NCBI RefSeq assembly: GCF_964355755.1
Contig: NC_092679.1
Span: 13,809,432 to 13,873,431 of the forward strand
Reading direction: 5' to 3'
Length of the DNA stretch: 64,000 nt
Source: Antedon mediterranea
Taxonomy: Eukaryota; Animalia; Echinodermata
This document shows, one piece after another, positions 1 through 64,000 of this stretch (position 1 is the stretch's first letter; every line of letters starts with the position of its first letter). Position numbers and translations under genes: made by a program. Under the pieces are notes generated by a model. That model made no database searches and was not told the origin of the DNA. It worked only from the letters and a program-made list of their open reading frames with translations.

Positions 1-212
1 GGTTTCATTTAGGAACAAATAAACAGAACAAAACGCAATGACCAATTTGGATGCACCAAGATGTATACACTGTTGATGCATTTGTATCACTCTTACATGC
101 AGCAGCAGCAGCAATGGCAGCAAAAAACAGCAGAAGAAAGAGAAATTGCAGCATCGGCAAGAGAAGCATCGGCAGCAGCAGAAACAATTTTGAAGGTAAC
201 AATTGAACTTAC

Positions 213-3200
213 AAGTTAGATATCACGGTGGATCCTTTAAATGTGGTATTTCTCAATATAGTTATTTTGTTGTTGGTCAAGCTCCTATTATGAAAAAAAA
301 AATATGTCACTACTTAGGATACTTTATTAAATGCGATTGTATAATAGTAACTTCGTTTTATCATTTCCTATGCTTTATTCATTGACTGTGAAATCTTCAG
401 AAATACGTTTTATTGTTGTTATTGTTTTAAACCGCAGTGCCGTCCAGTTGTAATTAATAGTGAGACTTTTCATCGCGACGGTAAACGAAAAGAGACGGTA
501 ATTTAATATATAGAGTCTGGTGCTAAATGCCTTCGAAACAAAAGCAACAACGGTTAGCCTCCTCTAGGCTTAGGCCCCTGATCCTATGCATGCAAGCTCG
601 GTTGAGCAGGTTCTGCGTTAGTCAGGCTAGGTATTCGATTAGCAAATTTAAAAATATGAACTAAAAAACACATAATCAAAAACGGAGTTTAAAAAAAAAT
701 AAATCTAGAAGAATAAAAATGAATTTACATCCTACACATACTATATATACACATATGATGTTTTTGTTATGAAAATAAACAACTTGTGCCTATCATGTAT
801 ACATTTGCTTTGCTTATGGTTTAACAGTTTCAGAAAGACGTCAACTGTGCTGCTTCGTCTGGTTGAATTGTAAGACCGATCTTTAGATCGGCTAAATACA
901 ATGAACGGAATGTATGCCACCTACTTTCGTTAATTTACCGTCTCGAAGCAAAAGCTCACTACTAAAAGTTAGTTCTACACACGTAAAAGAAGTAACATTT
1001 TCAAATTATATTGTCTACTTACAAAATACGAAGAAATGGAAGATCATTAAAAACTGTGGATATGTCTGTCAGCAAATTTTTGTCTGCATGTCTGAAATGT
1101 TTAGATAAATTAAAATTATTATTAATAACTAAATATAACTCAATACATTACATAGTGTATCTTTTAATGTATGCGTATCATTGCTATAGAGTTCTGCGTT
1201 GCTGACGTCACGACGGTAGATGGCGCTGCGTGGACGGTATGTACAGAGCCATATTATATTTAAAGAGTTACGACATTGGATTATAGTCACGTGATATGCA
1301 GATCAATTTGTGTCAAACTTGTCTCCGTTAATTCATGTAAAGTGTAGGAGCAAGAAAATACTTTAAACATTTTCTTATATTTAAACAAAATGTAATTGCA
1401 CATTTAACGGTGAAATATCGATGTGCACAGCGTACAGATTTAAGTACTTGCGGCAAAGAATATTGCGCGCGCATGCGCTAGTACATTATAAAGTTCGAAT
1501 GATTGATTTTGGAACGAAACATCCCATAACTACGTCCTATTATTATAACAATTATGTAATAATATTTTCAATTCATAATGCATGCTTTGATGACTAAATG
1601 AATAATAAAGTGTCGTGGATATATTTGTTAATATATTGAATAGGGTGTGAACAATATGAAAATAATAAAGGCAAATTATTACAAATGAAATAATGTACGA
1701 GTCTCTGAAAGTTAGTATTAAAAACACACGGAGAGCATATACTGTATAAAAAGAGGGGTGAATTTATATTGGTTCATGCTTTGATGTATCCTGACTTGCA
1801 TGTAGGCCCTAGCATATATTATTTTGTTATTATAGACACAATATATATATATATATATATGTTGCCAAATTAAAACCATTAATAAAATTAATTACTAAAA
1901 CAAAAAAGGAATATAAGCGTTATTTCATAGACAAAAAAATCTAAAAATAGTGCATGAACTACAGGAAAACGCTATACAAAATAGACGCGCGCGCCCTCAA
2001 TGTGCAAATTATTTGACACAAAAATGGCTTCTAATTTTCAATGTCGTAACTCTTTATATATATGGCTCTGAATGAACATTGTAAAACGGACATAACGTCA
2101 ACTAATTTGATATAATATGACAGTGATCATATTGATTAAACTAATTAGTAACAGTAAGAATTTAATAAACATAACAGACTTACATATTACCAATTGTCTT
2201 CGGCAAGCTTGGTAATTTACTAAGTAAATTGTTATTAACATTTCTGTCAACAATTAAGATATAAATAAACAAAATTTAATGAAGATCAATGCAATGCAAA
2301 ATCTTTATAGCAATACTTCATTTTAGTTACGTCTTGACACATGACAAAGTTATTTTCACCAATACAATTATGTCACCTTTTATATCGGTGAAATATAAGA
2401 TGGTGATTCGCGAACATATAATCCTTCGGGAATAATAAATCTGAAATTAGCCTAGGCCTATATTAATACTAAATGTTAATATACATTTTATACACTTCTT
2501 TAAGTTGCATATGTTGTGTGAAGACCGGCTTACTCTGTATAGATCATACATAGCATGAGTTGTTAGTATAAGGCTAGTCTATAGCCATAGAACAAGACCA
2601 TATACATGTCTGCAGTTGCGTGCTCAAGTTAGTGTTTACCGACCAACCGACCGACATAGTGAGCTGTAGAGTCACGTTGCACGCGAACAAAAGGATGTCT
2701 TTTCTAATTGTTGTGAAATATGAGATTTTGGTATTATATTTAAAATAACTTTTATAACCTATCCATAACCAAAATCCGGATAAAAAAATTATTTAATGTA
2801 TAAGTTAATAACTTTATCATAAGTACAAATTGGCCTATTCAAAATGTGATGTCATTCATCTGCATTTTGTTCATGTTTGGAAAACAATACATGTTCAAAG
2901 TTTTGCCTTATCATTCTTAAGCCTACTTTCACCATTTTATCGAATGATATTTCATTTTAACCCAAATTATCATCCGTACTGTAGCTTGCTTGCATTTATG
3001 TTAAAGATTACTTACATGGTGTGAAGTTCATGTAGCTTTGACAAAGCATCTTCGTCGATTTCCTTCAGGTTATTATTGTTCATGTAACTATAAAAAAAAT
3101 TGTGCTATGGTGAACAACACATTGTAAACATACTAAACAACGTAAGGAATTTGCACGTAAAATGATAGGTTTTATTCCTTAAACACATCATCTAGCTAGT

Positions 3201-5397
3201 TAATCTATATTGATCGTTCGTATTGCTAAATTCCAAAATACTGCTTTGTTCTGCATGCACACATTATTAATACTAGAGCGTGAACTCGCTTCGCTCGCTC
3301 CCTCTCTAGGACTGTAGACGATGGTTCTCGGAATGATAATGACTCGGTAAAGAGGTTTCAGAAGGATATTCTTGCCTGAACATTTTCGGTCGGTTACCAT
3401 TATTGAAATGCTTGATATTCGTAAAACTAAACCTACTCACTAACCTGTTTCACAGTGTCGTAGATGATTAATAGCGTTTTACGTATAGTGTTAATTGTTT
3501 GGTAGGGCCCTTATAGTGTGGATGTGGGGAGGCAGAGTTAATTTGAGGGAGGTACTTATTTGAGGGATACGTAAATTATTTTAGTTTTAATAATATGGTA
3601 CATTTACAAATAAAATCCTCTAGTAGATATGAAAAGTGGTAAAAAAGAATTACAAATGCTTGGTAAATTGTAGATAACAGTCCGATGAAATCTACTAAAA
3701 ATAGTATAATTGTGTTATAAATATAATACAATATAATGTGTATAAATGTGGATGGGCGTTTATTAGATGGTAGTTGGGGGTGGGGGGTGTTGCGGCGTGG
3801 TAATTATCAATTGATGTTTCATTGAGGAGGTGTTCCGGGCGTTTATTTAAATAAATATTATCCTGCCTTATCATTTTTAAGCCTACTTTCACCATTTTAT
3901 CGAATGATATTTCATTTTAGCCCGAATTAATGTTATCTGTACTGTAGCTTGCTTGCCTTTATGTAAAATATTACTTACATGGTGACAAGTTTATCTAGCT
4001 TTGACAAAGCATCTTCGTCGATTTCCTTCAGGTTATTATTGTTCATGTAACTATAAAAAAAAATTGTGCTATGGTGAACAACACATTGTAAACATACTAA
4101 ACAACGTAAGGCATTTGCACGTAAGACGAAAAACTTTCGGTTTTATTCCTTAAACACATCATCTAGCTATAGTTAATATATATTGATCGTTCGTATTGCT
4201 AAATTCCAAAATACTGCTTTGTTCTACATGGCACATTATTAACACTAGAGGGTGAACTCGCTTCGCTCGCTCTCCATCTAGGAAGTGTAGACGATGGTTC
4301 TCGGAATGATAATGACATGGTAAAAAGGTTTTAGAAGGACGTTCTGGTCTGGACGTTTTCGGTCGGTTACCATTATTGAAACGCTTGATATTCCTAAAAC
4401 TAAACCTACTCACTAACCTGTTTCACAGTGTCTTAGATGATTAATAGCGTTTTACGTATAGTGTTAATTGTTTGGTAGGGCCCATATAGTGTGGATGTGG
4501 GGAGGCGGAGTTAATTTGAGGGAGGTGCTTATTTGAGGGTTACGTTAATTTTGTTAATTTTAATAATATGGTACATTTACAAATAAAATCCTCTAGTAGA
4601 TATAAAAAGGGGTAAAAAAGAATTACAAATCCTTGGTAAATTGAAATCTACTAAAAATAGTATAATCGTGTTATAAATATAATACAATATTATGTGTATA
4701 AATGTGGATGGACGTTTATTAGATGGTAGTTGGTGGGGGGGGGGGGCTGATAATTATCAATTGATGTTTTATTTGGGAGGTGTTCCGGGCGTTTATTTAA
4801 ATAAATACCATTCTAATTGGTATAATCAATACATTATTCCGCGACAGTGAACCGTTTTGGCCTAAGAAGGCAGACGTTTTAGACGGCTTGCAACATGGGC
4901 ATAAGTAGCCTCACCCAGGATCCTAAAGGGACACAGGTAGCGCACAGTATTTATAAAGTCCTGGCAGGTTACTCAAAAACTCGACTATCGGGGTTCATTC
5001 GATATTTCAAACAAAAGCTCTTATTGTTCAAGAATATCCTATAACATATAACATTTTACTACGTTGGGCTAACCTCCCTCCAAACAGCAGTTCGGAAACC
5101 GAAGAGGATATGTAGGGATAATAACATATAACCGTAGATTTAACATTGCAATGTGAAACTTACAGAATTATTGTGTCTACTGGTCATTGAAATTACAAAA
5201 AAAACTTACAGAGTTTGGGTGTTTACTGGAATTCCTACCGGCCATTCATTGAGTCCACGGTTTGCACAGTCCACGGTTCTTTCTGTACATTCACAAACTG
5301 CATTCACATTAGTATCATTACTACATGCAACTTCAACACCAATTGATAAATCAACCCATAAAAACAACAGGCAGCATATCAAGGATGTAGAGTCCAT
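213..5397 (-). CDS. Gene A: 5' portion of a secreted/membrane LRR protein (signal peptide + LRRNT + at least 5 single-LRR exons); continues off the left edge
   Basis: Exons 5397-5210 (MDSTSLICCLLFLWVDLSIG...CECTERTVDCANRGLNEWPVGIPVNTQTL), 4050-3979 (YMNNNNLKEIDEDALSKLDKLVTI), 3087-3016 (YMNNNNLKEIDEDALSKLHELHTI), 2243-2184 (NVNNNLLSKLPSLPKTIGNI), 1091-1023 (HADKNLLTDISTVFNDLPFLRIL), 284-213 (SLTNNKITILRNTTFKGSTVISNL). The LRR exons are all AG/GTAAG-bounded, phase 2-2, 60-72 nt and splice in frame. Confidence 0.9.
1244..2070. mobile_element. Non-autonomous TIR element (CA...TG ends) in an intron of gene A
   Basis: CAGAGCCATAT..AAAGAGTTACGACATTG at 1244 is inverted at ~2039-2070; no TSD found. 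Confidence 0.6.
2904..4807. repeat. Tandem duplication (~960-bp unit x2), each unit carrying one LRR exon of gene A
   Basis: 2904-3857 aligns with 3864-4807 along its length; each unit includes a GCGAGCGAAGCGAG..CTAG Helitron-like end on the minus strand. Confidence 0.9.
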
Positions 5398-5906
5398 TTT
5401 CAACAATAAATGTGACAACCTAACCTATTAAATATTGCGTTTATTTTAGAAACGTCACTGTGATACAAAATCTGGTTTGATATTGAAATAAAATCATGAT
5501 TGTTTCTTCAATTCTATAATTGTATAAGCATTTCCAACTGAGTTGGTATCAACAAAAGAAGTTCCGGATTCGGGTCGTGACATTAGTTTACTTTCACTTT
5601 ACTTCTTTTCATTATACAGTACCCGTTTTTGTCATAACATACTTATTATGTATATCATTTTTTATTTCCTTGTGGTAGTCAAGTTTTAAATATATCTATC
5701 GATTTTATTGCTTACAATCGAGGACATCTTGGCCACATCTGCAAAAAAGTTTTATCATTTGCTCACCAAGGTCGCCTTTTCCATTAGACACAATTAGAAT
5801 TTACGAACAAAATTGTATTTTAACCCTATGAAGACGCAAGGTTTCTACCCCAAGTGACTGAGCTAAAATAAGGTATTAAGTTTCGTCGGTAAAAGATTAG
5901 TATAAG

Positions 5907-5926
5907 CATGGAGATTTTTCTCCATG
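5907..5926. mobile_element. 20-bp palindromic transposon footprint with a 7-bp TSD
   Basis: GTATAAG-CATGGAGA TTTT TCTCCATG-GTATAAG; the paralogous copies at ~6293 and ~9507 have the empty site. Confidence 0.8.
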
Positions 5927-6478
5927 GTATAAGCTAGTAGATTCCGAAAATTCCCTGTTAATGGCTCTTCCAACAAACTTTCTTACTCTTACTTCTTGAA
6001 TCGGAGGTATCTCTGGCGGGAATTTAATAAGTCATAGAGAATGATATAAACCATAATACGATTTATTTTTATTTCCTTGTGGTAGTCAAGTTTTAAATAT
6101 ATCTATCGATTTTATTGCTTACAATCGATGACATCTTGGCCACATCTGCAAAAAAGTCTTATCATTTGCTCACCAAGGTCGCCTTTTCCATTAGACACAA
6201 CTAGAATTTACGAACAAACTTGTATTTTAACCCTTTGAAGACGCAAGGTTTCTACCCCAAGTGACTGAGCTTAAATAAGGTATTAAAGATTAGTATAAGC
6301 TAGTAGATTCCGAAAATTCCCTGTTAATGGCTTTTCCAACAAACTTGCTTACCCTTACTTCTTGAATCGGAGGTATCTCTGGCGGGAATTTAATAAGTCA
6401 GAGAGAATGAAATAAACCATAATACGATTGGTTAATTAATAGCGTGACAATCGTTTCCTGGTTATGACGTGATACTTA

Positions 6479-6665
6479 AGCCTGTTTTCCTGTCGACGTT
6501 ATTCGACGCTATCGTCGTTGATCGTTAAAAGTTCAACGACGAAGTTGAAATGATGACAATAGCGAGTACCATTTCCTGTAAATCGTTAGCATTTCAATGT
6601 TTACGTAGAAGATCGCCGATTATTGTTAACGATAGCGTCGAATAACATCGACAGGAAAACAGGCT
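6479..6665. mobile_element. PIF/Harbinger-type MITE
   Basis: TIR AGCCTGTTTTCCTGTCGA.. / ..TCGACAGGAAAACAGGCT, TTA on both sides. Confidence 0.8.
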
Positions 6666-7118
6666 TTAGTTGTTTTGGTTTATCAGGGTTTATGTATGGA
6701 TTATTAACTTTGTTTGTCTTTGTCTGTTAAATGTTTAAAATAGTCGAACTTTACAAGTGTTTTTTATATTTTGAACATACTGTATATAACGATAATAATG
6801 TTTATATAATAATAAAGGGTTATTTTGTGAAAATAACTGTAGGTTGACAGTGGGAATCCTTTTAATATTGCAGAGGTATAGGCCTAATAAGTTCAGTTTG
6901 TTTAATGACTAAACATTTTAGTTAGACTAGGTAGGTCCAGTTATCCTTTTTATGTTATGTCTAATTTTACGGAACAATATCGATAAAGTTACCTCAAACC
7001 CAATCGATGAATCCATTATTACACAGCAACAACAATAGAGACATCATTGCTACAGGCCATTACGAAAATATCACAATGTGGCATTTTGCGTTCACATAAT
7101 TGATACCATGTTTATAAA

Positions 7119-7828
7119 TTTTTAGTCACGTTGGACGCGACTCAATAGTTCACTATGTCAGTCGGTCGGTCGGTCGGTCTGTCGGTCTGTCTGTCGGACC
7201 GGTATCACTATGCGTTTTATCGCTTTCTGACCTTATCTTGATATCAGTTTAATCTAGCTAAGTCAATTTTTCACAGTATATTCCTTATGGCCAGGAATCG
7301 ATGTGGTTATGTTTTCACGGTGCGCAATAAAAAATAACGCGGTCTACGCACGATTTAACGAAATCACGTTTGTAATCATATCTTCACAACCATGAATAAC
7401 AAAATTTGGTACTCATAAATTTCAGGGCATAAATCATCATATGGTAATACAATTACGTGCGTAGCGCATGTAACGCATGCGTACGCGCGCTTAAAATTTT
7501 CAAAATTTATTTTCGATGAAATAAGGGTATGTTTCAGGCAATTTTAACCGTTTACAAAATTGCCATGAGTGCGCACTGCGCGTTAAATGTTATTGCGCAC
7601 TCTTTTTGCCGATTTCTGTTTTCTTGACTTACTTATCAACTCGAAATTACGTTATACGAGCACGTCAAAAGTGACAGGCTACGCACGTGTAAATTTAAAA
7701 AATATAAATGTTTTTAAACATTTCAACATTTTTAAACATGTTCAGTGATTTCGGTCAGTTGGTAGGTTGGTCGGTCGGTTGATAAACACTAATGATCACG
7801 CGACTGCAGCCATCTATATGGCCTTGTT
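7119..7828 (+). mobile_element. Helentron-associated (HINE/DINE-1-like) non-autonomous element
   Basis: TTTTTAGTCACGTTGGACGCGAC stem-loop start, (GTCG/GTCT)n microsatellite, ends ..GGCCTTGTT; related copies in opposite orientation at 2591-2692, 16932-17050 and 36765-37353. Confidence 0.7.
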
Positions 7829-7841
7829 ATGAACACATACA

Positions 7842-8771
7842 CGCCCGTATTCTTAAACCGGACTTTAGTCGTAGTTCGAGCTAAAATTAAAAAAATGATG
7901 TCATTTTAATTCATAAACCGAACTTCAACTAAATCACCGACTAAATCAGGCCAACCTCGACTAAATCGAGACGGATTTTGATCGATTTTTTTAGTCCTGG
8001 AGGGGGCAGACTAAATGGTCGACTAAATGGTTTTTAAACGATGTTTATAAAAAAACGTAACAGTCATTGAGTTGTTAAATTGGCCAGATATTGAAGAATG
8101 AAATATCTATATTTATATTAGCTTAATTAAATATACATTGGTATAAATTATAATAATGAAAATCATCTTTATTTACAACTGTATACAAATTACATTATTT
8201 TCTTCACGCAAGTCCGACTTGAGCTACGTCACACGCCATAGCGACAATGGGAGATGCGGCAATTCACCACGCGATGGAATGTTTAGGGGGCCTAGCGCTT
8301 TCTTGTCACGCTATGAAGTGCGTGGTTCGTGGCGATCATACTTTGTTGGGGGCCTAGAAAATTTAAAAGTTACCGTACCGCCATGGTTCCTAAATATATT
8401 TTTAAGATTTTATTTGTTGTTAATCAAATATACTTCACTGTTAAATTAATACTGATATTGTTCTAATAATTAACGATTAAAATTGTTTTTCATGTATATA
8501 GTCCTGATGCGTAAAAAGTGTTGTAAGAAATGGAAAGTGATATCAATGCGCAAAATTTCGTCTGCTCCTCAAATACTCTCTTGTCATTGGCCAATGTATA
8601 GCCTTTGTTACCCAGACGTGTGCAACTCGACTAAAAGCTCGACTTCATTAAGTCGAACTGCAAACTTCGACTACTTCGTTTTTTAATCGAATTTGAAGTA
8701 ATAGCTCGAACTACGACTTTTTCAAGTCGAACTTCGAACTACGACTAAAGTCCGGTTTAAGAATACGGGCG
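7842..8771. mobile_element. MITE with ~40-bp TIRs
   Basis: CGCCCGTATTCTTAAACCGGACTTTAGTCGTAGTTCGA / TCGAACTACGACTAAAGTCCGGTTTAAGAATACGGGCG. Confidence 0.8.
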
Positions 8772-10230
8772 ATAGTATTGGTTTAACATAGTATACGGTT
8801 TGACACGGATTGTCGGAAGAACACACAGTGTGAAACACATCGAAAAGAGAAACACCGTATATGAAGAAAATCAGTGTTGGAAGGAACCGGACATAAAAAA
8901 CAAGAAAACCTTTTCTCATTAGTTTGTTTTTATGGCTGGCAGCTATTAATACATTATTATACAGATATTGCCTGCTTAGAGGTGAAATATAAGATTTGAC
9001 ATCCCCAAGGGAATGATATTATGTTCGAGTGAAAATATATTTTCCGAAGCGCATCTGAGGTAAATATATAATTCCCCGAGAATACAAAAATCTGGTTTGA
9101 TATTGAAATAAAATCATGATTGTTTCTTCAATTCTATAAATTGTATAAGCATTTCCAACTGAGTTGGTATCAACAAAAGAAGTTCCGGATTCGGATCGTG
9201 ACATTAGTTTACTTTCACTTTACTTCTTTTCATTATACAGTACCTGTTTTTGTCATAACATACTTATTATGTATATCATTTTTTATTTCCTTGTGGTAGT
9301 CAAGTTTTAAATATATCTATCGATTTTATTGCTTACAATCGATGACATCTTGGCCACATCTGCAAAAAAGTCTTATCATTTGCTCACCAAGGTCGCCTTT
9401 TCCATTAGAAACAACTAGAATTTACGAACAAAATTGTATTTTAACCCTTTGAAGACGCAAGGTTTCTACCCCAAATGACTGAGCTTAAATAAGGTATTAA
9501 AGATTAGTATAAACTAGTAGATTCCGAAAATTCTCTGTTAATGGCTCTTCAAACAAACTTTCTTACTCTTACTTCTTGAATCGGAGGTATCTCTGGCGGG
9601 AATTTATTAAGTCATAGAGAATCAGTTTCCATATTGCAATAATAACAATGTATCCTAAATAAAAGCTGATTTCTTAACCTACTCATAATAATTACACAGA
9701 TACTGTACTGTATTTTTTTGTTAATTACTTAAGGTGTATTATTTAGGGACCACAGAGTAATAAAATAACTAAATACTATTGTAAAATGAACAACATGTAA
9801 ACAAGTAGAGTGAATCTTCCCTGATATAAAGCGGTTTCTTTTTTTTTTTTTTTATTTGTATTTTGAAAACAAATTAATATGTATTTTAATATGTTATTTT
9901 AAATTAACTTTTCTTGATTTGATCTCTGAGTTCACAATTACAACATATATTATGTTGGGAAATGGTGTGAACAAACAGTGCATGCCACTATGCGAACCTC
10001 ACAAATTACATTAATAGTGTTCAATTTGGTGAAAAGTATCAATACCATCAATGGAATCTTCTAAAAAAAGTATATCTAGTTTAAAATAAATCGAAATAGT
10101 GTTTGTATGTCTGTAATACACACAAATACATAATTGGACATACATAGAAATTCCCTATCCACCAAAAATGAACTGATAACAACAAATTAATACGGTTTAA
10201 TTGATAACGGTTTGTAAAAATGTCTGAGTC

Positions 10231-10410
10231 ATAAGGTTTATCGCAAATACCTTGATTTCGCGAGACACGTCATTGCACAATGCATGATGGGAAGGGTTTG
10301 GGAGCAATAGCGCCAACCGTATAATACAAACTTTATATACTGGTGGTGGCGCTATTGCTCCCAAACCCTTCCCATTATGCATCGCTCACGCAATTTTCGA
10401 TAAACCTTAT
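10231..10410. mobile_element. Small palindromic MITE
   Basis: ATAAGGTTTATCG..CGATAAACCTTAT termini plus an internal inverted repeat (ATGGGAAGGGTTTGGGAGCAATAGCGCCA). Confidence 0.7.
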
Positions 10411-12549
10411 TGTATATAGATATAAAATTAACACAATAAATACAAACAGTACAGTACAGCTATACGGTAACTAATGCAAACACTTTTTAAAAATGTTTCA
10501 AGAATTATCGCAGTTAGGTAACTATATATTTTATTAAATCAATCATTTCATCATTAATTAACATCTTGTAAGCAATATTAGTAATATGGAATATAAAGTT
10601 AATTTACACGATTTAAAAATGTTAATGAATGAAGTTTAAAAAGATAAAAAATGTGATAAGAATGATAATAATAGAGATTTTAGGGTGATGACATGAAAGA
10701 TGATATTATTGTGGTGTTTAGGCCACAAAGGAGAGAAAAACAAGCTCTTATTTATGCGTATTGTTCTTTAAAAATAGGTCTAATTTACAATGGTATTTCG
10801 TAAGTACAAGATCAAGACTTATTGATGTATTGTATATGTCAGTAAAATTTACAGTTTACAAAATGGTTCTTTCTATAATCTGAATCTGACTACAGTATCA
10901 TACAGTGTATGACCTTCTTATATATACAAAATATTCATATGTCATACATACATTATACACAATGGCAATGATATACGACTATTTTTACCCTACGTATCAA
11001 CATGTTGTTTTCTCTTTTTTCACATTCATTGATATTCTTTTTAACACTAAAATTTGATAATTCCGTCATGACACAGTAATAATCGTAATAATATAAACAT
11101 TCTAGTCACAACCAGGTGATACTTTCCACACTTTAATAATTTAATCAGATTTTTAGACTAACTTAAAACAAGCATATTTTATTCCTCTTTCATTACTATA
11201 TTAAAACAAATTGAATATGTAAAGTTACAATGGAAAACTTAACAAAACTGGCTATTACAACTGAAAAGTTAAAAAGGTTATTTTATCTTTTTTTTTAATC
11301 TTATACTATACAGTAACAAGAGTTATGGTATAAATATTACCTCATTATAAAAATAAAGCTATATTATAATATTATTTTGCTACTCGGAGACTGCGGCAAT
11401 TAACAAACTCATAGAATAATAAATAAAGACGCATACAACATAAGTTCTGGCTTAAATAGTTTAATTAGTAAATGAACATTCACCCATGTTAAACTGCACA
11501 TAAAAGTCATAAGCAAATATAAGTTATATAGCAATAATTTTCCAATTCTAAGTAAGCACAACAGGGATGCTCAGAGAAAAATAGCCCGCGGCAGGTGCCA
11601 AGGCACCGCCAAGAGCAGCCCACCAAAGTGCAGGAAAAAAGGAAGAATTTTCACTTACCCGCATGAAACTGAGATAAAAAAAAACAACCAGGACTCCCTG
11701 GAAAAGTCTCCAAAGAGACTGATAGGTACAAAAATCACCATTATTACAACGATGCTCCCCATGAAAGTATACGCAGATACTTCATGGCAGTATGTTGAGC
11801 ATCAGCACCTTCCACCCAAGGCTAATCCAAGGGCTCCACTACCGTACACTGCAATGGGAGCAAAGTTTTACTAACACATCGCAAATAAACATTACTGACA
11901 GAAAAAAAAACCAAAAACGCATGGATGTGAGTTATAATGTAAATGTAGATTTTTATTATGTTGTTGAAAATTCGCAGAAATATAAATTATTCAATGAAAT
12001 ACAACAATACAGCTGGCCACCTCTTGAACATGATGAGGGAAATCCCTGTTTGCAGTTTATGACCGCCCCTTTGGAGATCTAAAAGTATGATGCTTTTTGA
12101 AGTTTCCGTAACAACCTGAGGTGATTGTCAATTAGATTGCCAAGGGCTTTAGGTTGTCAACAAAGCATGTCACAGGTTAAGATAAGATAAGATATGATAA
12201 GATAAATCTTTATTGTCATGAACACAAGGCGAGCATGAAATTGGTTTTCCTTGATGCTTAAAAACACATACAATATATAAAACATTAAAAATATCAATAC
12301 AATACATTAAAAATATATACAGTTGTAAACAAGTGAAACAAACTATCTTTGAAATGTTGAGTTGGAAACATGAATAGAGTTGTGGACGATGTCTAGAACA
12401 GAATTGGTGAACTTTCAAAAATTGTCTTCGGTTTTTCGGTAGGTTGATCCAATATTTAAATCAAAGACACATATAAAATAAAAATATAATGTTTAAAGTA
12501 CATTGTTAAAATATTAAAGTGATTGGTTGACCTCATTATAAAAATAAAG

Positions 12550-14467
12550 CTATATTATAATATTATTTTTCTCAATGTGTGATTCTTCAAGGTCATCTTC
12601 ATCGATTTGAAGAAGCAGTGCTCCACTCGCTTGACGACAACAGTCTGTTTTGAATTTCTTCAAAAAATCAACTGAAAACGAGAGCAAACAAATAATTTAA
12701 TATTAATTTATAAGCAGTTGGCTGAATATGGTGGTTTAATATTCCTACATTTACATTATAGGCCTTCAATAAATATCTCACCAATTACGACTAGCATGAT
12801 AGAAACATTCAGCATAATTAGGATAACGGGAGTTATCTTGTGAAGTAAACCAATGACGTCATCTTCATTGAAACTCTGATCCAAGTTTACGATCGCCCCA
12901 ATGGATAGATTGGAATTGGAATCTCTGCTCTGACTTCTCTTTTATTGGTTCAAGGTATAAGTGCAACACAATAAATATGACAGTAAAAATAGAGAGTAAG
13001 TGTCACAAGTGACATAAGTTTTGTATTTATTTTGCAAGTCATGCTTACTTTTCCTTTTGTTTTCATTATTTGAACCTTTCTTTTGTTTTAGGAAACTATT
13101 GTTTGAAGCCAGTGGAGCAGAGTGTTTGTGTGCAGAGAAGGAGTGTGTGGAGGTTGCTGATTGGAGGAGAGGTGTAAGAGTTGAGTTGGTGTTTGAGTTG
13201 CTGATTGGTTGAGAAGGATAAGGTGGTGGTATGTGTGCAATTGAGGGAAGGTTGAGAGGGGGATGAAAATTGAGAGGAGACAGAGAAGGAGGGCTATGTT
13301 ATGTTGAAGCAGAAAGGAAATAAAGTGATACATATGAAGTTAATAAAGTGTGGGTTGGAAAGAATTATGGTGATATAGAGCTGAAGCAGAAAGGAAAAAA
13401 AGGGATATACATGAAGTTAATAATTGTGAGTTGGAAATAATTATGGTGATATAGAGCTGAAGCAGAAAATAGAGCTGAAGCAGGAAGGAAATAAAGTGAT
13501 ATACATGAAGTTAATAAATTGTGCGTTGGAAATAATTATGGTGATATAGAGCTGAAGCAGAAAGGAAATAAAGTGATATACATGAAGTTAATAAATTGTG
13601 AGTTGGAAGTAATACTATAAGGCAGTACAGAAAGACATCAAGAAACATTTTAACTTTATATTTCATTTATTTATATGTCAGAAAATAGTTGCAGTTTGAG
13701 AAGAATAATAATTGGGAATACAAGCATAACGGGAGCAGAGGCGTGGGAGTTGTTTAGTTGCAGAATCGTTTTAACTTTTATCTTTCGAATTTGTTTTTGT
13801 GTCAGCGTAGGAGAAAAGGCAAGAAGGAACGATATTTGTGGACATTCATTGTTGTTTAATTATTCATCTTGTGATATTATTGTATTTGGAAGGGGGGTTC
13901 TGGGATTTATTTGACAATAAGAAGATTGTTGATATTTTGTCTGGAAGGATTGGGAATTTGGGAAAGTGTATAAATTGTGTAAGGAATAGGGATACTGTAT
14001 CATTGTTTGAGAATTGGTGGTTTTTTTGTGGGGGGGGGGGGGGGGGGGTTGGATTATAGAAGGAAGAATTGTTTGTCAAAGATTATTATTAAATTTACTT
14101 TTTACATTTATATTTGTACAGTTGTGGCTATTTACCGTTGTTTACCGGTGGTTACCAGATATTACATGTCCGAAAGAGCCGTAATTGCGGCTGTTTGACA
14201 GTAAGACAAACTTGAGGACACGTCATCTTTCAAGTTTGCAATGAGTGCCAACAGAGCCTTGTTGTACAGCTCAAAGGATTCCCAAAACCAAAATGTTTGC
14301 TTGTATTGTACCCAAAAGAACCTTCCTCCAATAATCCACTCTTTACTCTGATTTTTCTTATGTTGATCACAACGTACATTTTTATAGTATAGCATAAGAA
14401 ATATGGCCAATGGAAAACCAATGATGTATATTAAAGCAAGGTAAACAAGTGTTTTGTTAGTTTGATA
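12550..14467 (-). pseudogene. 5'-truncated pseudogene copy of the last two exons of receptor gene B
   Basis: 12671-12550 matches B's terminal exon (VDFLKKFKTDCC..NIII*); ~12783-13000 plus 14206-14467 match the 3' part of B's large TM exon. It has an internal deletion near 12912, is split by a solo LTR, and similarity stops at ~14467. Confidence 0.9.
13001..14200 (-). mobile_element. Solo LTR (copy 1) with internal ~77-bp tandem repeats
   Basis: TGTCA...TGACA ends; TSD GTAAG at 12996-13000 and 14201-14205; empty site visible in gene B at ~53206; minus-strand AATAAA near the left end. Confidence 0.9.
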
Positions 14468-15510
14468 CGATAAAAATATGGTATAAAAATATCTAAAGCT
14501 GATCTGTATTGTACTGTACTATAAAAACAATCAGGTCCAGTGCGGTAGACAAATCATCAAACTGATGTGATTCCTAGGCCAAAGGAGTGCCCTTTCTAGA
14601 TAAAGTGCAGCGGGAAATTCAAATTGTCAATGGTACACATATGTCATTCAACACTCGAAAGGTGGCCTAGCGGAGCTCGTTATTGAATGTCCGCACAGTA
14701 CGACAGTCCGTTCGGATACAACCGTAGCACAATCGTTATAATAGACCAATGAAAGTAAGCATATAAACGAAAACAAGATTATCAAATGCCTGAATAATAA
14801 AATACAATGATGACTGTAGCAAAATCAATGGCGTCAAACAGATGGCATTGAGCTTGAGCATGTAGCCTACATGAAAATGTGATCATTTTGTTATAGGGCC
14901 TAACTAACTGGGAAGTATTAACCTCTGTGTATCCCTGCAGCATCTATAGAGATTGTTCATCCAAAAGGACGAAAATTTATAAATAAATAACCTACTGTAA
15001 TATATAATAATAATATTCATTAGTAGTTTAATGACAAAATCAGTAGCATTAGCATAACAATTGCTTTAGAGTGAACATTACCTATTATTATTGAAACCAG
15101 ATGGAATTGTGTTCACAGTTATAAACAGTTACACCAAGGAAAATCCATCGGTTTCGTTTTTGTTTTAAACAAGTTTGCAATTATGTGTCTTGAAAGTATT
15201 ATTTTGATCACATGATGTCCATACATGTTTCTTTTCATTCGGACCACCAAAGCTTTGAATTGTCGCTGTCATCCACTGTCATAATGCGAAGTTAGACTAT
15301 GCTTTAATTAGGAATTAGAATACACTCTATATAATGAATACATTTAGTTTATTCTGTGACAGTACTCAGTTCACTAAAACGAAACTTGGCTCTGGGTTTT
15401 CACCACGTTCTCGGAATACATACATCATAAGAGTAACTTTCTATCAATTAAATTTAAATCATTAAAACAGTTTCTGATACATTGAATTCCTATACCACTG
15501 TTTTGTTTGT

Positions 15511-16689
15511 CTATTGCCTAGATCCTTTGTAATTTCGACGTAAACTGCTGCTCTGATTTTGAGGTCGTGTCATGTCTGGTGGTCTTGGTGCTGTTTTTGA
15601 GGGTTTTGCTATTTTTCCTGTGGCATTTATTGATGGTAATGTCAAACTAGTATGTTCGTCGTCACTGGGAAGACGACTTGCACTCAGCCGTGGTGGGCTC
15701 AGTTGTGGTCTATTTGTTAGTCGTCCATTTGGTGGTTGCTTCCTCGCAGCTTGCTTATATGTTGCCGTATGTGGACCAATGTTATTCGAGGAAAGTCTTG
15801 CAATTTTAGCATTATCAAGCGATGGTCTGCTTCCTGGAAATACGGTAGCAGTACGTCCGACGCATCCATCTGAAAGTTTGTTTCTTGTATCAGAAGTGTA
15901 GCGGTTTCCCATCTTTTGACAGCTTGCAGTCGAGTTGTCTCTATGTAGTCTTTTAATCAGAGGACTAGATTTACCAGAAAGTTCAACCATATCCAGAAGA
16001 CTTCTCTCGTGCTGCTTCTTTCTTTGAGGCTTTCTTGTATACTTGATTGAGTCTGCAAAGTAAAATTATAAGTTACACTTTTAATTAGGTCTTGTTTCAT
16101 TTCAACCCATTTAAGCTAATGCATAGTAGACTGGTTTGACTCCATCTCAAAGTAAAAATATTTTGTTACACTTTTAGTTAGGTCTTGTTTCATTTGAACA
16201 CTCTCTCATTTCAATCTAAACTAAAGCACGGTGGACTTGTTTGACTCCATATCCTACATATTACTGGTATCCTACATGGTTCTGAATTGGGAGACATGTG
16301 CTTTACCTTCATTGTTAGAGAATCCGATTTTAGATGACATCAAGTCACACCCAGAAGTGACATCTGAAGGATGCACATCAAAGATCTGAAAATCTGTGTT
16401 TGATCTATATCTACGATCGTCAGATAATCTATATAAGAAGACATGGATTTATAAACTATAATATTGGTCTAAATGATTTCGGTACAAATAACTAAATACG
16501 GTTATGTATGTAGGCCTATATTGAATTGGCGTGTAGTGTACCTAGGCTAAAAAAGCATTGATACAAAACATCGTTCAAAAAATGTTTCAAAACACAAATC
16601 TTTTATCTATTTATTTAATTATACATGCTATTGAAATTTCATTTAGACTATAATTTAGTAACTTACCGTTTGTTTTTTCGTGAATCCAT
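15511..16689 (-). CDS. Gene C: 3-exon, 228-aa basic, S/R/K/P-rich, likely disordered protein of unknown function
   Basis: Exons 16689-16667 (ATG..CG|gtaagt), 16428-16307 and 16052-15511. Canonical splice sites, matching phases (2,1), open 687-nt frame MDSRKNKRLSDDRRYRS...SSSLRRNYKGSRQ*. Confidence 0.75.
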
Positions 16690-17074
16690 TAGTAAATTAG
16701 TGAAATATTTTCGGAGAAATTGTAAGACAGTGTAAGTTTGTTTGCTTTTAGACGTTTGTATGCTGTAGTAGTTACTATACTAATGCGAAAACGTATACAA
16801 TGGCAACAATCACGCGCTGCGCGCGTTACCATGGCTGGAAGTGGGAGCATACGCATTAATGCACTGTAATCTGCAGCTGTGATATGATGTGTGGCAAACA
16901 AGTATGACATGAACTTACATTGTTATAAATAAACAAGACCATATACATGGCTGCAGTCGCGTGTGCAAATTTGAGTCAGTGTTTACCGACCGACCGACCT
17001 ACCAACCGATCGACATAGTTAGCTATAGAGTAGCGTTTGCACGCGATTAAATTAAATAAATAATTAAATTAAAA

Positions 17075-17735
17075 ACATCTATATTTGCCTCCAAGTATTA
17101 ATATCCACTGTCAAAATAACGAAAAAACATAAATATGAGTTAGTGTTTACCGACCGACCGACCGAAATTGTGAAAATGTTAAAAAATGTTAAACAAATTT
17201 TAAAAACATTTATATTTGCCTCCAAGTATCAATATCCACTGTCAAAATAACGAAAAAATATGAATATGAGTTTGTGTTTACACCGATCGACTGACCGACA
17301 TAGTGAGCTACTAAAAAAAAACGAAAGAAATATGAATATGAATTAGTATTTACCGAACGACTAACAGACCGAAAAAAAAAACATTTTTTAAACATTTATA
17401 TTTGCCTCCAAGTATTAATATCCAGTGTCAAATTAAAGAAAAAAATATGAATATGAGTTTAGTGTTTACCGACCGACCAACCGACCGAAACTGCTAAAAA
17501 TGCTGAAAAATTGTTTTAAACACTTATGTTGGCCTCCAAGTATTAATATCCAGTGTCAAATTAAAAAAAAAATATGATTATGTGTTTAGTGTTTACCGAC
17601 CGACCGACCAACCTACCGAAATTGCTGAAGATGTAAAAAAATGTTGAAAAATGTTAAAAAACATTCATTATATTTGCATCCAAGTATTAATATCCACTGT
17701 CAAAATAACGGGGAAAAATATGAATATGAGTTTCA
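17075..17735. repeat. Minisatellite (~120-190-bp units) derived from the HINE-like family
   Basis: Repeated TTTGCCTCCAAGTATTAATATCCACTGTCAAA...GTGTTTACCGACCGACC units. Confidence 0.8.
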
Positions 17736-18136
17736 ATTAAATAAAATTAGCAAACGATACAATACGGTAGTATGTTGCTATGAGTATAATTATCATACCG
17801 ACTAACTGCTATTTATTTGATATAATACAGATTCCATCGATCAGTATCGAATGTAAAGATGGTATATGCTTGCTTTTTTACACGATCATACAATCGAGTG
17901 TGTGAATTTTGTTACATTAAAACAAATTTAAAAATGTATAATTAGTTAAACAAAATAGCATTAAATTTAGAGAGGATAAATTAGTTTGAAAGTAGAAAAT
18001 ACAATTTTCATTTCAAGATACAAAATCCACTTTTAATAGGATAGGGGTTATGCCTAGTTTCGATGTAAATGTTGTATGACTTGTGAATTCCATCGGAATG
18101 AGATCGAATGAAAATCAATATAAAATAAATACTTAC

Positions 18137-18159
18137 CGTTTGTTTTTTCTTGATTCCAT
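18137..18159 (-). other. Duplicate first coding exon of gene C (MESRKNKR|gtaagt)
   Basis: ATGGAATCAAGAAAAAACAAACG|GTAAGT; same length and phase as 16689-16667; flanking ~100 bp also similar. Confidence 0.65.
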
Positions 18160-18268
18160 TGTATATTTTGTTTTTTTCCGAGAAACTATAGTATAATTGC
18201 TTATGATTATAATGAAGTTTTTAGAGTATGTTGTTGCTAACGCTATTTACGTATACAATCGTGCGTTA

Positions 18269-18645
18269 AGCCGATTTTCTACTAGGCGAATTTGTTCGCG
18301 CGAATCAAACGTTTCGAAGAGAAAAAAATCGCCTACTCTCTTTCCACTACATAGCGAATAGCTGCGACGTTCATGTTCCTCGCGTGGTTGCTGAGCATTT
18401 CGATTCGCATGACTGCTCATGAAAGCGTCATAACTCATTTCCTGAGCTCTGATTGGTTGCGCAATATTTCGCTTCGCAAAAAGTAGAAACAATTCGAACT
18501 AGTAAATTTCGCTGATTAAAGCGAAAAATCAAGGAACTAGAATTCGTCGCAGAAGGGAGTATGACAGACAGAAACTCGAATACGCATGCGCAGAGCATGA
18601 CGCTTTCGATTCGCGCGAACAAATTCGCCTAGTGGAAAATAGGCT
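18269..18645. mobile_element. PIF/Harbinger-type MITE
   Basis: ~38-bp TIR AGCCGATTTTCTACTAGGCGAATTTGTTCGCGCGAATC; TTA TSD at 18266-18268 and 18646-18648. Confidence 0.85.
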
Positions 18646-20384
18646 TTACGTGCATTGCTAAAGAGATATTTGATCATGCTCATTATTACATTGTGTTCTC
18701 AAATATACCTATTGTTTTCACTTAATTTCTTAATACCGTATTCAATCGAATAAACTCTTCGGGGCGTGTATTGCTTTGGAGGGTTTTTGGAGGGTAGGGA
18801 TATTCGAGGGAGGCGTTTATTCGGGGAAGGCGTTTATTTTTTTGGGTGTAATATGTACAATCAAATAAATTCCCCATAGATATGAATAAATACAACACAA
18901 TTAATATCGAGAAGTTATAAAATATAAATAAAAATATAGTAAAAACTGGGGGTTATTCGAAGGGAGGGGAGCGTTTATTCAAAATGATGTTCTATGGGGG
19001 TGAAATCTCAAAATACTCAATAACAATTTTTTTTCACAAATGTTTTTCAAAAAAAACTCAAACAAAATACATAAATATTTAAGGCCGTCTGAACATTAAT
19101 TTTAGAATCAAAATTCGTAAATTGGTTGTCGTATGGCAATATTTCAAAATGTATAACTTCTTTTATAATTCAAAACAGGCTATATTATAGTGTAAAATCT
19201 ATTTAAATTAGGGAAGAATGAAATTTCACTCTTTCCTGATTTAAATATATTAACCTGTCGATCTATCATTCATACAATGTTGAGTTGTATGCTTACCTCC
19301 CTGCTGTTATCATTATATTAATTGCTATGAATTCATCTAATCAAAACAAATTTCTAAAAGTAAAAAATCGAGAATGTAGTTTATCTTGTGTATAACATTT
19401 TATTTTCAAATAACTTCATATTAATTCAGACCTTCAAAAAATTATGCAATCATGTGTCGAAAGTATTATTTTGATCACGTGGTGCTCATACATGTTACCT
19501 TTTAGTCGAATCATCAAAGTACCAACTGTCATCATGCGAAGTTAGACTATGCTTAGTCAGGAATTGGGATACACTCTACTTATGAATACATTTAGTTTAT
19601 TCTGTGACAGTACTCAGGTCCTTCGCTGCCATGATCATTGGAACGAAAGTTGGCTCAACTTGAAACAACTACAAATTAACAAGCTGCTTCCTTTGGTGCA
19701 AATTGTATTGTAAAATCAAATTGTGTGAAGAGAGGACTATGAGGGCGTTGTACCACAGTATACATTAACAATATTTGACTTGAAATTATTAAAATATCGA
19801 CGTATGTACCTCAGATTTGTAGTCTATTTTGTAATAAGTGTAGCGATATTTATTTATTTTTAACTTACAAACTATGAAAAACGATTTTCTTAATTGGCGC
19901 AGTTAGCTATGTTTTCATAATAGGAAGACTAAGAAATGTATGAACCTGTCCAACGGGGGAAAGAGAGATTGATTTTCAAATCGTCTAATGTAATCAATTT
20001 ATCAATAGTGTAGGTTTTTTTTAATCTAAAGTAAAATTAAGAGTTTTTTTGCTGTAGAATACGAATTGGAATAAAATGAAATAATTAGAAATGTTTAAGT
20101 CATAAACACATCATGAATATAATTATTCTTTAGGTTCTAAAAACGTGTATTGTCCTAATTGCTCAAGAGTGGGGAGAAAATGTAAAAAAACAAATCAATT
20201 AAAGTTCTTCTATGAAGTAGTAACAGCCAAACCAATATTCCATTATTACTGGACTTGTAGTAGTAAATGTATAATGTCATTAAACAGCATGACATAAGCT
20301 GTTAGAGTAAAACATTTGTTTTGAAAAAGAAAAAAGAGAACAAAATCGGGCCAATGTTACCGATATTAAGGGGCTGCTCCAGTC

Positions 20385-20952
20385 CCACTATCTTACAACT
20401 ACCTTCTAGTCCAACTGCTATGTCCCTAGGACAACTACCCCTCTAGAACAACAGCACTCTCTGACCAACCACACCTATTACACCTTAGGTTATAATTACG
20501 ATCTTGAAAAAAGGGGAAAGAGATCTTAATTGAAAGGCTGTTTGATTGACTGGTGCAGCTAGGTAAACTGTATGTTCATAGGTTTATATACGGCATCTAC
20601 ATGTCACACAAGAATAAAATAAGCCCACCCCTTTGTTTTTCAAGATTGGAATACCTTTTAATAATGTAATCGATTCTCGTTTAATCTAAAATAACTGCTG
20701 ACGATACGCATATTAAAAATTCAAAAGCTTTCATTTAAGATCAATCTCTCTCCATATGTTTATAAGTTCAGTAAGTTTTACAAGATCGTAATTATAACCT
20801 AAGGTGTATGTGTGTGTCATGGTATAGGTGTGGTTGTTCAGAGGGTGTTGTTGTCCTAGGGGCATGGCAGTTGGACTAGAGGGTAGTTGTCCAAGGAGGG
20901 TAGTTGTCCTAGGTGTAGTTTTTCTAGGGGGTAGTTCAAAAACTATCGTGGG
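20385..20952. mobile_element. Foldback MITE with GGACAACTACCC subterminal repeats
   Basis: ~20395-20507 is inverted at ~20780-20900. Confidence 0.6.
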
Positions 20953-20989
20953 ATTGATATTATTAAACAAAATAAATGGAAATTGCTAG

Positions 20990-21480
20990 ATGAACGTAGA
21001 GACTACGCTATTGCTTGTATTAAGTACAAATGTATACATGGTATTGCACCTACCAGTATTTGCAACGATATTGAAATGGTTTACGACCAACATGGATTTT
21101 CCCAAGATGTTCCCAATCTCTGAATGTTATACCACCTATGCCAAATGGCTTATTACTGAACGGATCGCTAAACAGTTCAGGAGCAAAAGTTTGGAATAAA
21201 ATACCTGTAAAAATTCAAGATATAGTTTGTCTGTAAATAGTTTTAAAATTAATTATAAAAGCATTTCTTAAAAAAATAATTGTATTTCCACTATTATTTT
21301 TAAAGTTCTATATTCACTGATTGTTTCATTTATTTATTTATTTATTTTTTTAATTTCTTGGGTTTTTTGGGGTTTTTTAAGTTGTTTCATTGCAGGACCA
21401 TATTGAAAAACAGAATTTTTTCTTTTCTAAATTATGTTATCCTGCCTAAATATATTTTAATAAACAAAATAAAATAAAAT
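20990..21480 (+). mobile_element. 3' fragment of a LINE
   Basis: Degenerate RT C-terminus (SGAKVWNKIPVKIQ), T-rich 3' UTR, AATAAA and (AAAAT)n tail. Confidence 0.55.
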
Positions 21481-22679
21481 TTTGCAAAGCAGGCTCGTTG
21501 AGCTTGTGCACTCTTTGTGTTCATAATCAGTGTACCATGTTCTGCATACCTCAATTCAATTCAATTCAAATTAACATTTATTTCTTCCACAGTAAAATAA
21601 CAACAAATATTCAATATAATTGTAAAATGAAGGAAGAGGGCAAAACTAAAAAAGTAACGCCAGATGAAAAACAGAAATTATATTAATCAAAAGACCTTGT
21701 GACAAGCAAGCCCTTAATAAATAATATAAATAAAAATTACAAATTAATTAACGTACAAAAACACACAGACAGGACAGGGCAAAAAAAAGAGAAAAAATGA
21801 ACAAACGATCATGTGATATAAAAGCTGATGATAATATAAAAAAACATTTTATAAATCATATTTTGACAAAAGAAATTTGTTTGGCTTTATGAGAGAAAAT
21901 TTTCCTGGAGGGGGTTGCAATGATTTCAGGAGAAAGGTCATTATATAATTTAACACCGCTATAACGGACATTGTGTTGGAGCAAGGTAAGTTTGGGCTGA
22001 GGAAGATGAAGTTTGTTGCAAGTTCTAGTAGAATAGGAGTGAGTGAGTTTTTGAAGAAGAAGCATAAATTGGATGGAAGAAGAGAATGCAAAGCTTCGTA
22101 AACAGAGATTGTGTAATTTATTAATGTCATAAATAGTTAGTAAATTTAAATTTTATAAAAGAGGGGACCCGAATGATCAAGGGCTAGCGAATCAGATATA
22201 ATGCGTACCGCCTTCTTTTGGAGCTTATGAATTTGATAGAGATTTGATTTAAAATGATTGGCCCAGACAATATTACAATAGGTAATAAAAGGAAGGATAA
22301 GAGAGGAATAAATAGAATGTAAGATTGAATTAGGAAGGAAAAATGGAAGGCGATAAATAATAACGATATTTTTGGATATTTTTAATTCTTTTATATGTTT
22401 TTTAAAATTGAGTTCGTAACATTATTAAGTTCGCGATTAATAGAAAGAAAGAGGGAATCAAGATTTGAATTAGAATAAAATATGGTGGTGTCGTCAGCGT
22501 AAAGGTAGAACGTTAAATTTTTAGATGAGTTTGGTAAATCATTTACATAAAGAAGAAATAAAAGAGGACCGAGGAGGGAACCCTTTTTAGATTGATTAAT
22601 AAGAACGAAATGCGTGTACAGAAAAGAGTATTTGCTTAAAAATAAATCATATGCTGCGTTGGGGTCCCGGGCATTGATG

Positions 22680-25600
22680 CACCCGATTCTGCTACTGTCC
22701 ACATGTGCTATCTGTAAAACTATAGCAAGTTATACACGTTGTTGTCTGCTATAAATGCTGTACTTTTAACACACGGTACACTGTCTGTAGCACAGTGTCT
22801 GTTGACAATTTACAATGATGTACTGTACAACCATAGATAGGCAGGTTTTCGTACTGCCATGCAAGAATGGATAGGTGTTTTCCGCCGCTTTTAGGCCTTC
22901 TTGTCAATTATTGTTATTATTATACGAATTACGTAATTAGTTTAGTAGCTCATCTACCTTTTTAGCAGGGCATAATGAATATTGTAGCTAGGCTAGGCCT
23001 ACTAGTCTAGCGGGAAATCAACCAATTATTTGGTTGGATACGAGTTTAGGGTAGGAAGTTAAGTACGAGTTGGCATGGGTACGAGTCGACCAGGGGTGAA
23101 TCGACCAGGGTACACCCGGCCGCCCTACTAGAGCATAGGCTACAGGCCTGCAGGAATGGGAAATCTGTCCTAGCTATAGGCATAGGCCTACATTGGGACG
23201 CCCAAAAAAGCCATCCCATGAGCATAAAAAGGCCTCGTAGAGCCAGACGTGTTAGCCTATACTACACAGTACTAACTACTAGTACGTCTACCATTTATTA
23301 TAGTTCCATGGTACTATACTACGGATCACTACTATCTAGGCCTAGCTAGTATGCTAGAGTTCCAGTAATTTCGGTCGCGTTTTCGGCCTACTTATCAGGA
23401 GGGCATGTGAGAGGTGAGGTAGGTTAGCCCAGCTAGGCTAAACTAACCTGTAAGTAGTATTCTAGCATGGGAACGAGTTGACACAGTGGTACGGGTTGAC
23501 CCTTATCATTTTCTAGGGTGCTGGTCAACCTACCCATGCCAACTCATACCCAATTTGGCTAACCCGTACTCAAATAATTGGTCAAATCGTACCAACTTTG
23601 GCTAACCTGTACCAAAACTTTTAATAGCATTAAACATGGATACTGGTCAGCCCATGAAGAGTACGAGCCAGCCCTTGATGATTGCTAGAGTGCGAGCCAA
23701 CATTTTGGGTACGAATATCCCAAAATTTGGTTACCAGTTGGAATTGCGGGTTGACCTGTATTCTTCTAGCTAATCTTACTAGGCCTCGAGTAGGTCTACG
23801 CTAAATTCCGGCTACAATAATGGTCTATTCTGTTTATAGCTTTATTGATACTGGGTTCAAATCTGGGTTGGGACGGCTTTTTCTCATTCAAAAACAGATT
23901 TCCTTATAATAATAAAATAATATCGGCCTATGAATTTAACTTAATATTGTATTGTTTACATAATATTAGTAATTCCCATTGCATTTATTATTATTATTAT
24001 TATATATTTTACGGTTACCCCTTAATTATAGTAACTATAGTATAACTTCCTTGTTATATTTTACAATATTGTCTTCATAATTCAGCAATTTTTTTTTTCA
24101 CAGCACAAATTATCATACTGAATCATCACACACCAAGTCTCATGAAATCTCTACTGTATTTCTGCAAGCTAATGCAGCTACATGGTATTGCCTTGAGGCT
24201 AAATTACACTGTATACTGGCACTACCATCATTCCTAGCCCACACGTAAGTACAGTCGTGTACTACTGATTCCATCCTGTGGTCAAGGCTTTATTTGCTCT
24301 TATGCTTATTTCCTCTTACATACAGAGTATGTATGGCTTCTAATTTGCTTTTATACCGGTTAATTTAAAAATCATTTATGCCTATTGGTGCATAAAGATC
24401 AAATTTAGACTGTAAATACTGGAATAATCACCCAAAATTTATTTCACAGCTAGAAAAAAGCATACAGAGTTTTTTGTTGTTTGTTTTATTCATAACTGTT
24501 GAATTGCATCCCAATACATGGTACCTATTGGTATTATATCTATAAATATAAAGTACTCTCTTATAAATAGATGTATTTCTCCAAACTACTCCAACTATAG
24601 TATACTAATAATATATGTACTATTAGCATACTACTGTACACTTTGTAGACAAGAAATAAGTTGTATCCACCTAGAGGACTTATGTTAGTACTGTACAGTC
24701 GATCGTCCTCTCACTGGCCTGGTCAACATAATCTACGCCTAGATTATTACAGTAATTAAAAAGTACATTATTAAGAGATTTTTTTTTTTTTGCAGAAATC
24801 AAAGTTATGTGTATAGAAAGCAGTACTCGTATTAAAAACTAAGCAGGTTGTACTGAACGCAAACTGGCAGGATATTTTGAATATTTTTTGTTCATTTTCC
24901 ACGAACTGGAGACAAAGACATATTACGACCCTTTTATTAAAATTTATTTGGATAGACCTCCATGTAAATTCATTAAAGGCTATATGATTGTTTTATATTT
25001 TAATAATGTGATAGTAGAAAGCCATTGTGCATAATGAGGACTATGAATCTAATATTTACTTGCATTCTCATCTTTTTAACATTTTATTTATAATGCTGGT
25101 AATGAATTTACTATTGAAAAGGTCATGTTTCCACTTATCTCAAATGTTGGCACCCGGCCCACCTCTAACCTTGGTAGAACTGACTGTGTTCTACCTTTCT
25201 ACATGAGTACATATAGTAGTGTTTCCACCATACTACTTCAACCTGGTAATTGAATAAATTTCATTGGGGTAACATTTAAACTAATTATCACCTTTAACAT
25301 AAAGTATCCTCCTCCTGAAACACGTATTTGTACTGTACTTCATCCATTACTTAATACTAATTTATGTGATTTATGTCTAACTTCAGGAATGATCTGAAGC
25401 TAGAAGAACGAATTTCTGTACACATATAAAAAATAAACCAATGTTTTCCTAATAATTTAACCCCTAGGTTGATAACTAACAAAGAAATTATTGAAATTAT
25501 GTTCTCACAATATATAGGTGTACTGTATCTACAATGCATGCTGCTGTACTTGTTTTTAACCGCATAATGGCATTGAAAACAAGAATGTTTTATAATTATT

Positions 25601-28600
25601 ATAGGTTATTTCTAAATATTAAAGGTCTGAAACAGAAACTAAATGTTACCAAACTATGTTTTTGAAAATCTCTATGATATAATATAATAATATGAACATA
25701 ATATTAAATTATATTGATAATCATCATGTCCTTATAAATTCATTTATATTTCTTTTGTGTAATATAGTTCATATAATATGTATTAAATAAATTGGTAAGG
25801 CCCTATATTGTTTATATTTAAGGAAAGTTTATATACACTATTATTTTATGCCTACCAATATAGTATTAATTGTTTATGTAACTATTTTGTCTAATTGCAT
25901 TGATTTTTTGTATAGGCCAATGGCATTAATGTTTTTCTCAAAGCAAATTAGCCTAATAATGCCATATTTAGACACATAATTCTTTGATTTCTGATATTGT
26001 ACTTGTGTATGCATTACTAAAATAGTAGTTATTTTATTTCATTTATAATGTATGTATAAACATTTATTCAGTTTTTTTTTTACCTTTTTAAGTTTAAAAA
26101 ATATTAAAATACCTATCAACCTTTCTGTTATTGTTACTATTATAATATTTTTTGCAGAAGATTGATTTCAATAAAAAAATTTAAAACATTTAATTTGACT
26201 TATACTGTACTATGTTAGTTCAGGAGATGAAGTGTGTGTTGGTAGAATCTGGTGTGTTTGAGGTTGGTGATGTGAGGTGTATTTTTGTGACTTTAAGACC
26301 TAAATTAGATGTTTTCTGAAGAAAAGAAGCGAATAGGCTTCCCAATAAAATAGTATGTAACAGTGTATATTAAAGTACATTGAATGAATTCGAGCGGAAA
26401 AATAACACACATAAAAAAACATTCATTTCCTTGTCGAAAAGCGCCCTCTCTAGTTTTCTATTAATTTATTAATAATTATTATTAATTAATGAGTAATATA
26501 AACATATTTTTAACATTTGATGATGGAAGCTGATACTACTCCAAACAAAGTTTCATACCTCCAAATTTCATCAACGTATTCAAAGCACTTCAATAAATAT
26601 CACATTGAACATTAAAAATTAGGGTTATGGATAGAATTTTGCTTAAAACATATACAAAAAACATCGATAAAAAAATTTTTCGTATTCAAAAACATTTGAT
26701 ACTTGGTATAAATGTTCAATATAGGTTGCTCCATCCATATTGCAAAAAAAAAAATGACTATCGAGCCATATTACTGATTTTTTAAATTTACGTTTTTACA
26801 AAATGTACACTTATGAAAGACCTTACAATTCCAATGCATTTTTTAAACCTAATAACGATTTTGAAAAAAACAACCAACAAAATACGTTCATGAATGAAAT
26901 TTTGTTTCTGTGAATAGAGCAACCTATATTGAACATATAAAAGAAGTTTCAAATGTTTTTAAATTCGGAAAGTATTTTTTATCGATGTTTTTTGTATATG
27001 TTTTTAAGCAAAATTCTATCCATAACCCTAATTTTTAATGTTCAATGTGATATTTATTGAAGTGCTTTGAATACGTTGACGAAATTGGGAGGTATGACAC
27101 CTTGTTAGGAGTAGTATCAGCTTCCAGCATTAAATGTTAAAAATAAGTTTATATTACTCATTAATTAATAATAATTATTAATAAATTAATAGAAAACTAG
27201 AGAGGGCGCTTTTCGACAAGGAAATGAATGATTTTTTTATGTGTGTTATTTTTCCGCTCGAGTTTATTCAATGTAGTGTAATATACACTGTTATATACAT
27301 ACTATTTTATTGGGAATTATTTTTGTGTGAATCATCTTGGAGTTGTTTGAAAGCCTATCCACTTACTTCTTTTCTTCAGAAAACATCTAATTTAGGTCTT
27401 AAAGTGACAAAAATACACCTCACATCACCAACCTCCAACACACCAGATTCTACCAACACACACTTCATCTCCTGAACTAACATAGTACAGTATAAGTCAA
27501 ATTAATTGTTTAAATTTTTTTTATTGAAATCAATCTGCCTCAAAAAATATAATAATAGTAACAATAACAGAAAGGTAGATAGGTATTTTAATAATTATTT
27601 TTAAACTTAAAAATGTAAAAAAAAACTGATTAAAAGTTTATACATACATTATAAATGAAATAAAATAACTACTCTTTTAGTAATGCATACACAAGTACAG
27701 AATATCAGAAATCAATGAATTATGTTTCTAAATATGGCATTTAGGCTAATTTGATTTGAGAAAACATTAATGCCATTGGCCTATACAAAAAATCAATGCA
27801 ATTAGACAAAATAGTTACATAAACAATTAATACTAATATTGGTAGGCATAAAATAATAGTGTATATAAACTTTCCTTAAATATAAACAGTATAGGGCCTT
27901 ACCAATTTATTTAATACATAATATATGAACTATATTACACAAAAGAAATATAAATGAATTTATAAGGACATGATGATTATCAAAAATAGTCAATATAATT
28001 TAATATTATGTTCATATTATTATATTATATCAATCATAGAGATTTTCAAAAACATAGTTTGGTAACATTTAGTTTCTTTTTCAGACCTTTAATATTTGGA
28101 AATAACATAATAATTATAAAACATTCTTTTTTTTAATGCCATTATGCGGTTAAAAACAAGTACAGCAGTATGCATATGTAGATACAGTACACATATATTA
28201 TTGTGAGAACACAATTTCAATAATTTCTTTGTTAGTTATCAACACCTAGGGGTTAAATTTTTAGGAAAACATTGGTTTATTTTTTATATAAATTATATGT
28301 GCAGAAATTCGTTCTTCTAGCCTCAGATCATTCCTGAAGTTAGACATAAATCACCCAAATTAGTATTAAGTAATTAAATGAATAGTAGATGAAGTACAGT
28401 ACAAATACATGTTTCAGGAGGATACTTTATGTTAAAGGTGATAATTTTACCCCGATGAAATGTATTCAATTACCAGGTTGAAGTATGGTGGAAACACTAC
28501 TATATGGCAAATTAAATGTACTCATATAGAACACAGTCAGTTCTACCAAGGTTAGAGGTGTGCCACAATTTGAGATAAGTGGACACATGACTTTTTCAAT

Positions 28601-30851
28601 AGTAAATTCATTACCAGCATTATAAATAAAGTTTTAAAAAGATGAGAATGTAAGTAAATATCAGATTCATAGTCCTCATTATACACAATGATTTTCTACT
28701 ATCACATATTAAAATATAAAACAATCATGAAGCCTTTAATGAAATTAAATGGAGGTCTATCCAAATAAATTTAAATAAAAGGGTCGTAATATGTCTTCGT
28801 CTCCAGTTCGTGGAAATTGAAGTTAGGATTCCATCATTTCAACAACAAAAAATATTCAAAATTTTCCTGCCAGTTTGCGTTCAAGAGTACAACCTGCTTA
28901 GTTTTAAATACGAGTACTGCTTTCTATACACATAACTTTGATTTCTGAAAAAAAAAATCCCTGTAATAAATGTACTTTAATTACTGTAATAATCTAGGCG
29001 TAGATTATGTTGACCAGACCAGTGAGAGGACGATCGACTGTACAGTACTAACATAAGTCCTCTAGGTGGATACAACTTATTTCTTGTCTAAAAAGTGTAC
29101 AGTAGTATGCTAATAGTACTATTATTAGATTAGGTAGTTGGAGTAGTTTGGAGAGATACATCTATTTATAAGAAAGTACTTTATTATTATAGATATAATA
29201 CTAATAGGTACCATGTATTGGGATGCAATTCAACAGTTATGAATAAAAAAAACTCTGTATGCTTTTTTCTGGCTGTGAAATATAAAATTGTTAAATGAAA
29301 AAGAAAATTTAGGGTGATCATCCCAGTATTTACAGTCTAAATTTGATCTTTATGCAACAATAGGCATAAACGATTTTTTAATTAACAGGTATAAAAGCAA
29401 ATTAAAAGCCTTACGTACTCTGTATGTTGGAGGAAATAAGCATAAGTGCAAATAAATCCTTGACCACAGGATGTAATTCACTATTTGGAATCAGTAGTAC
29501 ACGATTGTGTTGGACCATAATGTGGTCCAGGTTGACGGGCCAGGAATGATGGTAGTGCCCAGTATACAGTGTAGTTTAGCCTCAAGGCAATACCATGTAG
29601 CTGGATTAGCTTGGAGAAATACACTAGAGATTTCATGAGATTTGGTGTGTGATGATTCAGTTTGATAATTAGCTGTGAAAAAAAAGTGTTGAATTATGAA
29701 GAAAATATTGTAAAATATAACAAGGAAGTTATACTATAGTATAATTAAGGGGTAACAGTAAAATATATTATAATAATAAATGCAATGGGAATTACTATTA
29801 CTACTAATATTATGTATACAATACAATATTACAGTTAAATTCATAGGTCGATATTATTTTATTATTATAAGGAAATCTGTTTTAGAATGAGAAAAAACCG
29901 TCCCAACCTAGATTTGAACCCAGCTATCAATAAAGCTATAAAGCTATTGGTACGAGTTGACCAATTATTTGGGTACGAGTTAGCCAAGTTTGGTACGAGT
30001 TGACATGGGTATGTTACGGGTTGACCAGCACCTAGAATACGGATAAAGATCAACCCGTACCCCCATGCCGACTCATTCCCATCCCATGGTAGAATACTAC
30101 TTACATGTTAGTTTAGCCTAGCTGGGCTAACCTACCTCACCTCTCACATGCCCTCCTGAAAAAACGCGACCGAAATTACTGGAACCCTACCCTACCAGAC
30201 CTAGATAGTAGTGATCCGTAGTACCATGGAACTATAATAAATGGTAGACGTACTAGTACTGTGTAGTATATGTTAACATGTCTGGCTCTACGAGGCCTTT
30301 TTATGCTCATAGGATGGCTTTTTTGGACGTCCCAATGTAGGCCTATGCATATAACTAGGACAGATTTCCCATTCCTGCAGGCCTGTAGCCTATGCTCTAG
30401 TAGGGCGCCCGGGTGTACCCTGGTCGATTCACCCCTGGTCGACTCGTACCCATGCCAACTCGTACTTAACTTCCTATCCTAAACTCGTATCCAACCAAAT
30501 AATTGGTTGATTTCCCGCTAGACTAGTAGGCCTAGCCTAGCTACAATATTCATTATGCCCTACTAAAAAGGTAGATGAGCTACTAGACTAATTACGTAAT
30601 TCGTATAATAATAACAATAATTGACTAGAAGGCCTAAAAGCGGCGGAAAACACCTAGGCCTAGGCCTATCCATTCTTGCATGGCAGTACGAAAACCTGCC
30701 TATGGTTGTACATCATTGTAAATTGTCAGCAGACACTGTGCTACGGACAGTGTACCGTGTGTTAAAATTACAGCATTTATAGCAGACAACAACGTGTATA
30801 ACTAGCTATAGTTTTACAGATAGCACCTGTGGACAGTAGCAGAATCGGGTG
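22680..30851. mobile_element. 8.2-kb non-coding foldback DNA transposon (~4-kb inverted arms), P/Galileo-like hallmarks
   Basis: Termini CACCCGATTCTGCTACTGTCCAC / GTGGACAGTAGCAGAATCGGGTG; 7-bp TSD ATTGATG at 22673-22679 and 30852-30858; arms stay inverted to ~26730/26915; removing it restores the LINE frame (SWDDVINARDPNAAYDLF). Confidence 0.9.
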
Positions 30852-32125
30852 ATTGATGACATCGTCCCAGGAACAATTTGATAGGTCAGTGTGAAATTTA
30901 TTAATATTATTGACGTTAATTTGCGTTTTATATTATTATTGTTAGTATTATTTTAGCTTTACTTGAGATGTTAAAAACAGGGAGATGATCAGTAACATTA
31001 CCAATATTTGAAGATTCAATTTCATTTGTAATGATATTGTCTAAAAGCGTAGCAGTATAGGGAGTAATCCGTGTAGGTCTATGAATAAGACTGATATAGG
31101 AATTATTAAAAAGGCAATTAACAAAATGTTTTGTATTATCATCACTCAAATTTTAGTACATCAACATTAAAATCTCCTAAAATATAGATACGCTTGTTTT
31201 CTTTGGAAAGTCTTTTAAGTAATAAATCAAGTTGCTCGTTTAATATGGAATATTAATTATATCAATATTCTTATCATTAGTTTTTATTTCGATAAAATGG
31301 TATTCACAAAAGTATGGACTGGATGACAAATCGGTTTTAAATGAAAGACCGTCTCTGACATACATAAGAATGCCACCACACTTGTACGTACGTGGTTTAA
31401 AAGTAATAGAATAATTAGGAATATTAATAAGAGGGTTTTCATGTTTCATACATGTTTCAGATACAGAAATTACATCAAAATTAAAATTTATAGAATATAA
31501 ACAGGATGTGAAGTTATCGAAATATTTTTGGATGCTTCTAGCATTAAATGAATACAAGAAAATTTTCTCTCATAATCCGAATTATAAGTTTGCAAAAATT
31601 CATGTGGTAAATAATACTTGGAAAAATTAACATCAGTAAAGTAGTGTTCATCTGGATCAATATCATTAAAATGTTTATTAGAAGTTGAATAGGGATTAAA
31701 CAAAATATTAGATAATCGATCGGGATTGTTAGCCATTACCGGCATTTAAATGGGGATAGTAGTATAGCAGCATAGTTGAACACGGTTGGAATATAACATT
31801 TGAACGTTAGATAACTATAATAATAATAACAACAACAACAGCAGGTGAGTTAGTAAATGAATATAATAAAGAAAACATCATAAAGAACGGAATCGTGATA
31901 TTATAATTAAAAAAACTTCGGTTAGCATTGTTAACTACAATATATATTTTAAGGCCTAGAGTGGTCATAAATGTTCAAGCGTTTAAGCCTTTTAGACACC
32001 TGGATAGATCCGACTGATTGCAGACAACTAATTTCTTCGATGCGTTGGTGAGTATGCATTTTCCCATCTTGAGTCCAGGTGGATTTGATTGATTTGGCAT
32101 ACTTCGTCTTAACGTCTCGTAGTAG

Positions 32126-33423
32126 TGTCACAAGTGACATAAGTTTTGTATTTATTGTGCAAGTCATTCTTATTTTTCCTTTTGTTTTCATTATTTGAAC
32201 CTTTCTTTTGTTTTAGGAAACTATTGTTTGAAGCCAGTGGAGCAGAGTGTTTGTGTGCAGAGAAGGAGTGTGTGGAGGTTGCTGATTGGAGGAGAGGTGT
32301 AAGAGTTGAGTTGGTGTGTGAGTTGCTGATTGGTTGAGAAGGATAAGGTGGTGGTATGTGTGCAATTGAGGGAAGGTTGAGAGGGAGATGAAAATTGAGA
32401 GGAGACAGAGAAGGAGGGCTATGTTATGTGGAAGCAGAAAGGAAGTAAAGTGATATATATGAAGTTAATAAATTGTGGGTTGGAAAGAATTATGGTGATA
32501 TAGAGCTGAAGCGGAAAGGAAATAAGGTGATATACATGAAGTTAGTAAATTGTGAGTTGGAAACAATTATGGTGGTATATAGCTGAAGCAGAAAGGAAAT
32601 AAGGTGATATACATGAAGTTATTAGATTGTGAGTTGGAAATAATTATGGTGATATAGAGCTGGAACAGAAATGAAATGAAATAAAGTGATATACATGAAG
32701 TGAATAAATCGAAGAATAACTGTTGGAAATAGCAGAATTAATTGCTTTTAAAGACTTGTTGAAAGTATCGAAGACTGACTTTATTGATACTGATATTATT
32801 TTACGTGGAAAAGGAGAAAGAAATAATTGATCGGGGAGCGGATTGCAGTGCAGAACATCAAGAAACATTTTAACTTTATATTTCATTTATTTATATGTCA
32901 GAAAATAGTTGCAGTTTGAGAAGAATTATAATTGGGAATACAAGCAGAACGGGAGCAGAGGCGTGGGAGTTGTTTAGTTGCAGAATCGTTTTAACTTTTA
33001 TCTTTCGAATTTGTTTTTGTGTCAGCGTAGGAGAAAAGGCAAGAAGGAACGATATTGTGGACATTTATTATTGTTTAATTATTCATCTTGTGATATTATT
33101 GTATTTGGAGGGGGGGGGGGGGTTCTTGGATTTATTTGACAATAAGAAGATTGTTGATATTTTGTCTGGAAGGATTGGGAATTTGGGAAAGTGTATACAT
33201 TGTGTGGGAATAGGGATACTGTTTCATTGTTTGAGAATTGCTTGGGGTTTTTTTTGTTGTTTTTTTTGGGGGGTTTGGATTATAAGAGGAAGAATTGGTT
33301 GTCAAGGATTATTAAAGTTACTTTTTACATTTATATGTGTACAGTTGTGGCTATTTACCGTTGTTTACCGGTGGTTACCAGATATTACATGTCCGAAAGA
33401 GCCGTAATTGCGGCTGTGTGACA
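32126..33423 (-). mobile_element. Solo LTR (copy 2, same family as 13001-14200) inserted in LINE ORF1
   Basis: TGTCACA...TGTGACA; TSD AGTAG at 32121-32125 and 33424-33428; removal restores ..KRSKLLRDVKTKY.. Confidence 0.9.
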
Positions 33424-34266
33424 AGTAGCTTTGAACGTTTTAAAGTCAGGTTTTCGTGCACAAAATATTGGGTGCCTTTGAAACGTTTCTTAGCTTTAGA
33501 AAATCTCGCTTCTCCTCTTGTATTTGGTAAACTTGATTATGATACTCCTCTTTTTTTTGTTGGTATCGGGGTCTCTTTTTGGTCCCAACCTATCAGATCG
33601 ATTAATATCTGTCTCATCAATAGAAACGTTCAGTTTTTCTTTGAAGACCTTTATTACTTCAATGTCGGTACTTTCATTTAGCGTTTCAGGGACACCATGT
33701 GAAATTTCGTCTGGAATACTGCTCTGCATTATCGATATCATTTTCTAGCCCTGTAATTCGTTCTTCTAGGTGCCTATCTTAGAGTTAGTTTCGTTAATGT
33801 CAAAATGTAAAAAGGGTCCGATAAGGAGAGTAAGCTTACCGATAATTTCGTCATGAACGACATTAGAAACAGCTTCATCGCTTTTTGTCATAAAAGGTGA
33901 GTCAGATGCAAGGCATTTCTGCAATTCTGAGTCAATCATTTCTTTCACATCTAAATCATTAATGCATTCCTTTTGTTTTTCAGGCTGGCTGCTGTCTCCA
34001 ACAGAATCTGCCGATTGCTCGTCGGTATCTGCCTTTTTCTTTTTGCTACCTGCCATCGAGTTAGAATTAAATGGAGATAACACAGCAAAGCAAGTTGAAA
34101 ACGACCACAGTCAAGGTATGCACAAGCAAAGTATGCAGTAGTCCGTTGTTTGGTATAGTGTGGGACAGGTGATGCTTAGTAGTTGATCAATACAAGTAAG
34201 AGATAGCTGTATGCCTAGTAGTTGGGCAAGCTTGAATAGGAATTGGCTAACAATGGTAACCCGGAG

Positions 34267-35221
34267 GCGATTTTTTTTTTCGTACATAAGTTGGGGACCC
34301 CCTCATGAAACGTCACAAAATAAACATGAATAATTCATCAGTTAAATTTTCTTGTTCCGTGTGCACCCAAGCGTATAGCAACAAGAAGTGATTACACAAG
34401 TGCGGTACGATTCTAGGCCTATCTCCGCTGTTGTTGCGGCGTGCGATTTCATAGAAGAATAGCGGCGTTTTGTGTGGATTGTCGAAATAATCAGCCTTTA
34501 GTTTATGGTGTTTTTAATATAATTTTTTACTAAAGAATTACGTGTTAAAACTATAGTTTCTATTAATACTATTAGGCCTAATTATTAGTCTCTAAACCCA
34601 TGTCTATTCTAGTAGTAGCTGTGTGGGTGTGTGTGACGTGTGTGTGTTAGGTATGACCAAAGATAGTTACACTATAGTGTAACTATCTTTGGTATGACAC
34701 AATCCGAGTAATAAGTCAGCAAAATTAAACAATAAACATTACACAAAAATACATTTTTATTCTCGTGGGTCAAATCTTCCCATCTCATGTGTTCATATAC
34801 GCGCATTTTTAAAGTTCCTTTGAGTACATGCATATTGTTTGATAATAAAATAGCAGAATTAAAAAAATACAGTACACAAATTATACACATTCTTTATTCT
34901 TGTGGGTCTAAGCTTTCTTTGGGCTATGTCCAATGAATTACTACTTAGTTTAATGTCTTGCCTAGCTGTCGATTAGCCTCGACTCGACACATTTTGTGTG
35001 AAGAAGAGTGCGCGAAGAAGAGTGCGCGAAGGCAATCACGTGAATTTACTTATAATCCTAGGCCTACTGTAGAAAGTATCGTATCGCAGTTGTGTAATCA
35101 CTTCTTGTTGCTATACGCTTGGGTGCACACGGAACAACAAATTTAACTGATGAATTATTCATGTTTATTTTGTGACGTTTCATGAAGGGGTCCCCAACTT
35201 ATGTACGAAAAAAAAAATCGC
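34267..35221. mobile_element. Mutator(MULE)-like MITE in the LINE 5' UTR
   Basis: ~135-bp TIRs beginning GCGATTTTTTTTTTCGTACATAAGTTGGGG; 9-bp TSD AACCCGGAG at 34258-34266 and 35222-35230. Confidence 0.9.
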
Positions 35222-35337
35222 AACCCGGAGCGCGTCGCTCAAACACATCCGTTCACCATGAGAGCTTGTGTGAATGTATATGGCTCAGGCTATATTATTG
35301 TGCCAGTTCTGCGGTACATTTCATTTCGAAACCTAAG

Positions 35338-35382
35338 CTCTACTGACGAGATCTAATAAGATCGAAACAGTCTTGTCTGCAG
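35338..35382 (+). ncRNA. Type I hammerhead ribozyme motif (copy 1)
   Basis: CTCTA-CTGACGA-GATCT/AATA/AGATC-GAA-ACA/GTCT/TGT-C^TGCAG: intact catalytic core, 5-bp stem II, GUC cleavage site at 35377, imperfect stem I. Confidence 0.8.
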
Positions 35383-35611
35383 ATTGGATATTACACTCCT
35401 CTACTTTCTGCTATATACATATGTATGTTTTATAGAGCACTCTTCAGTTTGAAACGGTGCATTTTGTTGTGAATACTATTTGCATTTTGCAAAGCACGCT
35501 CATTGAGCTTGTGCACTCTTTGTGTTCATAATCCGAGTACCATGTCCCACATACCTGGCTCAGCCTTTATATTGTTCCAGTTCTGCGGTACATTTCATTT
35601 TGAAACCTGAG

Positions 35612-35656
35612 CTGCACTGACTAGATCTAATAAGATCGAAACAATACTGTCTGCAG
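35612..35656 (+). ncRNA. Type I hammerhead ribozyme motif (copy 2, core variant CUGACUA)
   Basis: CTGCA-CTGACTA-GATCT/AATA/AGATC-GAA-ACA/ATAC/TGT-C^TGCAG: perfect stems I-III, one core substitution, site at 35651. Confidence 0.75.
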
Positions 35657-37382
35657 ATTGGAGAGATTCTAGATGCATAACAAAAACGTAGATCCAGGCT
35701 AATGTACTTGCGCTTTATTTATACATCAAATATACATCAACATAATTTTATGATTCGGTGAAAATACAAAAATGCTACATATTTATATGCAATGCAATTG
35801 CAAATTTATATAATCATAAGCTTTCATTTTTATGCCATATATCAATATGTATGACTTTTAAGATTGTTTACTAACTTATTTAATACCCGAGTATATATTG
35901 TTGTGGCTTAAATGATGTCATTACATTGTTCAAAATATATTTGACATATGTTTGTGTTGTTATACATGTCATAAGTTTTAATTTGATACAAAAATTGACA
36001 TGTTTATTGTAACTGGGGCCTCACCGGTCACTTATTTGAGTTGAATAGGAGTCAACTAGCCACACTAGCTAGTGAGATTTCTATTATACGTCGCTTGGCA
36101 TTATGCAAATCAATCCAGGTAAGCATACGTTCAACAATGATTAAGTAATAGTTAGCTCAGTTACGCATACTGCCGTTTCATTTTTCACAAAGTTATGTAA
36201 TTTATTTATTACATATTATAAACACAAGAGGCAAAGAACATTAATTCTAAACCGCCCGGTGATATACTGAACAGCGGTCCGAGTTCGAGTCTCGGTTGGG
36301 GCGACTTTTTCTCATTCTCACAGATTTTCTCATTTTTATCGTTTCAAATTTATTATATATTATATATATTTCATGTAGTTCCGTGGTGTTTGTACGTCAG
36401 AAGCTTTAATTTAATACCAAACATGCCATATTAATTTCCCACGAAGTTATGTAATATATTATGGATGTGGCTTTGATGACGTCATTATATTGTGAAATTA
36501 TATTGTTCTTATGATAGTGGTATTGTACATGTCATATGCTTTAATTTGATACCAAACTTGCCATATTTAATTATTTGTTTAATTTTTTCACGAAGTTATG
36601 TAATATATAATAAGTGTGGCTTTGATGAAGTCATTATATTGGAAAATTATATTTTCTCATGTGAGTGGTATTGTACATGTAATAAGCTATAATTTGATAC
36701 TAAACTTGACATATTTATGTAATTTATATTTTTTAAATATTTTTCTATAGCTATATAATATATTAACAAGGCCATATACATGGCTGCAGTCGCGTGCTCA
36801 AGTTAGTGTTTACCGACCGACCAACCAACCGACCGAAATTGCTGAACATATTTAAAAATGTTGAAAATGTTTAAAAACATATATATACATATATTTTTTT
36901 AATTTACACGTGCGTAGCCTGTCACTTTTGACGTGCTCGTATAACGTAATTTCCAGTTGGAAAGTGAATCAAATATCATGACATTTATTAAAAGAAAGGT
37001 GCTGTGCGCGTGCAAAAATCTGCGCACTTATTGCAATTAAATTATTTTTTTTTTAAATTGCCTGAAACGTACTTTAATTTCATCGAAAATAAATTTGACA
37101 TTTTTGAAAATTTTAAGCGCGCGTACGCATGCGTTATATGCGCTACGCACGTTGCCATATGATGAAATATGATCTGAAATTTATGAGTACCAAATTTTAT
37201 TTAATTGTGATTCATGCTTGTGAAGATATGATTACACGTGATTTCGTTAAATCGTGCGTAGACCGCGTAATTTTTTAGTCTTGGCCATAAGAAATATACT
37301 CTGAAAATATGACTTACCGACCAACCGACCAACCGACCGACATAGTGAGCTGCAGAATATTCCCTTCATTTGAGGTAATCTA

Positions 37383-38063
37383 TGTTAACTTTGAAATGTA
37401 TAATGTCGCCCTCTATTTCATGTTTGGGGAGCAAGAGGGCAGACTTGCTCAGAGTTGTGCTTTGGGCAAGGATAGTTCATAGCCTAGATAAATACACTGA
37501 TAGTTAAAAATATGTACTGTAATCTATAGGTTCTGGTGAAGAAACAGATGTAAGTTTATGAGGCTTTATATTTAGATAATATAATCTTTTGTATCATTTA
37601 ACTGTAGCCTACTAGATAATTACAAATTACTGACTCAATTATACTATAATCTAGGCCTAGGCCTAGGCTAGGCCTACTGTTAAATTGAAGTAATGATGGT
37701 AATACAGTAATGATGAATCGATCATTTTCTATAAATCTAGTTTAATATGATTGTTGAGCTATTTAGCTTAGATGTTCCAATTGTTATACCAATTGATTAT
37801 TTAATTACAATGACGGCTTTAATTATCCATTAATTTACAGTTTAAACCGTTCGATCTATCGTTCGTTCCACTGCTGTGTGTTCGTTCAACATCTATTCAT
37901 TTTGTGCTCAACCAATTGTTCGACCATTCAACCAATCGTTTTACCAATTTGTCAAATCGTTCGTTTCATTGCCGTGTTGAATAAACATTATTTATATCTA
38001 TACCTTTGTGAACGCGTTTAATTCGTTTTGACTCCCAGAACCGCACGTGACGTCAAGGTTACA
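37383..38063 (+). repeat. 5' LTR of the BEL element
   Basis: TGTTAAC...GGTTACA; AATAAA at 37980; one mismatch seen versus the 3' LTR. Confidence 0.95.
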
Positions 38064-38106
38064 TAAGTTTAAAATCTATCTTCTACTGCAATAATCTATC
38101 TCTAAG

Positions 38107-41100
38107 ATGTTTGACGTTGAACCAAGTGATTCAGTGAGTTGCGTAAGCTCCAAACGCTCATCATCGAGCAGCAGATCTAGGATCCGGGTTAAGGCTGAAG
38201 CTGCAGCATTAAGGGAACGAGCTGCCAGACAGAAAGAAATGCATGACTTGGAAATGCAGGAATTGGTGCTCAAACAAAAGAAGGCTGATGTGGAATTGCA
38301 AATTGAAATCGGGGCAATTGAAGCTGCCGACAAAGTTTACAACGAAGCTGAACAGGACGAGGATGAGGCAGTAGATCGTGAACTCGAAGATCTTTCTCTA
38401 CCAAAGCTTCAAATTGAAACAACCACTCCCAAACTTCCATCAGGAAATCTGCCCGACCAACGATTTGCTCCTGATTATCGAGCAGATTATGTTCCAAAGG
38501 AGGAGACAGAACTGTTAGGGAATCCTATGCTGTGGCAGCCTACACCTCAACCAGCAGTGTTCCAACCATTTAATCTGGATGCTCCTGTATTCCACCAACA
38601 CAAGCAGATCGATGCCATAGATAGACTGGCATCCACAATGATGAGAGCACAAGATAAGCAAAATGAAGCATTGAGACAGATCGTCCAACAACAGCAACAA
38701 AGTGTTACTGCGCTTACCTTGCCTAACCCGTCAATGAAGTTATACAGTGGCAATCCTGCTGAATACTGCGAGTTTGTCACTTCATTCAAACATCTTGTTG
38801 AGAACAAAACTGTGAGCCAGAGTGCAAGACTGCACTACTTGGTACAGTACACGACTGGGGCTGTACAAGAGTTGATGAGAAGCTGTCTATCGATGAGTGA
38901 TGATAAAGGATATGTTGAGGCGAGACGCTTGCTAAAGGAAAGATATGGACAAGCATACAAGATAGCTGCTGCCCACGTTCAACTCTTGCTGGATTGGCCG
39001 ATTATCAAAGTCGAGGATGGCATAGCTCTACAACGCTTCTCTACTCAACTAACAAGCTGTGCAAATACACTTTAGGAAATTGGATACCTTAGCAAGCTAG
39101 ATAATCCAGACAATCTTCGGAAAATCATTGAACGTCTTCCGTATCGACTAAGGCTAAGATGGCGGGAAGTGGTTGACACTATCATCGTAAAGGAAAAGAG
39201 AGATGTAAACATTAAGGATATTACCAAGTTTGTCACCGATAAGGCTAGGGTAGCAACTCATCCAGTCTTTGGTAAAATAGAGCCAGTGAAGTCTACCAAT
39301 TCTCCAAATTCGGATAAATTATCGACCAACCACAAATCTAGCAGTTATGCCGTTCACAATTCTCAGTCAAACACACCTGTAACATCACAACCAACGTGTC
39401 CGCTATGCTGTGAGGACCATTGGCTCTCCAGATGTGAGCAGTTCCGACGGAAGTCACTCAACGACCGATGGAAATGTGTAAATGACAAGAAAATCTGTAT
39501 CAACTGTCTTACAGTTGGACATTTTGTGAAAGATTGTCAAAAGCAAAGTTTCTGCAAAATATCCGGATGCACGAAGAAACACTCAACATATTTACATCCC
39601 AAAGGTGAGACTGCAAGTAATGCTGGTACTGTTGCTGTACAACCAGTTCAGACATCTCCAGCAACCTTCAGTGGTGAACAGGTCAACATGTCGGCATCGA
39701 GAAGCACATCAACCGTTACTGGTCTTGCTGCCGTACCTGTGAGAGTCAAGGCTCCAGGAAGTGCCAAGCTTGTAGAAACCTATGCATTTCTTGATAGTGG
39801 ATCCAACACAACTTTCTGCACCACTGGTCTACTAAAGCAATTAGGGATATCGTCGAATACTGTAGACTTATCATTGACAACCATGAACGGAGTAAATAGA
39901 CCAATCCAGTGTGAACTTACAAAGTTGGAGATTTTGGATTTAAATCATGGACATTCCGTCTTACTTCCAAACGTCTATTCAGTGCAAACCCTACCAATTT
40001 CTACCGATACGATCGCTACTCCAGATGACATCAACAAATGGCCTCACCTAGCTGGGATTAAAGTAGATAAAATAAATGCAGATATTGGTATTCTCATTGG
40101 AAGTGATGTGCCAGAATTGCTACAACCGCTGGAAGTACGCGAATGCCACGATGGTGGTCCATTTGCCACTAGAACAATATTTGGCTGGGTTGTCAACGGC
40201 CCATTGGGAAGGAAGAACTCTGGATCAACACACTGCGCTAACTACATCGATTCACATGAAGAGTTGTCAACACAGTTCTAGGACTACTGTAATCTAGAAT
40301 TCAATGACAGCCTGTACAACCCGAAGGCTGCGATGTCGCAAAATGACAAACAGGCATTGCGAATTATGGAAAAAAGCGCTGTTTTGAAAGATGGACATTA
40401 TGAGATTGCGTTACCATGGAAGTTTTATCCACCAAATCTGAAGACCAACAAAATACAAGCTGAACGCAGACTTCAGTCCCTCAAACGACGTCTAGACAAT
40501 GATCCAATTGTATTTGAGAAATATCGCATGTTCATGAACGACTTGGTAAGAAAGGGCTATGCTGATAAGGTGGAAGTTAATGGTTCGGTACCTGAAGGAT
40601 GGTACTTACCACATCACCCAGTATTTCATCCTCAAAAACCTGACAAGGTACGTGTTGTTTTTGACTGTTCGGCGAGATATGGAGGCACATCATTAAACGA
40701 CCAGCTTCTACAGGGGCCGGACCTTACTAACACACTAGTCGGGGTACTAACCCGTTTCCGGCGAGAACAAATCGCTTTCATGGCGGACATTGAATCGATG
40801 TATTACCAGGTACGAGTACGAAAAAATGATTCAGACTACCTTAAATACCTCTGGTGGCCAGATGGCAATACCGAGAAGCAGCCTGAAGAGTACAAGATGA
40901 TGGTTCATCTGTTTGGGGGTGTGTCATCTCCCAGCTGCGCCAACTATGCACTAAAACGTAATGCAGAAGACAACCGAGATGACTTTGATGCAGAGACAAT
41001 CAAAACAGCGAAGGAAAGCTTTTATGTGGATGATTGTCTTCATTCTGTAAAGACAGAGCCAGAAGCCAAACAACTGATCAAACAACTTCAGGAACTACTA

Positions 41101-43665
41101 AACCAGGGCGGGTTCCGTCTGACAAAGTGGACGTCAAATTCAATAAATGTTATTGAATCAGTTCCGGATGCCGAAAGGGCAAAATCGGTGAAGGACTTGG
41201 ATCTGAACTTCGGTGGCATGATGTTAACTGAACGAGCATTAGGTGTCAAATGGAGCCTGTCAACTGACACATTTGGTTATAGTATCAACAAGAAAGAACG
41301 TCCAGCGACAAGACGTGGAATGTTATCAATAACAAGTTCGGTGTACGATCCACTTGGATTTGTCGGTCCATGCATCTTGCCTGCAAAGGCCATTCAACAA
41401 GAACTGTGCCAAAAGGGTTTAGGATGGGATGACAAGATTCCAGATGCTTGCAAAGCAAGGTGGGAGGATTGGCTCCAGGATCTTCCTAAGCTGGAGCAGT
41501 TCAGCATTCCAAGATGCTTCAAGCCTCTAAACTTTGAAAATATAGTTAAACGAGAACTACATCACTTCTCAGATGCTTCAAGTCATGGATATGGTGCAGT
41601 ATCTTATCTTCGACAAATCAATGTAAATGGAGACATCAGTTGTGCTATTGTGATGGCAAAATCCAGGTTAGCTCCTCTCAAGACGATGACTATACCAAGA
41701 ATGGAGTTATCGGCAGCTGTTGTTTCCACACGATTAGACAAAATGATTAAACAAGAACTGCAAACACCTATTGATAGTTGTACGTTTTGGACGGATAGCA
41801 CATGTGTTCTACGCTATTTAGAAAACAAGGAAACACGATTTCAGACGTTTGTAGCTAATCGAGTCACAACCATACTTGATCAAAGTGACGCAAGTCAATG
41901 GAGATTTGTGGATGGGTTACATAACCCTGCAGATGAAGCATCAAGAGGTATGACAGTAAATGAATTACTGATCAATCAACATTGGAAGGAAGGTCCAGAA
42001 TTCCTAAAGCAACCTGAGAGGACATGGCCACAAAGACCAGCAAACATGGGTGAAATCCCACAAGATGACCCAGAGGTAAAGGCAAAATCCACAGTCTGTG
42101 CTACTGGTATAAATGTAATTGACTCGATTTCATCAGTCATTAACTACTACTCATCATGGGAGAAGTTGAAGAAGTCGTTTGCATGGATTTTGAGGTACAA
42201 AGAAAAGTTACGAGAAGTGGTTCGCAGGCGTAAGGCTGGAGACGATGTTTCATTTAATAGAAATGACACAGTTGATCCAATCAATGTTTTGGAGATGAAA
42301 GGTGCTGAAATTGCTATCACGAAGCATGTACAGAAATGCTTTGAAGACGAGCAAGTTTGCCTGAAGCATGTAAGCCTATCTCAACCCTGCAATACCAAAA
42401 AGCAACGAGCACTACCAAAATCCAGCAAGATCTACAAACTCGATCCCATCTTAAGTGAGGGAGTGATCAGAGTAGGGGGCCGTCTTCAAAATTCACCTAT
42501 CAACGGTGACATGAAACATCAGATAATCCTACCAAAGAATCACCACATAGTGAAGCTCATTACTACATACTATCACCATTTATCAGGACACAGTGGACTA
42601 AAATACACACTGTCCCTAGTTCGACAGAAGTTCTGGCCGATTGATGCACGTACTGCAGTGAAGAAAGTTCTAAACGAGTGTTTCAGCTGTAAGAGACGCC
42701 AATCATCAGTTGGGAAACAAAAAATGGCTTCACTTCCGCAAGACCGAGTAACACCTTCGAAGCCACCGTTCACGTACGTTGGTGTTGACTGCTTCGGCCC
42801 ATTCGAAGTAAAAAGGGGGAGGTCAAATGTGAAGAGATATGGTGTCCTTTTCACGTGTCTCACTGTACGAGCAATCCACATCGAAGTTTCAAACTCACTT
42901 GACACGGAGTCATTCATGAATGCTATGAGAAGATTCATAGCACGAAGAGGACAGCCAGAAGAGATTCGATCAGATAATGGAGGAAACTTCAAAAAGGGAG
43001 AGAAGGAACTGAATAAGGCAATTAAAGAGTGGAATCACGGACAAATCCATGAATTCTTGTTGCAACGAAATGTGAAATGGTTATTCAATCCACCAATGGG
43101 ATCTCATCATGGAGGAGTATGGGAGCGCTGTATTCGGACAGTGAGGAAAGTCATGATGGCTGTGCTGAAACAACAAGCGCTTGATGATGAAGGCCTAAAC
43201 ACTTTAATGTGTGAAGCAGAGGCTATTGTTAATGGTCGGCCGATTACTAAGATATCGGATGACCCTCGTGACATGACGCCTTTAACTCCGAATCATTTAC
43301 TGCTGTTGCGAGGAGGGAACAGCTTACCTCCTGGTAACTTTTCAAAGGAGGATATGTATCGTCGACGATGGAAACAAGTACAGTACTTATCAAATGTGTT
43401 CTGGCGACGATGGGTACGGGAGTATTTACCGTCACTGCAACAAAGACAAAAATGGAATGTGCAAAAGAGAAACTTTGCTGTAGACGATGTTGTGCTTGTT
43501 CTTGACGAAAACACACCACGAAGTTCATGGCCATTGGGAAGAGTTCTTGAAGTGTACAGCAACCAAAAGGATGGACTTGTACGGTCAGTGAAAGTAAAGA
43601 CAAACACATCAACGCTTGTGAGACCAATTGACAAACTGGTCCTTCTTGAGAATGCGACCAACTAA
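38107..43665 (+). CDS. BEL/Pao gag-pol polyprotein; single frame interrupted by TAGs at 39073-39075 and 40279-40281
   Basis: Three track ORFs in one frame. Three Cys/His knuckles, protease FLDSGS, RT FYVDD, RNase H FSDAS, integrase HHCC plus VDCFGP/SDNG/WER. Confidence 0.93.
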
Positions 43666-43829
43666 TTGGAAATATGAACTTTTGAACATTACAGATTGTT
43701 CTTCTGCGTTTTATAAGATCCAATTTTGGAATTTATCTTTTCCTTATAAATTTTAACAATATTAGGTTTTTGTTGACATGTTTCTTTTTATGTAAAGGCT
43801 ATCCATACGGTGCCTTTAAGGGGCCGGAA

Positions 43830-44510
43830 TGTTAACTTTGAAATGTATAATGTCGCCCTCTATTTCATGTTTGGGGAGCAAGAGGGCAGACTTGCTCAGA
43901 GTTGTGCTTTGGGCAAGGATAGTTCATAGCCTAGATAAATACACTGATAGTTAAAAATATGTACTGTAATCTATAGGTTCTGGTGAAGAAACAGATGTAA
44001 GTTTATGAGGCTTTATATTTAGATAATATAATCTTTTGTATCATTTAACTGTAGCCTACTAGATAATTACAAATTACTGACTCAATTATACTATAATCTA
44101 GGCCTAGGCCTAGGCTAGGCCTACTGTTAAATTGAAGTAATGATGGTAATACAGTAATGATGAATCGATCATTTTCTATAAATCTAGTTTAATATGATTG
44201 TTGAGCTATTTAGCTTAGATGTTCCAATTGTTATACCAATTGATTATTTGATTACAATGACGGCTTTAATTATCCATTAATTTACAGTTTAAACCGTTCG
44301 ATCTATCGTTCGTTCCACTGCTGTGTGTTCGTTCAACATCTATTCATTTTGTGCTCAACCAATTGTTCGACCATTCAACCAATCGTTTTACCAATTTGTC
44401 AAATCGTTCGTTTCATTGCCGTGTTGAATAAACATTATTTATATCTATACCTTTGTGAACGCGTTTAATTCGTTTTGACTCCCAGAACCGCACGTGACGT
44501 CAAGGTTACA
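43830..44510 (+). repeat. 3' LTR of the BEL element
   Basis: Near-identical direct repeat of 37383-38063. Confidence 0.95.
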
Positions 44511-44511
44511 A

Positions 44512-45430
44512 TCTATAATTATATAAATTTACGTAAGGGCAAAATTCGGTAAATCACGCGTTATTTCTAGAATGTTTACTCGATGGTATATAAAGTTGAT
44601 TAGAATCTCGGTACTGATTTAAACCACCAGATGTAACCATGTTTACTAATTAAATTGAGTTAGATAATTAGTTATTGACAATTAAAACGAATTTAGGTTT
44701 AACGATTTGCCCCAAATAGGGGTGTTTTCCGACCGTAGTATATACTGTCTAATGGATGTCCTCTTAAAAAATACCTGCACACAATAATACGAGGATGATA
44801 AATCACGCGTTAATTCTAGAATGTTTACTCGATGGTATATATAGTTGGTACGTACTTTCGATACTGATTTTAACCATCTGATGTAACCCTGTTTACTAAT
44901 TAAATTGAGTTAGATAATTAGTTATTGACAATACCCGCATACAATAATACGAGGATGATTCACATTTTCCTATCTCCTCCTACGATAATTGTTTTTAATG
45001 GCTGAAAACGGGTTGAACAGCTCGAGTACAGTATCATAATGTTGAAGACAGGCCGATTTTCTATTTTGATAGATTTAATATACGTTTATACAGTACAAAT
45101 GTACTGATTTGCAATGAATGGAACATTCCAAATTAGTTGGTTTAAACATGCTTGCATACCTCCATGGTTTAACACAAGTAGGTAAATTTATGGGCAATTA
45201 GAGAATAAACATAAATAGTATTGTAATGCTATAGGTATTAACCACTTTTGATCGCCATTTGAATCGCAAATTTCTTATTGTGTGTCTTGATAGGCCTACT
45301 GTTAGATATAATATAAACAAATATACTAATAAACTTTATTACTGTGACTGTGGGGGTAGTCTCTACTTTTGGATTATAAATATATAATAATAATAATACT
45401 TTATTACTGAAAGTTGCTTCTCCACGTTTG
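44512..45430 (+). mobile_element. Helitron-like non-autonomous repeat (copy 1; copy 2 at ~59052-59835)
   Basis: Both copies start A|TCTATA..ATAAATTTACGTAAGGGCAAAATTCGG and align for ~800 bp; 3' CTRR end not pinned down. Confidence 0.55.
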
Positions 45431-45560
45431 TACCTAGTTAAGCTTAGCCTAACTGGTAGGCTCACTGCTCTGTAGGCGCCTAGTGTACGAGGGTACTGTG
45501 AAGTGTAATCAGCCTAGCCTAGTAGGCTTGGTCTAGTCCTGATGACTTTTACATTGCTTA

Positions 45561-48500
45561 TAGTCCAGAATGGAATGAAATGTAGCGATATGATATGATT
45601 GTAGAATACACATCACTGAATCCAAAAAGTATTTTCTCCATTTTTTTTTTCATACGCAAGGGGGGTTGGCAGCCATTTCAAAATGGCCGCCATTTTGGAC
45701 AAAATATTGTAAGTATATGGCATTAAAAGATGTTATCGAGATAGAAATTCAATCATAAAAGTAACAATAAATGTTCAAATAATATTTCACATAATTTTTG
45801 TAACTGAACAAGCCAAAATGGCCGCCATTATGCCCAAAATGGCTGCCATTTTATCCAATATGGCCATCATTTTATCTAAAATGGCCACATATATCAATCA
45901 AATATTTCTTTCAACTTTTATTCACATATATTTGGTAAAAATTAGATATGTTGTAGAATAGACATCACTGAATCCAAAAAGTATTTGCTCCATTTTTTTT
46001 TCATACGCAAGGAGGATTGGCAGCCATTTAAAAATGGCCCCAATTTTGGACAAAATTGTTTCAAATATTGTAAGTTTATGACATTTAAAGATGTTATCGA
46101 GATAGAAATTCAATCATAAAAGTAACAATAAATGTTCAAATAATATTTCATATTTGTGTAACAGAAAAAGCCAAAATGGCAGACATTTCAACCAAAATGG
46201 CCGCCATTTTATCCAACATGGCCGCCATTTTTATCTGAAATGGCTACATAATCAAACTGTTTTTTTTAACTTTAATTAAATACATAGGCTATAACATAAT
46301 GATATTTGTGTTTAATTACTTTAATTATTCGTCGTCATTTTAGCCATCACTATCACTGTCCGAATCGGATGTAGACAACAATGGTCATATGTTGATTTGA
46401 TTTGAATTCATTTGGAAAATCATCATAAAAAATACATACAAAGTGATAACATACATTACGGACATTACAAATAATACATTTATAAAAGATTTTCCAGGAT
46501 AGCCCAAAAAGCTTATCAGCTTATTTCCATTGGGATCCTTTACAATCTAAAATAAAAACATTACAAAATATTGCATTAAACACGTAAATATAACAAAAAC
46601 AATAATATAAAAAACAAGTTAAATTAAAGACTATGATTGACTTATATAGTTATTTGGTAGAACAGAAATGTGATTTAACATTTTTCTTAAAATTAAATTT
46701 GTTTTCTATTTGCTGAATGGAATGAGGTAGGTTATTCCATGCCTTTATGCCTGTATAATAAAACGTAGATATTTGACTATCAGATTTAGGAACTGAAAAT
46801 CCATTGACCTTACTTCTAGTCATATAATGGTGGTTAGACGAAACTCTTTTAAACTTTTCAGTTAAATAAGGTACTGATTTTCCATAAAAAATCTTATGAA
46901 CATGATTAAGTTTGAGTTGGCAAATTCTATCCTCTAGACATAATTGACCGATTTGGTTCAGTTCGTCTTTACCAATATGTGCACGATCATTTTTATTTAA
47001 TATAAACCTAGCAACTTTATTTTGACTGGTTTGAAGTCTGTTATTCACGTCTGCTTCGCATTTACACATCTCGGTACATTATAGATCCATATATTGGCCT
47101 GGAGATGTGCACGTAGTATGTGCTGGTGCAACGCTCCAGAAGTTGGTGGCAATTTTTCCACACCTTGATTATTTGGCAGTGTTTTGAACCGCTGACACCC
47201 TTTTAGTTCCAAGAAGACTGCACAGAAACTTCTCACATCCTGCCTTCCCATTGAAAGATGGCATATTGTCTTTTCCGAGTTTGACTAGAGCTTCTATGAT
47301 GTGAGGAGGTGACTTCATATACAATCTTAAAAGCTGTTTTTTTCCTGTGACCCGTAACACCACATCCAGTGATAGCATAGAAACCTGGTAGTCCGGCTGC
47401 CTTTTCTGGTCCAAGGTGATCGTATATTGGTTGAAGAGTAATTCTTCTTCCTGTTTCAGCTGTGCCTGAGTGTTAAAATTCCAGTATTTTCCCCCAACTG
47501 TTGTAGGCGCCTTAGAATTAAAACAAACCAGTCGGTATCTTGCGTGAAGAAGTCGACTTCATTTCCTGGTGTAGATGCTATTTCAATGCCATGAGGGATC
47601 ATTAGTGTGTCTACCTCTTCTTGGGTGCTCACGTGACTGTTACAATAGAATGATTAATATCACCTCAGCCTGTGAATCACTATCTCATCATCGATGGAAT
47701 GGCAGTTGTTCAAACTCTTATGAATGTTCAGACTTTTACCACCTGCAAAGATTTTGTGGAGGCATTTGTAGCCTGCATAGATTCTCTACTTAACAAATAC
47801 ATTTATGTTGGTGGACGTGTTGTCTTTGACAATTATGAGAAGACACTTTCGCTTAAAGACAATATCCGATATCATTCATCTCCTCCTAACATTGTAGAAA
47901 TTATTGTGGAAGATTCCACACTGATTAAAAACAAAGCAATATTCTTGTCAAGCAACACGACAAAAGATCAACTCACAATTTATCTTGCCGACAAATCAGT
48001 ACGAAATTGTAAACATCCTATTGTAACAGTCATGCGACAAGATGAACACAAACACACCTGAACATTCCCCAACACCACCTGTGAGCACCCAAAGAAGAGG
48101 TAGATATACTAATGATCCCTCATGGTATTGAAGTAGCATCTACACCAGGAAATGAAGTCGACTTATTTGTTTTAATTTGAAGGCGCCTACAACAGTTAGG
48201 GAAAAATTCTGGTATTTTAACAGGCACAGCTGAAACAAGAAGAATTGCTCTTTAATCAATATACGATCCCTTGGACCGGAAAAGGCAGCCAGACTACCAG
48301 GTTTCCATGCTATCACTGGATGTACACAGGAAAAAACAGCTTTTAAGATGTATATGAAGTCATCTCCTCATATCATAGAAGCGTTAGTCAAACTCGGAGA
48401 AGACAATGTGCGATCTTTCAATGTGAGGGCAGGATGCGAGGAGTTTCTGTGCGGTCTTATTGAAACTAAAAGGGTGTCAGCCAAAGATTCATCAACCCTG

Positions 48501-49652
48501 AGATGGAAAAAACGGTTCAAAACACTGCCAAATAATCAAGGTGTGGAAAAATTGCCACCAACGTCTGGAGCGTTGCACCAGCACATACTACGTGCACATC
48601 TCCAGGCCAATATATATATGGAGCCATGTAACTATTGATCCAATAATTCCTGATCCATGCCAAAACTTGGCTGGTTTATAGAGAACGGTAAACTAAGACC
48701 AGTATTATACGAGAAGCAAACTGCTCCAGAAGCAGTTGTGGAGCTAATACGGTGTTCATGTTTAAGTACATGTTCCCATAATACATGCACGTGCAAGAAA
48801 AACAATCTACAATATACCGAGATGTGTAAATGCGAAACAGACGAGAATAACTGTCACAATATATGACCATTGTTGTCTACATCCGATTCGGACAGTGATA
48901 ACGAAAGTGACGACGAATAAGTAAAGTAATTAAACACAAATATTATTATGTTGTTATGTTGGTTCCTTTATAGCCCATGTATTTAATCAAAGTTAAAGAA
49001 AAAACAATTTTATTATGTGGCCATTTCAGATAAAAATGACGGCCATGTTGGATAAAATGGAGACCATTTTGGTTGAAATGTCAGCCATTGTTCTGTTACA
49101 CAAATGATGTGAAATATTATTTGAACATTTATTGTTACTTATATGACTTAATTTCCATCTCAATAAAACCCCTCTTGCCAACCCCCCTTGCCTATAAACA
49201 CAAAATGGAGAAAATACTTTTTGGATTCAGTGATGTCTATTCTACAACATATCCAATTGTAAATATAGGTGAATAAAAAAATATTTGATTGATATATGTG
49301 GCAATTTTAGATAAAATGGTAGCCATATTGGCTAAAATGACAGCCATTTTGGGCATAATAGCGGCCATTTTGACTTGTTCAGTTACAAAAATGATGTGAA
49401 ATATTATGTGAACATTTATTGTTACTTTTATGATTGAATTTCTATCTCGATAACATCTTTTAATGCCATATATACTTACAATATTTTGTCCAAAATGGCG
49501 GCCATTTTGAAATGGCTGCCAACCCCCCTTGCGTATGAAAAAAAAAATGGAGCAAATAATTTTTGGATTCAGTGATGTCTATTCTACAACATATCCAAAT
49601 TTTATCAAATATAGCAAAAAAAAAATGCAACTTTCCAAAATATCCTAGACTA
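45561..49652. mobile_element. Academ(X)-derived palindromic non-autonomous element
   Basis: TAGTC...GACTA termini with TTA TSD at 45558-45560 and 49653-49655. XPG/PIN-like remnants (IIDGMAVVQ, VVFDNY, LPPTSGALHQHILRAHLQA) and a Cys-rich tail (CSCLSTCSHNTCTCKK..CKC). Arms are inverted, with repeated AAAATGGCCGCCAT motifs. Confidence 0.75.
46393..47040 (-). mobile_element. 5'-truncated LINE 3' end inserted in the left Academ arm
   Basis: RLQTSQNKVARFIL..GIKAWNNLP RT C-terminus and (ATCAA)n tail; absent from the right arm. Confidence 0.8.
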
Positions 49653-52600
49653 TTAGCCTAGATTTCCGCATGAATACATTGTTTTTATTGTTATTCATTA
49701 TTATTGTATTCCTAAATGGGATCAGGTGCCGTTTTCGGCCACCTCGACTTGTATGGACTATTCCATTATAAAAAGATGGAAAAATAGGGGTGTCCAATTT
49801 ATTCATTTTTAGTGTGCTGATTTGTTAACATACTGCTGCTTTTGTTTTTTTGTTTAGTGCATTATGTTTCAGCAACAAAAGGAAAACAATTACGCCCTGC
49901 ATGCTGCAGAATTTATTGCAGTTTTTCAAGTTAATAGGCATGCTGCAGAATTTATTGCAGTTTTTAAGTTAATACAATATAAAATATATTATATATCAAT
50001 TATGGCTCTCTTTCTATATCATTTTTAAGGTATTTCTTCCCTAATACGGATATTAGGTCGATAATTTTTTAACTGATTTATTATTTCTGTATCTACAATC
50101 GTTTTATTTATTTACATTTAACATTAAATGTATCAGGTCAGCAAAACTAAAATACATATCATTTATGTCAATTAATCTATTACCATTTTGTTTCTGTATC
50201 TACAATCGTTTCATTTATTTACATTAACAAGTAGGCCTAGTCGTAATGTACTATAGTATTATAGTACAGTAAACAAGGTGATCATTAAAACAAAATACAT
50301 AGTATGTCAATGAATCTGTTCCTATGTTGTTTCTGTATCTACAATCGTGTTTATTTACATTTAACAGTAAATGTAAAACCACATACGATTAACAACACCT
50401 TTGTTTATTTAAGTTCTATATACTTGTTCTTATGTAAAAGGGTCCTACAAAAAAAACACGAAGCTACAGCTTTTTTATGCAGGATCCCTGTTCTCAGTTG
50501 TACTGTAATTATGATGTACTGTAATTGATGACTAAATAAATGTGGAATAAACAATTATAGTAGTTTACCATTTCGTTAAAATTGCGCCGATTGCAATGTC
50601 TCATATCACCATGTCAACAAGTTCCTTTGTGCAAAAATGCGCGATGTTCAAAGCACATCTTGTGAATAAGGTGTTACGGTACGCAAAAGCACAGTACGTG
50701 TGGAGCGGCTATCCGTTTGTGGATGAAGAAAACAATGAAATAAAAACTCTCTTTTACACACAACACAAATAGGTTAAGCTTCCAAGTTTATTCAGAGTAT
50801 ACATATTTAACAATACATAATATTTATTTCTACTGATCCTGTACAAGCAATGCTAAAAACCACTAAAGCTTAATAATAAACTACATTTTGGCCTCTTGGG
50901 GGCTACCACTCATATGACATCGCTGTATGAAAGGTCCAGTGTGTTGTCACAGGAGCCAGTAAATCAAATGGTTGTTATTAAGTATATCGGTAAGGATGTA
51001 AGTGACATCCGTTAGGTAAGTTGTGGAATTTGGGGGCAAAATAATTCCCCAGAATTATACCAGCCAAATTAGCGAATAACATGAGTAACATATGAGTAGC
51101 GCCTGTGTTGAGTTAGGTGTTGGATGATGCCGGGGGATGGCTGGGTGGGAAAGATTGAAAAGTTTGTACAACTATCGAACGGCTAATTTAACAATGAAGT
51201 GTGCTAGTATGCATCTTAGTAAACAACTGAAAACACACTGAATTCCCATTGGTTGCCAATTAGAAATTAGCCTATCCTACATTTTTGTGGTTCCACTATT
51301 AGATATACCCGTTGGTCTATAGAAATACATTGTCAATTACTGTGGTTGGAACTTTGATAAAGTGTCTCCCTTGACTAACATTCCGTTTTAATTACCTGTA
51401 AAAACAATATACCATTCATCCTAACACTTCTATTACTCTGAAATCTACCCACATTTATATACCACATCCTTAGTTAAAAGAAAGTACTTGTGTTGTGTAT
51501 AAACTATAATTTATTACTTTAAATTTCCTTATAAATTTTGATTACTATTACTTTATTCGAAAGCTATACACCACCAAATATATAAATATGCAGACATGAT
51601 CTAGCCCAGTTAAGGTTTTAGTTGATTATCGTTGATTTAATTGTATTTTGCAGGTTACGGTTCAAGTAATTTAATTGAAGAATTTGTAAACAAAATGGCG
51701 GCGGCCAGCTCACTTTACTGCAGACTAAGTTAATTTTTCTGTGTATTTTATGCAAGTAGGCCTAGTACATTTTCATTAAAAATAAAAGATTTTGAAATAA
51801 TATTTTAGAATAGAATAGTACATGGTAGGCCTATTGAATTATAAACAAAACGAAAATAATAAACATTTGTGTTAATTTGAATCAATTTTGTACCTCTGTA
51901 AATTTATGTTTAATTTTGATCAATAAAAAAATCATGTGATTTCTTAAATATTTTTTTCTATTTTGTTTCTGTTTTTTGAGGAAAACCAACTTAAATCGAC
52001 ATTTTGATGTAACCAGATTACCCAAAATAGTTGGGTGCTACTTTGCTGCCACCAAAAACTGGTTAAAAAAAATTCATCAAAAGTTTGGTATTGTAACCCA
52101 AAATACCCGGGTAAGCTTTAAACTTTTCCACTTTCCCAAAGGTGGAAATCAAAGTTTATCCCACTAATTGGTGGCAGCCTGGTGACACCCACTTTATGGG
52201 GTAAACCAAGCATATATTTTTTACAGTGTATTGTTCAAATTTATTCAACATCCTCAGTGCGGCACGGCGGAATAGTTCCCATACCAAATAACATTATACT
52301 GTATATAATAATTCTTACCATTTATATCAACATTTTTTGTACTTCTTATTTGTACATTTATTGATATTCTTGTTCACGATACATTTTTAATTTCAACTGT
52401 GATTATGGATATTCTACATTTTTATATTAACAATACCGCCATAACATTAATTTTCCCTTTCCACTCTAGAATAATTTATCAAATGTATATACTGTCGAAA
52501 ATGTTATTCAACTTAAGCCAACTTAAAATATATAATAAGATCCATACTTTCCACAAAAAAAAAACCCTTTTTATAATTCACTATATTCATCAATATCTAA

Positions 52601-52709
52601 AAAATAGCCAAAGTTATAACAAACGCAACACTTCATGTTAACAAATATTTCTGTTTAAATAGAATAGATTAACGTATTTATATTTATATATACGATAATG
52701 TTACTGAAG

Positions 52710-55700
52710 CTAAATAATAATATTGTTTTCTTCAATCTGCGATTCGTCCGGGTCATCATCGATTTGGAGAAGCAGTACACCCCTTTCTTGGTGACAGCAG
52801 TCTGTTTTGAGTTTCTTTAAAAAATCAACTAAGAATGAGAAAAACAGATTTAAATTTAATTAAAAGTACACACAACTTAATTTGTTAAAGCTGTTGACCA
52901 AATATGGTTTAATGTGCCAATATTTACACAGTTAGGATATAAACATTATATACGATAGATATCGTACCTGTTACCACCAGCATGATAGACACGTTCAGCA
53001 TAATTAGGATAACGGGAGTTATCTTGTGAAGTAAACCAATGACGTCATCTTCATTGAAACTCTGATCCAAGTTTACGATCGCCCCAATGGATAGATTGAC
53101 AACGATAAAGACAAGAGTCAACAATTGGAATCTCTGCTCTGACTTCTCTTTCATTGGTTCAAGGTACAAATGCAATACAATAAATATGACAGTAAAAAAT
53201 AGAGAGTAAGACAAACTTGAGGACACGTCATCTTTCAAGTTTGCAATGAGTGCCAACAGAGCCTTGTTGTACAGCTCAAATGATTCCCAAAACCAAAATG
53301 TGTGCTTGTATTGTCCACAAAAGAACCTTACTCCAATCATCCACCCTTTACTCTGATTTTTCTTCTGTTGATCACAACGTACATTTTTATAGTATAGCAT
53401 AAGAACTATGACCAATGGAAAACCAATGATGTATGTTAAAGCAACGTAAACAAGTGTTTTGTTAGTTTGATACGTAGATCCACCATTTTGGTTCATATCA
53501 ATGGAGTAGTCTGACGTTAGTACTGTTTTATTGACCTTTCCGTCTGCTGTGACGTTAAATACACGAATTGACCATGGCCCCACTGCTAATATATCAGCAC
53601 ATGTATTTGCATACGTAAGGTAAAGGAGCAACATGGATATAACAATACATCTATCACGTATGCAACTCTCAGTTACTGCTCCATGACACTTATTCCAGAT
53701 GTAGCAAATGAAGTAAATGGTAGACATAGTCAACAGTATGACTAGTGGTGTAGCCATAGCAATATGAAGGGAGGAATACGCATTCCAAGAGTCGTATAAA
53801 CATATTGGACTTAACATACTAATATATCTTATGACGTCAAAATATTGAAGTATTTGGCCAGCATACTCAAAGTTTTTAGGCCAATGAATGTCGGTTACTT
53901 CTGATAGTATACCTAAGACTTGATAAAAATTAATAGAAATTTTTAAATAGGTAACAAATGAATCTAGGCCGGTTTGTCTTCGATCCACATTTCTTTCCTG
54001 CATTCTCCATAAAAGTAAAATCATTCCAATTATTGCAAAGGCAACACTAACAAATATAATTACAGTTACAGCAGCTCCTTGACATTTGTGACATTCGTTA
54101 AACAGCTCATAATGTCCATTAGAACATGCTGCACAAAGCCAACCTGTGTACCCTTCGACACAAGTGTCATTAAATTTTAGTCCAATATTACAACTTTTTT
54201 CGCCTAGTGGACAAGCATAAACTTTTGGTAACGGACCTCTGTATACAGCATCTTTCAGTTGATTTGGGTTGGTAATAGGAAAAATGTCGTTTTTTAATTT
54301 AGTTACAAATGTTGTGTAAGCCAATAAACAGTTTTTATATTGTTCTTCGCCTACTCTACAGTCACCATGAAAGTCCCACGACCACCAGTAACCTTTTGTT
54401 AGATTCTGATATCCTCCTTCACAGTTAATACCCTCTGAGCAGGGCATGCATGGCCCAAATCGATCAGTTCGATGGAAATTGTCAAGGCAATAACATGCAT
54501 TTAGATTGGCAATATTATTGGTTTTAGTTCCTGATGGACAAGTCTGACAACCGGCAATGGACGCTGCTCCTGCATTATTTGAAAAACTTCCAAGAGGACA
54601 TCGTTGACAGGAATCTTTGTAACCACCCTTTTCATTTACTCCTCGTTTATCTTGATAGAAACCACCTGTAACATTTTATTTTTATTTATAAGTACCCGTC
54701 GTTGTTTTATTGTTATATACTTTTACTATTAATTATTATTATATAACACCTATATAAATTCCTGTCATTTGATTGGACGAATGTGGGTCACATGGCGTGC
54801 AATAGTACGCACTATTCAACGATCGTTAAATAATATAATAATATTTGTATACTATTTACTGTCATAACTAAATTAGAGAGATTATTATATTGCACCATAC
54901 CTGGTGGGCATTTTCCACATTTGGTGCTATCATACAAACGGTATGTCCCTTCCTTACACGGACTGCATTTACTCGTCATGGAATTACATGTCAAACCTAT
55001 TTCTCTACCGATAATACTTAACAGCTCCTTTTCGAATCCTTTTATTTCGATTTCTGTACCTTCTGTAACACAAACACTAGCAAAAACAATTAGTTTGTAA
55101 TTCTACATGCAATTATATTGATTCAATTATATCTATTCTGTGTATAGTACTATACATATATTACCTACTTAGAGGTGAAATATCAGATTTGACATCCACG
55201 TGGGAATGATTCCTTTTATTGTTTGTTAGGCAGGATAGTCAGATGCTCACATCACTATGACACTTGTGAATAAATAGTTAGCTTGTCTTGACAAGTTAGT
55301 GAAACAGTGTGGTGATGTGAGATTCCGTTTTTCGGACTTTTTCTGTTGTGTTTAACAGGGGTGTCACGAAACCTAAGACCACGAAAGCTAAGACCCCCTA
55401 AGACCTAAGATCACGAAAGCTAAGACCCAAGACCTAAGATTACAAATTCTAAGATATACTACAGCTTAAAAACAATACTTGTTTATCCATACATAATTTT
55501 AAACACAGTAGGTTTCATTTATTACCATAAATATAATTAAATACTACCGCAAAACATAGATAAACTCACATTATTTTCGCCCGTTGAGTAAATGTATATT
55601 TTTTTCCTTACAACAAACAAACTTGACGGGTTGTTTGTTGGTATATATTTACTCCATTGTGTTGGTTCAGAGGATGTTTTTCTTACGCACCTGCCTTTCT

Positions 55701-58700
55701 TGTATTTTGACTCCAAATTTGTTGACTAACTTTATCCTGAATACCACACTTTAAAATTAGGATTTATAAGTACTTTGAGACGGAGAAACACATAAAAACA
55801 AATAAATAAATCCTTTAAATTGATGATTTTACAGACATGTTTCTTTGTATACTGTAACTCCTCGAGCTCCCCCCCCCCCCCCATGCTCAATGTTTTTGTT
55901 TCTATGGAGCGCCAAAAGAGCAACAATAATAGTACAAGTATAAAAACAGAAAGAAAACGAAACAAATCATGATTTTTAAATTAAAATTTATTTGCCAGTA
56001 TTTATTTCTTCGTACTTGCATGATTATACTATTATCATTACAATTTTAATTTTACATTGTTCCATCCACACTGTAGATGGACTCCACAGAGTTTTCAGCC
56101 CTCTATATCATTTTTGCTCTTTTGAAGTTCCATAGAAACAAAAACATTGAACATGGTAGGCCTACTGCTACTGTACTGCTGTAGGCTAGTCATGCGAAAT
56201 TCGCAAACAGTTTGTGTGCGAGAAAAACGTCTGTAAAATCATCAATTTAAAAATGTATTTGTTACTTTTTATGTTATTCTTTTTCATAAAAGTGCCAATT
56301 CTAAGGTGTGGTATTCAGAATAAATGTTGGGAGTTAAAATACAAGGCAGGTGCAAAAGATAAATATTTGTAATCTTGGGTCTTAGCTTTCGTGATTTTAG
56401 GTCTTAGGGGGTCTTACCTTTCGTGGTCTTAGGTTTCGTGACACCCTGTTAAACAGCGTATATAGACTATCTGTATTTTGCGCTATATAAAATTAAAACC
56501 ATAAAACCATAAACCATATTTTTCTCGAAGGACTATCTATTTCACGAAGCGAAGAATAACATAAGCGAGTCATATGGCCGAGCGGTTAAGGCAGGGGCGC
56601 CGTTTACCGTACCTAAAGAGCCAACAACAACATCGGCAAGGGTTCGAGGCCGACTCCCTCCTAGTTCTGGTGGTGGAAGTTTTCTCGGATAAGGACTATA
56701 AACCGTAGGTCCAGTGTACACAGTTATAACCTGTGTGTACTTTAAAGAACCCAGTTCATTATTCGAAAAAGAGTAGGGGGTTACCCCGGTGAACTGGTTC
56801 ACACAATAGCCCCTGTATCAGGGGGATTACCACCTATCTGATAGGACAGTGATTAATTCACTATTGGTAATCCTTGGCCACATTGCCTAAAGACATAAAA
56901 TAAAAATAAATAAAATAAATAACATTCTTTTTCAAATCTTATATTTCACCGAAATAAAAGGTGATATTTGTTATATTATATAGCCAGATATCAGTTTCCC
57001 CTTACCTTGTACATATTAGAAAGGTAACTAAAAAATATAGATAAAATCAATACATCAAATCTTTTATTTTAAGTGTATTTACATGTTAATAAATTTCCCG
57101 ATGTTTGAAGGAATCGATTTCAGTCCACAGCAGTTGAGATATCTAAATAAAAATAACATGATTAATGCATATGTTGTAACAAAGCATAGTAGCACGTTGT
57201 TAACACATTGCAATGGTGAATGATGCTGATGAGAATGATGCGACGATCATTGATGATAAAAAGATTGATAAATATACCGAGGATGATGATGACGGTTCAA
57301 TCGTGGTGAAATTGAAATTATCATTATCTTTTGTAAATTGTTTTGACTTAAAAACTAAAAACAATAATATACTAATGTACATACACTGTTCCCTTTTCTA
57401 TCATATGTGATAGAGCATTTTCCTCGATCTGTTTTATTGGATTGTCAAATAGATATCTGGAGGAAAATATGAACTTTTTTTGTTATTTTAATACTTAATT
57501 TGAATCATTAAACTGTGATTAAAATGTAATAGAAAAAAGTTTAACTTTAAAGTACCTATCATCGAGTATTTATTTTATCTTAGGCTAAAAAAGTATTAAA
57601 AAAAAATCTCACATGTATTCCAGTGTTGTGTTTTGGGTTTCCAATGTTTTATACGTAATGTTGGAAATTTTATTCCCATAGAGGAATCTGCAGGTTAGAA
57701 AAACAATTATATTAATATAAATTAAGACAATATCAATGCAATTAGTGTTTGTCCCTGTATTGTTAGTAAAAAAATGATTTACTTGTTTTAGTGCATGTGT
57801 GTAGTAGGCATACTGTACAATTGCATACACCATGGATAGATGGATATGTATCGACGGTGACATCAAACGCGCTTGCCTATACTAAAGCACTGCTGCAAAC
57901 ACGCTCCTTGAACTCCATGTCTCTAATCGCGCCCTCTATAGAACGCTGCGAATCAACTGTTTTTTCGACAACAAAACTTACCCATGTAGAAATCGTTTGC
58001 GCAGTCTGATTGTTATATTGGCATATCTGCGTCGAGAATTAATTGACAACAAGATATTGGTATGTTTGAATTTATTGAAGAGTGGAAAATAAACGAAACG
58101 AAACGAACATCCATGCATACACATATAGTATTCCACACAAACATTATAGTGACAACAATGTTGGAGCATACAATGATAGATTCATGCAAACAAAATACTA
58201 TTTAATAAATAATGCACATGCTAAAGGTGTAGGCCCGTATGTAATAACAATTTAACACGATAGCGTAAGCCTATTTCAGTTACAGTTGGACAACGGAGAG
58301 CAAACGTAACATATGTTAGGTTAAGGCTGGTTTCCTGTCGACGTAAGAAGTCGAATTTTGCAACGATTCTTGCGTTTCATACGTTTCTTACGTCTCTTAC
58401 GAAAGTTGAGAAAAAATTGACGTCGTTGACGTTAGTCAAGATCGTGTCGGGCCGCAGAGAAACATCTGTAGTTATGCTGCTCCCGAAAGTTGAAATTTTG
58501 GCTGTGAAACACACGTCGTATGCTTACGTCGATTTTAGTGTTGTTACGAAAGTTGAAATTTTTTTCTTACGTCGGTCGGATTTATGACGTATTTGAAACA
58601 ACATCTCTGATTGGTGTTTCTTTTTAGAGCGGGTTTTATCATTTTTCGCGCAAAATGTTGAATGTTGTTATTGTAGCCTACCTGTCAGTGCAGCACACCA

Positions 58701-61011
58701 ACATGTTATTTTCAGTAGATAAGCTAGGTCCTAGTATTAGTAAAATACTTAATTAATACTGTATGGTACCGTACTAATAGGAATTGATTTGACCAAATAA
58801 TCAAACTAGCCTAGGCTAGTAGGCCTATGTATTATTTGTATGAATCAAAATATGAATTAATTATCCTGGCCCTCTAGGCCTAGCCTTAAATAGTTTTCAA
58901 AATTAAAAAAAGGCAAATCATTTCGAGATTCCTATTATTATTAGACCTACCTAGGCCCTAGACTAGGCATTGGCCTATTGGCCTATAAGCATATATAATC
59001 GAGCATGAGATAGTACTACCGCAGTAAGATACCCATTATTTACAGGCCTAATCTATATATAAATTTACGTAAGGGCAAAATTCGGTAAATCGCGCTTTAC
59101 TTCTAGAATTTTTACTCGATGGTATATAAAGTTGGTTCGTACTTTCGGTACTGATTTTAACCACCTGATGTAACCCTGTTTACTAATTAAATTAAGTTAG
59201 ATAATTAGTTATTGACGATTAAAACGAATTTAGGTTCAACGATTTGCCCCAAATAGGGGTGTTTTCCGATCGTGGTATACAGTGTCTAATAATGGATGTC
59301 CATCTTGAAAAATACCCGCCACAAAAATGCGAGGAGGCTTCGCATTTTCCTATCTCCTCCTACGATAATTGTTTTTAATAGCTGAAAACCGGTTGAACAG
59401 CTAGAGTACAGAATCATAATGTTGAAGACAGGCCGATTTTCTTTAAAAAATACTATTTTGATTTAATATACGATTATACAAATGTATTGATTTGCGATGA
59501 ATGGAACATCCCAATCTCTCAGTCTGCCAGAGTTTGGTTTAACACAAGTAGGTAAATTTATGAGCCCTTGGTTTAACACATACGGTAGGTAAATATATGG
59601 GCCCTTTGAGAATAAACTTGAACAATACTGTAAATACCTATTATAATTACCTATTTTTGGTCCTCATTTGAATCGAACATTTCTTACTGTGAATGTTCGT
59701 ACTGTTAGATGTAATATAAAAATATATACAAATAAACTTATTACTGAGATTGTGGATAGGCTCTACTGTTAGATATATAAACACATTATTATATACAAAT
59801 AAACTATACTGACATTTCCTTCTCAACGTTTGTATTAATTAATAATTACCAAAAATATAAACGTCGTAGTGGTGTATCGTGACTATATTTCAATCGATTA
59901 TGACAATGACAGTTTTAACAAAGTATTAAATCGCAAATGTTTTACTGTATTTAGAGGTATATTATTTATAGGCCTATAAAACATGAAAAAAATATTTCGT
60001 TACTGAGTGCATAAAGAATATATTTAAAAATTGTTACATCTAATGTTACATCTCTCTGGTTACATACAAAACACAAATTGGGTTTCTTTAAATGAGTCCA
60101 AATCAAAAATTTGGACTCATTTTGTGATAAGTTTTTCCTTCGGAAGTAATTCCCAGGGTGCTAATTTTAGTTGACTACATAAATCATAGTCCTGCGGTAC
60201 GTACATTTGAAATCGCCAGTTTTGCTACTCTGAAATTACTATGTATTCGAGAACCATCGAGTAAGAATAAATTTAACAAAACAATATAAATTATACAAAA
60301 TCAAGCAAACAATTTTTTGTTAAAGTTACATATTAATATTATATTGCTTACAGGGGCTTTCTATATCTTATCTTGTTGCAAATGTTCATTTTCGCGACGT
60401 TTCTACCGATGCTGATTGTTTATTGCACGTCCATAAATAAGAGTATTATATTTTGATATGAGTTGTAAACTCCCTGATTAGAACATGATTAGGCTAAAAT
60501 TATAGTAGTAAATACATACAAATGTTATTGTCCGGCTTTATTTCACTATAAGGACATACACATTACGTCATAACTCTTGTCGCTCATTGGTTGCTTGTTA
60601 CGATTGCGCTTACGTCTCTTGCAAAAGTTGACTTCAAGTCAACTTTCGTAAGAGACGTAAGAAACGTGACGCAAGGGCTTTCATTCAAGCGTAAGATAAA
60701 AAATCCCGGTTTCCTGTAAAATCGGAAGAAAACGTCGTAACGCAACAATTGTTAGGTCATCGGTTTCCTGTAAAATCGTTTGTCGTTACCATTTTTCTTA
60801 CGTTGCGTCGATTTTATAAATTTTCGATCGTAATCGGTTTCCTGTAAAATCCGCATTTCTTACGACAAATCGACGTAGTCGCAACAAAAGTGATGTTCTT
60901 ACGTCGACAGGAAACCAGCCTTAATACATAACATTTGCTTACAGAAAATAAAGATTAGTTCCATTGAACGCTCCATCTTCTATAAATGTAATGTTGTTGT
61001 GTACAAGAAAT
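52710..61011 (-). CDS. Gene B: 3' portion of an LRR + Cys-rich (TNFR/ephrin-receptor-like repeats) + multi-pass (~9 TM) receptor-like protein; 5' exons lie beyond the window
   Basis: Exons 61011-60943 (FLVHNNITFIEDGAFNGTNLYFL), 57687-57613, 57456-57385, 57142-57083, 55076-54901 (CSPCKEGTY..CGKCPPG), 54665-52968 (GFYQD..CQRCPLGSF..; TM region) and 52828-52710. All have canonical splice sites, matched phases and an open frame. Confidence 0.9.
55359..56446. mobile_element. Foldback MITE (MULE-like) in a gene B intron
   Basis: GGGTGTCACGAAACCTAAGACC.. TIRs with internal subrepeats; flanks TGTTTAACAG/TGTTAAACAG (10 bp, one mismatch); internal sequence also inverted. Confidence 0.8.
56565..56918 (+). 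mobile_element. tRNA-derived SINE with a Deu/Nin-type central domain
   Basis: Box A TGGCCGAGCGG, box B GGTTCGAGGCC, core CTCGGATAAGGACTATAAACCGTAGGTCC..AAAGAACCC..GAAAAAGAGTAGGGG, A-rich tail, possible TSD AATAACAT. Confidence 0.8.
58325..60920. mobile_element. 2.6-kb non-autonomous TIR element (Harbinger- or Kolobok-like) with a nested Helitron-like repeat
   Basis: TTAA|GGCTGGTTTCCTGTCGACGTAAGAA ... TTCTTACGTCGACAGGAAACCAGCC|TTAA; TIR resembles the 6479-6665 MITE. Confidence 0.8.
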
Positions 61012-61104
61012 CTGAAAAATATAACAATTATATTTTAGTTAGATTTCAGAGCTACACTAACGGTACAGTGAACATAGTTTTAACATTTATACTTTTTAAA
61101 TTTA

Positions 61105-61345
61105 AATTGTTTGAAACAAATGTAAATATGGGGAAATAACCTGCGACAAGTGAACGGAAGATGAACTTGATTCTTTACAGCTCACACGAGTCAGATGTGT
61201 ACACTGAACCACCAGTTTCAAGTCCTTATCCGAGAAGACTTTTAATTCTACAACCAGACCAATAATCGAGGATTGCCTTGAACCTTTACCGATTGTATAG
61301 TTATTGTTCCGGAGCACCCGCCTTTACCGCTTTACCGAAAACGAC
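61105..61345 (-). mobile_element. Degenerate Deu/Nin-type SINE
   Basis: Minus strand GCGGTAAAGGC..GGTTCAAGGC..TTCTCGGATAAGGAC..CAGTGTACAC..AAAGAA. Confidence 0.6.
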
Positions 61346-61566
61346 CAAATAGTATACGAAATAGCTGTATTCAAAGCTTAACTCTAACATTTTACACTCA
61401 GAATTAGAATATTCTGTTGATTAGAACTTGTGCCAAATTGTAGGCTAAATGACGTTAATACATCCTGGATAAGTTTCAGAGATAAGCTTTTATTATGTAT
61501 AAATAATTATGTTATAATAAGTATATTGGCTTGCTTTTCATGATCTGTCACGACACTAGTCTACCA

Positions 61567-61867
61567 TTATCTTTCAATCTGGAACCAGCAACAGACTTCT
61601 CAGACTTTTGATTAATTTTCATAACTTCTCGTTGGCCATATTTTTACCATTAGATGATCTTTTCACAGATACCGTCTGTTCTACATAGATCCAATATTAA
61701 CGGTCATTTGAGCACTCTTCGTCCCGACTAATTATCTTTCAATCTGCAACCAGCAACAGACTTCTAAGACTTTTGATTAGTTTTCATAACTTCTCGTTGG
61801 CCATATTTTTACCATTAGATGATCTTTTCACAGAAACCGTCTGTTCTACATAGATCCAATATTAACG
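61567..61867. repeat. Tandem duplication (~136 bp, 165-bp period)
   Basis: 61567-61702 is nearly identical to 61732-61867. Confidence 0.85.
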
Positions 61868-62021
61868 CCTGAGTGAGCGTTACATGCCCCTTTTTAGTTT
61901 CTTATACTTAATTACACAGAAGAGGTTAGCAGTTTCCACTTTGTATAGAGTGTATTCTTCCTCTTGATCTTCTAGTTGTGTTTACTTTGATACACATATC
62001 GATAGTTGGCTCTTGATAGTT

Positions 62022-64000
62022 TAATAATAATAATAATAATAATAATAACAGGATTTTTTATAGCACACATACCACTCAAGAGTGCTTAAGGCGCATTCAA
62101 AAAAATAGAAACAAATCATACAAATGCCTGAAAAATAAAATGCAATTTCTTTGGAGGGTCCCCATCCGTTCGCGTTCTGTCGCGGCCCCGGACCCCTACC
62201 TAGGTGACCAAACAAAGGAACAGGATACACATTTGCCTTGTCACAGACGACCGGGTGCTCAGAGACAACAACCAAGACAGAGGCACCCCAAAGATAATGC
62301 TGGTCAGGAAAAAGTATACTATACAATTCTAGAACTTTAAGAAACCTTGATTTCCATATGCATTAATGAATAAATGTGCTTTTAATAATTTTTTAAAAGT
62401 ATCAACCGTTTTGCAAAATCTGATAGAGCTCGGTAGAGCATTCCATAGACGAGGAGCAGTAACGGTGAAAGCCCTGTCTCCCCATGAGTGGTGAGACTTA
62501 GGTTGACGTAGAAGCAGCGTATCACTAGAAAGCAGATTTCGTCTGGGAACATACAGCCTAAGCATGTCAGAAATATATTCAGGAGCCATGCCATTGATAG
62601 ACTTAAAAACATAGAGTAATATTTTAAAAACAATGCAGTACCTAACGGGAAGCCAATGCAAAGTTTCCAAGGTATTTGATATGTGTGCATATCTTGGAAG
62701 TTTTTTAACAACTCGTGCCGCTGTATTTTTGAATCAGCTCAAGCCTGGGGAGTTGTTTTTGTGGGAGACCAAATAACAAGGAGTTACACATATCGAGACG
62801 CGAACTAACAAATGCATGTACAAGTTGCTCAGCAGCTGCACGATTTAAGTATTTTCTGAAGCCTCGAATATTTCTTAAATGATATGACGATGCAGACGTA
62901 ATTTTAGAAATATGAGCCGTCATTGTCATATTAGAATCCAGAATTACACCAAGATTTCTAACTTGTGTAGTATTTTTAGTACAAAAGTTACCAATGGAAA
63001 CCCTCCTAGAGAATTTTCTCTAATTGTTGTTGCGAACCAACTAGAATGTACTCAGTCTTATCATCATTAAGTTTTAAAAAGTATTTGGCCATCCAGATAC
63101 GAATTTCAGAGATACATTTTCAAGCAAATCAATTGATAATTCACTCTGTGTCATGGTAGGTTTAAACGATATATATATATATCTGAGTGTCATCAGCGTA
63201 AACATGATAGCTAAGATTATATTTCTTAATGATATCACGAATAGGATATACATAAATTGTAAACAATTGTGGACCTAACACAGATCCTTGCGGAACAGAG
63301 AAATTTAAAGTGGTAGGTTGAGAGATTACCTCTCTAATACAAATGTGTTGAGGTCTGTCCGCCAAGTATGATTGACACCATCTTCGTGCACATCCCTCAA
63401 CACCAATAGAAGCATGCAACCTCTCAATCAGAATACTATGATCTACCTTATCAAACGCAGCACTCAAATCAAGTAAAATTAAAGCAGTTACTTTTCCAAC
63501 ATCCATCGCACAAAGTATATCATTGCTAACGCGCAGCAGTGCAGTTTCAGTACTGTGATGTGCTTTATACGCTGATTGAAACGGATCAAGTAAAGAATTA
63601 TCCTTTACATGTGATAGTATACGTTTAGATTACTTTTCCAAGAAAACACAGATTTGATACTGGTCTGTAATTGGATAAGTTTTCAAGATCAAGACCCGAT
63701 TTCTTTAATTGAGGACGTATGTGCGAGATTTTACAAATATCTGGGAAAACCCCAGTTTCCAAAGACAGATTAACGACACGTGTAATTAGTGGAACAAAAA
63801 CAACAGCATTTCTCTTAATTAACAGAGTAGGAACTGGATCAAGACTGCAAGATTTAGCAGGCGAGTTTTTGACAATTTCAGAAATTTCCTTTTCACTTGC
63901 AGGTTCAAATTTACAGAGGTAGGGACAATTATAATTTTCACAGCATACGTCGTTATTAAAGTAATGAGACAAACTTCCAGCACTATCTTTAACAAGAAGT
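62022..64000 (-). mobile_element. L2-clade LINE, degenerate ORF2 and 3' end; continues off the right edge
   Basis: KSCSLDPVPT, NYRPVSNL, LLDLSAAFD, VPQGSVLGP, YADDTQIY, LHWLPV, APRLWNALP; GCGCCTTAAG..GCTATAAAA..(ATT)n tail; frameshifts. Confidence 0.93.

What the first reader, a model, noticed from the sequence alone, without database searches (positions are those of the whole stretch)
35282..35662. Tandem type I hammerhead ribozymes 274 nt apart: a retrozyme-like self-cleaving repeat
Seen: two copies of stem I-CUGANNA-GAUCU(AAUA)AGAUC-GAAACA(N4)UGUC^UGCAG in a direct repeat, with predicted cleavage after 35377 and 35651. The two defects are complementary: copy 1 has the intact core but an imperfect stem I, copy 2 has perfect stems but CUGACUA. 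Their consensus is a complete hammerhead. The stem III loop differs (GUCU vs AUAC) while its pairs are kept, and the repeat ends about 10 nt after the second site. Known: metazoan non-LTR retrozymes and Penelope-associated repeats are tandem units of a few hundred nt carrying type I hammerheads and can yield circular RNAs. Inference: this is a decayed member of an unannotated non-coding, self-cleaving retroelement family with a ~274-nt monomer.
Basis: partly seen in the sequence, partly recalled or inferred. Interest (0 to 1): 0.85.

Follow-up and report, generated by a model that had tools for sequence, protein, structure and literature searches.

The report
Decayed copy of hammerhead retrozyme family
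This is an old, probably dead 1.4-unit copy of a many-copy 274-base non-coding repeat whose typical member carries a complete self-cutting hammerhead motif, likely one of the known animal "retrozymes" that are thought to spread through small RNA circles.

Summary
Observation confirmed. Two type I hammerhead motifs sit 274 nt apart (predicted cuts after 35377 and 35651). Only 108 nt are repeated, so this is a 5'-truncated 1.4-mer, not an array. Public contigs under two organism labels show a many-copy family (summed depth about 200x the flank). Its majority letters give an intact core and stem I, and both window copies are private decays of it. Family copies end sharply about 11 nt past the cut, at the end of stem I, in varied TA-rich flanks, and thin out 5'-wards. 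That is the footprint of Penelope-like target-primed insertion. Majority letters improve the predicted fold of the cut-to-cut circle by 14.5 kcal/mol (1 of 200 controls), so the unit's structure looks selected. The locus itself is likely dead: copy 2 has G8U, copy 1 is predicted to misfold, and the two defects cannot complement each other. The loop III difference is decay, not covariation. Cleavage, transcription, circles and the partner reverse transcriptase are untested. Verdict: new member of a known kind (animal non-LTR retrozyme). This scan has noted similar elements in other genomes (99 notes, at least 14 genomes).

The parts
35281..35377 (+). 5'-truncated upstream unit (last 97 nt of a 274-nt monomer), ending at predicted cut site 1
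   Evidence: 89% to 35556-35651; 35229-35280 shows no significant likeness to the unit on either strand (35 and 310 of 500 shuffles score as well)
35333..35387 (+). Type I hammerhead copy 1: intact CUGACGA/GAAA/UC core, damaged stem I (C.C, U.G), private loop III GUCU; predicted cut after 35377
   Evidence: family majority has G, C at 35340-41 and G at 35335; predicted trapped in an alternative helix with 35303-35319 (pair probability 0.95, stem I 0.0 in the prefix fold)
35378..35651 (+). One full cut-to-cut monomer, 274 nt, GC 0.39, non-coding; 11 substitutions and 1 indel from the family majority
   Evidence: fold z -2.0 as it stands, -3.5 (circle) and -3.8 (linear) with majority letters; no Pfam hit in its frames of 45 aa or more
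35607..35661 (+). Type I hammerhead copy 2: family-type stems I-III, core mutation G8U at 35622; predicted cut after 35651
35652..35662 (+). 11-nt terminal overlap (stem I 3' strand, repeated from the unit's start): the family's fixed 3' end
   Evidence: summed depth falls 57-fold (X3) and 78-fold (X7) after 35663; loose ends at 35659-35662 are varied and TA-rich
21479..21551 (+). Second, 73-nt fragment of the same family (matches 35483-35555), no hammerhead
   Evidence: 90% identity, E 8e-23; carries the family-majority letters at 35502, 35534, 35536 and 35549

Best explanation
This is a decayed, 5'-truncated 1.4-unit copy of a many-copy non-coding 274-nt repeat family with a type I hammerhead motif at each unit junction, most likely an animal non-LTR retrozyme whose transcripts would cut themselves into unit-length RNAs, probably circularise, and be pasted back by a borrowed Penelope-like reverse transcriptase. 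Shown: the motif, the multi-copy family, the intact majority hammerhead, the sharp 3' end about 11 nt past the cut, TA-rich varied flanks, 5'-ward thinning, and partial-tandem junctions. Predicted by folding: a self-paired monomer in which the hammerhead stems cost only about 2 kcal/mol in the majority circle. Inferred: transcription, cleavage at GUC, ligation by an RtcB-type ligase, and copying by a Penelope-like RT/GIY-YIG protein that nicks AT-rich DNA and starts inside the RNA at the end of stem I. Every copy that ends past the cut must come from a circle or an uncut multimer, not from a cut linear monomer. Here copying ran 1.4 units and stopped. This locus is likely inactive.
For: Motif and spacing. 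Family depth at the core about 218x (X3) and 212x (X7) the 3' flank (summed contig depth, not a copy number). Majority letters give intact core and stem I. Sharp 3' end at 35659-35662 with TA-rich loose ends of low agreement (0.51-0.66; 25 contigs in X3, 23 in X7 among the rows shown), and depth about 20-fold lower at the unit's 5' end. Tandem and partial-tandem joints 35662->35398, 35659->35475, 35662->35493 (X3) and 35662->35542 (X7), one listing each (table 5c). One X9 contig holds a nearly unit-length copy (35389-35656) between TA runs. Majority letters lower the circle's predicted energy from -59.4 to -73.9 kcal/mol; 1 of 200 type-matched and 0 of 200 random controls do as well; 8 of the 12 changed sites are paired, 7 of them in long-range helices. 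Unit size, GC below 50% and no coding fit the description in PMC7229834. AT-rich targets, internal initiation, 5' truncation and partial tandems are Penelope-like traits (PMC11167929; PMC8557442).
Against: No cleavage, transcript or circle was seen. No Penelope-like RT was found or linked (no genome held; none in 47 local frames). Rfam scores are below threshold. No target-site duplication flanks this copy (longest shared word 6 nt). Long arrays are not demonstrated: only 1 listed contig of 337 laid (X3) shows the full tandem joint. The 5'-ward fall in depth may be partly a mapping effect of indels near 35422-35428. In linear monomer+11 folds, stem I probability is under 0.01 even with majority letters, and only 0.33 in the majority circle. 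8 of 9 predicted Xenopus retrozymes did not cleave in vitro. Runs X1 and X3 may be the source sample.
Confidence: 0.8

Rival explanations
1. The unit is the pseudo-LTR of an autonomous Penelope-like element; the many 3'-anchored copies are truncated ends of that element, and this locus is a partial tandem of pLTR pieces with no independent small-RNA life cycle.
For: Same footprint (fixed 3' end, 5' truncation, partial tandems, TA targets). 24 of 57 Xenopus retrozyme families match annotated repeats, almost all Penelope-like elements at their termini. A sister contig in X8/X9 shares the hammerhead end but has different upstream sequence.
Against: The hammerhead has a 3-bp helix III, a 5-bp helix II and a 10-position helix I, not the minimal form (no helix III, 7-8-bp helix II) described for Schistosoma Penelope-like pLTRs. 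The whole cut-to-cut unit folds as one closed structure. No RT or GIY-YIG hit in 47 frames over about 32.8-38.1 kb. 5' loose ends with 4 or more contigs agree poorly (0.53-0.72), rather than giving one ORF end.
Confidence: 0.12
2. A once-active ribozyme repeat now multiplied at the DNA level (satellite-type unequal exchange, segmental duplication, or carriage inside other transposons); the RNA is irrelevant.
For: The window is full of duplications and nested transposons. A variant lacking 10 nt of the core is about 9-fold deeper than the unit contig in X8 and X9.
Against: A fixed 3' end with heterogeneous flanks and variable 5' ends is the pattern of RNA-templated insertion. The majority sequence has an intact core and a better fold.
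Confidence: 0.06
3. A host-domesticated or otherwise functional ribozyme at this locus (for example processing a read-through transcript).
For: Copy 1 keeps all core nucleotides.
Against: Copy 1 has 7 mismatches and 1 gap from the majority over 108 nt, including stem I; forcing the hammerhead costs 14 kcal/mol in context. Copy 2 has G8U. The neighbours are transposon debris.
Confidence: 0.02

Closest known systems
Metazoan non-LTR retrozymes (coral Acropora 220-240 nt, mussel Mytilus 350-390 nt, axolotl 330/350 nt; Cervera and de la Pena 2020, PMC7229834, parts 2-4 of 6 read, supplement unreadable; Li, Clavereau and Pollet 2026, 10.64898/2026.07.22.740005, parts 1-3 of 5 read)
   Same: Type I hammerhead at unit junctions; unit within 150-450 nt; GC under 50%; non-coding; many copies; self-paired predicted circle with the hammerhead accessible; monomer and dimer-like copies.
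   Different: This locus has no two complete hammerheads in a row, so it fails the 'active' criterion of Li et al. No target-site duplication found. Helix III is 3 bp with a non-palindromic AUAC loop rather than 1-2 bp with a palindromic loop. RNA not shown. The core/stem II sequence was not found in the paper library (main texts only).
Penelope-like elements and their pLTR hammerheads (Cervera and de la Pena 2014, PMC4209133, part 1 of 4 read; Frangieh et al. 2024, PMC11167929, parts 1-2 of 4 read; Craig et al. 2021, PMC8557442, 12 passages)
   Same: Fixed internal 3' start point downstream of the hammerhead cut, AT/TA-rich targets, 5' truncation, partial tandems.
   Different: No ORF. The hammerhead is not of the minimal type. 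The 3' end lies about 11 nt past the cut; in the anole element the cut is 26 nt and the start sites 111-118 nt into the ORF. No inverted arm at this locus.
Rfam Hammerhead_HH9 (RF02275, clan CL00010)
   Same: Best covariance-model match for both copies; type I topology with CUGCA/UGCAG stem I and 4-5-bp stem II.
   Different: 27.4 and 23.2 bits against a gathering score of 52; lacks HH9's stem I bulges; not a member.

Membership tests
Type I hammerhead ribozyme | Core CUGANGA / GAAA / UH with helices I-III, open end in helix I | tested here: met
   Met by the family majority and by copy 1's core; copy 2 has G8U; copy 1's helix I is damaged
Type I hammerhead ribozyme | Self-cleavage at the UH site | not testable with these tools
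   Needs in vitro transcription
Rfam Hammerhead_HH9 / Hammerhead_1 | Score at or above the gathering threshold | tested here: not met
   HH9 27.4 and 23.2 bits vs 52; nothing at gathering level in the window
Animal non-LTR retrozyme | Non-coding unit of about 150-450 nt, GC under 50%, one type I hammerhead per unit | tested here: met
   274 nt, GC 0.387, no Pfam hit in its frames
Animal non-LTR retrozyme | Many genomic copies | tested here: met
   337 and 273 contigs laid on 323 nt in X3 and X7; summed depth about 200x the flank; second fragment at 21479
Animal non-LTR retrozyme | Head-to-tail tandem arrangement of units | tested here: inconclusive
   1.4 units here; one full and three partial tandem joints in other contigs; no long array seen, short contigs cannot show one
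Animal non-LTR retrozyme | Two consecutive complete hammerheads at the locus ('active' by Li et al. 2026) | tested here: not met
   Copy 2 G8U; copy 1 stem I damaged. Bears on this copy's activity, not on family membership
Animal non-LTR retrozyme | Stable self-paired structure predicted for the monomer circle | tested here: met
   Circle z -3.45 with majority letters, -2.06 for the window copy; control 1 of 200
Animal non-LTR retrozyme | Expressed as linear and circular monomer RNA | not testable with these tools
   Only contigs were available
Animal non-LTR retrozyme | No LTR, PBS or PPT; target-site duplication, when present, longer than 4 bp | tested here: inconclusive
   No LTR-like structure; no duplication above 6 nt in the flanks of this copy; PBS and PPT not searched
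Autonomous Penelope-like element | RT plus GIY-YIG ORF between pLTRs | tested here: not met
   0 of 47 frames of 45 aa or more in about 32.8-38.1 kb hit RT or GIY-YIG; elsewhere in the genome not testable
Autonomous Penelope-like element | Minimal hammerhead (helix III absent or tiny, long helix II) | tested here: not met
   Helix III 3 bp plus tetraloop, helix II 5 bp

The most novel reading that the evidence does not exclude
The family's footprint records rolling-circle reverse transcription of a ribozyme-made RNA circle by a Penelope-like enzyme that always starts at the outer end of hammerhead stem I. Each new insert then carries exactly the complete ribozyme, and inserts come out as permuted monomers and 1.4-mers. 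A core-deleted sister that is more abundant in two runs would show that the ribozyme's fold serves as the enzyme's start signal even when it cannot cut.
Probability: 0.3. Interest if true: 0.6.

Novelty: new member of a known kind. Interest (0 to 1): 0.3.

Why it matters
The locus itself is an ordinary dead copy of a known class of repeat, and the scan has met the class often. The family is of modest use. How animal retrozymes move is still a model (circle template, Penelope-like enzyme). A family with a sharp 3' end at the foot of stem I, TA-rich targets, permuted unit-length copies and a core-less sister gives exact predictions for where reverse transcription starts and whether cutting is needed.

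Tried and rejected
No whole genome is held, so no genome-wide copy count or Penelope partner search. Rfam at gathering level: nothing. Collection scans found no family member. Viral contigs gave 1 locus sharing only the 28-nt core/stem II, with unrelated flanks, and 0 for a stem I-III pattern. Prokaryote genomes gave 0 for a spacer pattern. No RNA holder listed; X5 is only guessed to be RNA, so it was not used for expression. Idea that GUCU and AUAC derive from a palindromic GUAC loop: rejected, AUAC has no listed alternative in the family. Idea that the two defects rescue each other in a dimeric fold: rejected from anatomy, since each core is joined to its own stem I 5' strand and both 3' strands are identical; copy 1's half could at best act weakly on either site. 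Inverted second arm, as in earlier scan notes: none at this locus and no strand-switch joint among the rows listed. Target-site duplication: none. Protein-atlas look-up for host group gave no answer; the host is called animal only from the BEL/Pao element (own knowledge). The supplement of PMC7229834 could not be read and may hold related retrozyme sequences; bioRxiv supplements are closed. No covariance model was built, because no full family sequences could be fetched.

Full report
Observation. Copy 1 has CUGACGA at 35343, stem II GAUCU(AAUA)AGAUC, GAAA, stem III ACA(GUCU)UGU and C17 at 35377. Copy 2 has CUGACUA at 35617 (G8U), the same stem II, ACA(AUAC)UGU and C17 at 35651. Stem I extends to ten positions, 5 bp, a G.A mismatch, then 4 bp; copy 1 adds a C.C mismatch and a U.G wobble. 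The core/stem II pattern occurs twice against 0 in 100 shuffles. A strict descriptor finds these two sites against 1 hit in 20 shuffled windows; the relaxed descriptor is not discriminating. Rfam's best match is Hammerhead_HH9 at 27.4 and 23.2 bits, under its gathering score of 52, and nothing in the window reaches a gathering score. The direct repeat is 108 nt at 89% (35281-35388 vs 35556-35662). The locus is therefore the last 97 nt of one unit, one full 274-nt unit, and the first 11 nt of the next.

Context. The window is AT-rich repeat-rich DNA with RT fragments and a BEL/Pao LTR element; BEL/Pao elements are animal, from my own knowledge. None of 47 frames of 45 aa or more across about 32.8-38.1 kb hits an RT or GIY-YIG family. 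The flanks do not resemble the unit on either strand, and they share no word above 6 nt, so no target-site duplication is seen. A 73-nt fragment of the spacer lies at 21479-21551 (90%). No whole genome is held.

Family. Twelve public runs hold part of the stretch; eight were laid, all as contigs (X1, X5, X6, X12; X3, X7, X8, X9). X12 had only 4 contigs, none on the element. In X3 (organism A, possibly the source sample) and X7 (organism B), 337 and 273 contigs lie on 323 nt. Summed depth at the core is about 218 and 212 times the 3' flank; this is not a copy number but shows a many-copy family. Majority letters give G at 35622 (97% of depth in both runs) and G, C at 35340-41 (X1, X5, X6), so the typical member has an intact core and stem I. 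No alternative letter at 5% or more is listed at loop III, so AUAC is the family loop and copy 1's GUCU is private decay. Against the majority, copy 1 has 7 mismatches and 1 gap in 108 nt, copy 2 has 4 in 107, and the full unit has 11 substitutions and 1 indel. This is an old insertion.

Ends. Depth falls 57- and 78-fold just after 35663. Loose ends at 35659-35662 (25 contigs in X3 and 23 in X7 among the rows shown; 141 rows not shown) are TA-rich and agree poorly (0.51-0.66), as expected for many independent sites. Depth declines about 20-fold towards the unit's 5' end, with varied loose ends on that side; indels near 35422-28 may add a mapping effect. Four contigs go back from the hammerhead end into the unit: 35662->35398, 35659->35475, 35662->35493 and 35662->35542. 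One X9 contig holds 35389-35656 between TA runs, a nearly unit-length copy permuted relative to the cut-to-cut RNA. The fixed end coincides with the end of stem I's 3' strand. A cut linear monomer would end at GUC, so templates must have been circles or uncut multimers (inference).

Structure. The window's monomer folds modestly better than shuffles (z -2.0; the other strand -1.3). With the majority letters applied in a script, the circle goes from -59.4 to -73.9 kcal/mol (z -3.45; linear -3.77). One of 200 type-matched controls and 0 of 200 random controls gain as much. Eight of the 12 changed sites are paired. So decay at this locus has broken pairs that the family keeps, which suggests selection on the RNA fold of the cut-to-cut unit. 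In the majority circle the hammerhead stems cost 2.1 kcal/mol (stem I probability 0.33). In linear monomer+11 folds stem I probability is under 0.01, which counts against easy folding. At native site 1 the stems cost 14 kcal/mol, because the truncated copy pairs its stem I 3' strand with 35303-35319. G8 changes abolish cleavage in a Penelope-like hammerhead (G8C), so G8U in copy 2 is likely lethal. The two defects cannot complement, as each core is joined to its own stem I 5' strand.

Mechanism. Most likely (0.8) this is an animal non-LTR retrozyme family. By the published model (PMC7229834), tandem transcripts self-cleave, monomers are ligated by a tRNA ligase, and circles template an RT from another element. 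The footprint here matches Penelope-like elements: AT-rich nicking and internal initiation (PMC11167929), 5' truncation, partial tandems and (TA)n targets (PMC8557442 passages). A 2026 preprint argues animal retrozymes derive from their pLTRs. Shown here: motif, family, ends, joints. Predicted: fold. Inferred: transcription, cleavage, circles, partner enzyme. Rivals are the pLTR of an autonomous element (0.12), DNA-level amplification (0.06) and a domesticated ribozyme (0.02).

Negative searches. The core sequence was not found in the paper library's main texts; the supplement of PMC7229834 was unreadable and could hold a relative. The scan's own notes hold no look-alike sequence and nothing from this genome, but 99 notes in at least 14 genomes match the words of this class. 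Three of them describe similar fixed start points and TA targets; they are unchecked AI notes and not counted as support. My note of the fixed 3' end came before that look-up.

Verdict. Interest 0.3. The boldest reading not excluded is circle-templated Penelope-type copying that starts at the foot of stem I, with cutting dispensable (probability 0.3, interest 0.6).

Noticed in passing
runs X8 and X9, contigs of 324 and 326 nt matching window 35603-35662: Sister sequence with the hammerhead end but a 10-nt deletion through the core and different upstream sequence; about 9 times deeper than the unit contig in those runs; one low-depth contig also in X3.
   Followed up: partly
window 35465-35538 and 35507-35580 (joints in X6, X7, X1): Family variants skipping 72 nt; the first would remove most of one predicted hairpin arm. 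One contig each, letters between not known.
   Followed up: no
window 34267-35220: Non-coding element with 148-bp terminal inverted repeats (96%) and a 9-bp target-site duplication (34258-66 / 35221-29), very deep in the contig data; Mutator-like by TSD length (own knowledge). It ends 60 nt before the retrozyme copy.
   Followed up: partly
window about 37382-44510: BEL/Pao LTR retrotransposon with 682-bp LTRs 99.85% identical (young); Pfam DUF1759, RVT_1, Peptidase_A17, integrase, DUF5641; its coding region is interrupted by two in-frame stops.
   Followed up: partly
window 22680-30851: An 8-kb fold-back: many nested inverted arms at 89-100% centred near 26800.
   Followed up: no
window 12999-13836 vs 32124-33056: Duplicated block about 19.1 kb apart at 98-99%, with a 77-bp tandem repeat.
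   Followed up: no
window 52924-54675 (-) and 12769-14518: 583-aa open frame for a cysteine-rich multi-pass membrane protein (weak DUF7630 hit, below cut-off), with partial duplicates near 12.8-14.5 kb.
   Followed up: partly
loci L001-L121: Many metagenome and viral contigs carry hammerhead-like cores with a GAUC/GAUC stem II, often with type I or type III-like flanking pairing; L079 has two copies 548 nt apart. Unrelated to this family outside the core.
   Followed up: no
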